Shown: positions 1 through 64,000 of the stretch, one piece after another | Layout of the letters: each line of letters starts with the position of its first letter | Position numbering within the stretch: position 1 is the stretch's first letter | Source: a virus | Taxonomy: Duplodnaviria; Caudoviricetes | Virus record (IMG/VR): IMGVR_UViG_3300046717_000225 | Location: 15,320-79,319 of that record | Length of the DNA: 64,000 nt | Direction: 5' to 3' (one strand) | Position numbers and translations under genes: made by a program | The notes under the pieces: model-generated | What the model was told of the DNA's origin: nothing | The model's database searches: none | The model's input: the letters and a program-made list of their open reading frames with translations, nothing else

Positions 1-449
1 ACCACCCGCTGAAGTGCGGCACGGTACGCGGCATTGATCTTGCCGTCGTACTCGGAGGCGGTTTCGAGCGCGCGCCGGGCCACGAAGGTGAACGACGCCC
101 GGCCGCTCTCGCTCCAGGTGGCCAGGGCGGAGACGACCGCCGGGCCGTCCGGAGCCCAGCCGAGGGTGGTGATGTCACTCTCCTGAGGGACGACGGACCG
201 GCCCGTCTGCACGACGAGGTAGCGGCCGTCCCGGTCCTGGAAGACGCGGATCTCCATCCACCGGCAGGTGGAGCAGTGCTGTCCCTTGGCTGCATGCGGG
301 GGGAAGGGGTGCTTGTGGAAGGGCCGGTGGCTGGAGCCGAGGCCGAGGAAGTCACCGGCCAGTGCGGCCTCCGTCCCGTACCGGTCGGTCAGCTCCCAGT
401 GGCCGGCCTGGCCGGCCTCGGTGAACGGGGGCAGTGCGGTGTCCGGCAT
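1..449 (-). CDS. hypothetical protein (3'-truncated by window edge)
   Basis: Manual translation MPDTALPPFTEAGQAGHWELTD...CSTCRWMEIRVF...; GGAG RBS before ATG at 449; frame open to base 1. Confidence 0.6.
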   Translation of the reverse strand, partial: MPDTALPPFTEAGQAGHWELTDRYGTEAALAGDFLGLGSSHRPFHKHPFPPHAAKGQHCSTCRWMEIRVFQDRDGRYLVVQTGRSVVPQESDITTLGWAPDGPAVVSALATWSESGRASFTFVARRALETASEYDGKINAAYRAALQRV

Positions 450-560
450 GGTCGTGTCTCCTCGGTCCGTGGTCTCGTCCTTGACGAGCGTACCCAGAGG
501 CACAGTCATCGCCCCGCTTCAGGGGTGTGATGCATGGTCATTGCTCCTTGGTCGGGTGAG

Positions 561-1085
561 TCATTTGGTCTGTTCGCGCCGCTTCCTCTTGTACCGGCGC
601 ATCCTCGCGTTGTAACAAGATCGGCATCGTAGCCGGTACCCTTCCGGACGCCCGGCGCTCTTCTCTTTGAAGACGTTCGCCCTTGTCAGCTTGTGTCCGT
701 ACCTACAGGACTCCCGGGGAGCCCGTACGGGGACTTCCTTCACCCCCTCGAACTTCGGGACCCTGTTGAGCTTCCTACGCCCTACAGGGGCTCTGCGCAG
801 GTTGACCAGTTGGGTCACAGGCTCCAGGTGCCACGGGTTCCAGCACGCTCGGTTCCGGCACAGATGATCTATCTGGAGTCCCTCCGGTATGTCCGCCCGC
901 ATCGTGGCGTATGCAAAGCGGTGCACTCCCATGGTGCGACCCTCGTGCTTCAGAACTGCATACCCCGAGGGCTGGTTGGCCGGGACGGTCCAGCACAGAG
1001 GCCCCAAGCCCCTGACCAAACAAATTGCAGGGGTGGATCGGGCAGCCAGAAGTCCAATCCGTCCAAGTGCGTTCTGTCGGGCCAT
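561..1085 (-). CDS. HNH endonuclease with C-terminal Cys/His domain
   Basis: HRFAY...IDHLCRNRACWNPWHLEPVTQLVN (HNH_3-type) plus CRYGH...CRSC. Confidence 0.8.
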   Translation of the reverse strand: MARQNALGRIGLLAARSTPAICLVRGLGPLCWTVPANQPSGYAVLKHEGRTMGVHRFAYATMRADIPEGLQIDHLCRNRACWNPWHLEPVTQLVNLRRAPVGRRKLNRVPKFEGVKEVPVRAPRESCRYGHKLTRANVFKEKSAGRPEGYRLRCRSCYNARMRRYKRKRREQTK

Positions 1086-1119
1086 ACGTTGGGTATACCC
1101 CGATAGACAAAAACAAACC
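1071..1119. promoter_or_regulatory. divergent sigmaB/SigF-type promoters sharing palindrome GGGTATACCC
   Basis: Minus: GGTTT(1119-1115)-N14-GGGTAT(1100-1095); plus: GTTC(1071)-N16-GGGTAT(1091). Confidence 0.6.
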
Positions 1120-1138
1120 CGACCAAGGAGAGCAGACC

Positions 1139-1765
1139 ATGCGGATCATGGGAGTGGACCCGAGCGTCACCTGCACGGGCATCAGCCTGCCGGACGGATG
1201 GACGATGGCGGTCAAGCCCCGGAGCAAGGGGGACGACCGGCTGATGGAGCTGGCCGACAACCTGCACACCCTGGCCGTATCCAACCAAATCGAGATGGTG
1301 GTGATCGAAGGACTCGGGGGCGTCTACCAGGGCGAGGCGGCGAAGGTGATCCCCATGCTGCACGGGGCTCTGCGGCTGGAGATGAAGCGACTGCCCGTGC
1401 CGTACATGGTGCTGCTGCCGTCCAGCCTGAAGAAGTTCGCCACAGGTAACGGCTCTGCTGACAAGACCGGCATGGCGTTGGCGGCCCTCAAGCGGCTCGG
1501 CAAGGAGTATCGGACGAGCGACGAGTGCGACGCGGACTGGCTGCGGATCGCGGGCTGCTTCGCGTACGGGATGCAGGAGGCCGTGCCGACTGCCCAGGGC
1601 CGGGTCCTGAGCATGCCCCAGCCGCAGCTTCACGCTCTGCGCATGAACATGAAGCGCAAGCCGATCGTGTGGCCCGTGGTCGGGAAGAACCTCCCCTGGC
1701 ACGAGCCCGGCAAGGCCACGCTCTGCCCGGACTGCAAGGAGCGGGGCCGGATGGTCTGCGGATGA
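1139..1765 (+). CDS. ruvC: RuvC-like Holliday junction resolvase
   Basis: MRIMGVDPS, VVIEG, PSSLKKFATGNGSADK, DECDA motifs; GACCAAGGAG RBS at 1121. Confidence 0.85.
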   Translation: MRIMGVDPSVTCTGISLPDGWTMAVKPRSKGDDRLMELADNLHTLAVSNQIEMVVIEGLGGVYQGEAAKVIPMLHGALRLEMKRLPVPYMVLLPSSLKKFATGNGSADKTGMALAALKRLGKEYRTSDECDADWLRIAGCFAYGMQEAVPTAQGRVLSMPQPQLHALRMNMKRKPIVWPVVGKNLPWHEPGKATLCPDCKERGRMVCG

Positions 1766-1914
1766 GCGGGGACGGAGAGGTCGTGAAGATCGGTGCCGAG
1801 TTCCACGTCGTCCCCGAGGCAGCGGAGCGGTTCCGGGCCGCATTCCACGACCTGGTCGGGGAACTCCTGGAAGACTTCAACGACGGGGAGGTCATCGACT
1901 ACGGAGTGGACTGA
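1762..1914 (+). CDS. hypothetical protein (50 aa)
   Basis: ATGA overlap with ruvC stop; high-GC3 codons; MSGDGEVVKIGAEFH... Confidence 0.55.
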   Translation: MSGDGEVVKIGAEFHVVPEAAERFRAAFHDLVGELLEDFNDGEVIDYGVD

Positions 1915-1921
1915 ACAGAGA

Positions 1922-1958
1922 GGAGCCCCGCACCCTCGGAGGGGAGGTGCGGGGCTCC
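1922..1958. terminator. bidirectional terminator hairpin
   Basis: 13-bp perfect inverted repeat GGAGCCCCGCACC/GGTGCGGGGCTCC between convergent genes. Confidence 0.7.
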
Positions 1959-2017
1959 GGTGTCACCGGATGCTCGCGACATCCGGGAGACGTCCTGTCA
2001 CGGGCGTCTCAGGTAGC

Positions 2018-2470
2018 TCACTTGGCCGGGCTGGCGAACGGGTCGGCCGGCTCCGCCTTACGGCCCTCCAGATAGTCGCGGGCGACGGCCTTCTGCGCGT
2101 CCGTGGGCTCCTTGAGTGCCCACGGAGGCGACTGCTTGGGCTTCTTGCGGGCCTCGTCCTGGAACAGGACCCCGAGGATCATCTTGGGATAGCCGGTCTG
2201 GGGGTCCACGCCGTTCTTCTCGTTGAACGCGGCCTGACGCTTCATGGCGCCGATCAGGATCCGCTGGAACACCAACTGGTCCTCGACCTCTTCCGGTCCG
2301 TCCGGTGCGTCCAGGACGACGAAGTCCACCCGGACCGCGTCCGCGTCGCCGTAGGTGGTGCTGATGGACTCGACGTACTCGACCGGGGTGATGAGGAGGA
2401 GCTGTCCCTCGTACTCGGTGATGCCCGCTCCGCCGTCCGAGCCTGACTTGAACGGGTCGTCGTTGCTCAT
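2018..2470 (-). CDS. putative ssDNA-binding protein
   Basis: Beta-rich acidic 150-aa protein ending DPFASPAK, downstream of the exonuclease; function inferred from context only. Confidence 0.4.
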   Translation of the reverse strand: MSNDDPFKSGSDGGAGITEYEGQLLLITPVEYVESISTTYGDADAVRVDFVVLDAPDGPEEVEDQLVFQRILIGAMKRQAAFNEKNGVDPQTGYPKMILGVLFQDEARKKPKQSPPWALKEPTDAQKAVARDYLEGRKAEPADPFASPAK

Positions 2471-2644
2471 GAGGTCTCGCTTCCGCTTGATGTTGGTCTT
2501 GGGTTGAGCAGAGGTGCGGGGCAAGTTACACCGGCCTGAGCCTATGACCCCTGCCCCGCTGTTCTGTTGTTGATCCGTGCAGGGCCGCTCGTAGATCCGA
2601 GCGCCTCCGGGGAGTGGTTTGACCCGTCCTGCGGTACCTGAAGT

Positions 2645-2669
2645 GTACCCTGAACGATTTCCTTAAACC
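2645..2669 (-). promoter_or_regulatory. sigmaB/SigF-type promoter
   Basis: GGTTT-N14-GGGTAC on minus strand upstream of 2470. Confidence 0.6.
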
Positions 2670-2672
2670 GCC

Positions 2673-3851
2673 TCAGGCACCCTGTTCCGTGAACGACTTG
2701 AGCTTGTCCTGCATGAGCTGGACGAGCGCGTTCACCTCGGCCACGGGCGTCCGGGCGGCGACCGCTTCCTGGTACACGGCGGAGGCCTCGGCCCGGCTCG
2801 TGACGGCCCGTGCCTTGTCGGCCAGGGTGACGGGGCGGCTGGCCGGAGCAGGCCGGGAGACGGGCGCCTGTGGCTCCGGGTGCAGCCGGTCCGGTCCGGG
2901 GTCCACGGCCACGTCCGCAACTTCGAGCGGGGTGGCCAGCTTGCGCTCCTTGCGCCAGGAGCGGACCTGAGCGCACAGCACCGCCGCAGCCCAGCCCGCC
3001 GTCAGGTCGACCGCGTACAGGGTGGCGAGAGGTGCCTTGGTCGCGCTCCGGTCCACCGGCAGGTGCGGGACGAGGCCGATGTCCGTACGGACCTGGATCT
3101 GCACCCCGTTCGCGTCCGCCGGCCGGCCCCAGGTGCGCGTGCCCCAGTCCCAGACGCCGGAGGTGTTCAGGCCCTGGGAGTAGAGCGCGAGCTGGATGGC
3201 GATCTCCTGCCAGCCGTAGCTCAGGTCCGCGCCCGTCTTAAGATCACCTAGGATGTACTCGCCCGCGTACAGGGTGACCGGCCGTCCGTTGAGGCTGATG
3301 GTGATGTCCCGGGTGACCCGGTACACCCGGTCCGCCGTACCCCCGATGTCGTACTGGACGACGCCCGTGCTGAACTCGATCAGTCCGGGGACGGGTTCGA
3401 GCCCGAAGTCCTGGAGCACGGCCGCGTACGCCTCCACCGTGGGCACGAACTCCTCGGGCACGGTCTTGAGTTCGACCTCCATGCCGACCAGGGTCTTGTC
3501 CCGCTGCTCCGTGTAGGCGTGCACGGCCGTGCCCTTGTTGGCCGCGATCTTGTCTCCGGCAGCCTTCTTCGCCTCGTCGACCAGACCGTTCATCCGGTCC
3601 TTGTCGGCCTTGACTTCGAGCGTGCCGGCGGCGGCCGTCAGGTCGGAGCGGATCGAGGCACCCTTGAGCACCATCCGCTGGCTCCACATGGACAGGGCGT
3701 ACGTGTCCTGGATGGACTTGCAGAAGGTGGTGGCCCGGGTCCAGTTGACCTTCTTGCCGGTGACCGGGTGGAGCATCTTGTACCGGCCGTAGTTGTCGTA
3801 CTTCTCCGACTGGTTCACGGCCTGCTTGGGGGTGCTGAAGGCGTCAGTCAC
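2673..3851 (-). CDS. PD-(D/E)XK RecB/Cas4-family exonuclease
   Basis: KGTAVHAYTE, GGTADRVY, GDLKTG, QLALYS motifs; GTG start at 3851 overlaps the stop (3844) of the upstream alternative frame. Confidence 0.8.
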   Translation of the reverse strand: MTDAFSTPKQAVNQSEKYDNYGRYKMLHPVTGKKVNWTRATTFCKSIQDTYALSMWSQRMVLKGASIRSDLTAAAGTLEVKADKDRMNGLVDEAKKAAGDKIAANKGTAVHAYTEQRDKTLVGMEVELKTVPEEFVPTVEAYAAVLQDFGLEPVPGLIEFSTGVVQYDIGGTADRVYRVTRDITISLNGRPVTLYAGEYILGDLKTGADLSYGWQEIAIQLALYSQGLNTSGVWDWGTRTWGRPADANGVQIQVRTDIGLVPHLPVDRSATKAPLATLYAVDLTAGWAAAVLCAQVRSWRKERKLATPLEVADVAVDPGPDRLHPEPQAPVSRPAPASRPVTLADKARAVTSRAEASAVYQEAVAARTPVAEVNALVQLMQDKLKSFTEQGA

Positions 3852-5369
3852 TGGCGCAGTCCTCGTGCTCGTACCGCCCGAGTCCCCGGCCGTCCGCCCG
3901 GATACGGTCCCCGGGCTCGATGTGGTACTCGTCGCAGCCGGAGCAGAAGCCTTCGTGGTCGGCCTCGAACCAGGGGCCGGGACCGTCGTCGGGTCCGGAC
4001 CGGTCCGGGGTGCTGAAGGGGTCGACCGGGGGCCGGGGTTCGGGGTGCTGGGTGAGGTGGTTCCGGAAGCGCGGTCCCGCCGGGGGACCGCCCGTCCCGT
4101 CTGATCCGTGCATGTGACCTCCTCGGTCAGGTTGGTGAGAGGGCCGCTCCGTCCGAGATACGGACCGGGGGTGACGATCGCGGCCAGGACGGCCGTCCGG
4201 GACTCGTGCTCGGCCAGCCGGTAGACGAGCTTGTCCAGCGGAGCCTTGGCCGTGTGCCGGACGAAGAACGCGCCTTCGTCCAGGTCGGACAGGCGGGCCT
4301 CGGTCGGGTGCTGGGGGCGGCAGCTCGGGGTTACACCGCACGTGTCCGGGCAACGGCTGCCGCCCCCGGCTGCGGAGCACGTCCAGACGACGTGCCGGGC
4401 CAGGACCGAGCCGTCCGGCTCGAACCGCTCGGCCAGCGGGGTGACCTCGTGCCCGCACTCCCAGCACTCCGGGTTGTCCTCGGCGAGGCGCCGGACACCC
4501 TCCGGCATCTTGGCCCGGATGTCCGGTGGGCAGTGCCAGTCAGCCGGGCCGGGCTCGATCCGCCCGTGCACCGGGCAGTCGGCCGCCGGGCCCTCCAGGT
4601 CTCCCGGACTGGTCGTGCAGGTGCATGGGTCGATCAGCCCGCAGTGCTTGCACGCGGTCACGACCGTGTCCTGGCCGTCCTCGTCCTGGTCGACCTCCGG
4701 GCCCCACTCGTGATCGCACAGCTCGGGCGACCGGGGCAGGCCGAGTTCCCGGCTCGCGGTCTCGTCCATGCGCCGGGCCGTCTCCAGTTTCTGTTCGGGC
4801 GTCCGACGTCCGAGGATCTCGACTGCTGCGGCCGTCAGCCGGGACATCTTCTCGGCGTCGGTCTCCGGCCCGGCCGGGGGCGCGAACCGGTCCAGGTCGT
4901 CCGTCCGGTCGTGGGGCAGGTCGACCACCTCGGTCGGCCGGATCGTCCCGTTCCGGGCCTCGCCCGCGAACACGTCCCCGAGGGAGGGCACCGGGCACAG
5001 GATCTTCTCCCACAGCTCCTCGGTCCAGCCGATCGTGTCGTTCCGCACCCCGTCCGCGTCCAGAGCGATCGGGTGGTCGGACCCGCCTATGCACTGCTCG
5101 TCCTGGCCGTTCAGGTGGGAGCGGGCCCGGTGGTTCGCGGTGAGCTGGACCTCGTGCCCGCAGCCCCCGGGTCCGGCAGGCACCCGGCACAGGAACCGGA
5201 CGGGTCCGGCCTGTTCCGCCTTGGGCTTCTGGCCCGAGCCGGGGCAGGCCGGGTTGTCCGGGCCGACCCTCTTCCCGTTCGCCGCGTGGACACGCAGGCC
5301 GCCGGTCGCGGTGATGCTCACGTCGGTCCGTGTGCAGCCCGTGCACGCGCCCTTACTGGCCTCAGTCAT
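3844..5369 (-). CDS. Cys-rich multi-zinc-finger protein, probably with a -1 frameshift near 4083-4090
   Basis: RBS+ATG at 5369 (MTEASKGACTGC); many CxxC motifs; codon bias moves to the -1 frame, which encodes CSGCDEYHIEPGDRI...HEDC and stops at 3844. Confidence 0.55.
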
Positions 5370-5631
5370 TGCTCTCCTTGAACGGGTCGACCGGCTCGGG
5401 GGCGGGCTCGTCACAGCTCCAGCACGTGTCCGGCTGGTAGTCCTTGAACTCGTGCTCGCACGTCATGCGCCGGACCACGTTCTCAGCTGCTTCCCTGACG
5501 TTCCCCAGGGCCCGGCTGTCCAGCTCGGCCGTCTCGTACGGGACGTCCAGGCCATGAGCCGCACGGCCGAGCACCTGGAACGCCTTGACGATCTCCTCCC
5601 GGACGATGGTCCGGATCTCCTCCTTGGTCAT
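5362..5631 (-). CDS. hypothetical protein (C-terminal CEH...CWSC)
   Basis: MTKEEIRTIVREE...; ATGA overlap with upstream gene. Confidence 0.6.
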   Translation of the reverse strand: MTKEEIRTIVREEIVKAFQVLGRAAHGLDVPYETAELDSRALGNVREAAENVVRRMTCEHEFKDYQPDTCWSCDEPAPEPVDPFKESND

Positions 5632-5963
5632 GATCCGTCCCCCAGTACCCATCCCCAGCCGAAGCCGCCGAGCCGGTCCAGCTTGGCCGTGTGGCGCTTC
5701 TCGGCGGTTTCCTGCGCAGAGGGCAGGGCCTCTTCCTGGATCAGGGCGTCGATCACGTCCCGGAGGTCGTGCAGCTCGTCCAGCATCTTGGCCTGGTTGG
5801 GTGCGCTCAGCACCTCACCGACCTCCTCGGCCAGCTTGAGCCGGAGCAGGAGCTTCCTCTCCGTGCCCTCTGCCCGGCGGAACGTCCAGTCCCGGGGAAT
5901 ATCCCCCGGTTCCAGTTCACCCGCCTGGTGCAGTGCGGGGATGTGGTCACGTACGATCTTCAC
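5628..5963 (-). CDS. MazG-like/PRA-PH-like NTP pyrophosphohydrolase
   Basis: KIVRDHIP...KLAEEVGEV...DELHDLRDVIDAL...RLGGF pattern. Confidence 0.75.
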   Translation of the reverse strand: MKIVRDHIPALHQAGELEPGDIPRDWTFRRAEGTERKLLLRLKLAEEVGEVLSAPNQAKMLDELHDLRDVIDALIQEEALPSAQETAEKRHTAKLDRLGGFGWGWVLGDGS

Positions 5964-5977
5964 GGTCTCCTCCTTGG

Positions 5978-6193
5978 TCAGTCCCGGTCGGGGCAGGGCC
6001 CCAGGTTCTCCTGCATGGACCGTGGCATCAGGTCCCAGGCGAGCCGTACTGCTTCGGCCAGGACCCGGGCATCTACTGGGTCCACGTCCTCCACGTCATC
6101 GACTTCGAGAGTGCCGCTCACGTGATGCCAGATGCCTTCCTCACCGATCGCGTCCGCCATGCGCACGATCAGCCACGCTTCGTCCTTGGTCAT
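5978..6193 (-). CDS. hypothetical protein
   Basis: 71 aa; strong RBS GACCAAGGAGGAG; first gene after the 6213-6250 promoter. Confidence 0.65.
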   Translation of the reverse strand: MTKDEAWLIVRMADAIGEEGIWHHVSGTLEVDDVEDVDPVDARVLAEAVRLAWDLMPRSMQENLGPCPDRD

Positions 6194-6212
6194 CCCTCTC
6201 CTCCTTGGTCGG

Positions 6213-6250
6213 TTTAGTTAAACCATACCCTGCCTGGTCCTACGCGAACC
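6213..6250 (-). promoter_or_regulatory. sigmaB-type promoter with overlapping TTTAGNTAAA operator-like palindrome
   Basis: GGTTC-N15-GGGTAT followed by TTTAACTAAA (6222-6213). Confidence 0.65.
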
Positions 6251-7928
6251 GGTCGATCTTCCGGGACGCCAGGCTGACCGAGATGAGATCGCCCACCTCG
6301 CCGGCGCGCGCACCCTCGGGCACGTCCTGCCCGAGCCGTGCAGCGTAGTTCACCTGTGCCTCGGACGCCTTCTTCTTCCGCCAGCTCGCGCCCTTGCCGG
6401 TATTGATCGCGCTCCGCTCCTCGGCCTCGGACTCCCCCCAGGCCATGGCCATGCTCAGTTCCAGGCCCGTGTGCAGCCTCTGCCACGGCACCTTGCGCTC
6501 GGCCGGCGCCCAGACGACGTCCCACAGGCCCTCGGCCGGCCAGAGCAGGATCTCACCCGCACCCCCGAGCGGGATGAACTGCACGCCCTTGGCCGTGCGC
6601 AGCCACTGGTAGGCCGGGCTGGACTTGAACAGGTCCAGATCCTTGGTCTTGAGCTGGAGACGGAGCGGACGGGCCTTCTCCTTCCCGTTCAGGCTCTCGC
6701 GGATCTCCTCCTGCCGCTCGTACGCCTCGGCCAGGGACTCGCCGTCCAGCACGGGGACGATGACCTCCGGCTCCAGGTCGATCAGGGTCCGGATCGAGCC
6801 GCCCTGGCCGGAGAGGAAGAGGATCAGGGCGTCGGTCTTGCCCGTGGCCGGGGACGGCCGGAGCACCCGGCCCATCATCTGAATCGCCAGCGTTTCATTG
6901 CTCGTCGGCCGGGCGATGACCGCACAGTCCGCATACGGGAAATCGGCCCCTTCTGTCAAAACCATACAATTGACGACAACTCGGACATTCCCGGTCCGGA
7001 AGCCCTCGTACAGGGCGAGGCGCTCCGGACGGGGCGTGCCCCCGTGGACGATGCCCGCAGTGATCCCGGCCGCGTTCAGGGTCTGTGCCGTCTCCTGGGC
7101 CAGCGCGACCGTGGGCGTGAAGACCAGGATCGACCGGCGTCCGGCCGCATGCTTCTCGATCACCTGCCGGATCACCTCGGGGGCGCCGGCGTCCTGCATG
7201 GCCTGGCCGAGATCCTTGACCTGGTAGTCGCCCTTGCTCCGCTTGACGGACTTGAGGTCAAGGTTCTCCAGGTCGATCTGCTGCGCCCGGACGTCGGTCA
7301 GGAAGCCGTCGGCGATCATCTTGAGGACGGAGCGGGTGAACACGACGTCCTGCCAGACGTCACCGAGGCCGCGTCCGTCGCCCCGGGCGAGCGTGGCCGT
7401 GAAGCCGACCGCGACCGTTCCGCTGTCCGGGTCGTAGCAGCCGAACGCGGCCATCACGTTCCGGTAGCTGTCCGCGACCGCGTGGTGACACTCGTCAACG
7501 ATCACCAGCCCCACAGGTCCCGCGTACGCCTGCGCGTCGAGGAGTTGGGCCGCCCGGCTGGGCCGGGCCAGGGTCTGGACGGAGCAGACCATGACGTCGG
7601 CGGTGACTTCGTTGTCCTCGGCCTTGACCTTGCCGACGGACAGTTCGGGGGCGACTGCGCGCAGCTTGTTCAAAGCTTGATCGCACAGTTCGTCTCTGTG
7701 GACGAGCACGACCACCCGGGCCCGGCCGGAGGGCCGGACCTTGAGCGTGTCCAGCGGCCCGGTCTGCGCGTCGATGAAGTGCCGGGCGACATGGGCGAAA
7801 ACGACCGTTTTGCCCGATCCGGTCGGGAGCACGATCGCCGGCCGCTGCATGCCCTCGCGCCAGGCGGTGAACAGGCGCTCGATCGCTTCTACTTGATACG
7901 ACCTGGGATAGAGCAGGGTCTGGGTCAT
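6240..7928 (-). CDS. SF2 DEAD/DEAH-box helicase
   Basis: LPTGSGKT, DECHH, GFTAT, QMMGRVLR; start MTQTLLYPRSYQ by ATGA overlap (the 694-aa track ORF is over-extended). Confidence 0.9.
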   Translation of the reverse strand: MTQTLLYPRSYQVEAIERLFTAWREGMQRPAIVLPTGSGKTVVFAHVARHFIDAQTGPLDTLKVRPSGRARVVVLVHRDELCDQALNKLRAVAPELSVGKVKAEDNEVTADVMVCSVQTLARPSRAAQLLDAQAYAGPVGLVIVDECHHAVADSYRNVMAAFGCYDPDSGTVAVGFTATLARGDGRGLGDVWQDVVFTRSVLKMIADGFLTDVRAQQIDLENLDLKSVKRSKGDYQVKDLGQAMQDAGAPEVIRQVIEKHAAGRRSILVFTPTVALAQETAQTLNAAGITAGIVHGGTPRPERLALYEGFRTGNVRVVVNCMVLTEGADFPYADCAVIARPTSNETLAIQMMGRVLRPSPATGKTDALILFLSGQGGSIRTLIDLEPEVIVPVLDGESLAEAYERQEEIRESLNGKEKARPLRLQLKTKDLDLFKSSPAYQWLRTAKGVQFIPLGGAGEILLWPAEGLWDVVWAPAERKVPWQRLHTGLELSMAMAWGESEAEERSAINTGKGASWRKKKASEAQVNYAARLGQDVPEGARAGEVGDLISVSLASRKIDRFA

Positions 7929-8314
7929 CGCCTGAACACCCACCATCCGTCGTAGCCGGCGGGCACGGCCGGGAAGTTCTCCAGCATCGGCCGGAGCAGG
8001 TCCGGGTACGGGTTCACGTACGGCAGGGACGGATCGGTCCACAGCCGTTCCCCGTCCCAGCGGGCCACACAGTTCGCGCCGTAGCGGGCCGTCCCGATCC
8101 GGTCCAGGAAGTCGGCCGTGTCCCGCACGCTGGGCATGTGGTCCCACAGGATTCCCGCGCAGGCCACGGTGACGCCCGCCCGGCGCCGGAACCAGACGGC
8201 CTGCATGGTCACGCTGCCGTGCAGGCTGATGTCCAGGCTCATGGTCTTGACCGCGTACGGCTTCTTGCTGATGAGGAACGCGTCCGTGCGCTCCATGCCC
8301 TCGGGCCGGCTCAC
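7925..8314 (-). CDS. hypothetical protein
   Basis: GTGA/ATGA overlaps at both ends. Confidence 0.6.
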   Translation of the reverse strand: MSRPEGMERTDAFLISKKPYAVKTMSLDISLHGSVTMQAVWFRRRAGVTVACAGILWDHMPSVRDTADFLDRIGTARYGANCVARWDGERLWTDPSLPYVNPYPDLLRPMLENFPAVPAGYDGWWVFRR

Positions 8315-8394
8315 CTGCGCCCACCCCACCCCGTGCCCAGGCCGACGGCCAGGCAGGCGAGCAGCAGAAGCACTGCGATGATCAGATTGGTCAC
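8311..8394 (-). CDS. small membrane peptide (27 aa)
   Basis: MTNLIIAVLLLLACLAVGLGTGWGGRR; fills gap exactly with GTGA overlaps. Confidence 0.45.
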   Translation of the reverse strand: MTNLIIAVLLLLACLAVGLGTGWGGRR

Positions 8395-8969
8395 TGGTCC
8401 TCGGTTCCCTTCAGGGGATTGTCCGTGTGGGTCCGGGCCCACATCTGCATGAGGTGCCGGGCGGTGTGCACGGCCTCCGGAGAGGAACTGGGGAAGGTGC
8501 CGGTCCGCATCCAGCCGCAGGAGCAGGCAGCGGCCCAGACGCCCTCGGGCAGGCCCGTGTCCAGGGCCGTGGAGACCGTGTGGCCGGGCGGGACTGCCCC
8601 CTCCTGAGGGTTCTCCCGGTGCGTCCGGACCCACCGGTCGATCAGGTGCTGGATGTAGTTGACCGCCTCAGGGGCGGAGTTGTGGAAATGACCGCTCTTG
8701 ACCCAGTCGCAGGAGCACGCCACGGACCAGGAACCCCCGGGCCCGGCCGGGTCCATAGTCAGTGAGGTGGCCAGGGTGTGGCCGGGCGGGTCCGGGGAGG
8801 GTTCGGCCTCTGCTCCCGGCCGGCCGAGCCAGCCCGGATGCGCGCCCCGCCGGTCGACCAGACGGTCCTGGCCCCTGAACGCTTCGAGCAGCAGGGCCCG
8901 GCAGACCGTACAGTCCAGCTCCTGGCCCGTGCGGTCCTGGCCGTCCAGGCAGGTGTGCTTGAAGATCAC
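8391..8969 (-). CDS. hypothetical protein with two tandem ~60-aa H-CSCxW-H repeats
   Basis: PPGHT...WSVACSCDW...WVRTH and PPGHT...WAAACSCGW...WARTH. Confidence 0.65.
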   Translation of the reverse strand: MIFKHTCLDGQDRTGQELDCTVCRALLLEAFRGQDRLVDRRGAHPGWLGRPGAEAEPSPDPPGHTLATSLTMDPAGPGGSWSVACSCDWVKSGHFHNSAPEAVNYIQHLIDRWVRTHRENPQEGAVPPGHTVSTALDTGLPEGVWAAACSCGWMRTGTFPSSSPEAVHTARHLMQMWARTHTDNPLKGTEDQ

Positions 8970-9148
8970 CGCTTCCTCCCCTGCTGAAGCAGGCGGCCGG
9001 CTATGGCACTCATCTCGTCCGCGATCAGGTCCACGGTGTCCTGACCCAGCTTCCTCACCAGGTCGTCCGGCTCCCATCCGTTCAGGTTCCCGATCAGCAT
9101 CAGCCCGGCCTGGCGCTTCGCCTCTTTCTTGATCTCCTCCTCGGTCAC
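8966..9148 (-). CDS. hypothetical protein
   Basis: MTEEEIKKEAKRQAG...; GTGA overlaps. Confidence 0.55.
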   Translation of the reverse strand: MTEEEIKKEAKRQAGLMLIGNLNGWEPDDLVRKLGQDTVDLIADEMSAIAGRLLQQGRKR

Positions 9149-9867
9149 AGGGTCCACCCCCGCATCTCCGGCTCCGTGGCCTCGTCGTCCAACCAGGACA
9201 GGTACGCCCGTCCGATCCACTCCGTGTAGGCCGGGGGCAGCGCCTCCCGGAGGCTGAAGTGGTCCTTCGACCAGTCGATCCCCTTCGCCTCGCGCATCTC
9301 GGAGACCGTGGCCTTGCCCCCGCCGTTGCCGTACGCGGCGACGTAGGGGCCGTGGAAATACTCCCCGTGCCGCCAGCCACGGATCCGACCCCGGTGCTTG
9401 GGGTGGGCCGGCTGTGCGGTCGTCCAGCCCCCCAGCTCGAAGTAGCGGTGCATGAGGACCCCCAGGCCGAACTGTTCACCGCACAGGCGGACGTCCTTAC
9501 GGACCTCGGACCCGGGCACGTTCTCCATGGCCCAGGGGCGGCCGGTGGATTCAAGGGCGGCCCGGGTGGGGGCGATCAGCCTGGGGTGGACACGCCCCAG
9601 TTTTCGGTCACGGGCCGCGTTCGTCCCCTTGGCCGGAGAGCCTTCGCCCTGGCAGGGCGGAGAGGCGTGGATGAAGTCGTACTCATGACCGTGGGCGCGG
9701 ATGTACTCGATGGCGTCGCCCTGGACGAAGACGTCCCCGCAGTACTCCCCGGTGTCCACCAGGTCGATCCCGGTGACGTGGAGGTCAGGGCCGAACGCGT
9801 TCCTGTACCCGGCCGTCGATCCGCCTATCCGGCAGTACGCGTCCAGGAGTTTCCAGGGTCGTCTCAT
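9145..9867 (-). CDS. compact DNA cytosine-5 methyltransferase-like protein
   Basis: LLDAYCRIGG (motif I variant), ASPPCQ (motif IV catalytic Cys), ENV (motif VI), EALPPAYTEWIG (motif X-like). Confidence 0.72.
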   Translation of the reverse strand: MRRPWKLLDAYCRIGGSTAGYRNAFGPDLHVTGIDLVDTGEYCGDVFVQGDAIEYIRAHGHEYDFIHASPPCQGEGSPAKGTNAARDRKLGRVHPRLIAPTRAALESTGRPWAMENVPGSEVRKDVRLCGEQFGLGVLMHRYFELGGWTTAQPAHPKHRGRIRGWRHGEYFHGPYVAAYGNGGGKATVSEMREAKGIDWSKDHFSLREALPPAYTEWIGRAYLSWLDDEATEPEMRGWTL

Positions 9868-10037
9868 CCGTTCGCACCCCACAGCATGTTGATCAGCTCG
9901 GTGAGCAGGGCGAGGTAAGCACGCTTCTCGCTCTGGCCCATGGACAGGATGACCTGCTGGGCACGGACCCGGTCGCCTTGGACGAGGGCGTACAGGGCGT
10001 GTGTGCGGGCGTCGGCCGTCACCTTGGGGACGATCAT
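9864..10037 (-). CDS. hypothetical protein
   Basis: 57 aa; ATGA overlap with the MTase start. Confidence 0.55.
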   Translation of the reverse strand: MIVPKVTADARTHALYALVQGDRVRAQQVILSMGQSEKRAYLALLTELINMLWGANG

Positions 10038-10044
10038 GTGTCCC

Positions 10045-10410
10045 TCACGCACGGCTCAGCTCCAGATATTCCGTGATGTGCTGCGGCAGGGGTGTGCTGC
10101 GGTATTTGATCCCGTCGTAGGGTCCGCACCAGTGCCAGCGGTACGTGAACTGCTTGATCCCCAGCTCCATCAGGGCGACGGCACGGTGATGTCCTTCGGA
10201 CAGGAGAACGTGCCGGCTGCGGCGTCGCACCCTGAGGATGAGCGGCTCCAGCAGGCCCTCTTCAGAGATGCTGGCCAGCAACTCGTTCAAGATCCGCCGG
10301 TCGTCCGGAAAATGCTTGATCTCGTGGCGGGCCGTGGGCCAGTCCGGGTAGTCGCCGGGCTCGATACAGCCGTCATCCAGCAGGTCCACCGGCAGGGTCG
10401 GGTACTTCAT
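10045..10410 (-). CDS. ParB N-terminal-like domain protein
   Basis: LLASISEEGLLEPLIL...LSEGHHRAVALMELG. Confidence 0.7.
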   Translation of the reverse strand: MKYPTLPVDLLDDGCIEPGDYPDWPTARHEIKHFPDDRRILNELLASISEEGLLEPLILRVRRRSRHVLLSEGHHRAVALMELGIKQFTYRWHWCGPYDGIKYRSTPLPQHITEYLELSRA

Positions 10411-10583
10411 CCGTTCCTCCGGTCTACTGCCTCGCGCTGGCCGATGAGCAGCCGTGCCTGGTCGAACGCGTTGAGCAGGCGGGCGCGCTCCTTCGGACGC
10501 AGGGGAAGGACAGCGGTCAGCACGTCCTCCTCGTCGCCGTTGAGGGCGGCGGTCAGGACGCTGAGGTACTTGTCCACGGTCAT
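10407..10583 (-). CDS. hypothetical protein
   Basis: MTVDKYLSVLTAALNG...; ATGA overlaps. Confidence 0.55.
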   Translation of the reverse strand: MTVDKYLSVLTAALNGDEEDVLTAVLPLRPKERARLLNAFDQARLLIGQREAVDRRNG

Positions 10584-10897
10584 GCCTCCGGGTCGCCGAC
10601 GGCCTTGCGGACCACGGCGGGAACGAGAGCAGGCCACACCTCGTGAATCCACTCGTACGCCCACTCGTCCCCGGCCCGGCCGGTCGAGTCCAGATCCTCG
10701 AACACGGCCTTGAGCGCGGCTTTGACCTTGTCGAAGGTCAAGGCCTGCTCAGGCGGGAAGACCTGAGCGTGCACGCCCGGGGCAGGGCATTTCAGGCCCG
10801 GGTACGTGTGCCCGGAGCAGGCCCACTTCGGGTGCCCGAGGCCGATCCATTCCTGGACCATCTCGTCGTGCCTGCGCTTGGCTTCTTCGAAGCTCAT
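10580..10897 (-). CDS. hypothetical protein
   Basis: GACCAAGGAGG RBS; first gene of the leftward operon. Confidence 0.65.
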   Translation of the reverse strand: MSFEEAKRRHDEMVQEWIGLGHPKWACSGHTYPGLKCPAPGVHAQVFPPEQALTFDKVKAALKAVFEDLDSTGRAGDEWAYEWIHEVWPALVPAVVRKAVGDPEA

Positions 10898-10933
10898 CCG
10901 TTCCTCCTTGGTCGGTGGTCGGGGTCGTGTTGA

Positions 10934-10963
10934 GGGTATACCCCGACTGACACAGGGTATACC
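10934..10963. promoter_or_regulatory. divergent sigmaB-like promoters
   Basis: GGTAT-N15-GGGTAT on both strands (plus 10935-10960; minus 10963-10938). Confidence 0.55.
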
Positions 10964-10992
10964 TTGATGTACCCGACCTACAGGAGAAGAAA

Positions 10993-11175
10993 ATGGAGCG
11001 GGAGTACATCACCGTGGAGGAGGCGGCGGAGCTGGCCGGGGTCAAGGTCATCACCGTCCGCAGCTGGTACAGGAAGAACAAGATCACCAAGTACCTGGTC
11101 CGGGGGCGGCTCGTCCGCCTCGACCGGGCCGAGGTGGAGCAGTACAACCGGCCCAAGGCAGGGGCGGACGCATGA
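10993..11175 (+). CDS. small HTH DNA-binding protein (excisionase/MerR-like, HTH_17)
   Basis: YITVEEAAELAGVKVITVRSW...RLVRLDRAEVE. Confidence 0.8.
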   Translation: MEREYITVEEAAELAGVKVITVRSWYRKNKITKYLVRGRLVRLDRAEVEQYNRPKAGADA

Positions 11176-11414
11176 ACCCGGCCCAGAAGAAGGAGCAGGA
11201 CGAGGTCACGGAGCACGAGCTGTTCCGGTTCCTCGGCGGGGACGTGCTCGCCCGGAGAATCACCGGGGCCCTGGTCCGGTGGGGCTGTATCGACACCGTG
11301 GAACAGCTGCGCGAGGAGTACGGCCTGTACGGGCCCGACGGCCTGAACGACATCCGCCTGATCGGCGGGAAGGCCATCGACCGGATCGCGGAGAAGCTGG
11401 GGGCCCGTACGTGA
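11172..11414 (+). CDS. RNA polymerase alpha-CTD-like (HhH) protein
   Basis: RITGALVRWGCIDTVEQL...LNDIRLIGGKAIDRIAEKL resembles RxxNxLxxxGIxTvxxL...LxxixNxGxKsxxEI. Confidence 0.5.
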   Translation: MNPAQKKEQDEVTEHELFRFLGGDVLARRITGALVRWGCIDTVEQLREEYGLYGPDGLNDIRLIGGKAIDRIAEKLGART

Positions 11415-11887
11415 GCCCGATCAAGGCCATCCCGGTCCGGGCGTACGGCTGTCACTTCAGGTCCACGCTCGAATACCGCTGGGCAACCTTCTTCACGGCC
11501 GCCGGCTTCGACTGGGAGTACGAGCCGGAGGGCGCGGCCCTGGACGCCGGGAACTACCTGTGCGACTTCCGGATCACCGGGCCGAACGGGGTCCGTGTCT
11601 GGGTCGAGGTGAAGCCGAAGCTGGAAGTGGACCAGCCGGATGACCCGCGCTGGGCGGAGCTGGCCGCGAAGAGCGGCATGATGCTCTTCACCGTCCGGGG
11701 CATGCACCGGATCCACGACCGGTGTGAGAGCGCCCACAGCGCCCGTGTGTGGATGCCCGACGGGACGGTGGCGGACGTGCACCGGCTCTGGCAGGGGAAA
11801 CAGTACGAGGCCGCCTGGAACGCGGCGAGCGAGGCCCGTCCGGACAGGCCGGGCAAAGGACCAAGGAGAAGGAGGGGGAAGAGGTGA
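11411..11887 (+). CDS. PD-(D/E)XK nuclease, paralog 1
   Basis: IKAIP...FRSTLEYRWATFF...WEYEPEG...YLCDF...VEVK. Confidence 0.75.
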   Translation: MSPIKAIPVRAYGCHFRSTLEYRWATFFTAAGFDWEYEPEGAALDAGNYLCDFRITGPNGVRVWVEVKPKLEVDQPDDPRWAELAAKSGMMLFTVRGMHRIHDRCESAHSARVWMPDGTVADVHRLWQGKQYEAAWNAASEARPDRPGKGPRRRRGKR

Positions 11888-12621
11888 CCATCAAGGCCAT
11901 CGAGACCCGGTACGCGGGGTGCAGGTTCCGGTCCCGGCTGGAGGCGCGCTGGGCCGTGTTCTTCGACTCTCTCGGGGTCGCCTGGGAGTACGAGAAGGAG
12001 GGGTTCGAGACTCCGGATGGCGGGTACCTTCCGGACTTCTGGCTGCCCAACGGGGGAGGCTGGTGGGAGATCAAGGGGGAAGCTCCTTCCGAGCACGACC
12101 TCAACCGGTGCCGCTGGGTCCCTGGCCTGTGTGTCCTTGTAGGGGACATCCCTCGGGACATTGAAAGCCCGGACACGATCCAATGGCTCATGTACGGCTC
12201 CTGCTCAGACTGTGAACACGTGGGGCCTTGCTTCTGCGGGCATGGGAGCGTCTTCTGCCGGTGTGCTCCGGGACAGGAGGCGAAACGCTGGTTCACTGCG
12301 AGCTGGGACGAGTACTGGCCGTTCGGGGACAACCCTCGGCGGGTCTCCGACCAAGAGGCCCTGAACAGGGCCAGGTCTGCCCGGTTCGAGCATGGGGAGT
12401 CCGGAGCCCCTAAGGCTCAGCCCCCCAAGCGGGCTGCACCCCTGCACACGCCAACCGATAACCCGTTCAAGCCCCGGGGTGTGCTAGGTGAGCCCGAGGG
12501 GACGGAGCCCTGCTGCTCACGCTACCCATTTGGCTGTGACCACATCTGGTGCCCCCGCTGCAATGACTGGGGCAAGGACACCGGGTCCGGCTGCTCCAAG
12601 CATGCCAACCCGTCCTGGTAG
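11884..12621 (+). CDS. PD-(D/E)XK nuclease, paralog 2, with Cys-rich inserts
   Basis: IKAIE...FRSRLEARWAVFF...WEYEKEG...YLPDFW...WEIK...ARSARFEHGE. Confidence 0.75.
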   Translation: MTIKAIETRYAGCRFRSRLEARWAVFFDSLGVAWEYEKEGFETPDGGYLPDFWLPNGGGWWEIKGEAPSEHDLNRCRWVPGLCVLVGDIPRDIESPDTIQWLMYGSCSDCEHVGPCFCGHGSVFCRCAPGQEAKRWFTASWDEYWPFGDNPRRVSDQEALNRARSARFEHGESGAPKAQPPKRAAPLHTPTDNPFKPRGVLGEPEGTEPCCSRYPFGCDHIWCPRCNDWGKDTGSGCSKHANPSW

Positions 12622-12637
12622 ACCAAGGAGCCTGCGC

Positions 12638-15600
12638 ATGACCATGGAAATGGCTCCGGCCGACCTGCTGCCCGGACACGCTCGTGAGCTGGAGGAGAGC
12701 TGTATCGCGCCGCAGGTACGGGACCGGCGCCGGTACGAGACCCTGTACGACACGGAGGAGAGCCGGGCCCGGCTCAAGGAGCTGCGTATCCCCCGCTGGG
12801 CCTGGCGGGACCCGATGGCGTTCCCGGGCCTTCTCATGCCCATGTACCGGGTGACGGGAGAGGAAATCGGGCACCAGTTCAAGCCCGCTCTGCCGCAGGA
12901 GGCCCCCGGGGGAAAGCTCCAGAAGTATGCGAGCCAGACCGGTGTGCCCAACCGGCTGGACGTGCCGCCGGCGGTCGCGGACGACGTACGTGACCCGAGC
13001 AGTCCCCTCTGGATCACCGAGGGTATCAAGAAAGGGGACTGCCTGGCCTCCCTCGGCAAGGCCGTGATCACCCTGACCGGGGTGTTCAACTGGCGGTCCA
13101 AGATGGGCACGCTCGGAGACTGGGAGGACATCCCGCTCCGGGGCCGCACGACGGTCATCTGCTTCGACTCAGACGCCCGGGACAACCGGAACGTCCTGGG
13201 GGCGATGCAGAGGCTCGGCCGCTGGCTGGAGAGCAAGGGTGCGGCCGTCCGGTACCTGATCGTGCCGGGCGAGGTGGAGGGTACCGAAGTCAAGGGCGTG
13301 GACGATTTCTTCCACGCGGGCGGGACGCTCGAAGCCCTCGGCCAGGCCAGCATGGACCAGCTGCCCAACGAGGCCCGGGACGCGACCTTCACGGACAGGG
13401 TGCTGGCCGACACGGTGTGCTCGGAGGAGCTGGACGGCCGGTTCAGGTGGGCGTCCGGCCGGGGCTGGATGCAGTGGACGGGCAAGGTCTGGCGCGAGGC
13501 CACTGAGGTGACCGTCACGGAGACGATCAGCCGGTGGGCCCTGGAGCAGTACCACCAGGCCGTGGACCAGCAGCACAACGGCACGGGGAGGGACCTGGGC
13601 TCCGTTGTGGAGGGCTGGCGCGGGATGCTGAGCGGGAGCCGGGTGGGGGCGGTTCTCCGGCTGGCCAAGGGCGTCCTGGAGTGTGACGCGGAGGCGTTCG
13701 ACCGGGACCCGGACCTGATGAACTGCCCCAACGGAATCGTGGACCTGCGGACGGGGACACTCACGCCGAACGACCCCGACCTGCTGATGACGAAGATCAC
13801 GGGGGCGGAGTTCGTCAAGAACGCTGAGCACCCCGACTGGGCCAAGGCCCTGGAGGCCCTGCCGGACGACGTGGTGGACTGGTTCCAGCTACGGGTCGGA
13901 CAGGCATTGACAGGGCACATGACGCCGGACGACACGGTCGTCATCTGTCAGGGCGGGGGAGAGAACGGCAAGAGCACAGTGTACGACGGGCTGGCGCTGG
14001 CAGCCGGGAAGTACCACGTCCAGGTGAGCGACCGGGCGATGATGGGCGGCGCGACGGACAACCACCCGACGGAGATCATGGATCTGATGGGGGCCCGGTA
14101 CGCCGTTCTCGAAGAGACCCCCGAGGCCCGCCGGCTGGACACCAACCGGCTCAAGAAACTGACCGGGACCCGGGAGATCACCGGACGGCGCATCCGGCAG
14201 GACCCGGTCACCTTCGAGGCGACGCACACCATCTTCATCAACTCCAACCACAAGCCCGTCGTGGACGAGACGGATCACGGCACCTGGAGGCGGCTGGCTC
14301 TGCTGGCGTGGCCCTACACGTTCAGGAAGCCCGGACAGGCGCTCCACGGGGCCAACGACCGTCCCGGGGACCCGACCCTGCGCGACCGCATCAAGCTCGA
14401 TCCCCAGGTCCAGGAGGCTGCGCTGGCGTGGATGGCGGCCGGGGCACGGCGCTGGTACGAGCTGGAGAAGATCATGCCCGAGCAGCCTGTCCGTGTGCAG
14501 GCCGACACCCTCGCGTGGCGTAAGACGGCCGACCTGATCCTCGCCTTCGCCACGGAGGTCCTGGAGTTCGACCGGGACAGCTTCATTGCCTCCACGGAGC
14601 TACGGAGCGTGTTCAACGACTGGCTCCGGGAGAAAGGGGCGAAGGAGTGGGGGGAGAAGACTTTCAGTGCCCGTTTCGGAGGGCACGACGCGGTCACGCA
14701 GCGAGGCGTGGAGTACAAGATCGTACGTAACGGTCCGGGGCTCAGCACAAAAGCCCTTAATCCCCCGTCCGGGAAGACTCTACGCGTATGGGCTGGAATA
14801 CGCTTTTCGGGCCTACCCCCGTGCGACCGGGGTAATTCGGGTGAATCGGGCCCACCCCAGGTCAGCGGACCCACCCAAGATCACGTTACGCCTGTTACGC
14901 CAGATCCTGTAACCCCCCTAGAAGTCACCCACGCGAGTGTTATACCTGCGACGCGTAACAGGCGTAACACGATCTTGGATGAGTACGGTCCGGACCCGTT
15001 CGAGCCCGAGCCGGCCGAGCCCGCACCCCCCGTCCTCAACGGCCCGGTCGCGTTCGACCTGGAGACCCCGAGTGCGAAGGAACTGTTCACGTTCCGTAGC
15101 GGAGAGCAAACGCCCTACGCCCGGCTGAACGGGGTCCTGGACGGGGACGGCAAGGAGATCATCACGACCGACCCGGCCGAGCTGGTCCGCCTCCTGACGG
15201 CCGCTCCCGCCCTGTATGCCCACAACGGCTACCGGTTCGACCTGATGGCGCTCGCGTGGCACCACGGGGCCGACTACGACGCCCTCGCCGCTAAGACGTG
15301 GGACACCTACGTGGACGAGACCGTGCTGGACCCTCCGGGCGCCAAGGGCCAGAAACCCTGGGCGACGGAGGGCTACTACGGGCTGGACAAGGCCCTGGAG
15401 CGCCGGGGCGAGCCCGGCAAGACCGATCACCTGCCCGCTCTCGCCCGTGAGTTCGCGGCCGATGGCCTGACGGGCAAGGCGGCGGAGGAGGACGGATACG
15501 GAAAAATCCCGCCGGACAACGCCCGATACAACGCCTACCTGTCCGGCGACCTGAAGGCTCAGGACCGGCTGTACCGGACCCAGCAGGCCGACCCGGACCG

Positions 15601-16930
15601 CATGGAGTACCGCCGGCGTGAGCAGCGCGTCGCCCACATCCAGAACCGGATGACGCTGTCTGGCTGGAAGGTCGACGTCCCCCTGCTCGCCCGGTGCGTC
15701 CGGGAGGAGGCCGACAAGGTCCGGGAGAGCCTGGGCTGGCTGAACGAGAACTGCGGCATCCCGCTGACGAAGTCGGTCGGCACCGGCCGGGGCAAGAACC
15801 GGACCTTCCGGGACGAGCCCGTGCTGAGCCCGCTCACGACGACCGTCGGCCGGGAGGCGGTCAAGGCCGCGTTCCGGGACCGGGGGCTGCCGTACTTCCT
15901 GGAGACCGAGAGCGGCGCGCTGGCTCTGAACAAGGACGCCCTGGGAGAGGGCAGCTACATGGTCGGCAAGGGTGCGGCCGGGAAGCTGCTGCCCGGCCTG
16001 CTGAACCCGGCGCGCATGGCCCGGCTGCCCGGGGCCGACTGGGAGGCGATAGCGGAGATGGCCGGACACATCCGGCTCGTCACCACCGCCGTGCAGAAGT
16101 ACCAGGAGATCCAGGGCTTCCTCCTCGGCGACCGGGTGCACGCTCACGTTGGCGAGACGCAGGGCAGCCGTCGCTGGGCCATGGTGAAGCCGAGCATCAC
16201 CAACCTGGGGAAAAGAGGCGGCAAGGTCGTGCAGCGGGCGCCATTCATCGCCGACGACGGCTGCGTGCTGATCGCCTTCGACTTCGACCAGGTGGACATG
16301 CGCGCGTTCGCGGGGCACTGCGGCGACCCGGAGTACGTCGGCATGTTCCTGCGGGAGGAGGACCCGCACTCCATGGTCGCGGACATGGTGTTCGGCAGGC
16401 ATGATGGGGACTGGCGCGAGCACGCCAAGGGCGCCGGCCACGGCTGGAACTACGGCCTCAGCGTCGGCGGCATGGTCAACCAGGGCATCGAGCGTCCCCT
16501 GGCCGAGCGGTTCGACGCCGGTATGAACGAGAACTACCCGGTGCTCTGCTCCTGGCGGACCGAGGTCCGTGCACGGGCGGCGGACGGCCAGCTCCTGGAG
16601 AACGGGTTCGGCGCCCTGCTGCGGTGCGACCCGGCCCGTGCGTACACCCAGGCTCCGGCCCAGATCGGCCAGGGCACGGCCCGGGACATCATGTGTGAGG
16701 GCCTGCTGCGCCTGCCGCAGGAGTACGTGCCGTGGCTGCGGGGCGTGGTGCACGACGAGGCCGTGTTCAATGTGCCCGAGGGCCGGGTGGAGGAGTGCGT
16801 GGAACGGGTGACGGCCGCCTTCACGATGGACCTGGCCGAGATCACGAACGGACGGTTGCACTCGGTGCCGATTGTGGCCGGGGCGTCCAGGCCGGGGCAC
16901 GACTGGGCATCTTGCTATTCCAAGGACTGA
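12638..16930 (+). CDS. primase (Toprim/DUF3854-like)-SF3 helicase-3'5' exonuclease-family A DNA polymerase fusion
   Basis: WITEGIKKGD/FDSD (Toprim), GGGENGKST (Walker A), FDLET/HNGYRFD/YLSGD (Exo I-III), DFDQVDMR, REHAKGAGHGWNYG, VHDEAV (PolA motifs A, B, C); single open frame. Confidence 0.88.
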   Translation: MTMEMAPADLLPGHARELEESCIAPQVRDRRRYETLYDTEESRARLKELRIPRWAWRDPMAFPGLLMPMYRVTGEEIGHQFKPALPQEAPGGKLQKYASQTGVPNRLDVPPAVADDVRDPSSPLWITEGIKKGDCLASLGKAVITLTGVFNWRSKMGTLGDWEDIPLRGRTTVICFDSDARDNRNVLGAMQRLGRWLESKGAAVRYLIVPGEVEGTEVKGVDDFFHAGGTLEALGQASMDQLPNEARDATFTDRVLADTVCSEELDGRFRWASGRGWMQWTGKVWREATEVTVTETISRWALEQYHQAVDQQHNGTGRDLGSVVEGWRGMLSGSRVGAVLRLAKGVLECDAEAFDRDPDLMNCPNGIVDLRTGTLTPNDPDLLMTKITGAEFVKNAEHPDWAKALEALPDDVVDWFQLRVGQALTGHMTPDDTVVICQGGGENGKSTVYDGLALAAGKYHVQVSDRAMMGGATDNHPTEIMDLMGARYAVLEETPEARRLDTNRLKKLTGTREITGRRIRQDPVTFEATHTIFINSNHKPVVDETDHGTWRRLALLAWPYTFRKPGQALHGANDRPGDPTLRDRIKLDPQVQEAALAWMAAGARRWYELEKIMPEQPVRVQADTLAWRKTADLILAFATEVLEFDRDSFIASTELRSVFNDWLREKGAKEWGEKTFSARFGGHDAVTQRGVEYKIVRNGPGLSTKALNPPSGKTLRVWAGIRFSGLPPCDRGNSGESGPPQVSGPTQDHVTPVTPDPVTPLEVTHASVIPATRNRRNTILDEYGPDPFEPEPAEPAPPVLNGPVAFDLETPSAKELFTFRSGEQTPYARLNGVLDGDGKEIITTDPAELVRLLTAAPALYAHNGYRFDLMALAWHHGADYDALAAKTWDTYVDETVLDPPGAKGQKPWATEGYYGLDKALERRGEPGKTDHLPALAREFAADGLTGKAAEEDGYGKIPPDNARYNAYLSGDLKAQDRLYRTQQADPDRMEYRRREQRVAHIQNRMTLSGWKVDVPLLARCVREEADKVRESLGWLNENCGIPLTKSVGTGRGKNRTFRDEPVLSPLTTTVGREAVKAAFRDRGLPYFLETESGALALNKDALGEGSYMVGKGAAGKLLPGLLNPARMARLPGADWEAIAEMAGHIRLVTTAVQKYQEIQGFLLGDRVHAHVGETQGSRRWAMVKPSITNLGKRGGKVVQRAPFIADDGCVLIAFDFDQVDMRAFAGHCGDPEYVGMFLREEDPHSMVADMVFGRHDGDWREHAKGAGHGWNYGLSVGGMVNQGIERPLAERFDAGMNENYPVLCSWRTEVRARAADGQLLENGFGALLRCDPARAYTQAPAQIGQGTARDIMCEGLLRLPQEYVPWLRGVVHDEAVFNVPEGRVEECVERVTAAFTMDLAEITNGRLHSVPIVAGASRPGHDWASCYSKD
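14877..14976. repeat. inverted repeat with GTTAC/GTAAC iterons (putative replication origin)
   Basis: GTTACGCCTGTTACGC (14885-14900) is the exact reverse complement of 14953-14968; flanked by AAGATC/GATCTT; locally lower GC. Confidence 0.6.
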
Positions 16931-16940
16931 GCACGGGCCC

Positions 16941-16978
16941 GGTTCGTCCGGGCCGGGACAGGGTACGATTTAACTAAA
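16941..16978 (+). promoter_or_regulatory. sigmaB-type promoter plus TTTAACTAAA operator driving the modification operon
   Basis: GGTTC-N15-GGGTAC, then TTTAACTAAA (16969-16978) and CCAAGGAGG RBS. Confidence 0.65.
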
Positions 16979-16992
16979 GGTCCAAGGAGGAT

Positions 16993-17439
16993 ATGATCAT
17001 GACCGCCGGACAGATCGTCTCGCTCGTCCTCGGTCTCGTGCTCGGCCTGCCCTTGATCGGGCTCGGTCTGCACATGGCCGTGGGCGACACGCGGCACACG
17101 CTCTGGCCCCGGGGACTGCGCTGGTTCCCGCCCGCCTGGGACAGGCTGTCCGACCGGACCGAGCGGCTCCTGTGGCCCGACCGGGACCTGTTCCCGTCCA
17201 GCCGCTACACCCGGTACCTGGAGGAACTGGACGACTCGTTCAAGTACTCGGTCAAGCTGTACGGCACCTGCCCCGAGTGGACCGGCAGGGACGATCTGCA
17301 CGGCCGCTGGATCTCTTACGGGCGGGAGACGGACACCTGCTCGTGCGGCTACGTGCGTGAGTGCGCCCTCTGGTGCGGGGACGGGCATGAGACTGGGCAG
17401 TGCCCGGACGACCATGGACGGGGCATGCGATGGGGATGA
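16993..17439 (+). CDS. membrane protein with Cys-rich C-terminus
   Basis: N-terminal hydrophobic helix; CSCG...CALWCG. Confidence 0.6.
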   Translation: MIMTAGQIVSLVLGLVLGLPLIGLGLHMAVGDTRHTLWPRGLRWFPPAWDRLSDRTERLLWPDRDLFPSSRYTRYLEELDDSFKYSVKLYGTCPEWTGRDDLHGRWISYGRETDTCSCGYVRECALWCGDGHETGQCPDDHGRGMRWG

Positions 17440-17678
17440 TCCGTAAGATCCTTCGCGCAGCGGTCGCGCAGCCCTGGGACTACATGGGTGAGGGGGCTCC
17501 GAACGAGTGGGAGTTCCGCATCAGCCCGGATGAGGAGACCCTGGCGGTGTACAACCCGAACCACGGCCGCTGGGTTCTCTTCCACGACGTGGTTGTACAG
17601 GCCGAGGTGAAGACCAAGGAGATGGACCGGCGCACGGACGACTGGGCGCGGTACGTGGAACAACTGGACGAGGAGTAG
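17436..17678 (+). CDS. hypothetical protein
   Basis: ATGA overlap; MIRKILRAAVAQPW... Confidence 0.6.
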   Translation: MIRKILRAAVAQPWDYMGEGAPNEWEFRISPDEETLAVYNPNHGRWVLFHDVVVQAEVKTKEMDRRTDDWARYVEQLDEE

Positions 17679-17681
17679 ACC

Positions 17682-17939
17682 GTGTTCGGACTGAGTGAGG
17701 CCGACTGGAGCATTTTCTTGACCGGCGTCATCGTCGCCTCGTACTTGCTGTTCAGCAAGTTGCTGAGCGTGGTCCGGGCCCGTGGCCGCCGGGTCATCGT
17801 GCGGGTGGACGAGCAGACCGTGATCGACGTCCGGGGCATGGGCGACGATCAGGTGTCGCACCTCGTGCGGAACCTGCGCGGGGAGGACCGGACCGTGGTC
17901 CGGATGCAGAAGGCAACGGCGGAGGACGTCCGGCAGTGA
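17682..17939 (+). CDS. membrane protein
   Basis: One TM helix; GAGGAG RBS. Confidence 0.6.
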   Translation: MFGLSEADWSIFLTGVIVASYLLFSKLLSVVRARGRRVIVRVDEQTVIDVRGMGDDQVSHLVRNLRGEDRTVVRMQKATAEDVRQ

Positions 17940-18112
17940 CCTGGACGGCCCGCAAGAGGCACGGCCGGTGGCACTGGGTATGCACCTGGTGCTCGCCGGC
18001 CGTTTCCGGTTCCACGGCCGCCTTCGGCCGCCTGCTCGTCAGCCTGCGGCATCATGAACGAGTGCGCCGGTGCCATCACAGGCATGTGGCCCGATCAAGG
18101 AGAGTCAAGTGA
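17936..18112 (+). CDS. small Cys/His-rich protein (58 aa)
   Basis: MTWTARKRHGRWHWVCTWCSP...HHERVRRCH; fills gap with GTGA overlaps at both ends. Confidence 0.5.
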   Translation: MTWTARKRHGRWHWVCTWCSPAVSGSTAAFGRLLVSLRHHERVRRCHHRHVARSRRVK

Positions 18113-18855
18113 CCACGGAGTACGTCGAGACCAGGATGATCCGCCTGGACGAGCTGACCCCCTTCCCGGGCAACGCCCGGCGGGGCGACCCGCACAAGCT
18201 GGCCGAGTCGCTCGAAGCCAACGGCCAGTACCGCAGCCTGATCGTGAGGCAGGCCCCCGACGGCCTGATCGTCCTCGCCGGTAACAACACCCTGCTCGCC
18301 CTGGAGGCGAAGGGCGAGACCGAGGCCCGCTGCGAGATCGTCCAGTGCGACGAGGCGACCGCCCTGCGGGTCAACCTGGTCGACAACAAGACCAACGACT
18401 CCGCCACTTACGACGACGCTGCGCGCGCGGCCCTGCTTGTGCTCCTGGACGGGGAACTGGCCGGCACCGGCTACGACGACGACGAGGCCGACACGATCAT
18501 CGCCCGGTTCGAGGAGGAGGAGATCACCCCCCTGTCCGAGCCGGCGGTCCTGGACTACAACGACGACCAGGCCGAGCGCGAGGCGCGCATCCTGAGCCAC
18601 GGCGGGGAGAACAGCCGGACCATGGAGAGCCGGGGGATCCGGGACGTCATTCTCGCGATGCCCGCTGCCGAGGCGGACGAACTCGGTCGGCTGATCATGG
18701 CCCTTCGGGCCACCTGGGGCGCGCTGCCGCAGGGAGACATCCTGCTGCGGGCGGCACGGGTGGCGTATGCGGCTCTGGAGCAGGGTGACGACCTGACCCG
18801 TGCGGACCTGGCGGCGCATGCCGACGAGCCGTACGCGCCCGAGGAGGGATCATGA
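18109..18855 (+). CDS. ParB N-terminal domain protein (DNA-modification associated)
   Basis: IRLDELTPFPGNARRG...LAESLEANGQYRSLIV...VLAGNNTLLA...NLVDNKTN. Confidence 0.8.
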   Translation: MTTEYVETRMIRLDELTPFPGNARRGDPHKLAESLEANGQYRSLIVRQAPDGLIVLAGNNTLLALEAKGETEARCEIVQCDEATALRVNLVDNKTNDSATYDDAARAALLVLLDGELAGTGYDDDEADTIIARFEEEEITPLSEPAVLDYNDDQAEREARILSHGGENSRTMESRGIRDVILAMPAAEADELGRLIMALRATWGALPQGDILLRAARVAYAALEQGDDLTRADLAAHADEPYAPEEGS

Positions 18856-18950
18856 CCGTAATGGAGGCGCTCTTCGCGGGCATGGGGATGGGCTGGGCAA
18901 TCGCGATGGTGGGGCTCTTCGTCGGGACCTGGATCGGGCGGGACGGGTGA
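18852..18950 (+). CDS. small membrane peptide (32 aa)
   Basis: MTVMEALFAGMGMGWAIAMVGLFVGTWIGRDG; ATGA/GTGA overlaps. Confidence 0.5.
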   Translation: MTVMEALFAGMGMGWAIAMVGLFVGTWIGRDG

Positions 18951-20035
18951 CCGAGCTGAAGGCGGGCATGGACTTCCGCCTCCCGGAGCACAGGAGGGAG
19001 GTTTTCCTGCGTTTCCTCCAGTGGTCGCACCAGCACAAGTCCTTCCCAGGAGGAGTGCATTACGTGCTCCCGTACCTGGCCAAGGCGCTCGAACTGGACC
19101 TTGAACAGAGGTACTGGCTGGCCTGGCTGAACGCGAACACACAGAACCCGGTGACGAGCCTGCTTCTGTTCAGGGCCGCGCCCCGGATGCAGGACCACGA
19201 GAAGGCGATCGACCTCTGGCGGACCCACTACCGGGCGCTGGACTGGGACACCGACCGCCGGTACCACAAGGCCCGGTTCGAGGACGCGGTACGCGGCTAC
19301 GTCCGGGCGGTCGACTGCTCCTGCTCCGGCCCACAACACAGGTACTTCCGGGTCGGGTACGAGTGGCAGGCCTGGTGGGACGTCGCGTTCGCCCTCCCGA
19401 CCATGGGCAGGCTCAGCACCTGGAGCTATCTGGAGTACCTGCGCATTCTGCTCGGGCCGACCGTCGTTCCCGATGCGGACACGCTGATGCTGGAGGACAT
19501 CCAGGGCAGCCGGTCGCACCGCAACGGGCTCGCGCTCGTGCTCGGCCGGGACGAGTGGATCGTGGACAAGCAGCTCGGCTCCGGCCGCACGGACGCGGTC
19601 TGCACCCCGGACGTCCTGGCCGAACTCGGGTACGAGTCGAACGCCCTGTTCCTCCAGGCACGGGAGCGCATAGGCCCGGCGGCCGACCGTCTGAGCCTTG
19701 AGAGTGCGCTGTGCACGTACAAGAGCTGGCACAAGCCGAACCGCCGGTACCCGGGCGTGTACAACGACATGCTGTACAACCGGCTGGTCTCGGCCGAGAA
19801 CCGGTGGGGCCAGCGGTTCGGGGTCATCTGGGACGCGCGTGCGGAGGCCCTGCCGGACAGGCTGCTCCTGGAGCGCTCGCCGTACGACCCGGGCCTGAGC
19901 CCGGTGAAGCAGAACTGGTACCTGGCTCATGGCCAGTGTCTGAATATGTCGGAGGAGTGGCCGTGCTTCCAGAACGACTTCGAGAAGACTGTCCAGAAGC
20001 ACGGGTTCGGGGTCCGGGCACGGCCCTGGATCTGA
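18947..20035 (+). CDS. amino acid:DNA transferase (aGPT-pyrophosphorylase clade 2-like)
   Basis: MGRLSTWSYLEYL (HhH-like), GSRSHRNGL, LESALCTYKSW, RYPGVYND motifs; context with kinase and PLP enzyme. Confidence 0.8.
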   Translation: MTELKAGMDFRLPEHRREVFLRFLQWSHQHKSFPGGVHYVLPYLAKALELDLEQRYWLAWLNANTQNPVTSLLLFRAAPRMQDHEKAIDLWRTHYRALDWDTDRRYHKARFEDAVRGYVRAVDCSCSGPQHRYFRVGYEWQAWWDVAFALPTMGRLSTWSYLEYLRILLGPTVVPDADTLMLEDIQGSRSHRNGLALVLGRDEWIVDKQLGSGRTDAVCTPDVLAELGYESNALFLQARERIGPAADRLSLESALCTYKSWHKPNRRYPGVYNDMLYNRLVSAENRWGQRFGVIWDARAEALPDRLLLERSPYDPGLSPVKQNWYLAHGQCLNMSEEWPCFQNDFEKTVQKHGFGVRARPWI

Positions 20036-20892
20036 GGAACTGGCTGAGCCCGGTCGAAGATCGTGACGGCCGTCTGTACAAGCGCGAAGATCGCTGCGCC
20101 CTGCCCTCCGGCGTCAACGGGTCCAAGCTGCGCGCCTGCGATCACCTGATCCGTCAGGGAGCTGCGGCCGGCGCGCGCCGGGTCATCTCGGCCGCTTCCG
20201 TGCTCAGCCCCCAGAGCGCCATGGCAGCCATCGTCGCCGCCCGGTACGGGCTGGGCTGCACGGTCGTGCTCGGGGGCACATCGCCCCGGACTGCCTTCAC
20301 GCACCGATCGCCCGCCCTCGCCCGGGAGTACGGCGCGCAGTTCGAGTTCGTGGGCGTCGGGTACAACCCGGTGCTCCAGGCACATGCTGAGAAGCTGGAT
20401 CGCTCGGACCCGCTGGCCTACTGGCTCCAGTACGGCATCACGACCGCACCGGACGCGAGCGCCCGGGAGGTGCGCGCCTTCCACCGGATCACAGCCGACC
20501 AGTGCGCCAACCTGCCGGAGGGCATCAAGACCCTCGTCGTCCCGTTCGGCTCGGGCAACACCGGGGCGGGCGTACTCATGGGCCTGAACCAGCACGCACC
20601 ACGTTCCCTGGAGAAGGTCGTCCTCGTCGCCATCGGACCGGACCGGCGCTCCTGGCTGCGGCACCGGTTCGAGTACATGGGCGTGAGCCTGCCCCGCTAC
20701 CGTGTCATCGACCTGCACGGCTCGGGCTACGCCGCCTACGGCGACCGCATGCCCGGTACGGCGGACGGGATCGTGCTCCACCCGACGTACGAGGGCAAGG
20801 TGGTCCGCTACCTGGACGCGAAAGCCCCGGACTGGTGGGTGCGCCGGGACGGCACGACCTGCCTCTGGATCGTAGGAGGACCGCTCAAGTGA
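19963..20892 (+). CDS. fold-type II PLP-dependent enzyme (putative modified-base decarboxylase)
   Basis: LSPVE...YKRED...NGSKLR (Schiff-base Lys), VPFGSGNTGAG, LHPTYEGK; GGAGG-N7-GTG start inside upstream gene (start uncertain). Confidence 0.8.
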   Translation: MLPERLREDCPEARVRGPGTALDLRNWLSPVEDRDGRLYKREDRCALPSGVNGSKLRACDHLIRQGAAAGARRVISAASVLSPQSAMAAIVAARYGLGCTVVLGGTSPRTAFTHRSPALAREYGAQFEFVGVGYNPVLQAHAEKLDRSDPLAYWLQYGITTAPDASAREVRAFHRITADQCANLPEGIKTLVVPFGSGNTGAGVLMGLNQHAPRSLEKVVLVAIGPDRRSWLRHRFEYMGVSLPRYRVIDLHGSGYAAYGDRMPGTADGIVLHPTYEGKVVRYLDAKAPDWWVRRDGTTCLWIVGGPLK

Positions 20893-20909
20893 CCAAGGAA
20901 GAGGAACTC

Positions 20910-21443
20910 ATGACTGAGCGTTACACACCCCAGCCCGGGGACATCGGCCTGACCACGATCTCCGGCGCCGGGGGCAAGCTCATCCGCCTCGGCCAGTGGC
21001 TCAACGGGGACGGCTGGAAGGCCCAGCAGCATGCCTTCGTCGTCACGGAGTACCGGCAGGGCCTGGACCTGAAGAATCTCCCGAACCCGCCCTGGATCGT
21101 GGAGGCGATGCCCGGCGGGGCGCAGCACGTCAAGAACTGGCACACGGACTGCGTCTATCTGCGTTGCCCGGACGAGTACCGGGACGCGGTCGCAGCTGCG
21201 GCGCGCGGGTACGTGGGTGTGCCGTACTCGTTCCTGGACTACGGCGCGCTGGCCCTGCACCGGTTCCACATCCCCACCCCGCACCTGAAGCGGTTCATCG
21301 CCGACGGGGGCCATCAGATCTGCTCCCAGCTGGCCGATCAGTCGGCAGCCGATGGCGGCTGGAACCTGTTCCAGAACACCTGGCCCGGGGACATCACTCC
21401 TGGGGACCTGGCCCGGCTGTACCGGAAGCAGGTGTACGCATGA
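20910..21443 (+). CDS. permuted papain-like (NlpC/P60, YiiX/LRAT-like) protein
   Basis: PGDIG...QHAFVV...VEAMPGG...PYSFLDY...ICSQL...ITPGDL; His precedes Cys (permuted). Confidence 0.75.
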   Translation: MTERYTPQPGDIGLTTISGAGGKLIRLGQWLNGDGWKAQQHAFVVTEYRQGLDLKNLPNPPWIVEAMPGGAQHVKNWHTDCVYLRCPDEYRDAVAAAARGYVGVPYSFLDYGALALHRFHIPTPHLKRFIADGGHQICSQLADQSAADGGWNLFQNTWPGDITPGDLARLYRKQVYA

Positions 21444-22030
21444 TCAACCACATGCTCTACATCGCGGGCCCGCCTGGCGTCGGCAAGTCGACCCTCGCCC
21501 GGGAGCTGACGGCCGGCTGGGACCGGGAGCTGATGGCGCACCACCCCGTAGTGCCCCATGTCCGTCTCCGGCACCCGGTCTCCGGCCTGAAGATCGGCCT
21601 GGAACTCGGCGTGCCCCGGCCTGCCTTCCCGGGCACGGACGCGCTCAGCATGAGCATCGGTCCGGCCGCGCTCCAGTTCCTTCTCGACCGGACGAGTGCT
21701 TTCCCCTTCGCCCTCGGAGAGGGCTCACGGCTCGCCACGCGCCCGTTCCTGGGCGGGCTGGTGGCAGCGGGCGTCCGGCTCACGTTCGTGTCTCTGAGCG
21801 CGCCACAGGAAGTCCTGGACTACCGCTGGAAGGTCCGGGGCGGGAAGCAGAACCAGAGCTGGCGCAAGGGCGCGGCCACCCGGGCGGAGCGGATGTTCGA
21901 GTGGGCGCTGCTCACGGACGGGGTCCGGACCGTCCGGTCGGAGTCCGTGGACCGTACGGACATGACCGAGATCGCCGACGAGGTCCGGGACGCGTTCCCG
22001 CTCATCGACCTGAGGGAGAGTGCAGCGTGA
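21440..22030 (+). CDS. P-loop nucleotide kinase (5-hydroxymethyluridine DNA kinase-like)
   Basis: IAGPPGVGKST, GTDALSM, GEGSRL, RGGKQNQSWRKGAAT. Confidence 0.78.
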   Translation: MINHMLYIAGPPGVGKSTLARELTAGWDRELMAHHPVVPHVRLRHPVSGLKIGLELGVPRPAFPGTDALSMSIGPAALQFLLDRTSAFPFALGEGSRLATRPFLGGLVAAGVRLTFVSLSAPQEVLDYRWKVRGGKQNQSWRKGAATRAERMFEWALLTDGVRTVRSESVDRTDMTEIADEVRDAFPLIDLRESAA

Positions 22031-22055
22031 TGCGGCTCAAGGTACGCTGACCCTT

Positions 22056-22475
22056 ATGACAAAGGTGATCTATGGTCTCGTTGACCATGAGGGCGTTACC
22101 CGGTACGTAGGGCAGTCGGGGGAGGCGTTCTCTCGGCTGGAGTACCACATATCCAGATCCTTCCGGGAACGGAAGGAGGACCGGACCCCAGCACAGCAGT
22201 GGGTCTGGGACCAGATCGTGGTCCATCGGCACGTCCCGGGGATAGATCTCCTGGAGTTTCCGGAGGATGCAGAGGCCAATGCTGCGGAGCGCCGGTGGAT
22301 AGAGCATTACGGTTATGAGCAGCTCACCAACACCTCGTACGCGGAACGCTTGGCCAAGGCACGTCCCAAGCTGAGTGCGGCCACACTGGGCCGGAAGGAC
22401 AGTGCAGCAACCAAGAAGCGCAAGAGCGAGAGTGCAAAACGAGCCTGGGAGAAGCGCCGTGCAGCCGATCGTTAG
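22056..22475 (+). mobile_element. GIY-YIG homing endonuclease with NUMOD3-like tail
   Basis: VIYGL...RYVGQS...SRLEYH...AERRWI...N; GRKDSAATKKRKSES; visibly lower GC3 than neighbours. Confidence 0.8.
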
Positions 22476-23364
22476 TCTGAGAATCAGGTCGCGCATCTCC
22501 AAGGAGGAGCTGGACCTCAAGGTCGGCAAGGTGATCGGCGACGACGCGTACAACGTCCTGCTCACCGGGCCGACCCGGGTTTATATGCCGAACGGGAAGA
22601 TCCTGTGCGTGTACCTGCCCGGGGCGCTCAAGGACCACGTGACCGAGGAGCAGTACGCGGTGCTGCACTCGCTGCGCTCGCACAAGACCGACTCCCGGGG
22701 GCAGGCCTCAGGCAGTCAAAGTGTGGTGAGAACGGGCGAGCAGCGGACGCGGAGATTCCTGCCCGTCAGCTCCAGCATCCTTGGCTCCTTCGACCCCAAT
22801 CTCACGTTCAAGTTCTGCCGCACCACGGCCTGGACCGGGCGTCACGTTCCGGAGTGGGACACGCTGCGCCCCCTGCTCCAGCAGGTCGCCGGTCACATGG
22901 AGCAGCAGGTGCCCGACCGGTACGCGGCGCAGATGGCCGAGATCGGCCGGACGCATCCGGACTGGGTCGTGCCCGGTACTCCGTTCACTACCCTCACGGT
23001 CAACAACACGTACCCGACCGGCGTGCACACCGACAAGGGCGACCTGGACGCCGGCTTCAGCACGATCGCCGTGCTGCGCCGGGGGAGCTACACCGGGGGC
23101 CGGTTCGTGTTCCCGGAGTTCCGGGTCGCGGCCGACCTCCAGGACGGGGACCTCATCCTCATGGACGCGCACCAGTGGCATGGGAACACGGCCCTGGTCT
23201 GCGCCTGCGGCGAGAAGAGGGCCAAGATGTGTGAGGCCTGCGGGGCCGAGAGGATCAGCCTGGTCTCGTACATGCGCACGGCCATGACCAGCTGCGGAAG
23301 CGAAGAGGAGGAGAACCAACGCGCCGTGGAATACCGTGAAAGGACCAAGGGAGTGATCAGGTAG
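22459..23364 (+). CDS. TET/JBP-family 2OG-Fe(II) dioxygenase
   Basis: FTTLTVN..YPTGVHTDKGD (HxD), GGRFVFPE, AHQWHGNT (distal His), RISLVSYMR (2OG-binding Arg). Confidence 0.85.
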   Translation: MQPIVSLRIRSRISKEELDLKVGKVIGDDAYNVLLTGPTRVYMPNGKILCVYLPGALKDHVTEEQYAVLHSLRSHKTDSRGQASGSQSVVRTGEQRTRRFLPVSSSILGSFDPNLTFKFCRTTAWTGRHVPEWDTLRPLLQQVAGHMEQQVPDRYAAQMAEIGRTHPDWVVPGTPFTTLTVNNTYPTGVHTDKGDLDAGFSTIAVLRRGSYTGGRFVFPEFRVAADLQDGDLILMDAHQWHGNTALVCACGEKRAKMCEACGAERISLVSYMRTAMTSCGSEEEENQRAVEYRERTKGVIR

Positions 23365-23385
23365 CGTCCACGGAGGGTAAGGATC

Positions 23386-24015
23386 ATGGACCCGCACAGT
23401 GCCGGTGATCACGCCTCGGTCGAGGCCCGCCGCTGGAAGGCCGTCACCCTGGCCAACCGGGGCCTCACGCACAAGATGATCGCGACGGAGATGGCCGAGG
23501 AGTACCGGCGGCACAACCCCCGGCTGACCCTGGTCCAGATCGAGAGCCACGTCGGAGTGGACATCACCCGGGCGCTCAAGGACTACCGCAAACGCGCGGA
23601 TCAGGCCATCGAGGAGAAGCTGACCGCAGCCTCGCTGCGCCTCAACGAGATCCGCCGGCGCCTGTTCGCGGTCATCGTGGGCAATCATTACGTGCTGCAC
23701 TCGGGGGAGATCGTCAAGGACGGGGACGGCCGCCCCCTCCAGGACGCCGCTCCCGTGCTCGCAGCCCTGGCGCAGCTCCGCGCCCTGGAGGAGCAGCAGG
23801 CCCGGATGGAGGGCACTAACGCCCGGGAGAAGATCGACATAGCTCTCGGCCGCCGGGTGGACGAGGAGGCGATGGACGTCACAGAGGCGATCCTCGCCGC
23901 GTTCGCCGCCCTGCCCGAGCTGGAGCCTGCCCTGCGTCAGCGGGCGCTGGAAGCCGCCGGCGCCCACCTGCGTACCATCGAGGGCGAAGTCATCGCTGAC
24001 GTGGAGGAACCGTGA
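23386..24015 (+). CDS. terminase small subunit-like HTH protein
   Basis: RRWKAVTLANRGLTHKMIA (HTH)...LRLNEI...APVLAALAQL...EQQARMEG pattern of actinophage TerS-like proteins. Confidence 0.6.
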   Translation: MDPHSAGDHASVEARRWKAVTLANRGLTHKMIATEMAEEYRRHNPRLTLVQIESHVGVDITRALKDYRKRADQAIEEKLTAASLRLNEIRRRLFAVIVGNHYVLHSGEIVKDGDGRPLQDAAPVLAALAQLRALEEQQARMEGTNAREKIDIALGRRVDEEAMDVTEAILAAFAALPELEPALRQRALEAAGAHLRTIEGEVIADVEEP

Positions 24016-24860
24016 CCGTCACCCCGTACCCGCTCGGCCGTGTGCAGTACCACGACCCCCGTAACGCACAGCCGCAATACGCGGTAGCTGAGCTTCCCCG
24101 TCGCGCGCTCAAGTCCGTGGACTGGCACCGTCGTGCTCCGATCTTCGATCAGGGCCAGCTCGGGTCCTGCGTCGGCAACGCGGCCGTCGGCTGGGTCGGT
24201 ACGGACAATGTGACCCGACAGGGGCGCACGTTTGTCGACGTCAGTTCAACCACAGCCATGGCAGCCTTGACCGGGGATGCTCGCCTGGATACTGGATCCG
24301 GTCCAAAGGTATTGGCCACGGTCCCCGTGGACGAGGCACTAGCGGTCCGTGACTACGCCTTCGCCACCGGCCTGGACACCTTCAGCGGTACCTACCCGCC
24401 CGACGACACCGGTACGGACGGCCCCTCCGGCGCGAAGGCTCTGGTCAAACTGGGCCTGGCCGGGAAGTACACGCACGCGTTCTCCCTCGCCGCGCTCCAG
24501 GCCGCGCTCCAGCTCGGTCCGGTCATGTGGGGCACGGTCTGGTACAACTCGATGTTCGACCTGAACTCGTACAACCACCTCGTGGTGGACGAGAATTCGG
24601 GCGTTGCTGGCGGCCACGAGCTGCTCATCGTCGGGTGGGACACGGCCACGGACGTCTACAAGATCGCGAACTCGTGGGGAACCAGTTGGGGAGAGGCCGG
24701 GTACTGCTACGTCAACACTCCGGACCTGACCTACCTCGCGGCACAGGGCGGGGACTTCACGCAGCCGGTCGATCTCGCCGCTCCGGCCCCGTCCGTTGTC
24801 ACGGCTCAGAAGTTCTACGATCAGATCAAGGCCTCCGCCACGGCAGGAGGGCTGAAGTGA
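24012..24860 (+). CDS. papain-family (C1) cysteine protease
   Basis: DQGQLGSCVG, GGHELLIVGW, IANSWGTSWGEAGY. Confidence 0.85.
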   Translation: MTVTPYPLGRVQYHDPRNAQPQYAVAELPRRALKSVDWHRRAPIFDQGQLGSCVGNAAVGWVGTDNVTRQGRTFVDVSSTTAMAALTGDARLDTGSGPKVLATVPVDEALAVRDYAFATGLDTFSGTYPPDDTGTDGPSGAKALVKLGLAGKYTHAFSLAALQAALQLGPVMWGTVWYNSMFDLNSYNHLVVDENSGVAGGHELLIVGWDTATDVYKIANSWGTSWGEAGYCYVNTPDLTYLAAQGGDFTQPVDLAAPAPSVVTAQKFYDQIKASATAGGLK

Positions 24861-25156
24861 GCGAGATCGAAGATCGGTTCAAGATGACGCCCGAGGAGTT
24901 CTTCGAGCAGCAGGCCGGGCAGGTGTACCACTTCACCGCCGTGCACGACGACCGGTACGTGTGGCAGGAGGTCACGCCGCAGAACCTGGAGCAGATGCCT
25001 CAGTCGGTCCGGAACCAGGCTCCGGGCTGGCCCCTGGTGGACGGGAAGACGACCTGGTCCGACTTCCGCCGCTACCGCATCACCGGCTGCGCGCACCGTG
25101 CCTACGGTCCGGACGGACTCTGCTTCACCTGCGGGTTTGGACCAGCCGAGATTTAG
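24857..25156 (+). CDS. hypothetical protein
   Basis: GTGA overlap, GGAGG RBS; C-terminal CAH...CFTC. Confidence 0.6.
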   Translation: MSEIEDRFKMTPEEFFEQQAGQVYHFTAVHDDRYVWQEVTPQNLEQMPQSVRNQAPGWPLVDGKTTWSDFRRYRITGCAHRAYGPDGLCFTCGFGPAEI

Positions 25157-25161
25157 GTAAA
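25134..25161 (+). promoter_or_regulatory. sigmaB-like promoter with operator TTTAGGTAAA over the -10
   Basis: GGTTT(25134)-N16-AGGTAA(25155); TTTAGGTAAA at 25152-25161. Confidence 0.45.
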
Positions 25162-25294
25162 TACTCAGCAGAGTCCTGGACCCGTGGCGATGCGACCCAC
25201 AGGAATGTCGGGGCTGGCGTCCTCCGGAGGGAGCGGGTGGGTCCGCAAGGGACCGGAGGGCGCCACACCAACCCAGACCAAGGACCAAGATCTT

Positions 25295-25855
25295 ATGCCA
25301 ACTGCGCCGCTGCCGCTACCCGAGCTGGAACGTGACGTCCTCTGGATGGCGTCGCAGGGCTTTCGGTCCTCCGCCATCGCCAAGCAGCACCACATGAGCG
25401 AGGGCGGGGTCAAGAACATCTACTGGCGCATCACGCATCGCCTCGGCACCCGCAACCTGGTCCACTCCGTGGCTCACGGAATCATCACGGGCATCATCGG
25501 CCCGTACCGGGACTGCGGGGAGCGCCGGGCCTACCTGCGTCATCTGCGCCGTGGCGAGACCCCGTGCGTGGCCTGCCGCCTGGCGAACGCCACCTACGTT
25601 TCAGCCCAGTGCAACGCACCGTTGCCTGCCGATGCCGGGCTCACGCCCACGCAGACCCGCGTGCTCCGGTACCTGTACGAGCACGACTGCTCCCAGAGCG
25701 AAGCAGCCCAGGGCCTGAGCATGGACCGCAAGCGCGTGGCCTCGCACATGTCCGCCGTGTACCAGCGCCTCGGCGTGTTCCACATGCACCGCTACGACCG
25801 CATGCGCGCGGCGATAAAGATCGCGAAAGATCGCGGCTACCTGGAGGAGAGCTGA
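25295..25855 (+). CDS. transcription regulator with two LuxR-type HTH domains and a central Cys motif
   Basis: LPELERDVLWMASQG..SSAIA...VKNIYWRI..RLG and LTPTQTRVL...AAQGL...VASHMSAVYQRLG; CGERRAYLRHLRRGETPCVAC between; start could be 25184. Confidence 0.75.
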   Translation: MPTAPLPLPELERDVLWMASQGFRSSAIAKQHHMSEGGVKNIYWRITHRLGTRNLVHSVAHGIITGIIGPYRDCGERRAYLRHLRRGETPCVACRLANATYVSAQCNAPLPADAGLTPTQTRVLRYLYEHDCSQSEAAQGLSMDRKRVASHMSAVYQRLGVFHMHRYDRMRAAIKIAKDRGYLEES

Positions 25856-26406
25856 TGTCAAGCACGGAGTCCGACCACCTGCCCGAGTCCTGGTTTAACG
25901 AGATCGGCAGCGACGACTGCCCGCACGGTGCCGAGCCCGACGACGAGAACACCCCGGAGTGGGAGGCCTGGTACGACCTGACGTCCGCCCGTCACACCGG
26001 CAGCCCGCAGGACGTCCGCATCTGCCTCGACGCCCCCGTCGGGAAAGCGTGCGGCGTCTGCTCCGAGAACGACGGCGAGTTCGTGCCGTGGGAGGCCTGC
26101 CGTCTTCGAGACCGCGCCCGCCGCGAGGAGATCCCCGCTGCCGAGCAGCCCGTCCAGCACCGCCCCGTCACCGTGCACGTAGGCACCGCCGACTGCCTGG
26201 AACGCGAGTGTGAGGAGTACTACACCGAGGACGGCGAGGAGATTCCCAGCAAGGAGCGCTGCTCGCACCTGCGGGAGGAGCAGATCTGCGAGGCCTGCTC
26301 CGAGACGCCCCTTGATGACGGCGAGTACCCGGCCGTTGTCGCGTGGGCCGACTGCGCGCAGCGGGCTGCCGTCCGGGCGCTCACGGAGACCGACCACCCT
26401 GAGTGA
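25855..26406 (+). CDS. acidic Cys-rich hypothetical protein
   Basis: TGATG overlap; several CxxC motifs. Confidence 0.6.
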   Translation: MSSTESDHLPESWFNEIGSDDCPHGAEPDDENTPEWEAWYDLTSARHTGSPQDVRICLDAPVGKACGVCSENDGEFVPWEACRLRDRARREEIPAAEQPVQHRPVTVHVGTADCLERECEEYYTEDGEEIPSKERCSHLREEQICEACSETPLDDGEYPAVVAWADCAQRAAVRALTETDHPE

Positions 26407-26469
26407 ACCTCTGCCCTGTCTTTTGGTAGCACGGTGTAAAGCCGTTACCGTGCGGGCGGAGGTGGTCAC

Positions 26470-27519
26470 ATGGCCGCGCACAGGAAGCCGAAGGAGAAGC
26501 GCGCCCTTCTGGCGGGCGCAGTGGGGGTGAGCACAGTTGCCGTTGCCCTCACCGTGGGCAGCGGCAGTCCAGCCTCGGCCGCGAGCACGTCGACGTGGGA
26601 CAAGGTGGCCCGGTGCGAGTCGGGCAATCAGTGGAGCCGCACGTTCAGCACGGGAGTTCCTCTGGGGGGCGGACTCCAGATCAAGGACGCGACGTGGGCA
26701 GCGTACGGGGGGCTCAAGTACGCCCCTCATCCCTACCTCGCGACCAAGACGCAGCAGATCGCAGTGGCGGAGAGAGTCCTGGCGGGACAGGGAGCCCAGG
26801 CGTGGGCATGCGCGCCTCAGGCCGGACTGACGACGTCACAGGCAGCCCCTCGCCCCCTGCTTCGCAGTCAGGCAGCCCCGGCAGCTCCCCGAGCGGCAGC
26901 CCCGTCCAGCCGAGCGGCACGAGCAGTCGCCTACGCGATCAGCAAGATCAGCAGCGCCCCGTACCTGTGGGGCGGGAACGGGCCGACCCGCTTCGACTGT
27001 TCGGGCCTCACGTCCCAGGCGTGGCTGCATGCGGGAGTGCGTATCCCACGGACAGCGGTACAGCAGCTCCGGGGACTGCCACGGGTGTCCCTCGGCTCGA
27101 TCCGTCCGGGCGACCTGGTGGTCTACTCGTTCAACTCCTATGCGGATCACGTGGCGCTCTACGTGGGCTCGGGCAGGACGGTTGACACCGCCACGCACCA
27201 CGTGAACTCAGGAGTCGGCTACAGCACGCTCCACCGGGCCGGAGGGACGATCGCCGGCGTGGTGCGCCCGTACGGGTCGACGGCCCCGGCCCGGTCCGCC
27301 GCACCGCCGAAGGCGCACACGGAAGCCTCCGAAGGGGCGCAGCCCGTGGCCGCCGGTACGTACACCGTGGTCGAGGGCGACTGGCTGACGAAGATCGCCC
27401 GTGCGCACAGGACGACCTGGCACGTGATCTACAGCCTCAACCGGGACCGGATACAGGACCCGGACCTCATCTATCCCGGCCAGGTGCTGCGCATGCCCGA
27501 GGGAGCGATGACCACGTGA
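26470..27519 (+). CDS. rpf: secreted Rpf-like transglycosylase + NlpC/P60 + LysM
   Basis: Signal peptide; TWDKVARCESG..W....GGLQI...TW...QQIAVAERVLAGQG..AW..C; PYLWGG..FDCSG...HVALY; YTVVEGDWL..IA...DPDLIYPGQVL. Confidence 0.9.
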   Translation: MAAHRKPKEKRALLAGAVGVSTVAVALTVGSGSPASAASTSTWDKVARCESGNQWSRTFSTGVPLGGGLQIKDATWAAYGGLKYAPHPYLATKTQQIAVAERVLAGQGAQAWACAPQAGLTTSQAAPRPLLRSQAAPAAPRAAAPSSRAARAVAYAISKISSAPYLWGGNGPTRFDCSGLTSQAWLHAGVRIPRTAVQQLRGLPRVSLGSIRPGDLVVYSFNSYADHVALYVGSGRTVDTATHHVNSGVGYSTLHRAGGTIAGVVRPYGSTAPARSAAPPKAHTEASEGAQPVAAGTYTVVEGDWLTKIARAHRTTWHVIYSLNRDRIQDPDLIYPGQVLRMPEGAMTT

Positions 27520-27701
27520 CGGACGAGCCGTACGACGTGAAGGTCGAATACGTTCTGCTGTCCGGCTACTCGTCCACGGCCTACCTGGACCGGCGGGACG
27601 GAGACACGGCGACGGGTGTGAACAAGTACACGGACGAGCCCGTGACCGTCCGGTGGGGCGGGGTCAGGTGGACTGAGATCGACCCGGGTGCAGTAGCCTG
27701 A
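27516..27701 (+). CDS. hypothetical protein
   Basis: GTGA overlap, 61 aa. Confidence 0.55.
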   Translation: MTDEPYDVKVEYVLLSGYSSTAYLDRRDGDTATGVNKYTDEPVTVRWGGVRWTEIDPGAVA

Positions 27702-27721
27702 GCCCGCTCACTCAACAATCA

Positions 27722-27756
27722 GAGGCCCCCGGGGTGTGTCCACGGTCGGGGGCCTC
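27722..27756 (+). terminator. hairpin before terL
   Basis: 10-bp inverted repeat GAGGCCCCCG/CGGGGGCCTC. Confidence 0.5.
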
Positions 27757-27786
27757 GCCCCTGCCCGGACCGCCTATCCTCGGTCC

Positions 27787-29151
27787 ATGAGTGATCGGCA
27801 GCGCAGAGCGGGCCAGGCGGCGGAGCGTCTCCTGCTCCACGCGAGCACGCTCACCGAGCCCCGCTGGACCCCGCTCCCCTACCAGGTCCCTCCGCCCGGG
27901 GACTGGTACGGCTGGCTGCTGCTCGCCGGCCGTGGAGCCGGCAAGACCGACGCCTGCGCCAAGTACATCTCCGATCATGTCGCCGGACCGCCGTGCCTGC
28001 CCGGTCCGGTCCCCCACTGGGTCGGCATCATCGCTCCGACCCTGGGGGACGCGGCCACGAGCTGTGTCACCGGACCGTCCGGCATCCTCCGTCACAGCCC
28101 CCAGGCCAAGATGGTCAACACGATGGGCGGCACGGTCGTCCGCTGGCCCAACGGAAGCGTGGCCAAGCTCTTCGGCGCCAACACCCTGGAGGACACGGAG
28201 CGCCTGCGGTCCGGCGGTAACCGGTGCGCCGTATGGGGTGAGGAGATGGCCGCGTGGCGTTATCTGGACGAGGCCTGGGCTCAGATGCGGTTCGGCCTGC
28301 GTACCGGCCCCAGGCCGCACTGGGTGGCGAGCACGACCCCCAAGCCCCGCCCGCTCATCAAGAAGCTGGCCGCCGGGGGAGAGGCCAAGGTCGTTCTCAG
28401 CCGGGCCTCCATGTACGACAACCCCCACCTCCAGGAGCACGTCCGCCAGGCCCTGCTGGACGAGTACGAGGGCACCGACCTCGGCCGGCAGGAGCTGAAT
28501 GCCGAGCTGCTCGACGAGGACAGCAACGCCCTGTGGACGCGGTCCTCCGTGGAGGCGAGCCGTCTCGCCGTGCCGGACACGAAGCTCATCCGCGTCACGA
28601 TCGGCGTGGACCCCTCTGGCGGAGCCGGCGAGCAGGGCATCGTCGCCGTCGGCAAGGGAATGATCGTCCGGGACCATGAGGACCCCCGCAAGCGCGTCCC
28701 CCTGCCGCACGGCTACGTCCTCGGCGACCGGACCGTGCACATGCGCCCGGAGGGCTGGGGGCGGGCAGCAGTCCAGGCTGCTGTGGAGTTCGAGGCGGAC
28801 GACATCTGTGTCGAGATCAACTTCGGAGGGGACATGGCCGTCTCGACCATCCGTGCGGCAGCCGACGCCATGGGAGTCAACATTCCGATCAAGGTTGTCC
28901 GTGCTACCCGGGGCAAGCAGGTCCGTGCGCAGCCCGTGAGCGCGCTCACCGCACAGGGCCGGTTCCACATGGTGGGGGTGCACCCCGAGCTGGAGGATCA
29001 GATGTGCGTCTGGTACCCGGAGCTGGACTGGAGCCCCGACCGGCTGGACGCGATGGTCTGGCCCGCCTGGCACAACCGCATCGTCAAGATGACCATGACC
29101 GGCGGGGCTGTGAGCGGCGGCATGGAGCAGATGGCGCGCTCGATCGGGTGA
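27787..29151 (+). CDS. terL: terminase large subunit
   Basis: LLAGRGAGKT (Walker A), WGEEMA (Walker B), TTPKP, IGVDPSGG, SPDRLDAMVW nuclease motifs. Confidence 0.92.
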   Translation: MSDRQRRAGQAAERLLLHASTLTEPRWTPLPYQVPPPGDWYGWLLLAGRGAGKTDACAKYISDHVAGPPCLPGPVPHWVGIIAPTLGDAATSCVTGPSGILRHSPQAKMVNTMGGTVVRWPNGSVAKLFGANTLEDTERLRSGGNRCAVWGEEMAAWRYLDEAWAQMRFGLRTGPRPHWVASTTPKPRPLIKKLAAGGEAKVVLSRASMYDNPHLQEHVRQALLDEYEGTDLGRQELNAELLDEDSNALWTRSSVEASRLAVPDTKLIRVTIGVDPSGGAGEQGIVAVGKGMIVRDHEDPRKRVPLPHGYVLGDRTVHMRPEGWGRAAVQAAVEFEADDICVEINFGGDMAVSTIRAAADAMGVNIPIKVVRATRGKQVRAQPVSALTAQGRFHMVGVHPELEDQMCVWYPELDWSPDRLDAMVWPAWHNRIVKMTMTGGAVSGGMEQMARSIG

Positions 29152-29229
29152 CGCACGAAGGGGCCCCGAAGGGCCCCGACGCGAGAGGTGCGCTGACCAA
29201 GCTGCGCTACGCCTTCCGGACGGCGGCCC

Positions 29230-29303
29230 GGTCGGAGGCGGGATTTGAACCCGCGACATCCTCTTCCCCATCAGGGTACCCCGATCGGATAAGCTAAATC
29301 CTC
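29230..29303 (-). pseudogene. degenerate tRNA-like element (intact T-arm only)
   Basis: Minus strand GTCGCGGG-TTCAAAT-CCCGCC; acceptor, D and anticodon arms do not fold canonically by eye. Confidence 0.3.
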
Positions 29304-29486
29304 GTGGTCACTCTCTCGCTCACTACCGTGCTGGTCGTTTTCCTGCTGGGGTTCCTGCTGCACCGGCACGCCTCGGTCCGTATCGCGGCCGTCGGCTGCT
29401 TCGTACTGGGGGTCCTCGTAGCTGCGAACCCCGTGGTCCACACGGTGGTGCATACTCTCGACGGAGCGTTCAACGCGCTCGTCTGA
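29304..29486 (+). CDS. membrane protein (2 TM)
   Basis: Hydrophobic 60 aa. Confidence 0.55.
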   Translation: MVTLSLTTVLVVFLLGFLLHRHASVRIAAVGCFVLGVLVAANPVVHTVVHTLDGAFNALV

Positions 29487-29502
29487 TCCCCTAGGAGGGG
29501 CC

Positions 29503-29727
29503 ATGGCCGCAAAGTATGTGCTCGATCTGGCCGAGAGAGTCGGCTCCACGTTCCTGCTCGCTGGGGCGTCCGTCCTGGTGGCTGCGGGGCCCGCCGACCT
29601 CTTCCACGCCAGTACCCTCCAGGCCGCAGGCGCAGCCGGCCTGGCCGCTGCACTGACCCTGGTCAAGGGCCTGCTCGCCCGGTACGTGGGCAACAAGGAC
29701 AGCGCGTCCCTGGCCAAGGGCGTCTGA
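29503..29727 (+). CDS. holin (r1t-like)
   Basis: DLAERVGSTF...AGAAGLAAALTLVKGLLA pattern; GGAGG RBS. Confidence 0.7.
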   Translation: MAAKYVLDLAERVGSTFLLAGASVLVAAGPADLFHASTLQAAGAAGLAAALTLVKGLLARYVGNKDSASLAKGV

Positions 29728-29839
29728 ACCCGGAACCAAACGGTCCTGCCGGGTATCCCTACAGACAGCGGGGTGCCCGGCCTGTGACCACCTCCACGTC
29801 AAGCACGCTTGGCACCCCGTCTACCGATCAAGGAATCCG

Positions 29840-30103
29840 TTGACCAGACGCCGATGGGCCGCGTACGGGCTCGTCCTCCTCAGCGCGGCAGTGGTCGTGT
29901 TCGTCCTCCTGACCGGCGCAGACTCCCGCCCGGACAAGACCGCCTGCAAGTCCGCCATGCGGGCCCAGTTCGCCTACGGCATGGCCCACCCGGACGCCCC
30001 AGCGGGTACCCGGCCGGGCGCCTGCAAGGGCGTGAGCGACGCGGACCTCCAGCGCTTCACCTCCGAGATCATGAACGACTACCTGAACGGGGGCGGCTCA
30101 TGA
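29840..30103 (+). CDS. membrane-anchored/secreted small protein
   Basis: N-terminal TM, two Cys; TTG start. Confidence 0.55.
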   Translation: MTRRRWAAYGLVLLSAAVVVFVLLTGADSRPDKTACKSAMRAQFAYGMAHPDAPAGTRPGACKGVSDADLQRFTSEIMNDYLNGGGS

Positions 30104-30309
30104 CCACGGTGCAGATCGTCTTCTGGGTCCTGTCCATCGGGGCCGTAGCTACTCTGGTCGGGTTCCTGTTCGCCACCTGGGCCCAGCTGTTCCGTTACCT
30201 GCGTGCGGGCACGGCCGCGTTCGAGCGGTACACGGAGCAGCCCGACCTCCCGGTCCCGCACCCGCCCACGGCCCCCAACGACCCCTACTCCGGATGGGAC
30301 CGACGATGA
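30100..30309 (+). CDS. membrane protein
   Basis: ATGA overlap; TM helix, Pro-rich tail. Confidence 0.55.
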   Translation: MTTVQIVFWVLSIGAVATLVGFLFATWAQLFRYLRAGTAAFERYTEQPDLPVPHPPTAPNDPYSGWDRR

Positions 30310-30725
30310 GCGTCTTCCTGGTCCCGGTGCTGCTCGTGCTGGCCTCGTACCGGGGCACCCGCCTGGTCGTCCGGGACGATTTCCCGCCCCTGCTCTGGAT
30401 GCGCGACCGGCTCGCCGGCGGGTGGCGTCCCGCGACCGAGGCGGAGCACAAGAAGGTGCTGAGTCCGGAGTACCTGAGCACTCCCGTACTCGAACGTCAG
30501 CCGACCATGGAGCATGAGGGGCAGCTCAAGGTCTGGATTGAGCGTGCGTCCTGGTCCCCGCACTGGCTGGCCGAGCTGGTCACCTGCCCGTGGTGCGCCT
30601 CGGCCTACGTGTCCGGCGCCCTGGTCGCGCTCACGTGGGCGTTCGCCGGGCTGCCCGTGCCGCTGCTCATGTGGCCCGCCGTGTGGGCCGGGTCCGCTCT
30701 CCTGGCCAGTCGGGAGTGGGCGTGA
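30306..30725 (+). CDS. DUF1360-like membrane protein
   Basis: LASYRGTRLVVRD...R...WLAELVTCPWCASAY. Confidence 0.7.
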   Translation: MSVFLVPVLLVLASYRGTRLVVRDDFPPLLWMRDRLAGGWRPATEAEHKKVLSPEYLSTPVLERQPTMEHEGQLKVWIERASWSPHWLAELVTCPWCASAYVSGALVALTWAFAGLPVPLLMWPAVWAGSALLASREWA

Positions 30726-30866
30726 TGGACGACTTCACCCTGTTCGTGCTCGGGGTCACCGGGGGCGCGGTGCTCGTGCTCGGTCTCGGGTATCTGGCCC
30801 TGCGGAGGTGGGCATGAGCCTGCTGCGCCGTATCCGGGACTGGCTGTACGAGGGGATGATCCGGGA

Positions 30867-31106
30867 ATGACCAACCAGCCGAGCGTGGGCCGCATCGTGC
30901 ACTACGTGAGCTACGGGACACCCGGCGGGGAGTACACCCCGCAGTGCAGGGCCGCGATCATTACGGAGATCGTCAACGACGGCCTTGTCGGCCTGGCGGT
31001 GCTGAACCCAACGGGACTGTTCTTCAACCGATCCCAATACGACGATCTGGAAGGGGCTGCACCGCAAGGTGACTCCTGGCACTGGCCGGAGAGGACAGGA
31101 TCATGA
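30867..31106 (+). CDS. conserved-looking small beta protein
   Basis: PSVGRIVHYV...RAAIITE...LAVLNPTG...WHWPER. Confidence 0.65.
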   Translation: MTNQPSVGRIVHYVSYGTPGGEYTPQCRAAIITEIVNDGLVGLAVLNPTGLFFNRSQYDDLEGAAPQGDSWHWPERTGS

Positions 31107-31390
31107 CCGAACCGCCTCAGGGCCCTCCGCCCTTCGACCCCGCGCACCCGGCCGTCGGCAGCGTGCAGGCGTGGCTCAACCTCGGCAAGCAGCGCACCCC
31201 GCAGGGCGAGTTCCTCATCCTCACGCTCCGGGTGCCGAACACGACCGTCACCGCCCTGCTCAGCAAGTCGGATGCCCAGGCCTGGATCGACGCCCTCCAG
31301 AACGAGGTGAACCAGATGTCCAGCCTGGTGATCGCGCCCCCGGGCGCAGTCGTTCCCCTGGGGAACTCGAACGGACGGCCCCATGGCTGA
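31103..31390 (+). CDS. hypothetical protein
   Basis: ATGA overlap, 95 aa. Confidence 0.55.
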   Translation: MTEPPQGPPPFDPAHPAVGSVQAWLNLGKQRTPQGEFLILTLRVPNTTVTALLSKSDAQAWIDALQNEVNQMSSLVIAPPGAVVPLGNSNGRPHG

Positions 31391-31973
31391 GTACAAGCTG
31401 TTCGAAGGCGATGTCCCGCACGTGAGCACGGCCGCGTTCCATGCCTACCGGGAGCGCGCCCCGCACCTGGAGCAAGCTGGACACCGGCCTCGGCTCCTGC
31501 TCGCAGCCGAGTTCGTACGGGAAGCCCTGTCCCGGCCGGACGCCTTCACCGTGTCCGACCTCGGCTGCGGGGACGGCGGCCTGCTCAGTCTGATCAAGGG
31601 TATTCCGGACACGATCTCCTGGGGGTACGACTTCTGCCCGGCGAACGAGGCCGGGTGGGCTGAGCGCGGGGTCAAGGCCTACCTCAAGGACGCGCTCTCC
31701 GACCTTGATGCTGTGGGTACCGTCGGCGACGTCGTGGTCATGACCGAGGTGCTGGAACATATCGCCAACCCTCACGGTGTTCTGCGTCGTTTGCGGTCCC
31801 GGTCGAAGAGCCTGGTCTGCTCCAGCCCCTGGAACGAGAACCTGAACAACCACAGCCCCGAGCACGCCTGGGCCTGGGACCTGGAAGGCTACGCCTCCAT
31901 GATCCAGTCTGCGGGCTGGACCATCGAGCGGCACCAGCAGGCCGGACTGTTCCAGGTCGTGCTCGCGCGGTAG
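31383..31973 (+). CDS. class I SAM-dependent methyltransferase
   Basis: VSDLGCGDGGLL; DVVVMTEVLEHIANP. Confidence 0.85.
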   Translation: MAEYKLFEGDVPHVSTAAFHAYRERAPHLEQAGHRPRLLLAAEFVREALSRPDAFTVSDLGCGDGGLLSLIKGIPDTISWGYDFCPANEAGWAERGVKAYLKDALSDLDAVGTVGDVVVMTEVLEHIANPHGVLRRLRSRSKSLVCSSPWNENLNNHSPEHAWAWDLEGYASMIQSAGWTIERHQQAGLFQVVLAR

Positions 31974-32003
31974 CCTGAGGATCGTCCTCGGACGGACAAC
32001 GAG

Positions 32004-32034
32004 AGCCCCTGCACTGGATAGCGGTGCAGGGGCT
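32004..32034 (+). terminator. terminator hairpin before portal
   Basis: 11-bp inverted repeat AGCCCCTGCAC/GTGCAGGGGCT. Confidence 0.6.
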
Positions 32035-32099
32035 TCGTCCTGCGCACGGCCCGTCTCCCGATCCCCGGTATCCTGCCCCCGACATGATCGGGAGGCGCC

Positions 32100-33875
32100 A
32101 TGGCCTGGAAGCCCTTCGGCCGCAACACCCCAGCCGCTGTTACGGCCGCTGCCGCTCCGCCGTCCCTCACCGCCGCAGCGGCCAAGCCCAAGGACACCAG
32201 CGCGCGGTTCCTCCGCCACCCGGACAAGTGGCAGAACGAGGTCTGGGCCTACTACGACAACCTCGGCGAGTTCAACTACGGGGTGTGGTGGCTGTCCAAC
32301 ATGCTGAGCCGGGTCCGGCTACGGGCAGCAAAGCTCCAGCCCGACGTGGACGAGCCGGACATCGTGAACGAGGGCCCGGCTGCCGAACTGATGATGAGCC
32401 TCGGAGGCGGCGTCACCGGCCAGGCTCAGCTCATGAAGCGCCTCACCGTCCAGCTCTCCATCCCCGGGGAGGGCTACCTGATCGGCGAACAGCAGAACGG
32501 CAAGGAGCGCTGGCAGGTCCGCTCCGTGGACGAGATCCGTTCCCAGTCCGGCGGGTACTACGTCATGGACGAGAACAGCGTCAACACCGGGCAGGACTGG
32601 CGGCCCCTGGCGGGGGACTCGTTCGTCACCCGGGTCTGGCGTCCGCACGACCGCTACTACCACCTGGCCGACTCGCCGGCCCGCTCCGCCCGGGACATCA
32701 TGCGTGAGCTGGAGCTGGTCAACCGGAAGATCGTGGCAGAGTACCTGAGCCGTCTGGCGAGCGCGGGCATCATCGGCATCCCGGACGAGCTGACCTTCCC
32801 CGTGCGCGAGGAGTTCGCCGACGCGCCCAACCCCCTCGTGGCCGAGTTCATCGAGATCGCCGCACAGGCCATCGAGCACCCGGGCACGGCGAGTTCCGTC
32901 ATCCCGATCCCGCTCGTCGGCCCGGCCGAAGCCATCAAGGCCATCACGCACATCGACTTCACCTTGGCGATGGACAGCGAGATTATCGCCAAGCGGGACA
33001 GTGCGATCAAGCGCCTCGCGACGAAGCTCGATATGCCCGCAGAAGTCCTGCTCGGCATGGGCGACGTGAACCACTGGGGGGCCTGGCAGCTGGAGGAGGG
33101 TGCGCTCAAGACGCACATCGCGCCCGTGGCCGAGCTGATCTGTGACTCCCTCACCCGGGGCTACCTCGGTCCCCGGCTGGAGGCCAGCGGAGAGGACCCC
33201 ACGGACTGGGTCGTCTGGTACGACATGAGCGAACTCGCCCTCCGGCCGGACAGGTCCGAGAACGCCCTGACCGCGTACGACCGGCTGGAGTTGAACGGCG
33301 AGGCTCTGCGACGCGAGGTCGGGTTCGACGAGGACGACGCCCCCACGCCCGACGAGCTGGAGCAGATGGGTCTCAAGCTCCTGCTGCGCACCGTGCCCGC
33401 CGTCGCGCCCGAGGCGCTGGACAAGCTGGTGGGCCGGAAGGTGTTCACCCCGGAGGAGATCGCAGCGACCAAGCCGAAGCCGCCGGTTCCCGGGGCACCC
33501 CCGGGCAAGGCCCCGTCCGCACAGGGTCCGCCGGACACCCAGGGCAACGCACCCCCGCCTCCGGACCAGGGGGTCAAGCAGGCTGCCCGCAGCGCCAAGC
33601 TCCTCCAGCAGGCCCGCACGCAGCACATGGTCCGCTTCCGGGCGACCACGGGAGCGACCGAGCTGCTGCACCCCCGTCTGTGCCACGAGTACGAGTACTC
33701 CTGTCCCTTCACGCACGCGGTGAATGCGGGAGGCCGGGCCCGGCCGGGTACCTCCGGCGTCTACCTGTGCCACCTGGACAGCATCGGCCGGTTCGTTCTC
33801 GACGGGCCGTCCCCGTACTCCACGACGGGCGATCTGATCAGCACGATGATCCCGGCGGTGAACGGACATGGCTGA
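32100..33875 (+). CDS. portal protein
   Basis: Size and position; WQNEVWAYYDNLGE, RVWRPH, SPARSA, LGMGDVNHW patterns of actinophage portals. Confidence 0.8.
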   Translation: MAWKPFGRNTPAAVTAAAAPPSLTAAAAKPKDTSARFLRHPDKWQNEVWAYYDNLGEFNYGVWWLSNMLSRVRLRAAKLQPDVDEPDIVNEGPAAELMMSLGGGVTGQAQLMKRLTVQLSIPGEGYLIGEQQNGKERWQVRSVDEIRSQSGGYYVMDENSVNTGQDWRPLAGDSFVTRVWRPHDRYYHLADSPARSARDIMRELELVNRKIVAEYLSRLASAGIIGIPDELTFPVREEFADAPNPLVAEFIEIAAQAIEHPGTASSVIPIPLVGPAEAIKAITHIDFTLAMDSEIIAKRDSAIKRLATKLDMPAEVLLGMGDVNHWGAWQLEEGALKTHIAPVAELICDSLTRGYLGPRLEASGEDPTDWVVWYDMSELALRPDRSENALTAYDRLELNGEALRREVGFDEDDAPTPDELEQMGLKLLLRTVPAVAPEALDKLVGRKVFTPEEIAATKPKPPVPGAPPGKAPSAQGPPDTQGNAPPPPDQGVKQAARSAKLLQQARTQHMVRFRATTGATELLHPRLCHEYEYSCPFTHAVNAGGRARPGTSGVYLCHLDSIGRFVLDGPSPYSTTGDLISTMIPAVNGHG

Positions 33876-34221
33876 GGTGGAGGAGTGGGGGTCCTGGATA
33901 CGGGAGAACTTCGACATCGATCTCGGGGACGGTCACTATGGGAAGTTCTCGGGCTGGGGCCCTGACAGGGATCTGAACCCTCAGTACGAGGGGGTCCCTG
34001 ATGTCGAGAAGTACGGGTTGGAGATCCTGCACCCGAACCCGGCCGGGGCGCCTTGCGTGAGTTTCGTGACCTTCTCAGGCGACGTCCAGCGCAGAATCGA
34101 GCCCGCCCGGCGGAACACGTGGGACGTCCAGGGCTGGGACCCGCTGACGATCAGTCCGTCCGTCCTCTGCTCCTGCGGAGACCATGGATTCATCCGGGAA
34201 GGACGGTGGGTCCGTGCCTGA
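33868..34221 (+). CDS. small Cys/His protein (DUF6527-like)
   Basis: PLTISPSVLCSCGDHGFIREGRW. Confidence 0.5.
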   Translation: MAEVEEWGSWIRENFDIDLGDGHYGKFSGWGPDRDLNPQYEGVPDVEKYGLEILHPNPAGAPCVSFVTFSGDVQRRIEPARRNTWDVQGWDPLTISPSVLCSCGDHGFIREGRWVRA

Positions 34222-37200
34222 GACCTTTCACCGCCGGGGCAACCATGTGCAGAAGGCGCACGGCCGCCGGACCGCCCTGGCCGCTCAGGACAGTCACCTG
34301 TCCGGCGGAATGATCGCCCTCATGCCCACGGCGCAGGACGCCCGGCGCCTCGCGCTCCCGGGCGGGGAGGCCCCGGAGGAGCTGCACTGCACGCTGCTCT
34401 ACCTGGGGGAAGACGGGTCGGTCTTCTCGTCCGACGACCGGGACCGCATGGAGTCCGCCGTCCAGGCGTACACGCAGGGGCTCGGTCCGGTCCAGTCCAA
34501 GATATTCGGCGTCGCTCACTGGAACGGGGACGGCGAGAAGCCGAGCTGGGTGTGGTCCGTGGGGGACGGTCCGGACGCGGAAGGACTCGGTCTCGCCAAG
34601 GCGCACGCCATGGCCTACGCAGCGGCGGAGGACGTTGCCGGGGACCTGATCCCCGAACAGCACAGCCCCTGGGTCGCGCACGTCTGTGCCGCGTACACGG
34701 ACGACCTCACCCTCGTCCGACGCCTGGAGAAGGGCCTCGGCCCGGTCACCTTCGACCGCATCCGGCTCAGCTTCGGGGACGACGACCGGGACATCCCGCT
34801 CAAGGGTGAGGCGCTCACGGCCAGTGCACTGCGCCGGGACCTGCTCCCCCACGAGGACGGAACCGACTTCGCCGAGCACAACGCTCAGTGGGAGAACGCG
34901 GTCGCCTCGGCGGACGGGCGCCTGCTCCAGGTCTTCTCGTCCTGGCGGGCGGGGATACGGGACCAGATCAAGGCGGGCATCGACACCCCGGACGAACTGA
35001 CCGGGCTCACGGCCGACCCGGACGCGGCGGCCGAGATTCTGTCCGAGGCCATGGTCGACCTAGCGCACCGGGCGGGCCAGTCCCTGGTCCGACAGGCCGA
35101 GCGGCAGGGCGTCACCGTGCCGGACTGGAGCCTGCCGGACGACACGGTTACGGCGGCCGTCGGCGGCAGGAAGCTGCTCCGCTCCGTCGCGCAGATGACG
35201 GCCGACCTGCTGTCCACGTCCGTCGTTCAGACGGCGAAGCGCACGGTCACCGGCCTGTTCGCCCGGGACGCCTCGCCGGAGACGATCGCCTCCGAGGTGG
35301 ACCGGGCCCTGGCCGACGCACAGGACGGTCTGCTCAAGGGTCCGGTCGGCACGGCCATGAGCACCGCCCAGACCGCCGGCCGGGAGGCCGTACTGCGCGC
35401 GGCTCCGCCGGGCGAGTACTACGCGAGCGAGATGCTCGACAAGAACACGTGCGGCCCGTGCCGTTCCGTGGACGGAGAGCAGTTCGGTTCTCTGGAGATC
35501 GCCATCAAGGCGTACCCGGTCATGGGCTACAAGGACTGTGTCGGCCCCCGGTACGGGCACTCGTGCCGGGGACTTATCGTGGCCCGCTGGGCTCCGGACG
35601 AGGCCCAGACCGCATCGGCGGCTACCATGCGCGCAGAAGATCAGCCCGAGGAGGAACCGGTGACGACTGAAGCCCTGCGCAAGGGCAAGCCCTCCAAGGG
35701 CACCAAGAAGGACAAGCGGCTGGACGAGAACCAGTACGCGGACGAGGGGCACTTCCAGGGGGATGCGGAGACGCTGAGCTGGAACGGGAGCGCAGCCCGG
35801 TTCACCGACCCCGAGTACCGCAAGGCCTGCGCAGGCTGCGACTCCGGCGGCACCGCCAAGGCCAGCTGCTTCCTGCCGCATCACGAGCCCGGAGGCGCCC
35901 TGAACAAGGACGGTGTCCACGCGGCGGCGCAGCGGGTGGATTCCCTGTCCGGACACAGCCCGGAGGCGGTCGCCCGCGCGAAGGCGCACCTGCGGGGCCA
36001 CTACAAGACCCTCGGGGAGAAGCCCCCGGACTCGATCGCGGCGACGGACGCGGAGATCGAGACCTTCGGTGTGGAGGACGGGTACGAGACCGTGGAGTTC
36101 GAGTCCACCTGTCCCCCCGGCACCCACCGGGTCAAGGGCGGCGACTGCGAGGCCTCCCAGAAGAAGAACCCGGGCCAGCTGGAGGAGGACGACATGGAGA
36201 CTCTCGCCAAGGGGGACTGCCCTCCCGGCATGGAGATGGACAAGACGACCGGCAAGTGCGCGGAGATGCAGCAGATGGCCGTCCAGGTCAGCGACACCAC
36301 AGCCCCCTGGCGTGGTCCGCTCACCGTGGAGGGCATCGAGACCGGCGACGGACGGCAGTTCGACACCGGGTCGCTCACCTGGGCCGATCTTCCGCTCCCG
36401 CTGCGCTGGAACATCGAGGACTCGCACGGTGGCGAGGCGAGGACCAAGGCCGTCAACGTCGGCCGGATCGACAAGATCTGGCGCGAGGACTCCGGCCTCA
36501 TCATGGGTGAGGGTGTGCTCGACCTCGGGGACGACAACGGCCAGGCAGCCCAGAAGAAGATCGAGGGAAAGTTCCTGCGGGGTGTGTCGGTCGACGTCGA
36601 CTCCGTCAAGGACGCGGACATGGAGCTGATCTGGCCGGACCACGACCCGGACGGCGGTGAGGAGGCGGACCCCTTCGCGCAGCTGTTCGCCGCTCCGGAG
36701 AAGGTCGTGTTCCACAAGGGACGCATCCGGGCGGCGACCCTGGTCGACATCCCGGCCTTCGCCGAGGCGTACATCGCGCTGCTCGACGGGGAGGGTGCGG
36801 TGACCGCCGGCGGGGAGCCGATCGGTGCGCTGCGCGCGAGCCAGGCACCCCGAACCCACCTGGCGCTCGCTCCGCCCGTACAGCCCCCGGCGGACTGGTT
36901 CCGCAACCCGGATCTGTCCGTGCCCACGGGTATCACCGTCTCGGCCGACGGCCGGGTGTACGGGCACGCTGCCCTGTGGGGCACCTGCCACATCGGTCAG
37001 GCCGGAGTCTGCGTCACTCCGCCCCAGGAGGACGACCACCCGTACTTCATGACCGGGTCGGTCCTGCTGGACGACGGGGAGCAGGCCTCGGTCGGACAGA
37101 TCACCCTCGGCACGGGGCACGCGCCGCTGGACTACGGCCACCGGCAGGCCAGCGACCACTACGACAACACGGGCTCCGCCGTGGCGGACGTCTCCGTCGG

Positions 37201-37528
37201 CAACGACGCGCACGGCATCTGGGTCGCCGGATCGGTCCGTCCGGGTACGGACCCGGCCCGTATCCACGAGCTGCGCGCGAGCGGACAGGTCTCGGGCGAC
37301 TGGCGCAGCATCGGGGGCAAGCTCCGCCTCGTCGGCCTGCTCGCCGTCAACGTGCCGGGCTTCCCCGTGCCGAAGCTGCGCACCAAGTACACCTCCGGCC
37401 GTCAGTGGGCCCTGGTCGCGGCGGGCATGCCCGATCTCCGTGAGAGCATGACGGAGGACGACCTGGATCAGTGGGCGTACCGCAGGGTCCTCGTCAAGCT
37501 GGCCGAGCGAGTGCACCGGAAGAGGTGA
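34214..37528 (+). CDS. 2H-phosphoesterase + MuF-like + capsid maturation protease fusion
   Basis: LHCTLLYLG and PWVAHVC (2H motifs); DKNTCGPC...CRG (MuF); EGIETGDGR...GRIDKIW...SVD (protease); internal RBS+GTG at 35660. Confidence 0.7.
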   Translation: MPETFHRRGNHVQKAHGRRTALAAQDSHLSGGMIALMPTAQDARRLALPGGEAPEELHCTLLYLGEDGSVFSSDDRDRMESAVQAYTQGLGPVQSKIFGVAHWNGDGEKPSWVWSVGDGPDAEGLGLAKAHAMAYAAAEDVAGDLIPEQHSPWVAHVCAAYTDDLTLVRRLEKGLGPVTFDRIRLSFGDDDRDIPLKGEALTASALRRDLLPHEDGTDFAEHNAQWENAVASADGRLLQVFSSWRAGIRDQIKAGIDTPDELTGLTADPDAAAEILSEAMVDLAHRAGQSLVRQAERQGVTVPDWSLPDDTVTAAVGGRKLLRSVAQMTADLLSTSVVQTAKRTVTGLFARDASPETIASEVDRALADAQDGLLKGPVGTAMSTAQTAGREAVLRAAPPGEYYASEMLDKNTCGPCRSVDGEQFGSLEIAIKAYPVMGYKDCVGPRYGHSCRGLIVARWAPDEAQTASAATMRAEDQPEEEPVTTEALRKGKPSKGTKKDKRLDENQYADEGHFQGDAETLSWNGSAARFTDPEYRKACAGCDSGGTAKASCFLPHHEPGGALNKDGVHAAAQRVDSLSGHSPEAVARAKAHLRGHYKTLGEKPPDSIAATDAEIETFGVEDGYETVEFESTCPPGTHRVKGGDCEASQKKNPGQLEEDDMETLAKGDCPPGMEMDKTTGKCAEMQQMAVQVSDTTAPWRGPLTVEGIETGDGRQFDTGSLTWADLPLPLRWNIEDSHGGEARTKAVNVGRIDKIWREDSGLIMGEGVLDLGDDNGQAAQKKIEGKFLRGVSVDVDSVKDADMELIWPDHDPDGGEEADPFAQLFAAPEKVVFHKGRIRAATLVDIPAFAEAYIALLDGEGAVTAGGEPIGALRASQAPRTHLALAPPVQPPADWFRNPDLSVPTGITVSADGRVYGHAALWGTCHIGQAGVCVTPPQEDDHPYFMTGSVLLDDGEQASVGQITLGTGHAPLDYGHRQASDHYDNTGSAVADVSVGNDAHGIWVAGSVRPGTDPARIHELRASGQVSGDWRSIGGKLRLVGLLAVNVPGFPVPKLRTKYTSGRQWALVAAGMPDLRESMTEDDLDQWAYRRVLVKLAERVHRKR

Positions 37529-37533
37529 TCAGC

Positions 37534-37608
37534 ATGTGCGGGTGTAACCAACCTCCGCCCCCTCCGCCCCCGGCTCCGCCGGGCCCCGGAGGAGAGAACG
37601 GTTCCTGA
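37534..37608 (+). CDS. micro-ORF MCGCNQPPPPPPPAPPGPGGENGS
   Basis: GAGGTG RBS; 24 aa, between protease and capsid. Confidence 0.45.
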   Translation: MCGCNQPPPPPPPAPPGPGGENGS

Positions 37609-37623
37609 CCAGGGGATATAGAT

Positions 37624-37668
37624 GGACCGGTTAAAGGATTTCGATCTTTTGGCCGGTCCTCTTTTGTC
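37624..37668 (+). terminator. intrinsic terminator with UUCG tetraloop
   Basis: GGACCGGTTAAAGGAT-TTCG-ATCTTTTGGCCGGTCC followed by TCTTTTGT. Confidence 0.65.
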
Positions 37669-37718
37669 TGCTACGGTCCGCTCGACATGATCGCTCGGCT
37701 GGACCCACGGAGGTTACA

Positions 37719-39518
37719 GTGCCGGAGCCTGAGCTTTTCGCAGCACCAGCCGACCTCACCCTGGAGCAGGTCGAGCGCCTTCAGACCCTGGAGACGGAGG
37801 CGGTCGCCGAGTTCGACCGCGTCATGGGCCTGGAGCAGCACACCCCCGCAGACCTCACCTACACCGAGAACCTCGCCGGCGACCTGGACCGCATCCGGGC
37901 CGAACTGCGGGTCCGGGCGACCCGTGAGGCCGAAGCGGCCACCCTCGCGCAGCAGGAGCAGCAGCGTCAGCTCGCAGCCACCCGTGCCCGGGTCCACGGC
38001 CCCGAGGGCGGCAGCGGCACGGCAGCGGCGGCGGCCGACGTGCACACGGACCTCTCGGTCGAGTCCATCGCCCAGGCCACGGCCCAGGGTGTAGCCCTCG
38101 CCCTGTTCGGCGACGACAAGAACAAGCTGGCCCAGGCGCAGCAGCGTTTCGCGTCCCTCTCCGCCACGCAGCGCGTAGCCCCCACGCCCAAGGTCCCCGA
38201 GCGCACGCCGAACGCGGTCACCGCGTCCATCGACATCCCCGGCATCGCGCACGGCACCGACCTGCCCGACCTGCGCGCGCTGGGCGAGGCCTTCCAGCGC
38301 AAGGTGAAGGCCATCCCCACCACCCGGGACGGCAACGGTGCTCCGCGTCACCTCGTGGCGAGCGTGCGCAACACCTTCGACCACACGGTGGACGAGCGCA
38401 CCAACCCCGCCATCGTCGAAGAGCTCTGGCGCTCCATGCAGCAGGGCGGCGGAAGTGCGGAGGCCCTGGTGGCGGCGGGCGGATGGTGTGCCCCGTCACA
38501 GCTGATGTACGACTTCTTCAACATCGCCTCCGCCGCACCCCAGGCGATCGACCTCCCGACCGTGGGCATCAGCCGGGGTGGTATCCGCTTCCCGGTCAGT
38601 CCCGCCATCGGTGACGTGTTCTTCCAGGCGGGCGGCTCCAACCCGGCGTCCGGCTTCGGTGGCTTCGCCTTCAGCATGGCCAACACGACAGACCCGTGGC
38701 TGTGGTCCGAGACGGACGACCAGCTCACCGTCACCGGCTCGGTCAACAAGCCGATCCTCCGGGTGCCCTGCCCGACCTTCAGCGAGAACCGCCTGGAGTG
38801 CTACGGCATCTCTCTCACCGCAGGCAACCTGACGGACGACGCCTACCCCGAGAGCACGCAGAACTTCATCCGGCTGCTCCGGGCCGCCTACGCCCACGCC
38901 ATCAACGCCCGGCTCATCGGCCTGATGGTCACCGCGTCCGGCGGCGCGAACACCGTAACGGGCCCCGTGGGTGATGCGGCCGTACCGCAGATCATCAACT
39001 CGGTCGGCCTGGCCGCCACGGACTACCGCACCCGGTACGCCATGGGTGAGGACGACACGCTCGAAGTCGTCTTCCCCGACTGGGTCCAGGAGGTCATGCG
39101 GTCCGACCTCGGGTACAAGCCCGGCATCAACGACCTCGGCCTGTACAACGTGGCCGACGCGACGATCGCGGCCCTGTTCTCCTCTCGCAACGTCCGGGCG
39201 CAGTTCGTCTCGGACTGGCAGGTGCGCGGTACCCCGGGCGTGAGTGCGTTCGGTACCTCCACCGTGATGACCACCTGGCCCACGGCGGTCAACTTTATGC
39301 TCTACGCGGCGGGCACGTTCCTCCACGGCACGGGCCTCCAGCTGGACCTCGGAGTGATCCGCGACTCGGTCATGAACGCGGAGAATGACTTCACTGCGCT
39401 GTGGGCCGAGGAATGCCACCTCATCGCGCAGGTCGGTCACGCCTCCCGCCTCTACACGGTCAACTTCAACGTCGGCGGCAATGTCGCCATCGGGAAGGTC
39501 GACACGGCCAAGGTCTAG
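37719..39518 (+). CDS. major capsid protein (HK97 fold) with N-terminal coiled-coil scaffold/delta domain
   Basis: Helical N-terminus; GGWCAPSQLMYD, DLPTVGISRGGIRFP, LDLGVIRDS motifs as in cluster-B-like actinophage capsids. Confidence 0.85.
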   Translation: MPEPELFAAPADLTLEQVERLQTLETEAVAEFDRVMGLEQHTPADLTYTENLAGDLDRIRAELRVRATREAEAATLAQQEQQRQLAATRARVHGPEGGSGTAAAAADVHTDLSVESIAQATAQGVALALFGDDKNKLAQAQQRFASLSATQRVAPTPKVPERTPNAVTASIDIPGIAHGTDLPDLRALGEAFQRKVKAIPTTRDGNGAPRHLVASVRNTFDHTVDERTNPAIVEELWRSMQQGGGSAEALVAAGGWCAPSQLMYDFFNIASAAPQAIDLPTVGISRGGIRFPVSPAIGDVFFQAGGSNPASGFGGFAFSMANTTDPWLWSETDDQLTVTGSVNKPILRVPCPTFSENRLECYGISLTAGNLTDDAYPESTQNFIRLLRAAYAHAINARLIGLMVTASGGANTVTGPVGDAAVPQIINSVGLAATDYRTRYAMGEDDTLEVVFPDWVQEVMRSDLGYKPGINDLGLYNVADATIAALFSSRNVRAQFVSDWQVRGTPGVSAFGTSTVMTTWPTAVNFMLYAAGTFLHGTGLQLDLGVIRDSVMNAENDFTALWAEECHLIAQVGHASRLYTVNFNVGGNVAIGKVDTAKV

Positions 39519-39563
39519 TCCTCCTCCCCGCCGCATCCCACAGGACCGAAAGGAGGGTGAGCC

Positions 39564-40484
39564 GTGGCAGGCTTCAGGCAGATCATCTCGGGGCCCGGGT
39601 TCACCCCGCTCCCGAACTTCCTGTGGGACGCGGCACAGCACCCGTCCGAGACGGAGACCGGGCCGCACTGGCAGCAGGGCGTCACCTGGATCGAGCGCTG
39701 CGGCGGCGGCGGCACCCTGTACGACGAGTGCCTCGCCGTCACCGGCACGGGCGGCACCCCCGCCGCACAGGGCAGCCTGGCCAGCAACGTGAGTCAGACC
39801 AACCGGGGCGCGACGGCCTTCACCGTGCAGGCGGAGTTCGACTGCTCCCCGGTGGGCCAGGACTACACGCAGGACAAGGCCGAAGAAGCCCTGTCCAAGA
39901 TGGAGTCCTACCTGGTCACCCGGGCGTTCTGGACCGGGACGGCCGGGTACACCGGCACCCCGCCCGGCACCAGCCAGACCACCGTCTGGCCCCATCTGGC
40001 CTCCGCCACCACCCTCGACGACCCGCAGGGCATCAGGCTCCAGACGGCAGCCAGCCCCCTGGTCACCGGAGGCGAGGACGTAGACGTCGCCCTCGGACAG
40101 ATCGAGGCCAACCTGGCTGCCTGCTACGGCGGACAGGGCGTCATCCACATCCCGTACTCGGCCCTGCCGACCTTCACGAGCAGGATGCTCGTCCTCCCCG
40201 AGACGCCGAACGGTCCCCTGCGCACGCTCGCGGGGAACCTCGTGGTGCCGGGGGTGGGGTACACCGGCTCGTCCCCGGCTGGGGCGGCACCTGCCGCAGG
40301 CACGGCTTGGATCTACGCCACCGGGGCCGTGTTCGGCTTCCGGAGCGGTGTCTACGTCCGGGAGTTCCCGGGCACCTTCGACCGTGCGGAGAACACGGTC
40401 AGAATGATCGCCTCCCGCACCTATCTGTTCGGGTTCGAGTGCTGCCACTACGGAGCCCTCGCCGTACTCGGCGTTCCCACGTAA
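39564..40484 (+). CDS. second capsid-associated protein (possible pentamer/minor capsid)
   Basis: 306 aa directly after MCP; HWQQGVTW, AERT-like ASRTY motif near C-terminus. Confidence 0.5.
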   Translation: MAGFRQIISGPGFTPLPNFLWDAAQHPSETETGPHWQQGVTWIERCGGGGTLYDECLAVTGTGGTPAAQGSLASNVSQTNRGATAFTVQAEFDCSPVGQDYTQDKAEEALSKMESYLVTRAFWTGTAGYTGTPPGTSQTTVWPHLASATTLDDPQGIRLQTAASPLVTGGEDVDVALGQIEANLAACYGGQGVIHIPYSALPTFTSRMLVLPETPNGPLRTLAGNLVVPGVGYTGSSPAGAAPAAGTAWIYATGAVFGFRSGVYVREFPGTFDRAENTVRMIASRTYLFGFECCHYGALAVLGVPT

Positions 40485-40494
40485 GGGGTGAACA

Positions 40495-41193
40495 GTGGTT
40501 TCGACAGTCTCCCAGTGCGCTACCCCGATCAAGGGAACGCACATCAGGATCGTCCGGGTGGACGCCTGTGGTATTCCCGTGACCGGCGCCACGTCCCTGG
40601 TCGTCGTGACCAAGGGCTTCGTGCAGGTGAACAACGAGCCCCAGTACGAGGACGGCCAGGAGTTCTTCGAGCGCACGGCGGACGGCACCGTCTGCGTGAA
40701 CCAGAAGGACGACCCAATCCTCAAGCGGTTCCTGTGCACGATCGACTTCTGCGAGGTCAACACGACCGCGTTCGCCTTCATGGCGAGCGCGCGCGAATTG
40801 ACCGCCAACGCAGCCGGCGTGACGGGCTTCGGCTTCGCCTTCGCCGAAGGGGCGCCGTCCAACCGGTACTCCCTGGAGGTCTGGCAGAAGGTGGCGGGCT
40901 CCGGCGCCTGTGACCCCACCGGGGCGCAGCGCTACATCTACAACGCGTTCCCCAACCTCGGAGCGACGAAGATCGGCGCGTACTCGATCCAGAACGGCCG
41001 GTCCACCTTCCAGATCATCAGTGAGTCGCAGCCCGGGAGTACGACGGCCGTCACCGGCTGGCTCAACGGCCCCGGCACCGGGACCAGCTGGCTGCCCGCG
41101 AGTGAGACACTCGGCACCGGGGAGCACTGGCTCTGGAACGTCACCACTACGGCGCCTCCGTCCCCCGCCTGCAACCCGACAACTCTCACGTAG
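40495..41193 (+). CDS. major tail protein
   Basis: RIVRVDACG, YEDGQEFFERTADGTVCVN, IDFCEVN; position. Confidence 0.7.
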   Translation: MVSTVSQCATPIKGTHIRIVRVDACGIPVTGATSLVVVTKGFVQVNNEPQYEDGQEFFERTADGTVCVNQKDDPILKRFLCTIDFCEVNTTAFAFMASARELTANAAGVTGFGFAFAEGAPSNRYSLEVWQKVAGSGACDPTGAQRYIYNAFPNLGATKIGAYSIQNGRSTFQIISESQPGSTTAVTGWLNGPGTGTSWLPASETLGTGEHWLWNVTTTAPPSPACNPTTLT

Positions 41194-41514
41194 GTGGTCA
41201 TGGCCGTCCTTCTCCCGCCCACCGTGTGGGTCTGCGCCAACGGGTGTCCTGTCCGGGACCGGACGCCCGGCGCGGTACCCAACCGCTTCCATTCCTGCCC
41301 GGCGCTCGGGGGCCTCACCGCGCCCCTGGTGGCGGAGGGCAGCCGGGTGAGGGTGCGCGCCGTGGAGCGGGAGGACTACGAGGGCGGCCAGCTCGTCCAG
41401 AAGGACGCGAACGGACGGCCCGTGCAGTCCGTCATCACCGACCGGCCGGACGGATCGAACGACATCGTCGTCCTGGCACCGACTGCGGTCTGGTCCGCTG
41501 AAGGGATGATGTGA
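41194..41514 (+). CDS. hypothetical virion-region protein
   Basis: WVCANGC...FHSCPALGGLTAPLV. Confidence 0.6.
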   Translation: MVMAVLLPPTVWVCANGCPVRDRTPGAVPNRFHSCPALGGLTAPLVAEGSRVRVRAVEREDYEGGQLVQKDANGRPVQSVITDRPDGSNDIVVLAPTAVWSAEGMM

Positions 41515-41515
41515 C

Positions 41516-42010
41516 ATGGCCTGGGCCGACAGCAGGGTCTTCCAGGAGTGGGTCAAGAACCCGCTCTTCAATGGATCGGGCGGTACGCCCCCCACGGGCT
41601 ACACCGGCTACCTGACCGACACGATGAACTGCGCCCTGTTCGTGTTCACCGGCCTCACCCCGGACCGGAATGCAATTCTGTCCGCCACCGGCTACAACAC
41701 GGGCGTCTGGACCACGGGCAACGAAAAGACCGGTTCATCCGAATGGGTCGCGGGCGGCCGAGCACTCGCAATCAAGACCAACGTGGCAAGTGCGGGCACG
41801 ATCACTCTCGATGCCCAGGACCTTACGGGCGTGGCCTCCATCACCATGGCGGACGTCGGCGGCTGCATGATCTACGACAACACGATCACAGCGGGCACCG
41901 TGGCCAAACAGGGCATGTGCTACTTGTACTTCGGCGGAACCCAGTCGGTCACGGCGGGCACCTTCACGGTCAGCTTCTCCGCCTCTGGCATAGTCACAGC
42001 GACGGTCTAG
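41516..42010 (+). CDS. virion structural protein
   Basis: Beta-rich; AGTFTVSFSASGI C-terminus. Confidence 0.55.
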   Translation: MAWADSRVFQEWVKNPLFNGSGGTPPTGYTGYLTDTMNCALFVFTGLTPDRNAILSATGYNTGVWTTGNEKTGSSEWVAGGRALAIKTNVASAGTITLDAQDLTGVASITMADVGGCMIYDNTITAGTVAKQGMCYLYFGGTQSVTAGTFTVSFSASGIVTATV

Positions 42011-42022
42011 GAGGCCTGAGTC

Positions 42023-42556
42023 ATGGCACGCACTCTCTATGTGGCGCCGGTTCCGCCGCTGAACGTCACGGCTGGCACGGCCTACAACACCTCGGTCACG
42101 CTGACCGATGTCTCCCCGGCGCCTCAGATCGTGCTGCCCGCGAACCTGCTCGATGTAGGTCAAGTGCTCCGGTTGATGGCCTTCGGTGTGTTCTCCACCA
42201 CTGGCGCCCCGACGCTTCTGGAAGGCTTCTACTACGGCGGCGTGGCAGGTACGGCCCTAGCCGCGACCGGTGCGACTGCCACTGCCTCAGGCGTGACCAA
42301 CGTCCCGTGGCGGATCGAGTGGGAGGGCCGGGTGCGGTCCACTGGCACAGCGGGCACGATTATGGGCCACGGTTTCGAACTCCGAGGCACGACGGTGGCA
42401 GCGGTCGGGGTGGTCCCGATTCCGATCACGGCACTCGCGGCGGTCACCATCGACACCACCACGGCCAAGCAGCTCACCGTCGGTGCCCAGTGGGGTACCA
42501 GCTCCGCCTCGAACACCCTGACCTGCCACCACTTCAGCGTCGAACTGATCGGCTGA
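42023..42556 (+). CDS. virion structural protein (beta-sandwich)
   Basis: Thr/Gly/Val-rich 177 aa in tail operon. Confidence 0.55.
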   Translation: MARTLYVAPVPPLNVTAGTAYNTSVTLTDVSPAPQIVLPANLLDVGQVLRLMAFGVFSTTGAPTLLEGFYYGGVAGTALAATGATATASGVTNVPWRIEWEGRVRSTGTAGTIMGHGFELRGTTVAAVGVVPIPITALAAVTIDTTTAKQLTVGAQWGTSSASNTLTCHHFSVELIG

Positions 42557-42584
42557 TTCCGACCGACTCTGAGGGGGTGACCCC

Positions 42585-44804
42585 GTGGCGCTGATCCCGG
42601 GCAACCTCCTCAGCGAGAACAACCAGTCCGTTGAAACGTCCATCGGCGGCTGGGCCTCGTTCACCTCCGTCTCCTCGGGCATCGTCCAGTCCACGACGCA
42701 GGCCTTTGACGGCACCCACTCCGCAGCCAGCACCGCCAACGCAGGTACGGCGGGCGCGCTCGGCGGTCTGGTGACCACGGTCGACCTCCCCGTGGTCCGG
42801 CCGGGTTCCGCGTACGAGTACAGCTACTTCGTGTTCAGCCCGAAGAAAGCGATCTTCAACGCGAACCTGGACTGGTACCAGGCCAACAACACGACCTTTG
42901 TCAGTTCGACGAACAGTCCGGGCCAGGAAGTGCCGGTCAACACCTGGACAAAGATTACGGGTGGAGGCATTGTCCCGGCTCTGTCCGGGCTCGCGCGCTG
43001 CTACCTCCAGGTGACGAGCGGCCTGGCGGCTGCGGACGTCGTCTTCTTCGATCAGATGTTCTTCGGCTGGCCATTGGCGGCCGATCTCGTCCCCCTGTTC
43101 CGGCCGGAGGGTCTGCCCTGGTCCAGGTTCCGTCCGTGGGAGGGTGCGCCGGACGGCATCCACAACGTGATCGTGAACGCGGGCACGGCCTCGGTCACCT
43201 TCCGGACCCCGTCCACCCGGCTGCGCCTGCTGCTCGCGCTGACCAGCGAGTCCGGCCAGGGCGCCACCGTCACCACGTTCAACGACGCCGCGCCTCTGGG
43301 TGTTCTGCTCACCCCGGACGACCCCCTCGGCGGGATGCAGCCCTGGACCGGTGCACCGGACAGCACCTCTCCGGCGGCCACGGTCGCTACGGCGGGAGCG
43401 GCCTCGGTCACGTTCATTGGCTTGACGGCTGCGGCTGCTCTCGGAGCCCTTCCCGGGACGGGCTCGGTCAGCCTGTCCGGGCAGCAGGCCACGGCCGGGC
43501 TGACGGGACAGCCGGGGAACGCGTCCGTCGCCCTGAGCGCTCAGGGGCCGACGGCCGGGCGCGACGCTCTTCCCGGGACCGCAGCGCTCACGCTCACCGG
43601 GCTGAACGCCACGACCGCCCTGAGCGCGCTGCCCGGTACGGCCTTGGTCACGACGAGCGTGCCGCAGGAGACCACGGCCCTGGGGACCTTCCCGGGCAAC
43701 GCCCCGGTCAGCCTCACCGCCCTGAACGCGGGCACGACCAGCACCGAGGGGACCTACGACCCCTCCCCCGTGCTCTTCCTGCCGGACGATCCGCTCGGGG
43801 GCGTACAGCCCTGGGCCGGCGCCCCGGACAGCACCACCCCGGGTGCGACCACGGCCACGGCCGGGACCGCTTCCGTCAGCCTGGTCGCTCTCGCGCCGGC
43901 CGCCGGACTTGGCGCCCTGCCGGGTACGGGCTCGGTCACGCTCACAGGGCAGAGCCCGTCCGCCTCCCTCGGCGCGCTCCCGGGCACGGGCGCCCTCACC
44001 CTGACGGCACAGACCCCCTCCGTTGCGCTGTCCGCGCTTCCGGGAACGGGCTCGGTCTCCCTGACCGCCCAGGCCCCGTCCGCCGGCCTGAGCGCCCTGC
44101 CCGGCACGGCCTCGGTCACGACGAGCGTGCAGCAGGACGTGCCCGGACTCGGCGCCCTGCCGGGTACGGCTCCGGTCACCTTCACCGGGCAGAGCGCCAC
44201 GACCTCCACCCAGGAGGACCCGCAGGCGCTGCCCGTCCTGCTGCTCACCCCGGACGACGTGCTCGGCGGGATGCTGCCCTGGACGGGCGCACCGCAGGGA
44301 ATCGTCACCGGGGACATGACCGTGAACGCGGGCGCGGCGGCCGTCTCGGTCACCGCACAGGGGCCGTCCACCGCCCTGGTCATCAGCACGGGCACGGCGG
44401 CCTTCACCCTGACGGCGCAGAACCCCTCAGCCGCCTTCTCCGGGACTGCGACACCGGGCACGGCCACGGTTACCCTGACGGCCGCCGGGACGTCCCTTGC
44501 CCTCACCGCGCTGCCGGGAACGGCCGCTTCCGCCCTGTCCGCCCGGAGCCCGGCTGCCGGTCTCGACGCCCTGCCCGGACCGGCCGTTCTGACCCTGACC
44601 GCGTACGAGCCCACGGTCACCGTCCCGCAGGCGGCCCACGGCCGGACCGTCTCCGGCCGGGAACCCGCGAGCACGGCCAGGGGCAAGGAGCCCGACGCCC
44701 TGCTGTCCGGCCGGGAGCCCTCAGCGAGGCTGAAGGGCAAGGAGCCGGTATCTTCACGATCAGGGAATGAGCCGGACGACACGATCAAGGGGAGGGAAGG
44801 ATGA
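42585..44804 (+). CDS. repetitive fibre-like protein with N-terminal CBM-like domain
   Basis: GNLLSENNQSVE..GGW; many LPGT(A/G)xVxLT(A/G)Q repeats; PDDPLGGxQPWxGAPD linkers; C-terminal GREP/GKEP repeats. Confidence 0.65.
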   Translation: MALIPGNLLSENNQSVETSIGGWASFTSVSSGIVQSTTQAFDGTHSAASTANAGTAGALGGLVTTVDLPVVRPGSAYEYSYFVFSPKKAIFNANLDWYQANNTTFVSSTNSPGQEVPVNTWTKITGGGIVPALSGLARCYLQVTSGLAAADVVFFDQMFFGWPLAADLVPLFRPEGLPWSRFRPWEGAPDGIHNVIVNAGTASVTFRTPSTRLRLLLALTSESGQGATVTTFNDAAPLGVLLTPDDPLGGMQPWTGAPDSTSPAATVATAGAASVTFIGLTAAAALGALPGTGSVSLSGQQATAGLTGQPGNASVALSAQGPTAGRDALPGTAALTLTGLNATTALSALPGTALVTTSVPQETTALGTFPGNAPVSLTALNAGTTSTEGTYDPSPVLFLPDDPLGGVQPWAGAPDSTTPGATTATAGTASVSLVALAPAAGLGALPGTGSVTLTGQSPSASLGALPGTGALTLTAQTPSVALSALPGTGSVSLTAQAPSAGLSALPGTASVTTSVQQDVPGLGALPGTAPVTFTGQSATTSTQEDPQALPVLLLTPDDVLGGMLPWTGAPQGIVTGDMTVNAGAAAVSVTAQGPSTALVISTGTAAFTLTAQNPSAAFSGTATPGTATVTLTAAGTSLALTALPGTAASALSARSPAAGLDALPGPAVLTLTAYEPTVTVPQAAHGRTVSGREPASTARGKEPDALLSGREPSARLKGKEPVSSRSGNEPDDTIKGREG

Positions 44805-45130
44805 GTCTTCAGATCGGGCCTTACACCCAGGGTGAGAAGCCCGCTCCGCTGACCTATCAGTTCCTGGACAACGACGGGAACCTGATCAACCTTCTCGGCT
44901 ACTCGGCCAAGTTCAGCTACCAGGAGCACGACGGCACAGCCACCGTCGCCAACGCCACCGTGAGCGACGCAGCGAACGGGAAGGTGACGTACACCTTCAC
45001 CGGGGCAGAGTTCGCGACCGCCGGGCACTACCGGGCGCAGTTCTGGTCGGGGAACGGCGTGAACCGTCTTGCTTCGGTGGATCTTCTCTTCGACGTCGCC
45101 GTGTCCGTCGGCGCGGCCCCGAGCATCTAG
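44801..45130 (+). CDS. BppU N-terminal-like Ig domain protein
   Basis: TQGEKPAPLTYQFLDNDGNLINL...DAANGKVTYTF...AGHYRAQF. Confidence 0.6.
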   Translation: MSLQIGPYTQGEKPAPLTYQFLDNDGNLINLLGYSAKFSYQEHDGTATVANATVSDAANGKVTYTFTGAEFATAGHYRAQFWSGNGVNRLASVDLLFDVAVSVGAAPSI

Positions 45131-45139
45131 GAGACGGCC

Positions 45140-45526
45140 ATGGCACACGGACAGGTACCCGTCACCCCGGGCTCCGGGCTGTCCATCGACGCCCACCAGG
45201 TAGGCGACGGCGGCTGGCAGCAGATTGTCCGTACGGTGCGCGCGGACACCCGCATTCCGGTCACCTGGACTCCGGTCACCACGGCAGCGGCCCTGATCGC
45301 AGCGGACGAAGCCCGGGTCGGCCTGCTGATCTACAACGCCTCGTCCGTCCGGGTCTACCTCCAGTTCACCAATGCAGCGACCGTGACGACCGCGAACGCG
45401 GACTGGTACCTCGACTCGGGGGACCGCTGGGATGTCCCGGAGGAGTGGGTGCCGATGGCCGTCTCCGCCGTGGGCGCCTCCGCTGGTACGGGCACCGTCA
45501 ACTTCACCCTCGGAACGGAGACCTGA
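45140..45526 (+). CDS. virion structural protein
   Basis: GGAG RBS; RVGLLIYNAS..VYL pattern. Confidence 0.55.
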   Translation: MAHGQVPVTPGSGLSIDAHQVGDGGWQQIVRTVRADTRIPVTWTPVTTAAALIAADEARVGLLIYNASSVRVYLQFTNAATVTTANADWYLDSGDRWDVPEEWVPMAVSAVGASAGTGTVNFTLGTET

Positions 45527-47289
45527 TGCCTGTCTCCCCGGCGCAGGCTGCGCAGGTGCCCGACTTCTGGGCCGTGTTCGGGCACAGCTACATGCAGTAC
45601 GCCTTCGGCACGTACACCCAGAACGGCCGGGCGGACGCCCTGTTCTTCGCCTCCATGGACACTGAAGCCACCAACCGCCGCAACTGGGCCGTGAACGGGA
45701 GCCGGGCCTGCATCGAGGGCGCGAGCACCGGGGGCTTCCGCCGGTTCTTCAACGGAGCCAAGAAGCCCCAGCGCGGCGCCCCGTACACGGCGGACGGGGG
45801 CGCGGCCCTGTTCTGCTGGGGCATCAACGACCTCGGCCTGGCCGGGTTCACGACCCAGTTCAAGACCGCCTACGCGCACGCCATGCGGACCTGCATCAGC
45901 CGCTGGCGCATGGCGGTCATCTATGAGAACGGCTTCCAGGTCGGCACCCGGACCAGTTACGGCGCCGGGTTTGGGGCGGTCGCCGCCGTCGGCTACACCT
46001 CGGGGGACAGCGCGCACTGGTGCACCGCGACCACGAACGCCAACTTCACCCTCACCCTGCCGAGCGACTACAACGGCGAGGTCGTGTCGGTCTGCCTGGT
46101 CGGGGCCGGGGGCGTGTCCGGGGGCATCGTCACCTGGGGCGGCACGGCCGGCGTCTCCGGCACCACGAGCACAAGCAACATCCTGCCCAGCTCGGCCGTG
46201 AGTCACTGCCCGGTCACCGTCCGCTTCTCCGGCCTCACTTCCGCCAACGCCGGGCAGACCATCACCGGCACGGTGAACACGCTCGACGCCGGCGGAGCGG
46301 TGATGTTCGACTACTGGGGGCTGGAGTCCAAGTACCCGGCACCGGTCGTCTGCTGCAACACGGCCCGCCTCCCCGCAGCCGGCTATACGGCCAACTACCC
46401 CAGCTGGACCGGGACCGAAGCCAGCCGGGACCAGGACGTCCTCGACCTGAACAGCAACCTGGCCTCGGTGGTGGCCGAATTCGACGGCATGGTCCAGATA
46501 GCCGACATGGACTCCGTGGTGAGCAAGGACGCCACCCTCCTGGCCAGCGACAGCCTGCACCCCAACGAGTACGGGGCGGCAGCCATCGTGGACGCCATCC
46601 AGGCCGCGCGCAAGCGCCTGAGCCCCACCTCTCCCAGCCAGACCCGGAACCTGAACGTCCCGGCGCCCCGGGCGGGCGGGACCCGCCGTCCCCGCCGGTC
46701 GGGCCTGTGGTACACGGCGGACAACGTGCCGCCCCCAGCCGCCACCACAGCCGCGACCATCGTCGCCGGGGACCTGTGGGCCATCCCGGTCCAGGTGACC
46801 GAAGCCCGTGAGTTCTGGAACCGCCTGGCCCTCGAACTGGCCACGACCGTGGCAGCCGCCGGCTCCGTCCGCTGGGGGATCTACGACGACGTCGGCTGGG
46901 ACGCGTACCCCGGGGAACTCGTTGCCGAGCCCACGGCCGCGAGCGGCGCCCTGTCCACAGGGACAGCCGCAGGTGCGGTATTCAGTCCGACGTCGGGCAA
47001 CGGGTCGTTCCAGACAGTCATGGACCCGGGCCTGTACTGGATCGGCCTGCTGATCGTGACCATTGGCACCCCGGTGGTCCTGCGGTCCATCCAGGGGCCG
47101 AACGGCGTCATGTCCAACACGACGACAACCGGTGCCCTGGGGGCGATGACCCTCGCGACGATGCCCAACGGATACAAGCTCACAGGGCAGGCGACGACAG
47201 CCATGCCCACCAGCTTTCCGGCGAGCGCGGTCGCGACGGCGAACGCACCGTACGTCGGCTTCCAGGTCAACATCAACGCGACGAACTGA
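45526..47289 (+). CDS. SGNH/GDSL hydrolase-domain tail protein
   Basis: FGHSY (block I), NGSRA, WGINDL (block III), DSLHPN (DxxH). Confidence 0.72.
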   Translation: MPVSPAQAAQVPDFWAVFGHSYMQYAFGTYTQNGRADALFFASMDTEATNRRNWAVNGSRACIEGASTGGFRRFFNGAKKPQRGAPYTADGGAALFCWGINDLGLAGFTTQFKTAYAHAMRTCISRWRMAVIYENGFQVGTRTSYGAGFGAVAAVGYTSGDSAHWCTATTNANFTLTLPSDYNGEVVSVCLVGAGGVSGGIVTWGGTAGVSGTTSTSNILPSSAVSHCPVTVRFSGLTSANAGQTITGTVNTLDAGGAVMFDYWGLESKYPAPVVCCNTARLPAAGYTANYPSWTGTEASRDQDVLDLNSNLASVVAEFDGMVQIADMDSVVSKDATLLASDSLHPNEYGAAAIVDAIQAARKRLSPTSPSQTRNLNVPAPRAGGTRRPRRSGLWYTADNVPPPAATTAATIVAGDLWAIPVQVTEAREFWNRLALELATTVAAAGSVRWGIYDDVGWDAYPGELVAEPTAASGALSTGTAAGAVFSPTSGNGSFQTVMDPGLYWIGLLIVTIGTPVVLRSIQGPNGVMSNTTTTGALGAMTLATMPNGYKLTGQATTAMPTSFPASAVATANAPYVGFQVNINATN

Positions 47290-47292
47290 GGG

Positions 47293-48093
47293 ATGGCCAT
47301 GGCTCTGGACGTCGGGCCCTGCTCCGACTGGGTTCCTTACTGGACCTGTGACGACGTACTCACGGCGTCCCCGGCCCTGACCGGCTACGCCGTGAACGCG
47401 GCCACCCGCGTGCTCTGGTCCCTGTCGGGCCGGCGCTTCGGCACGTGCCAGGCGACGCTGCGGCCCTGTCGCCGGGAGTGCTACACGGACTTCCCGCTGG
47501 GCTGGAGCCAGTGGGACCGGGCGTCGCAGGGCAACTTCGTCTGGAGCGACTACCGGTACTGGTTCCCGCTCGGCTGCGGCTCGTGCGAGGGCAGCTGCTC
47601 GTGCACGCGGATCTCCGAGACCGTGCTGCCCGTGCCCGTGAACACGGTCGTCCAGGTGAAGGTGGACGGGACCCCACTCGTGACCGGCGCGTACCGGGTC
47701 GACAACAACCGCCTCCTGGTGCGGACGGACGGGCAGGTCTGGCCCCGGTGCAACGACCTGAACAAGGACGACACCCAGGCCGGAACCTGGTCCGTCACGG
47801 CCACGTACGGGGAGGACGTCCCCCAGTCGGCCCGGTTCGCCGTGGGCGAGCTGGCCTGTGAGATCATCAAGGCGGCCACCGGGACGGACTGCCGCCTGCC
47901 CCCGGGCATCACCAGCCTGGCCCGGCAGGGCGTCAACATCTCCATCCCCGACTTCGGCGACCTGCTCAAGGACGGCCGGACGGGGTTGTACCTGGTGGAC
48001 ATGTTCCTGGTCACGGAGAACCCGCACCGGCTCCAGCAGCGGGGCCGGGTGTTCAGCGTGGACCACCCGAGCGTACGGAGGACGGGCACATGA
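47293..48093 (+). CDS. head-to-tail adaptor
   Basis: LWSLSGRRFGTC..LRPC...VKVDG...WPRCNDL...GELACE...CRLP...RQGV. Confidence 0.7.
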   Translation: MAMALDVGPCSDWVPYWTCDDVLTASPALTGYAVNAATRVLWSLSGRRFGTCQATLRPCRRECYTDFPLGWSQWDRASQGNFVWSDYRYWFPLGCGSCEGSCSCTRISETVLPVPVNTVVQVKVDGTPLVTGAYRVDNNRLLVRTDGQVWPRCNDLNKDDTQAGTWSVTATYGEDVPQSARFAVGELACEIIKAATGTDCRLPPGITSLARQGVNISIPDFGDLLKDGRTGLYLVDMFLVTENPHRLQQRGRVFSVDHPSVRRTGT

Positions 48094-48590
48094 TCAGTGG
48101 AGCGCTGCGCTGGTACACCGTGGGCGGGTATCTCATGGTCGCCGTCCGGGATGGCCTCACGGTACCCGTGGCCCGCTCCGGGCAGGTGCCCGGGGAGATC
48201 GCATGGGACGAGTGCTGTGACGGCATGCTCGCCGTCGCCGCCCCGCGTGCCTACTTCTCCGAGGAGTTCCCGGCCGAGGCCGAGAGCACGATCGGCATCC
48301 TGTGCCAGGCGCCGTACGAGGTCGGCGAGTTCACGGTCACCGTGCTGCGCTGCGCCCCGGTGCCCGACGGACAGGCCGTCGCGCCCACGGCGGCCGAGCT
48401 GGACGCTTCTGCCGCGCTGCTGCTCCAGGACATGGCCGAGACGATGGACGCCGTGGCGGCTGTGCTGTGCTCCCTCAAGGCGAGCGACCTGATCAGTGAC
48501 TACCTGCTCACCCCGGCCGAGGCCGCCGGTCCGGAGGGCGGCTGCGTCGGGCTCAACCTGCGGGTGCTCGTAGGTCTGGAGCGTGCGTGA
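48090..48590 (+). CDS. putative tail terminator
   Basis: Position; IAWDECC...VTVLRC motif. Confidence 0.5.
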   Translation: MISGALRWYTVGGYLMVAVRDGLTVPVARSGQVPGEIAWDECCDGMLAVAAPRAYFSEEFPAEAESTIGILCQAPYEVGEFTVTVLRCAPVPDGQAVAPTAAELDASAALLLQDMAETMDAVAAVLCSLKASDLISDYLLTPAEAAGPEGGCVGLNLRVLVGLERA

Positions 48591-48973
48591 TGGCCACGGT
48601 CAAGGTGAAGATCGACGACGCTGCGGTGGACAGGATGCTGCGCAGTTCCGGCGGACCGGTGGGCCGGGACCTCCAGCGCCGGGGACGGAACGTCGGCCGG
48701 CGTGCGCGCCAGCTCGCCCCCGGCACCATGAAGCGGAAGATCACCGTGGACATGGAGAGCGGCCACGTCCGCGTCTCCTGCACCCACCCGGCCACGATCT
48801 TCGTGGTCAAGAAGACCCGGCCGCACTGGATACGCCGCAACTCCCCGAACCCCCGCGCCCGGCTCAAGTTCAGCGTCGGCGGGAAGACCGTGTTCGCCCG
48901 GAAGGTGTGGCACCCCGGGAACCGGCACCCGAATAATTTTCTTCTCCGCGCTCTGCGCGAGGCCGCACGCTAG
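48587..48973 (+). CDS. HK97 gp10-like tail completion protein
   Basis: Basic; VWHPG...NNFLLRAL. Confidence 0.6.
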   Translation: MMATVKVKIDDAAVDRMLRSSGGPVGRDLQRRGRNVGRRARQLAPGTMKRKITVDMESGHVRVSCTHPATIFVVKKTRPHWIRRNSPNPRARLKFSVGGKTVFARKVWHPGNRHPNNFLLRALREAAR

Positions 48974-49012
48974 CGGGGAGATCTTGCTAGCTCCGGCGCT
49001 AGCATTCGGATC

Positions 49013-49435
49013 ATGCGGAATTTCACCAAGGAACGCAAGAAGATCGAGTTCCAGATCGACGACGACGTCTTCACGGCGAAGTCCCCCATCCCGGCGCAGA
49101 CGCTGATCGACTTCGCCCGACAGTTCACCTCGTTGGGCACGGCGTCCTCCGTGGAGGAGCAGCTGTCCGCGTTCGACGCGGTGCTGTCCCTGGTGCTCAT
49201 GCCCGCGAGCCTGGAACGGTTCCGCACCCGCATGGACGACCCGGACGAGCCCATCGCGATAGACCAGGTGGAAGAGGTCATCACCTGGCTGTTCGAGGAG
49301 TACGGCATGCGCCCTACCGAGCTGCCCTCCGGCTCCTCGGATGGGCAGCCCAGCCCGGAGTCTGGCACGAGCTTGACGGAGAACACACAGGACGTGGTGT
49401 CGATCTCCTTGGACTCCCCTTCGACCGCTTCCTGA
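49013..49435 (+). CDS. tail assembly chaperone (short form)
   Basis: Directly upstream of TMP; FEEYGMRPT. Confidence 0.75.
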   Translation: MRNFTKERKKIEFQIDDDVFTAKSPIPAQTLIDFARQFTSLGTASSVEEQLSAFDAVLSLVLMPASLERFRTRMDDPDEPIAIDQVEEVITWLFEEYGMRPTELPSGSSDGQPSPESGTSLTENTQDVVSISLDSPSTAS

Positions 49436-49674
49436 ACGTGGTGTACTCCGCCTACCTCCAGCAGATCCCCCGGGACGAGCACGGGAGCATCCCGGCCGAA
49501 ACGAAGCGGCAGGTGGACACGGAACTCGGGGTGGCGCAGTGGAAGACCCCGATGAGCTTCGTACGGCCGGACAGCAGGCCCCGGGTTACCGAGGACGGGC
49601 TGAAGATCCCGGACTGGTGGACGGACGACGAGACCGAGAGCCAGAAGCAGCTGGCCGCACTGGGACTGGAGTGA
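49013..49674 (+). CDS. tail assembly chaperone, -1 frameshift extended form
   Basis: -1 frame open from CCC-TAC (49312): PYRAALRLLGW...WHELDG...GVDLLGLPFDRFLNVVY. Confidence 0.65.
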
Positions 49675-49680
49675 TCTGAC

Positions 49681-52575
49681 ATGGCCCTGGGGACCCTGGT
49701 CGGAGCGGGCTTCGTCCGGATCGATGCGGACACCACTCCGGCCAAGAAAGCCATCCAGGCTCTGGGTGCGCTCGGGTCCCTCGGCGGAGCGGGTGCGCTC
49801 GGCGGGCTGATCGCACCCATCACCGCTGCCACGCTCTCCCTCGCGAGTGCGTTCGCGGTCGCCGGCGGGGCAGCGGTCGTGTTCGGAGCAGCGGTCAAGC
49901 CCCAGTTCGACGACATCAAGAAGGCCATGGCCCAGCAGGCGATAGCCGAGACCGCGAGCACCAAGGCGACCAACGCGCGCGCGACCGCACAGGATCTGGC
50001 CCGGCAGGGCGGATTCAAGTACGGGCAGCAAGTAAAGATCACTGCGGGGATGACGGACGCGGCCCGGGAACGGGCCAAGGCCTACAACTCCTCCTTGGCC
50101 GCATCCACATCCTCGGCGAAATCGGCCGCCGCAGCGCATGCCCTGTACAAGGGCCAGCTGAGCGGCATGCCCAAGGCGACCCAGAACACCTCCAACGCCC
50201 TCCTCAAGCTCAAGGACGACACGCAGGCCTGGTCCCGGTCCCTGTCCGGAAGCACGATGCCGATCTTCACCCGGGGTATCCAGTTCCTGGACGGCCTGCT
50301 GCCCAAGCTGAGTCCGATCGTCCGCAGCGTGTCACGGGAGATCATGAGCTTCCTGGACACGCTGGGGGAGGGCTCCGCCGGGAAGGTGTTCAAGGAGTTC
50401 GGCGGGAACATCTCCCGGAACGGTGCCGGGATGCTGAGGACGTTCCTGGACACGGCGCGCAACGTGATCGTTGGCGTGATCGGCATCCTGAACGCGTTCC
50501 TGCCCGCGTCCGCCGGGGTCACGGGTGGCATCGAGAAGATGACGGCCAAGTTCGCCACGTTCGGCGCCAACCTCGGCTGGCGCAAGGGCTTCAACGAGTG
50601 GCTCGACAAGATGAGGGGCCAGGGCCCCGGCCTCATGAAGACCTTCCAGCAGATCGCCCAGGCGGTCATCACCGTCGTCTCCGCCATGGGGCCGCTGTCC
50701 GGCATCGGCCTCAAGACAGCACAGGCTTTTGCCCAGCTGATCTCGGCCATCCCCACGTCCGTGCTCAAGCTGCTCGCGCAGACGATCGTCATCATCAACG
50801 TGGGCATGAAGCTGTACGCCCTCTACACCTCCGCCGCAGCTGCCGCCACCTGGCTGTTCAGCACGGCAGAGGGGCAGAGCAACCTCCAGATCGGCATCCA
50901 GAACACCCTCCTGGTCCTTTTGTGGATACGGATGAAGGCCATCGCCATCGCGCAGGGCATCGCCTCCGCAGCCACCCTGATCTGGACCTTGGCCACCACC
51001 GCACAGGGCCGGGCCCTGGCTTTGCAGATCATCCAGCTCGGGCTGGTCAAGGCTGCTCTGTTCGCGCAGCGGATCGCCATGGGCATCGCGACCGCTGCCC
51101 AGTGGCTGTGGAACGCGGCCATGTCAGCGAACCCGATCGGCCTGGTCATCATCGCCATCGCTGCCCTCGTCGCCGCGATCGTCTTCATCGCCCTGAAGAC
51201 CACCTGGTTCCAGACTGCGTGGAAGTACACCTGGAACTTCATCAAGCAGGTCGCAATGGACGTCGGACACTGGTTCTCAGGACCGTTCGTCAACTTCTTC
51301 GTGGGTGCCTGGAACGCGATCAAACGGAATTTCATTGATCCTCAGGTGCACTTTTTCACGGTCACGATCCCCAACGCGGCCTCAAGCATGTGGCACGGAG
51401 TCGAGGGGTTCGTCCGGGCGATGGTCCTGGGGGTCCTGGACGGCTTCGGTTCGATCATCCACGGGGCGACCAAGCTGTTCGGCTGGGTGCCCGGGGTGGG
51501 AGGGAAGCTCAAGCAGGCGTCCAAGGCGTTCGACAACTTCCGTGACGACGTGAACAAGGCCCTCGGCGGGGTCAACGGCAAGACGGTCGCCGTCAAGGTC
51601 GCCTTCGGGGCCAAGGACTCCGCAGGCTTCACCAACATCGGCGGTATCGCCCGTGCGTCCGGCGGCCCCATCAACGGTGTCGGGACATCCACGAGCGACA
51701 GCAACATGGTCTTCGCGTCCAAGGGCGAGCACATGCTCTCCGCCAAGGAGGTCCAGGGGTTCGGTGGCCACGGTGCTGTGGAGGCCATGCGCGCGAACGC
51801 CCGCTCCGGGATGTACGGGTATGCGATCGGGGGTGCGATCGGCGTGCGGCCCTCGGCTCCGGGACAGGCGTCGATCAACTCCAGCGTCACGGCTGCGGTT
51901 GTGCACCTCGCCCGCGCCAGCGCACAGGCGCTGTACAACAGCTTGATCCCGAGCATCGGGGCCGGAACGACCGGCTCGTTCGCCTCCGTCGGCTCGGGCG
52001 TGAAGCGCTGGACGTCCACGGTCCAGGGAATCCTGCGCATCCTGAACCTGTCCCAGTCCTGGACGTCCACCGTCCTGCGCCGCATGAACCAGGAGTCCGG
52101 GGGCAACCCGAACATCGTCAACCGCTGGGACAGCAACTGGAAGGCGGGCCACCCCTCGGTCGGTCTGATGCAGGTCATCCGGGGAACTTTCCAGACCTAC
52201 GCCGGCCGCTACCGGGGGACGGGCCCGTACATGTACGGGGTCTCGGTCAACCCGTCGGCGAACATCTACGCGGGCCTGAACTACGCCACCCACCGCTACG
52301 GCTCCCTGTCCGCCCTCAACCGCCCCGGCGGGTACGACAACGGCGGTCTGCTGATGCCGGGCTGGACGGCCGCGTACAACGGGACCGGCGTCCCGGAGAT
52401 GGTCACGCCGCCGGGCGGGCGGGGGTCCGGTTCGGGGGCACAGATCGTCCAGGTGGTGGTAGAGAACCACGGGGTGATCGGTTCCCGGTACGAGCTGGAG
52501 AACTGGCTGGTGTCGTCGTTCGAGCAGTTGCAGCGGCAGGGGCGCATCCGCATCATCACCCGAGCGGGGTCGTGA
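49681..52575 (+). CDS. tape measure protein with C-terminal lytic transglycosylase
   Basis: Ala-rich helical repeats; MNQESGGNP..VNRWDSN...SVGLMQVI..TF..Y (SLT motif). Confidence 0.9.
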   Translation: MALGTLVGAGFVRIDADTTPAKKAIQALGALGSLGGAGALGGLIAPITAATLSLASAFAVAGGAAVVFGAAVKPQFDDIKKAMAQQAIAETASTKATNARATAQDLARQGGFKYGQQVKITAGMTDAARERAKAYNSSLAASTSSAKSAAAAHALYKGQLSGMPKATQNTSNALLKLKDDTQAWSRSLSGSTMPIFTRGIQFLDGLLPKLSPIVRSVSREIMSFLDTLGEGSAGKVFKEFGGNISRNGAGMLRTFLDTARNVIVGVIGILNAFLPASAGVTGGIEKMTAKFATFGANLGWRKGFNEWLDKMRGQGPGLMKTFQQIAQAVITVVSAMGPLSGIGLKTAQAFAQLISAIPTSVLKLLAQTIVIINVGMKLYALYTSAAAAATWLFSTAEGQSNLQIGIQNTLLVLLWIRMKAIAIAQGIASAATLIWTLATTAQGRALALQIIQLGLVKAALFAQRIAMGIATAAQWLWNAAMSANPIGLVIIAIAALVAAIVFIALKTTWFQTAWKYTWNFIKQVAMDVGHWFSGPFVNFFVGAWNAIKRNFIDPQVHFFTVTIPNAASSMWHGVEGFVRAMVLGVLDGFGSIIHGATKLFGWVPGVGGKLKQASKAFDNFRDDVNKALGGVNGKTVAVKVAFGAKDSAGFTNIGGIARASGGPINGVGTSTSDSNMVFASKGEHMLSAKEVQGFGGHGAVEAMRANARSGMYGYAIGGAIGVRPSAPGQASINSSVTAAVVHLARASAQALYNSLIPSIGAGTTGSFASVGSGVKRWTSTVQGILRILNLSQSWTSTVLRRMNQESGGNPNIVNRWDSNWKAGHPSVGLMQVIRGTFQTYAGRYRGTGPYMYGVSVNPSANIYAGLNYATHRYGSLSALNRPGGYDNGGLLMPGWTAAYNGTGVPEMVTPPGGRGSGSGAQIVQVVVENHGVIGSRYELENWLVSSFEQLQRQGRIRIITRAGS

Positions 52576-52578
52576 GGC

Positions 52579-54957
52579 ATGGCCATCGCCTTCCGCTCCG
52601 TCGGCACCGCCACCAAGGTCGACACCTCGGTCACCGGGACCAGCCCGACCGTGGCCATGGCCGCCGGACACACGACCAACGACCTGCTGCTCATGCCGGT
52701 GTTCACCGACAACAACACCGCCCCGGCCACCCCGTCCGGCTGGACCCGGCTGTTCTACCTGAGTGCGGGCACCTCGGCCAACTCCCCTTACCAGGGCTGG
52801 TCGCACGTCGCCCTGTTCTACCGGATCGACAACGGGGCGCTGGGCAGTTCGGTCACCCTGTCCCTGGACTCCAGCCCCTGGCCCACGGGCCTGCCGTACG
52901 TGCTCGCGTGGATCACGGCGTACAGCGGCTGCGACACGGCCAGTCCGATCGGCGAGTGGGGCACGTCGACCACGCAGAGCAGCACCGCCGCACAGGCCCA
53001 CCCGTCCATCACCACCGCCCTGGCCAACTGCTGGCTGGTGACTCTCCGGGGCATCGGCTCCGACAACGCCCGCACCTTCACCGACTCCGTGGGCACGGAC
53101 GTCGAGCGGATCGACACGGACGCCGGGTTCCCGGCCTCCCCGTCGGCAGCCCAGTACGACAGCAACACCGCCCTGAGCGCGGGCGCGCAGACCGTCCGGA
53201 CGACCACGGCCAGTGCCACGGTCGGCTACGGCTCGTCCATGGCGTCGATCGTGCTGCGGCCGGCGGCTGTGGCGGGAACGGTCGTGGCCACGGCGCAGAC
53301 CGCCTCGGTCTCCTTCACGGCCAAGGCGCCGGCGGTCACCTCCACCGCCGGCCCGTGGAACGCGTGCACGGCCGGGATGCCCGACTACTTCCTTGGGATC
53401 GACTGGAACGCGGACGGGGACTTCTCCGACCCGGGAGAGGAGATCACCCCGGACGAGGTAGACGACGTCGTCATCAGCTACGGCCGGGACCAGACCCGTC
53501 AGCTCAGCCCGGCCTCCGTGGGTACGGCCTCGCTCCGTCTGGTCAACGTGGACCGCAGTTACAGCCCGGAGAACCCCGCCGGCCCGTTGTACGGGAACCT
53601 GGACCCCGCCCGGGACGCTCTGTTCCAGGTCACCTGGGCCACCACGGTCTACCCCCTCTTCAAGGGGAAGATCGACGACTTCGACGTGCACGCGGACTTC
53701 GGCGACCGCAACGTCAGTTTCACCTTCCTGGACAGGCTGTCCCTGCTCCAGAACGTGAAGCTCAGCACCCCCCTGTATCAGACCGTCCGTACCGGGGACG
53801 TCATCAACGTCATCCTGGACGAGGCCGGCTGGACCGGCCCACGTGACGTGGACCCCGGGGCGACGGTGATTCCGTTCTGGTGGGTGGAGGGGACGGACGC
53901 CCTCACCGCCGTACAGGACATCGTCAAGTCGGAGGGACCGCCGGCCGTCGCCTACCAGGCTCCGGACGGGACCTTCATCTTCCGCGACCGGCATCACCGC
54001 CTGCTCCAGTCCACTTCCCAGACCAGTCAGGCCACGTTCGCGCAGTCGACCCTGGCGGACTGTGCGTCCCCGCCGGTCACCGGCTTCGGGTTCACGGCAC
54101 CGTTCGTCTACAGCAACGGCTGGAAGGACATCGTCAACGCGGTGTCGTTCAGCGTGGACATCCGCCAGCCGGACCTGTCCCTGTCGGCCGTGTGGTCGTC
54201 CACGGACACGATCTCCCTGACCAACGGCGAGTCCCGGGTGATCGACGTCAGCGGCAGCGACCCGTTCATCAACGCGGTAACGCCCCTGGTCGGTACGGAC
54301 TTCACCCTCGCCGGCGCCGGTACGCTCACCGTCCTGCTGTCCCGGACGTCCGGAGTCTCGGCGCAGATCACGCTCACGGCCGTGGGCGGCTCGGTCCAGG
54401 TGCTTTCCATGCAGCTGCGCGCGCAGGCCATCAAGGTCGTGAACACAGTCAAGGTCACCGCACAGGATGCCGTCTCCATCTCCCAGCACGGGGAGAAGGA
54501 CTACCCGGATGCGGCACCCTGGGCCGGGGTGAACGACGCCTACGCGCTCGCCTCCCTCATCCTGACGCACTACGCGCAGCGCCTGCCCACGGTGAGACTG
54601 CGCGTTCCCTCCACGGACCCGGCCCACTGGCAGCAGGTGATGACCCGGACCCTCGGCGACCGCATCACCATCACATACGGAGAGCTGGGGCTGAGCGCGG
54701 ACTTCTTCGTCGAGTCCGTCACCCACACCATCCAGCGCATCTGGACCAACAAGCCTCCCGTCCACGCGGTCGTGCTCGGGTGCGAGAAGGTCCCCACGGC
54801 CAGCGAGGCGCCCGTGAACCCCTTCACCTTCGACAAGCGCGGATCCGGGTTCGACCAGGGCGTGTTCGACCCGATCACCAGCGACGACCCGCACACCATC
54901 TGGATCTGGGACGATCCTGTGCAGGGGACTTTCGACGGAGGGCTGTTCGCGACATGA
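52579..54957 (+). CDS. minor tail protein (distal tail/hub-like)
   Basis: First gene after TMP; YGRDQ...GTASLRLVN.DR, DGTFIFRDR motifs. Confidence 0.7.
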   Translation: MAIAFRSVGTATKVDTSVTGTSPTVAMAAGHTTNDLLLMPVFTDNNTAPATPSGWTRLFYLSAGTSANSPYQGWSHVALFYRIDNGALGSSVTLSLDSSPWPTGLPYVLAWITAYSGCDTASPIGEWGTSTTQSSTAAQAHPSITTALANCWLVTLRGIGSDNARTFTDSVGTDVERIDTDAGFPASPSAAQYDSNTALSAGAQTVRTTTASATVGYGSSMASIVLRPAAVAGTVVATAQTASVSFTAKAPAVTSTAGPWNACTAGMPDYFLGIDWNADGDFSDPGEEITPDEVDDVVISYGRDQTRQLSPASVGTASLRLVNVDRSYSPENPAGPLYGNLDPARDALFQVTWATTVYPLFKGKIDDFDVHADFGDRNVSFTFLDRLSLLQNVKLSTPLYQTVRTGDVINVILDEAGWTGPRDVDPGATVIPFWWVEGTDALTAVQDIVKSEGPPAVAYQAPDGTFIFRDRHHRLLQSTSQTSQATFAQSTLADCASPPVTGFGFTAPFVYSNGWKDIVNAVSFSVDIRQPDLSLSAVWSSTDTISLTNGESRVIDVSGSDPFINAVTPLVGTDFTLAGAGTLTVLLSRTSGVSAQITLTAVGGSVQVLSMQLRAQAIKVVNTVKVTAQDAVSISQHGEKDYPDAAPWAGVNDAYALASLILTHYAQRLPTVRLRVPSTDPAHWQQVMTRTLGDRITITYGELGLSADFFVESVTHTIQRIWTNKPPVHAVVLGCEKVPTASEAPVNPFTFDKRGSGFDQGVFDPITSDDPHTIWIWDDPVQGTFDGGLFAT

Positions 54958-55322
54958 AGCTGATAACGGAGCGGGCCGTGGCGTTCGTCTACAGCGGGGA
55001 CTGGGTGGCGGAGTGTCCCCGGCCGTACTGTGGGAACGTGGAGCACCTATTCGACCGGGTCAACCCGGCGCTGGCGACCTCGCCCCGGCTCCGTCCCCGG
55101 CAGCAGTTCACCTGTACGTACTGCGCCCTTCAGGTGGACATCGAGTGGCCGGAGGCGGACCTGGTGCAGGGGGTCATGGCCGCGCTGAACCGACGCCCCG
55201 TCCCCCACACCCGCAACTGGTACCCGGCGGACCATGCCCTGGCGGTCCGTATGGGTGTCAGGGAGCACGGCCAGAGCGTGGACGACCTGCTCGCCGAGAA
55301 CGCCGAATACGGGGTGGACTAG
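54954..55322 (+). CDS. Cys-containing tail-tip protein
   Basis: WVAECPRPYCG...CTYC...RNW. Confidence 0.55.
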   Translation: MKLITERAVAFVYSGDWVAECPRPYCGNVEHLFDRVNPALATSPRLRPRQQFTCTYCALQVDIEWPEADLVQGVMAALNRRPVPHTRNWYPADHALAVRMGVREHGQSVDDLLAENAEYGVD

Positions 55323-55862
55323 ATGGCCTGGACAGCGCCGGTCACGGCGGTCGCCAACGCGACCCTGCCGGCCGCGACCTGGAACGCCACCGTCCGCGAC
55401 AACCTGAACGCGACGGCGGTCGCCCTCGCCTCGGCCGCCAGCCAGTACTTCGTGGCCACGGGGGTGAACGCCCTCGCCGCCCGCACGATGCAGACGTCCA
55501 CGGTGGTGACCTCGCAGGGCACCGGGAGCACCTCGTACGTCGACCTGACGACGGTCGGTCCCCAGGTCACCGTGACCTGCGGGACGATCGCCGTGGTCCT
55601 GTTCACGGCCGGGGTGCAGAACACCGCGACCAACAGTGCCACGGACACCTCGGTCGCCGTGAGCGGGGCGACCTCGGTAGCCGCCAGTGACGCCTGGCGG
55701 ACCGTGCTCGACGGGGTGAGCGCCAGCCAGGTCAACCGGGTCACCGGGTTCCACACCTTCACCGGCCTGACCCCGGGCTCCAACATCTTCACCATGAAGT
55801 ACAAGGTCGGCTCAGGGACCGGCACCTGGGACAACCGCGAACTGCTTGTCATGCCTTTCTGA
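55323..55862 (+). CDS. minor tail protein, paralog 1 of 4
   Basis: MAWTAP..VRDNL...STSYVDL...GLTPGSN.FT.KY. Confidence 0.7.
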   Translation: MAWTAPVTAVANATLPAATWNATVRDNLNATAVALASAASQYFVATGVNALAARTMQTSTVVTSQGTGSTSYVDLTTVGPQVTVTCGTIAVVLFTAGVQNTATNSATDTSVAVSGATSVAASDAWRTVLDGVSASQVNRVTGFHTFTGLTPGSNIFTMKYKVGSGTGTWDNRELLVMPF

Positions 55863-55874
55863 GGAGGTGCTCGT

Positions 55875-56159
55875 ATGGCTACGCTCCCGCAGTACGTCAC
55901 CGTGATGCGGAATCTGCAATGGGACATCTGCAAGCGGCTCGGGATCGACATGTCCTCGGTCACGGTCACGGAGCGCGCCCTGGCGCTGTCCAACCTCGCG
56001 GTGCAGGCGACGCTGATCAACCTCCTGGTGACCAAGGGCGTGATCACGGATCAGGAGCTTCTGGCGGCGGTCAACGCGGTGCGGAACTCACCCTGGTCCC
56101 CTCCGCAGGAACCCGAGCACCCCGCCGGCTGGGACACCGCCCCGGTGACGGGGATCTGA
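55875..56159 (+). CDS. hypothetical protein
   Basis: GAGGAGG RBS; NLLVTKGVITDQEL. Confidence 0.6.
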   Translation: MATLPQYVTVMRNLQWDICKRLGIDMSSVTVTERALALSNLAVQATLINLLVTKGVITDQELLAAVNAVRNSPWSPPQEPEHPAGWDTAPVTGI

Positions 56160-56160
56160 C

Positions 56161-56694
56161 ATGGCCTGGAGTGTTCCGGCAACCGCCATAGCGGGGCAGC
56201 CCTTCACGGCCGTACTGGCGAACGCGCAGATGCGCGACAACCTGAACGCGACCGCGCCCGCCCTGGCGACGACGATCAGCAGCTGGTTCACGGGGACGGG
56301 TGCGAATGCGATAGCCGAGCGCATCCCGGCGCAGAACAACACCCTCGCCTCCAGCACGACCACGAGCACGAGCTACACCAACCTCGGTGACGGGGTCAGT
56401 ACTTCGGTCACGGTGACGACCGGGACGTCCGCCCTGGTCCTGATCTACGCCAACTTCTTCAACTCCGCAGCCGTCAACACCTGGGTGGGGTTCGCAGTCA
56501 GCGGTGCGACGACGATCGCGGCGAGCGACGCTCAGGCGCTCATGCAGAACCACCTGGGCGGGCGCCGGTTCGGGGCGCCGTTCTACGTCAACGGCCTTCT
56601 CACCCCGGGCAACAACACCTTCACTCTCAAGTACCGGGTAACCAGTAACACAGGCACGTTCACGACACGTCGTATCGGCGTGATCCCATTCTAG
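56161..56694 (+). CDS. minor tail protein, paralog 2 of 4
   Basis: MAWSVP..MRDNL...STSYTNL...LLTPGNNTFTLKY. Confidence 0.7.
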   Translation: MAWSVPATAIAGQPFTAVLANAQMRDNLNATAPALATTISSWFTGTGANAIAERIPAQNNTLASSTTTSTSYTNLGDGVSTSVTVTTGTSALVLIYANFFNSAAVNTWVGFAVSGATTIAASDAQALMQNHLGGRRFGAPFYVNGLLTPGNNTFTLKYRVTSNTGTFTTRRIGVIPF

Positions 56695-56707
56695 GAAGGA
56701 GGCAGGC

Positions 56708-57241
56708 ATGGTCTGGACAGCGCCCCTGACAGCAGTCCTGGGTTCCGTGTTCCCCTCGGCCACGTACAACCAGGTCGTCCGGGACAACCTGCTCCAGACC
56801 ATGCCTGCCCTCACCACGACGGTCGGCAGCTTCTTCGCCACGATCGGCACGCACCAGATAGCCGAGCGGGTACCTCTGGCCGACTACGACTCGGGCATGA
56901 GCAGCACATCCTCCACCACCTACGCCGACCTGGCCAGCGGGGTGGGGCCGACGGTGACGTGCCAGACCGGAACCGCAGCCGCCGTGTTCCTCTACAACAA
57001 CTCGTACACCTCCGCCGGGGGCACCGGGTCGTGGATGAGCTTCGACATCTCGGGCGTCTCGTCCCAGGCCGCCTCGGACAACTTCGCCCTCCAGCTCCAG
57101 CTCGCGGCCGGCCAGCACTGCGGGGCCTGCTTCCTGATCGATACGCTGACCCCGGGGCTGAACACCTTCACGGCCAAGTTCCGCACCAGCTCCGGCACCA
57201 GCCAGTTCTCTTCCCGGCGGCTCGCCGTCTGGCCGTTCTGA
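56708..57241 (+). CDS. minor tail protein, paralog 3 of 4
   Basis: MVWTAP..VRDNL...STTYADL...LTPGLNTFTAKF. Confidence 0.7.
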   Translation: MVWTAPLTAVLGSVFPSATYNQVVRDNLLQTMPALTTTVGSFFATIGTHQIAERVPLADYDSGMSSTSSTTYADLASGVGPTVTCQTGTAAAVFLYNNSYTSAGGTGSWMSFDISGVSSQAASDNFALQLQLAAGQHCGACFLIDTLTPGLNTFTAKFRTSSGTSQFSSRRLAVWPF

Positions 57242-57252
57242 GGAGGGGCACC

Positions 57253-57795
57253 GTGACCTGGACAGCGCCGTTCACCGCGATCACCGGGACGCCGTACACC
57301 GCCGCACAGTTCAACGGGTACCGGGACTCGATGCTGGAGACCGAGGTGAGCCGGGCGCAGACCACGGGCGGATACTGCGTCACGGTCGGCATGAACCAGC
57401 TCGCCGAGCGGGTTCCGGGCTCCGGCTTCGTGGACCCGGGTACGCCGGACACGACGACGTCCACCAGCTACACCGACCTGGACAACACGGCCGGGCCTGC
57501 TGTGACCGTGACCACCGGGACCACCGCGTTCGTCTCGATCTACGGTTCCGTCCAGAACGCCTCTACGGCGATTGCCTCGTTCATGAGCTACCGGGTCGAC
57601 GGCGCGACCACCCAGGATCCCGGGGACGACCATTCCATCCAGATGATCAATGCGGACGGGGGAGGCCAGCGGATAGGCGCCACGATCTTCCACACCGGCC
57701 TGACCCCCGGGCTCAATACCTTCACCGCTCAGTACCGGTCGTCCAGTGGTATCGCGACCTTCGCCGTCCGGACCCTCGCCGTCTTCCCGTTCTGA
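57253..57795 (+). CDS. minor tail protein, paralog 4 of 4
   Basis: GTG start with GGAGG; MTWTAP..YRDSM...STSYTDL...GLTPGLNTFTAQY. Confidence 0.7.
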   Translation: MTWTAPFTAITGTPYTAAQFNGYRDSMLETEVSRAQTTGGYCVTVGMNQLAERVPGSGFVDPGTPDTTTSTSYTDLDNTAGPAVTVTTGTTAFVSIYGSVQNASTAIASFMSYRVDGATTQDPGDDHSIQMINADGGGQRIGATIFHTGLTPGLNTFTAQYRSSSGIATFAVRTLAVFPF

Positions 57796-57804
57796 AAGGG
57801 AGCC

Positions 57805-58113
57805 ATGGACTACACCGCGTTCCTGACGCCCACGATCGGCGCCACGGGCATTCTCGCGCTCGTGGTCGTGATGATCTTGCGGGGATCGCTGGTCCCCCGG
57901 CGCCAGGTGAACGCGGAGCTGAAGCAGAAGGACGACGCCATCGTCCTCTGGAAGGATGCGTATGAGAGGTCCGAACAGCAGAACCAGCAGAAGGACCGGC
58001 TGATCACCGGACTGCTGGAGACGGCACAGACCACGCGAAGCGTTCTCCAGGCGCTGCCCGAAGCGGTCCGGCTCAATGAGGGAGGTCCGCATGTTTCCCC
58101 GGCGAAGGAGTAG
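57805..58113 (+). CDS. membrane protein (lysis cassette)
   Basis: N-terminal TM plus coiled coil. Confidence 0.6.
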   Translation: MDYTAFLTPTIGATGILALVVVMILRGSLVPRRQVNAELKQKDDAIVLWKDAYERSEQQNQQKDRLITGLLETAQTTRSVLQALPEAVRLNEGGPHVSPAKE

Positions 58114-58303
58114 GAAGGCGCCTCCCCCGTCCCCGGAGGTCCGGGAGGCTGCGGCGGCTGTGCGCCGGGTGAAGGCACGGGACCGGAAGGTTCAGGATTC
58201 AAGCAGTGAGATCCTGTCCGTTGTCCGGGACCTCCGGGACTTCCAGCGGCAGAACAACTTCGTCCGGGCGATACGGCAGGCCCTGAGTGGTGAGAGCGGG
58301 TGA
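58091..58303 (+). CDS. DUF7620-like/basic hypothetical protein
   Basis: GGAGG RBS; RQNNF..AI pattern; family name tentative. Confidence 0.5.
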   Translation: MFPRRRSRKAPPPSPEVREAAAAVRRVKARDRKVQDSSSEILSVVRDLRDFQRQNNFVRAIRQALSGESG

Positions 58304-58629
58304 CCATGGGCGAGACGGTGAACTTCTACGGTTCCCTCGTGTGCCTGGCAGGGTGCGTGAGCTTCATCGGCGTGTACTCGGTCATGCCGCTGCTCACGGA
58401 CCGGGTCCCCTGGTGGAGGTACCGGATAGGCCGGATGCTCGTCACCAAGGCCGCGTCCATCGCCGGACTCATGCTGATCATCGTCGTGACGTACGCCTTC
58501 CACATCAATCTGGAGTGGATACGGATGATCCGGGGAGTGTTCGCTGCCGTGGTCGGGGTCATGATGTTCTACCAGACCCGGCTCGTGTACATGCTCCAGA
58601 AGGGTTACGAGGGGGACAACGCCGAATGA
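58300..58629 (+). CDS. 3-TM membrane protein (holin candidate)
   Basis: Three hydrophobic helices directly upstream of the endolysin. Confidence 0.6.
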   Translation: MTMGETVNFYGSLVCLAGCVSFIGVYSVMPLLTDRVPWWRYRIGRMLVTKAASIAGLMLIIVVTYAFHINLEWIRMIRGVFAAVVGVMMFYQTRLVYMLQKGYEGDNAE

Positions 58630-59882
58630 GCGTCACCAGCACGGCCGAAGCCCTGGCCAACTGCGCGTCCACCCGGACCTGGACGCCGGACCTGTGCGGC
58701 CAGTTCTGTGCGGCCATGTACGGCTACGGCTCCAGCGGGTACAGCACGGCGCTCGTCCAGTGGCAGTCCGTGCCCGCCGGCCTCAAGTTCCCCGGTGACC
58801 AGGAGGCTCCACCCGGCGCGCTCCTGTTCTGGGGCGTCGGACAGGGGCACGTCGCGATAGCCGACGGCACGGGCTCCTGCTTCTCCATCGACATCTCCGG
58901 CCGGGGCACCGTGACCCGCGTGCCCATGGACCGGATCGCCTCCGTATGGGGCAAGCCCTACCTCGGGTGGACCGTGCCGTACTTCCAGGACCAGCAGTGG
59001 AGCGCACAGATGATCAAGGGTGTGGACGTCAGCCGGTACCAGGCGGTCAGCGGCTGGGAGACCGGGATCGACTTCGCCTTCACCAAGGTGACCGAGGGCA
59101 CGACGTACGTGAACCCGACCTGGGTCGCGCAGCGGGACACGGCGCGCGCGGCCGGGCTCGTTGTCGGGTACTACCACTTCGCCCGGCCGGGAAACATGAT
59201 CGCCCAGGCGGACTTCTTCCTGGGGAAGATCGCTCTCCAGCCCGGGGACGTGCTCGCGTTCGACTGGGAGGACGCCGGGGTCACCTCGGCACAGAAGGAC
59301 GCGTGGATCAGCTACGTGCAGGGCAAGACCGGCCACCGGGTGGTCCTGTACTGCAACACCGACTTCTGGAAGAACCGGGACACGTCCAGCTTCGCCGGGG
59401 ACGGCTTGTGGATCGCGACCGGCGGGTATCCGGCCGGCTCGCCCCCGATCCAGTCCGCCTGGCTCATCCACCAGTACTCCACCGCCGGGAACCTCGACCA
59501 CGACGTGGCACAATTCAGCAGCCGAGCGGACATGTTCGCCTGGGCAGGAGGAAGTGACGTGGCACTGACAGCGAGCGAGCTGAAGCTCCTCACCGAGACG
59601 CACGACGCCGTAACCAAGATCACGTCCCTGGTGGACACCAAGGTCCACGGGGTCGGCTACTACGCAGCCAAGGGGGAGCAGTCCCTGGCCGCCGTGCTCT
59701 CCCAGAGCCGGTCCAACGGCGGGGGCATTTCCGAACTCAAGATGGCGCTCGGTCTCGCGAGCCAGAAGCTGGACACCGTGGCTCAGGTGCTGGCCAACCT
59801 GGACCTGAGCCAGGTCCCGGCCGAGGTCGCGGCCAAGATCGAATCCCTCAAGCTCGTCGTCACCGTGACGGAAGGACCCTGA
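58626..59882 (+). CDS. endolysin: N-terminal NlpC/P60/CHAP-like + GH25 muramidase
   Basis: DLCGQFC...PPGALLFW..GQGHVAI; KGVDVSRYQ, FTKVTEG, GYYHFA, AFDWED. Confidence 0.85.
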   Translation: MSVTSTAEALANCASTRTWTPDLCGQFCAAMYGYGSSGYSTALVQWQSVPAGLKFPGDQEAPPGALLFWGVGQGHVAIADGTGSCFSIDISGRGTVTRVPMDRIASVWGKPYLGWTVPYFQDQQWSAQMIKGVDVSRYQAVSGWETGIDFAFTKVTEGTTYVNPTWVAQRDTARAAGLVVGYYHFARPGNMIAQADFFLGKIALQPGDVLAFDWEDAGVTSAQKDAWISYVQGKTGHRVVLYCNTDFWKNRDTSSFAGDGLWIATGGYPAGSPPIQSAWLIHQYSTAGNLDHDVAQFSSRADMFAWAGGSDVALTASELKLLTETHDAVTKITSLVDTKVHGVGYYAAKGEQSLAAVLSQSRSNGGGISELKMALGLASQKLDTVAQVLANLDLSQVPAEVAAKIESLKLVVTVTEGP

Positions 59883-59884
59883 CC

Positions 59885-60091
59885 ATGTCGGCAGCGGGAC
59901 AGATCCTCGCGCAGGTGGAGGAGTTCGTGCAGGGTCTCCTGGCCAAGGTCCACTCGCACGACGCCGAACAGGACGCCCGGCTGACCGCCCTGGAGACCAG
60001 GGTTGACGCCCTGGAACCCGCCAAGGCGCGCACGAGCACCGCACGGGCAGGCACGGTCGGGGTCAAGGCGGAGGCCAAGGACAGCAAGTGA
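59885..60091 (+). CDS. coiled-coil hypothetical protein
   Basis: RLTALETRVDALE. Confidence 0.55.
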   Translation: MSAAGQILAQVEEFVQGLLAKVHSHDAEQDARLTALETRVDALEPAKARTSTARAGTVGVKAEAKDSK

Positions 60092-60180
60092 GAGTGGTCC
60101 GCTCCAAGAACAGCCGTGTGTCCGGCAGAGAGACGGGTGATCAGGGGTGAAGATTAAGATCTACCCCGCTTAACGCCGAT

Positions 60181-61257
60181 ATGACCGGCTGCGGGTTCTT
60201 CCGTCTTCTGTTCGTGGTGGACGCGCTGCGGGCCACGGGCCTGCGCTCCGACATAGAGATCGAGGTCCGGCCTCCGACCGAGCGCGACCTCAAGCTGCGC
60301 ATGGAGGGCGAACGGGTCGTCGAGGTGGTGGACCCGGAGCCCGAGGCCGTCTACGTGTTCCAGCGCCTCACGCACTCCTGGATGGCTCAGGCGGTTCCCC
60401 TGCTCGTGCAGGCGGGCGCGGCGGTCGTCATCGACGTGGACGACGACCTCGGCTCCATCCACCCGCGCAACCCCGCCTACGAGGCCATGCACCCCCGCAA
60501 CCTGCTCACCCGGGACCCGATGACCCGGGAGGTCCGCCGCCACAGCTGGAAGCACCTCTCGGACGCCTGCCGGGAGGCCACCCTCGTTACCGTGTCTACG
60601 CCCGCCCTCCTGGCCCGGTACGCGGCGCACGGCCGGGGGCGGGTGCTGTACAACTACCTGCCCGAGAGCTACTACTCCGTTCCGCACGAGGACAGCCCGG
60701 TCATCGGCTGGCCGGCCGCGCTCCAGTCTCACCCGGACGACCCGGCCGTGCTGGGAGGGGCCGTGGCGAGGCTGAGCGTCCGTCCGGGGGACTTCCAGGT
60801 CGTCGGGGACCCGGTGGGCATGGGAGCTGCGTTCGGGCTCTCAGCCGACCCTCCAGGACGTTCCCATGTGGACATCGGGGCCTGGCCCGGGGCGGTCGCA
60901 CAGCTCGGCATCGGGATCGCTCCTCTGTCGGACACGCGGTTCAACGCCTGCAAGAGCTGGCTCAAGCCCCTGGAGATGTCCGCGCTCGGGGTGCCGTGGG
61001 TGGGCTCGCCCCGGGCGGAGTACACCCGGCTGCACCGTATGGGCGCCGGGGTCCTGGCCGACACGCCGAGGCGCTGGTACAGGGAACTGCTGAAGCTGCG
61101 GGAGAGTGAAAGCCTCCGCCGGGAGAGGGCGGAGGCGGGACGGGCCGTGGCCGGGGAACTGCGTCTTCAGACGCAGGCCTGGCGCTGGCTGGAGGTATGG
61201 AGCGAGGCTCAGGCGATGAGGGCCGGGGCGAGTGCCGCCTCCACGGCGGTGCACTGA
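60181..61257 (+). CDS. GT-B glycosyltransferase
   Basis: GCGFFRL, YVFQR, VIDVDDDL, VTVSTPAL, IGIAPL.DTRFNACKSWLKPLE..ALGVP; true N-terminus may start at GTG 60147 via a +1 shift. Confidence 0.8.
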   Translation: MTGCGFFRLLFVVDALRATGLRSDIEIEVRPPTERDLKLRMEGERVVEVVDPEPEAVYVFQRLTHSWMAQAVPLLVQAGAAVVIDVDDDLGSIHPRNPAYEAMHPRNLLTRDPMTREVRRHSWKHLSDACREATLVTVSTPALLARYAAHGRGRVLYNYLPESYYSVPHEDSPVIGWPAALQSHPDDPAVLGGAVARLSVRPGDFQVVGDPVGMGAAFGLSADPPGRSHVDIGAWPGAVAQLGIGIAPLSDTRFNACKSWLKPLEMSALGVPWVGSPRAEYTRLHRMGAGVLADTPRRWYRELLKLRESESLRRERAEAGRAVAGELRLQTQAWRWLEVWSEAQAMRAGASAASTAVH

Positions 61258-61418
61258 ACGAGGAGTTCTGCGATCCGGCCCTCCAGGGCCCGGACCAGGT
61301 TCAGGTTGGACTCCCGGTTTCCCCGGTAGCCCCCGTGCTCGATGCGCCGGCGCTCCTCGTCCAGACGGCCCTGGAGCTGATCGGCGTGGTCTCTGATCTC
61401 GGTCGTGGTCATGCTCAT
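61209..61418 (-). CDS. hypothetical protein
   Basis: ATGA overlap with whiB stop; 3' end overlaps the convergent GT gene. Confidence 0.5.
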   Translation of the reverse strand: MSMTTTEIRDHADQLQGRLDEERRRIEHGGYRGNRESNLNLVRALEGRIAELLVQCTAVEAALAPALIA

Positions 61419-61822
61419 CCTGTTGCCTCCCGGGGCAGATGCGAACCGGTCCAGGACACGGCGCAGTGCTGGCATATCTCGTGTCCTTCCGGGGTGGGGA
61501 TGACGGCCCGGCTCTTGCAGCTCGGGCACTTGACCCGGTTGCGCGGGGCACCGAGCCGCCGGCGCTCTGCGGTGGTGGTGCCGCCCCAGTAGCCGGACTG
61601 GTGGTAGAGAAGGGCGTAGGCCAGGCACTCCACCCGGACGGGGCACAGGTTGCACCAGAGCGAACGGGCGGCCTGTGCCCCCTGTACGGTCTCGATGTCC
61701 GGAGTGAAGTCGAACGGAGCGCCGTTGCAGAGGGCGTCGTCCTGCCAGCTGACCTCGGAGGCGAAGAAGCGGTTGTCGGCCAATGCTGCCTCCCGGTGAC
61801 CAGGGGGTTGACTTTCGTCCAA
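61415..61822 (-). CDS. whiB: WhiB-family Fe-S transcription factor with C-terminal zinc ribbon
   Basis: WQDDALC...WCNLCPVRVECLAYAL...GYWGGTTTAERR; extra CPSC...CQHC. Confidence 0.85.
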   Translation of the reverse strand: MDESQPPGHREAALADNRFFASEVSWQDDALCNGAPFDFTPDIETVQGAQAARSLWCNLCPVRVECLAYALLYHQSGYWGGTTTAERRRLGAPRNRVKCPSCKSRAVIPTPEGHEICQHCAVSWTGSHLPREATG

Positions 61823-61868
61823 CTGTCCACCCGCAGGTACTGGAAGTCACTACGCCAGAAACACGACA

Positions 61869-61890
61869 GCCCCCGTCCGGAGACGGGGGC
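61869..61890 (-). terminator. hairpin terminator
   Basis: GCCCCCGTC-CGGA-GACGGGGGC. Confidence 0.55.
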
Positions 61891-61896
61891 GGATCC

Positions 61897-62187
61897 TCAG
61901 AACGACCTTCCGCCGCACCACTCGGTCACGGCGCCCTCCAGGATCTTATGGACCGGGACGTCCTCCTCCTCGGTCCAGTCGGCCCACCCCGCATTCAGCC
62001 AGGCCGCGAACGCCCGCCCCGAGGCGCCGGGGAGCTGACCCTCGGACGGGCCCATGCCGATCGCCCACTCCAAAATCAGGTCCTCTAGGTAGGTCGCGAA
62101 CAGGACCCTTTCCAGCACCTCCCCGCACTCCAGGGCCAGGAACTCCTTCAGTGTCGGCTTCCGCATCCGCCGTGCTGTCTCGCTCAT
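61897..62187 (-). CDS. hypothetical protein
   Basis: AGGAGG RBS; 96 aa. Confidence 0.6.
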   Translation of the reverse strand: MSETARRMRKPTLKEFLALECGEVLERVLFATYLEDLILEWAIGMGPSEGQLPGASGRAFAAWLNAGWADWTEEEDVPVHKILEGAVTEWCGGRSF

Positions 62188-62195
62188 GCCCCCTC

Positions 62196-62654
62196 CTACG
62201 GGTGCGCCGGGTGCGCGTAATTGCGCACCTCGTCCATCAGGTCGTCCTGGGCGTCGAACCTCATGGCGTCGCCGGACGGGACGCCGGCCGAAGAGGCGGC
62301 CCGCCGACGACGGACCGGACGCCGCTCACCGATCGTCTCGTACTCACCCCAGGCGGACCGGAGAACGGCCTGATGCTGGCTCGTGGTCATGGTGTGATGC
62401 TCGTCCACGTAGAACCGCTGGACCTCACCGTCGTCCATGCTCACGAACCCGATCGGTGTGTCGTAGCTCCAGACCACGTACTCCGCCCGGCTGAGCAGGT
62501 CCTTGATGTAGTCCTTCTCCGCGTGCGTGCTCAGCCAGCCGAGGTTGCGCGTGCTGCCCCGGGTACCCCGCAGGGAACCGGTGCTGTTCTGGAACGCCTG
62601 GTCGCAACTGATGGCGCGTTCGGCCTCGTCCCGCGCTCGCATGCCCATGGCCAT
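62196..62654 (-). CDS. hypothetical protein
   Basis: FQNSTGSLRG...YVVWSYDTPIG...TTSQHQ pattern. Confidence 0.65.
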   Translation of the reverse strand: MAMGMRARDEAERAISCDQAFQNSTGSLRGTRGSTRNLGWLSTHAEKDYIKDLLSRAEYVVWSYDTPIGFVSMDDGEVQRFYVDEHHTMTTSQHQAVLRSAWGEYETIGERRPVRRRRAASSAGVPSGDAMRFDAQDDLMDEVRNYAHPAHP

Positions 62655-62656
62655 GG

Positions 62657-62815
62657 TCAGTCTCCTTCCGGGTGGTGCACGAAGCCGAAGCAGTGCGGCT
62701 CCGGGTCGTCGGACGGGCCGAACCGGAACGGCACGGAGTCCTCGTCCAGGTCGAGCAGGGCGTGCCGCTGCTCCAGCAGCTCTGCTGCACGCACCTCGTC
62801 AGCGGTCATGGTCAT
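62657..62815 (-). CDS. hypothetical protein (52 aa)
   Basis: ACCCGACCAAGGAG leader directly before ATG. Confidence 0.55.
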   Translation of the reverse strand: MTMTADEVRAAELLEQRHALLDLDEDSVPFRFGPSDDPEPHCFGFVHHPEGD

Positions 62816-62968
62816 TCTCCTTGGTCGGGTTGGTCTGCGTACCCCTGGACGGTGTTGATCCGTCATCTCCCGAGGGCCCTGTGAGCGGGTCTCTGGGTAC
62901 TCTGACGTTGAGCTACAGGGGCATGGTGCCCGGGGAGGGGTAGGGTCCCTGGTCCCCGGGCCGGTCTT

Positions 62969-63166
62969 TCAGGAGCGGACGTGGCCCACGAACGCGGCGA
63001 ACGCGTCCGGGCCGACGGAGAACACCGGACGGCCCGCCGTGTCGGCGACCTTGCTGTCCGTCAGGGACACGGTGCTCGCCTCGGCCGACCGGACCTCGAC
63101 GCAGGCGCCGTTCCCGGTGCTGTACGTGGACTTGGTCCAGGCTCCGTGTGCACCCAGCTTGATCAT
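62969..63166 (-). CDS. DUF397 (BldB-like) protein
   Basis: WTKSTYSTGNGACVEV...SLTDSK...VGPDAFAAFV. Confidence 0.85.
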   Translation of the reverse strand: MIKLGAHGAWTKSTYSTGNGACVEVRSAEASTVSLTDSKVADTAGRPVFSVGPDAFAAFVGHVRS

Positions 63167-63270
63167 GTGCGTTCCTCCCTCGGTAGGGTGTCCGGCCCCC
63201 GCCGGGGGATTGGCGGGGGCCGGACTGGCCGGACGGTGGCGGGGGCACCTCCCGCCCGGCCGTTCTTGGG

Positions 63271-63307
63271 TTTAGCTAAATCGTACCCGGGTCCGGGGAG
63301 ATGAACC
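63271..63307 (-). promoter_or_regulatory. sigmaB-type promoter plus TTTAGCTAAA operator
   Basis: GGTTC-N14-GGGTAC-GAT then TTTAGCTAAA (63280-63271). Confidence 0.65.
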
Positions 63308-63435
63308 CGGTCAGATCCAGCCGAGTTCGTTCAGGGCCCCGAGGACCAGGAACACGGCCACGACCAGCACCCAGAACACGGGCTGGCTGAAGACAGTGTC
63401 GTAGAAGCCTGGGTGCCGGGGGAAGACGCGCCTCC

Positions 63436-63642
63436 TCATGACGGGTCATCTCCTCCGGACCGGTCGGTCTTCCTCTGCTCCCGGTACGCCACGGCGAACA
63501 GGACGGCCGCAGACACGGCCACCCCGGTCGCCCCGATGGGATCGTGGCCGAAGGCCAGTACGCTCGTGGCCAGGAGCCCCAGCGCGCAGCCGTAGACGAT
63601 CCAGGACAGGGCGCTCTTCAGGGCGGAGTCCTTCGGGTCCAT
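63436..63642 (-). CDS. 2-TM membrane protein
   Basis: Two hydrophobic helices. Confidence 0.55.
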   Translation of the reverse strand: MDPKDSALKSALSWIVYGCALGLLATSVLAFGHDPIGATGVAVSAAVLFAVAYREQRKTDRSGGDDPS

Positions 63643-63813
63643 GATCGGTTCCTTTCTCGGTCCCGCCGGCGGCAGGAGCAGTGGGTCCGGACGGACTTGA
63701 ACCGTCTTCCACGGGGGAGCGAGGAACCGACCAAAGTCCGCTCCACGCCGTGTGCTCTTCCTGTTGAGCTACCGGGACCCCTGGCGGATTACGGCTCCGC
63801 CGGGCCGTCGTGC

Positions 63814-64000
63814 TCACCCTGCACAGAAGGAGGAGAGGATCACCTCCACGTCCCCGTCCTCCGGGACCCGGGCCACCTTCGCGTTCGTGCCGTCCGGGCG
63901 GAAGCCCCTGAACTCCGAGTCCCCGTACCGGTCCGTCTTGCGTACGACCGACAGGGCCTCGTCCTCCGAGGACGCTCGGACCACGATTCCGTCGTACTCG
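63814..64000 (-). CDS. hypothetical protein (5'-truncated by window edge)
   Basis: Open frame EYDGIVVRASSEDEAL...VILSSFCAG*. Confidence 0.55.
   Translation of the reverse strand, partial: EYDGIVVRASSEDEALSVVRKTDRYGDSEFRGFRPDGTNAKVARVPEDGDVEVILSSFCAG

Follow-up and report, generated by a model that had tools for sequence, protein, structure and literature searches.

Gene content and organization of the locus

The window analyzed here is a stretch of 64,000 nucleotides from the genome of an uncultivated 79-kb actinophage. This genome is complete (79,319 bp) and has direct terminal repeats, with an exact repeat of 127 bp. At positions 18109-23364 of the window, six pathway-type genes and a GIY-YIG gene form a tightly packed row on the plus strand, on which all of the features described below are encoded. 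The six proteins named in the original prediction (a ParB-like protein, a transferase, a PLP enzyme, a papain-like protein, a kinase and a TET dioxygenase) were all found at the coordinates given below. Their description as a largely coupled operon is borne out: the transferase and PLP genes overlap by 79 nt, and the gene for the papain-like protein (X184) overlaps those for the PLP enzyme and the kinase by 4 nt each. No terminator-like sites separate the operon genes on the plus strand; the only match on this strand (22565-22578) is within the dioxygenase gene. The Pfam assignments of the transferase, PLP enzyme, kinase and dioxygenase exceed the curated cut-offs, and the HMM searches suggested along with the prediction matched PF18724, PF18751 and PF12851.

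The first gene (18109..18855, with a GTG start preceded by AAGGAG) encodes a 248-aa ParB-like protein (PHROG 723, E 3.6e-36; Pfam ParB_N is below threshold). It begins with a ParB/Srx nucleotide-binding domain that carries a GNARRG motif; after a short helix, the chain continues through an acidic disordered linker to a helical C-terminal domain, and an HTH DNA-binding domain is lacking. The AF2 model (pLDDT 76) has domains at residues 1-112 and 186-239, with low confidence at 140-180, and its best Foldseek matches are Noc and ParB (6sdk, 6t1f, 7bnk; prob 1.0) from B. subtilis, Caulobacter and Myxococcus. An alignment of the protein shows invariant columns. Phage dioxygenases of the class found here oxidize thymine, and homologous ParB proteins encoded beside them have been demonstrated to activate this subclass (O'Toole et al. 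2026, PMC13229309); the architecture and best structural matches of the protein agree with the activators described there. By analogy, we propose that it is an activator of the dioxygenase, a role that the original prediction did not assign.

The second gene (18947..20035) encodes a 362-aa amino-acid:DNA transferase of clade 2 (AADT, formerly aGPT-Pplase2), matched by PF18724 (ADDT; 45.9 bits, cut-off 26.2) and PHROG 3271 (E 1.6e-78). It is 50% identical to gp3 of Mycobacterium phage Prince, 45% identical to the 'clade 2' protein of Glutamicibacter phage Montesquieu and 26.5% identical to the ViI-type serine transferase (E 3e-27), and has no BLAST match to the M6 glycine transferase gp51. The third gene (19957..20892, with a GTG start preceded by GGAGGA) encodes a 311-aa fold-type-II PLP enzyme of the ACC-deaminase/D-cysteine-desulfhydrase family (PF00291; D-Cys desulfhydrase family in NCBIfam). 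It aligns with PDB 4d8t (E 4e-10) including the lysine: that of NGSKLR corresponds to GGNKLRK of D-cysteine desulfhydrase and ACC deaminase. This protein is 43% identical to the PLP enzyme of Mycobacterium phage AlanGrant, and 32% identical (E 1e-48) to a ViI-type gp226 orthologue compared to 24% (E 1e-3) for M6 gp52; it is proposed to be the decarboxylase of a base-linked amino acid. By sequence, the transferase and the PLP enzyme each resemble the ViI enzyme more than its M6 counterpart, at an identity to the characterized ViI proteins (26-32%) that is too low for transferring substrate specificity.

X184 (20889..21443, 184 aa) has a YiiX-like permuted papain/NlpC-P60 fold (AF2 pLDDT 87). 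In structure it is most like YiiX 2if6 (Z 12.2) and 3kw0 (Z 11.5), with the next match at Z 6.9. The residues His48, Glu72 and Cys145 do not vary, and the histidine comes before the cysteine. The adjacent gene (21440..22030) encodes a 196-aa P-loop kinase of the Ploopntkinase3 family (PF18751, E 1.5e-25, 90 bits; Walker A GPPGVGKS) that shares 37% identity with the gp4 kinase of Prince and is proposed to be a 5-hydroxymethyluracil DNA kinase. This family yields the monophosphate 5-PmdU (PMC8989533), which corrects the pyrophosphorylation by a DNA kinase assumed in the original prediction.

The last enzyme of the row (22459..23364, 301 aa) is a Tet_JBP Fe(II)/2-oxoglutarate dioxygenase (PF12851; 64.5 bits, cut-off 34.9, E 9e-18). 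The start was placed at 22459 because its homologues (n = 1245) are nearly all approximately 297 aa in length; an open frame from 22375 was rejected as the gene. The predicted HxD...H...R motif is intact, and its residues are invariant across 24 homologues (H190-x-D192, H238/H241, R265). A cluster of cysteines (248/250/258/261) and C279 are invariant as well, and after C279, the last conserved cysteine (C280 in 5mYOX176; PMC13229309), comes a conserved C-terminal tail of 22 residues. We propose that the product is a ParB-dependent thymine dioxygenase making 5hmU in DNA. Directly 3' of its gene, a conserved 209-aa protein of no assigned family is encoded (23386..24015). It has no match in Pfam or NCBIfam, and its atlas neighbourhood consists of viral clusters without names, one of which bears a trace of HTH_23. 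This protein is also encoded 3' of the TET gene in related loci L003 and L004 and in 17 of 53 related IMG/VR loci, and is possibly associated with the modification system.

Absent genes and related loci

Pfam profile searches of the whole complete genome, in which the positive control PF12851 was recovered, found no match to thymidylate synthase/dUMP hydroxymethylase (PF00303), ThyX (PF02511), dCMP deaminase (PF00383), C5-methyltransferase (PF00145) or radical-SAM (PF04055) profiles. With tblastn against the complete genome, a phage dUMP hydroxymethylase query returned noise only and a clade-1 pyrophosphorylase was not found. The sole methyltransferase found in the genome is of the Methyltransf_23 type and lies beside sugar genes. 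The absence of dUMP hydroxymethylase and radical-SAM genes, first noted within the window, therefore holds for the complete genome, and the proposed scan of its remainder yielded neither a hydroxymethylase nor a dCMP deaminase.

Gene context was counted in the 53 related IMG/VR loci that have enough flanking sequence. ParB is present in 47 and the kinase in 44, while the transferase and PLP enzyme occur together in 21 and never one alone; none of the 53 has a hydroxymethylase within 10 kb. Some sister loci carry an FAD oxidoreductase in place of the PLP enzyme, showing that the chemistry is modular. TET-started clusters such as this one are already described and common in soil viromes, and dozens of IMG/VR contigs show the same architecture. 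The novelty originally claimed was thus overrated: TET_JBP contigs without a hydroxymethylase had been described (Lee et al. 2021), and thymine oxidation by phage enzymes of this class was shown in 2025/2026. Our literature searches do agree that no product of such a pathway has been chemically solved in an actinophage.

Comparison with characterized systems

In architecture and context, the locus resembles the ParB-dependent phage thymine dioxygenases of 5mYOX clade C1 (named 'clade E' in the preprint version; 5mYOX176/ParB176, PMC13229309). Shared features are a Tet_JBP protein of approximately 300 aa with a tail after the last conserved cysteine, an adjoining ParB with nucleotide-binding and C-terminal domains but no DNA-binding domain, a linked P-loop kinase and amino-acid:DNA transferase, the lack of a C5-methyltransferase, and an IMG/VR origin. 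It is on such context and architecture that membership in the ParB-dependent subclass is suggested. That study covers the oxidation step only, without a downstream pathway or final base, and the PLP enzyme and YiiX-like gene are not mentioned.

The same three downstream enzyme families make up the 5-NeOmdU pathway of Salmonella phage ViI (gp67/gp243 kinases, gp247 serine:DNA transferase, gp226 PLP decarboxylase; Lee et al. 2018/2021), whose transferase and PLP enzyme are the closest characterized relatives and need no radical-SAM step. ViI incorporates 5hmdU at replication via a dUMP hydroxymethylase and has a clade-1 paralogue and two kinases; here, in contrast, 5hmU would arise on finished DNA via the dioxygenase and ParB, with one kinase and no clade-1 gene. 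The 5-NedU cluster of Pseudomonas phage M6 (gp51, gp52 PLP, gp53 radical SAM, gp54 kinase) has the same order of transferase, PLP enzyme, one tailoring gene and kinase, but encodes a thymidylate-synthase homologue and has a radical-SAM isomerase where the YiiX-like protein lies here. Its PLP enzyme is only marginally similar.

Among actinophages, Mycobacterium phage Prince (genes 1-4: ParB, 'thymidine hydroxylase', transferase, kinase) and Rhodococcus phage Tonitrus (a five-gene system; PMC11955845) likewise begin with ParB and a TET-like enzyme. Transferases of the Prince, Tonitrus and Montesquieu cassettes are 45-50% and kinases 30-37% identical to those described here. However, the hydroxylase of Prince shares only 25% identity (E 2.5e-4), and a PLP enzyme is missing from this phage, while Montesquieu has a transferase, a PLP enzyme, two kinases and a hydroxymethylase instead of a dioxygenase. 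No published product was found for these three cassettes in literature searches. In trypanosomatids, JBP1/2 (base J) also open hypermodification by Fe/2OG hydroxylation of thymine in DNA, but no ParB takes part, and the resulting 5hmU is glucosylated rather than phosphorylated and aminated.

Proposed pathway and alternatives

The locus is probably an operon for hypermodifying thymidine after replication, of the ParB-dependent 5-methylpyrimidine-dioxygenase type, with all steps predicted from homology to steps that have published biochemistry (PMC8989533, PMC13229309). Tet_JBP and the adjoining ParB-like protein would hydroxylate T in phage dsDNA to 5-hydroxymethyluracil, probably in some sequence contexts only. 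The kinase would phosphorylate the hydroxymethyl group to give 5-PmdU, and the transferase would replace the phosphate by a free amino acid. This amino acid is most likely side-chain-linked, like serine in ViI, since the PLP enzyme needs a free alpha-amine and there is no radical-SAM isomerase to unmask one. The PLP enzyme would then strip the carboxylate, leaving an amine-bearing base. As the genome lacks a hydroxymethylase, ThyX, dCMP deaminase, C5-methyltransferase and radical-SAM gene, the predicted route from T to 5hmU on finished DNA is supported, and without a dUMP hydroxymethylase no rewiring of the dTTP pool would be needed. Our best guess at the single most likely product is 5-(2-aminoethoxy)methyl-uracil, since it is the ViI pair that the transferase and PLP enzyme resemble most.

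This same proximity argues against a different end product of the same pathway, which we consider possible but clearly the less probable outcome. The transferase, only 26.5% identical to the serine transferase, may use a different amino acid or amine, or X184 or another phage enzyme may tailor the amine by acylation or amide hydrolysis, giving a chemically new thymidine. X184 is translationally coupled at both ends, occupies the position of the M6 radical-SAM gene between PLP enzyme and kinase, and keeps it in seven relatives with dioxygenases of just 64-83% identity; its structural neighbours include LRAT/PLAAT acyltransferases, and the FAD oxidoreductase swap is in keeping with variable chemistry. 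However, the gene is present in 9 of the 53 related loci and missing from L003, and 12 relatives that do encode the transferase, PLP enzyme and kinase lack it. Homologues of X184 are present in 112 Streptomyces phages, where they lie in unrelated surroundings away from hypermodification genes, and the slot also gathers homing endonucleases, such as an HNH gene in L004. The papain-like fold and the coupled gene are as predicted, but X184 is an optional occupant of the slot and may not be a pathway enzyme; it could be a tailoring enzyme (amidase/acyltransferase) or else an accessory gene with no link to the pathway.

The seventh gene, between kinase and dioxygenase (22056..22475), encodes a free-standing 139-aa GIY-YIG-like homing endonuclease with an IYGL...RYVGQS motif and a weak PF01541 match (E 0.03, profile positions 3-73 of 78). 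Its GC3 is 0.70-0.77, compared to approximately 0.9 in neighbouring genes, and it is absent from L003, L004 and all of the 80 IMG/VR relatives. It is a selfish insertion outside the pathway, at approximately codon 7 of the dioxygenase gene. As read directly from the sequence, a mini-ORF (MMRLKVR-stop, 22027..22050) is the remnant of the original dioxygenase 5' end left by this insertion; at the same junction L004 reads VISIRVRSRISKEEL, without the equivalent of 22031-22484. With its ribosome-binding site and first seven codons replaced by the insertion, the dioxygenase gene is not assured of expression. Translation would now begin at a GTG that is preceded by no more than a weak GGGAG. If the dioxygenase were uncoupled from its original start, there would be little or no 5hmU and the DNA would be largely unmodified. 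We consider such an impaired operon improbable, as the dioxygenase frame is intact, its new N-terminus retains the invariant Arg8 and Arg10, every other pathway gene is intact, and the 3' end of the endonuclease gene runs past the dioxygenase start, making translational coupling possible.

Least likely of these alternatives is a cytosine hypermodification built on 5-methylcytosine: clade A/B phage TETs oxidize 5mC, and 5mYOX176 did so in vitro with activity comparable to that on T (PMC13229309), such that substrate preference is not readable from sequence, but the complete genome has no C5-methyltransferase, ParB association and kinase/transferase linkage mark the thymine class, and the kinase and transferase families are characterized on 5hmU only. 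For the thymidine hypermodification that we favour, the likely benefit would be protection of the phage DNA from host nucleases.

Genome context and gene row

The operon belongs to an IMG/VR record of 79,319 bp, whose right-hand 64 kb make up the window. IMG/VR rates this record as 100% complete, with direct terminal repeats; the repeat is 127 bp in length and exact, and the genome has a G+C content of 68%. The phage probably infects Streptomyces or a close relative, given this G+C content, the confinement of homologues of X184 (a YiiX-like protein of 184 aa encoded in the operon) to Streptomyces phages, the presence of related contigs in Streptomyces assemblies, and a best family-A polymerase match of 37%, to Streptomyces phages. 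A megablast search with the operon yielded no match among cultured phages.

Genes were called by GC3 frame analysis and start-codon inspection. All genes of the row are co-directional (+), with adjacent genes either overlapping by 4-79 nt or separated by gaps of less than 100 nt, and no terminator-like site is present on the + strand between operon genes. The row ends with a conserved protein of 209 aa (23386-24015, +), which matched only unnamed viral clusters in the protein atlas. The operon is a portion of a far longer rightward block that starts with a 1430-aa primase-helicase-PolA fusion and continues past the operon into lysis and packaging genes. The fusion protein (12638-16930, +) combines DUF3854 (toprim-like), D5_N, a DUF5906 helicase and a family-A DNA polymerase, an arrangement also found in the related contigs L003 and L004. 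A lysin-like gene with three domains (Transglycosylase-like, NlpC/P60 and LysM; 26470-27519, +) lies upstream of the large terminase gene (27787-29151). The leftward early region contains an HNH_3 homing endonuclease gene (561-1019, -) and a second, small ParB_N-like ORF (10045-10410, -; weak match, E 9e-4). Genes in the genome's left arm, outside the window (contig L009, genome positions 1-15400; genes at 3830-4723, 4851-5396, 5438-6070 and 12065-12715, all -), code for an NAD-dependent sugar epimerase/dehydratase, two family-2 glycosyltransferases and a Methyltransf_23 methyltransferase, whose targets could be virion proteins, the host envelope or, conceivably, the modified base. An epimerase gene is located two genes 3' of the dioxygenase gene in L003.

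The gene for a GIY-YIG-like homing endonuclease (22056-22475, +; 139 aa) is a selfish insertion near codon 7 of the dioxygenase gene, and the affected stretch is 22027-22484. Past the kinase stop codon lie, in order, seven codons left over from the old dioxygenase start (22027-22050, +; MMRLKVR-stop), the endonuclease gene and the dioxygenase gene, which has a recoded N-terminus in which the invariant arginines are kept. The endonuclease gene has a lower GC3 than its neighbours, and no counterpart is present in L004, the closest relative (a 79-kb contig, about 89% identical), or in the best 80 of 175 IMG/VR relatives. Downstream, a C1 papain protease gene (24012-24860, +; Peptidase_C1, E 1e-13) is flanked by the conserved 209-aa gene and the conserved 99-aa gene. 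It was rejected as a pathway member, being absent at this position in L004; a C1 protease gene is found 3' of the dioxygenase gene in several more distant relatives (e.g. L029-L032 and L050).

Predicted thymine oxidation on finished DNA

The TET dioxygenase (22459-23364, +; 301 aa) matches PF12851 with 64.5 bits against a Pfam cut-off of 34.9. Its start was placed at 22459 and an alternative start at 22375 was ruled out, because nearly all of its 1245 homologues are about 297 aa in length. In 24 of these homologues, H190-x-D192, H238/H241 and R265 are invariant, corresponding to the HxD motif, the distal histidine and the 2OG-binding arginine; a cysteine cluster (248/250/258/261) and C279 are likewise invariant. 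Behind C279 lies a tail of 22 residues that is also conserved, and this cysteine may correspond to C280 of 5mYOX176, the dioxygenase of the pair tested in 2026. A PDB sequence search with the dioxygenase gave no match.

The ParB-like gene (18109-18855, +; 248 aa) is in the same operon, 3.6 kb upstream of the dioxygenase gene. Its product belongs to PHROG 723 (E 3.6e-36), and Pfam did not detect ParB_N even at relaxed E-values. In the AF2 model, a ParB/Srx N-domain leads through a short helix and a disordered acidic linker to a helical C-domain, and an HTH domain is absent; the model's top structural matches are Noc and ParB of B. subtilis, Caulobacter and Myxococcus. Phage enzymes that oxidise thymine in vivo as well as in vitro have been demonstrated by O'Toole et al. 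2026 (preprint August 2025; PMC13229309), and a subclass of these requires a neighbouring ParB-like activator that has a nucleotide-binding and a C-terminal domain and lacks a DNA-binding domain (PMC13229309). The protein encoded here shares both the neighbouring position and this domain arrangement. The dioxygenase shares three features with the ParB-dependent 5mYOX thymine dioxygenases (a Tet_JBP fold, a ParB neighbour and no C5-methyltransferase), and ParB-dependent thymine oxidation is predicted. A predicted dioxygenase-ParB complex scored 0.18, against a mark of 0.32, and was weighed neither way.

Since the whole genome was searchable, the test that the original prediction had set itself, a search for a hydroxymethylase gene outside the window, could be run. 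No match was found in the complete genome for thymidylate synthase/hydroxymethylase (PF00303), ThyX (PF02511), dCMP deaminase (PF00383), C5 DNA methylase (PF00145) or radical SAM (PF04055), while the same procedure recovered Tet_JBP as a positive control. The hydroxymethylase and the clade-1 pyrophosphorylase from Glutamicibacter phage Montesquieu, used as tblastn queries against the genome, returned only noise. The lack of a dUMP hydroxymethylase and a radical-SAM gene, as stated in the original prediction, therefore extends to the rest of the genome, and the proposal that 5hmU is made on finished DNA by TET/JBP oxidation is supported. Lee et al. 2021 proposed that such TET enzymes produce 5hmU out of thymine in DNA (PMC8989533).

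Downstream enzymes, X184 and related loci

In the chemistry described by Lee et al. 2021, 5hmU in DNA is converted to its monophosphate, 5-PmdU, then to an amino-acid adduct, which undergoes PLP decarboxylation (PMC8989533). Candidate enzymes for each of these steps can be recognized in the operon. The kinase (21440-22030, +; 196 aa), a putative 5-hydroxymethyluracil DNA kinase, scores 90.2 bits on PF18751 (Ploopntkinase3; cut-off 27) and has the Walker A motif GPPGVGKS; a PDB sequence search returned only P-loop noise. The amino-acid:DNA transferase, or AADT (clade 2; 18947-20035, +; 362 aa), scores 45.9 bits on PF18724 (ADDT, formerly aGPT-Pplase2; cut-off 26.2). In BLASTP it is 26.5% identical to the ViI-type serine:DNA transferase (E 3e-27) and has no match to the M6 glycine transferase; a PDB sequence search with it gave no match. 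The fold-type-II PLP enzyme (19957-20892, +; 311 aa) matches PF00291 above the curated cut-off and has D-cysteine desulfhydrase and ACC deaminase among its relatives; its Schiff-base lysine aligns with that of D-cysteine desulfhydrase. It is 32% identical to the ViI-type orthologue of the decarboxylase gp226 (E 1e-48) and 24% identical to M6 gp52 (E 1e-3), and we infer that it decarboxylates a base-linked amino acid, as in ViI and M6. The six-protein operon of the original prediction, including the intact HxD...H...R motif of its dioxygenase, is confirmed. The matches to PF18724, PF00291, PF18751 and PF12851 all exceed curated cut-offs, and the catalytic residues of the dioxygenase are invariant.

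Two characterized pathways differ from this one. In ViI, a dUMP hydroxymethylase supplies 5hmdU before replication; since the genome has neither a PF00303 nor a tblastn match to such a gene, the route would be ViI-like downstream of 5hmU, yet lies outside the ViI pathway type. The M6 pathway to 5-NedU is marked by a radical-SAM glycinyl-thymine isomerase, and the absence of PF04055 here separates the operon from that type. The M6 genes gp51-gp54 (L092:13406-17249) share with this actinophage the order transferase, PLP enzyme, tailoring enzyme, kinase, despite the lack of BLAST-detectable similarity between the transferases.

The gene between those for the PLP enzyme and the kinase encodes X184 (20889-21443, +). 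It belongs to PHROG 1128 (E 1.2e-15) and, with E-values allowed up to 5, has a single chance match in Pfam; a PDB sequence search also gave no match. Its AF2 model (pLDDT 87) matches E. coli YiiX (2if6) at Z 12.2, across 136 residues, and 3kw0 of B. cereus at Z 11.5, with the next match far lower. H48, E72 and C145 are invariant, and the position of the histidine ahead of the cysteine corresponds to a permuted NlpC/P60 fold. On the model, X184 would belong to the YiiX/YaeF permuted papain-like family (MEROPS C92), and the earlier "permuted papain-like" label was correct.

X184 could be a tailoring enzyme of the pathway, as it is translationally coupled on both sides, its slot is kept across divergent relatives, and this slot is the position of the radical-SAM tailoring enzyme in M6. 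However, 12 relatives whose gene set is otherwise complete lack it, and its homologues (35-39% identical) are confined to 112 Streptomyces phages; those of Samy and Karimac sit amid early genes or tRNA arrays, away from any hypermodification genes. The slot also gathers homing endonucleases. We regard the arguments for and against a role of X184 in the pathway as about evenly balanced. Montesquieu gene 40 was rejected as a counterpart of X184, as it encodes a second kinase.

A scan of IMG/VR identified 175 contigs with dioxygenase relatives, and the best 80 (48-83% identical) were analysed. Genes were counted over the 53 of these 80 loci with at least 6.5 kb of upstream sequence: ParB is present in 47 and the kinase in 44, this type of transferase and this type of PLP enzyme occur together in the same 21, and X184 is found in 9, 7 of them in the PLP-X184-kinase slot. 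Neither the GIY-YIG gene nor a hydroxymethylase gene occurs in any of the 53. The operon architecture is common in soil viromes. In L003, a 93-kb contig from the Streptomyces sp. UC1A3 assembly, the order is ParB-transferase-PLP-kinase-dioxygenase with nothing between, and in L004 the PLP-kinase interval holds an HNH endonuclease gene and a 73-aa gene. The contigs L014 (7682-9432) and L042 (7778-9450) are without this transferase/PLP pair and instead carry a divergent PF18724 transferase gene followed by one for an FAD-dependent oxidoreductase, between ParB and kinase. This is the module of Pseudomonas phage PaMx11, here in a dioxygenase-started setting, and the family therefore has at least two flavours, ViI-like and PaMx11-like. 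L042 also encodes a ParB_N-N6_N4 methylase fusion just upstream.

Several comparable systems are on record. The five-gene system of Rhodococcus phage Tonitrus has been published (PMC11955845), and genes 1-4 of Mycobacterium phage Prince are annotated by SEA-PHAGES as ParB, thymidine hydroxylase, transferase and kinase. In Mycobacterium phage AlanGrant (genes 1-4; L007:1-3152), gene 1 encodes a 480-aa protein with a ParB-like N-terminus and is followed by genes for a PLP enzyme (43% identical to that of the operon) annotated as 'nucleoside deaminase' and a kinase annotated as 'adenylate kinase'. A hypermodification cassette is probably concealed behind these cluster-B annotations.

Predicted product and implications

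PLP chemistry needs a free alpha-amine, which M6 provides by means of its radical-SAM isomerase; ViI sidesteps the need via O-linked serine (PMC8989533). As no radical-SAM gene is present here, attachment of an amino acid through its side chain, followed by decarboxylation, is the economical reading, and the ViI base 5-(2-aminoethoxy)methyl-U (5-NeOmdU) is the best single guess for the product, at somewhat below an even chance. A thymidine hypermodification that has yet to be described, also made wholly on finished DNA but via a non-serine transferase substrate or further tailoring, seems distinctly less probable; under that reading, X184 or the left-arm glycosyltransferase, epimerase or methyltransferase could be the tailoring enzyme. 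No solved end product of a dioxygenase-started pathway was found in the literature, as the original prediction had held for Streptomyces-type phages.

This kind of system is already published, and experiments on homologues have established its first step. No new category is opened. The locus is a clean natural case in which five or six small proteins, acting on finished DNA, could take unmodified thymine the whole way to a base bearing an amine, with nucleotide pools left unchanged. So compact a cassette lends itself to reconstitution in E. coli or Streptomyces. A solved product for a dioxygenase-started transferase pathway would link the 2021 and 2026 studies, and would show whether the PLP and FAD-oxidoreductase flavours of this family give the same bases as ViI and PaMx11.
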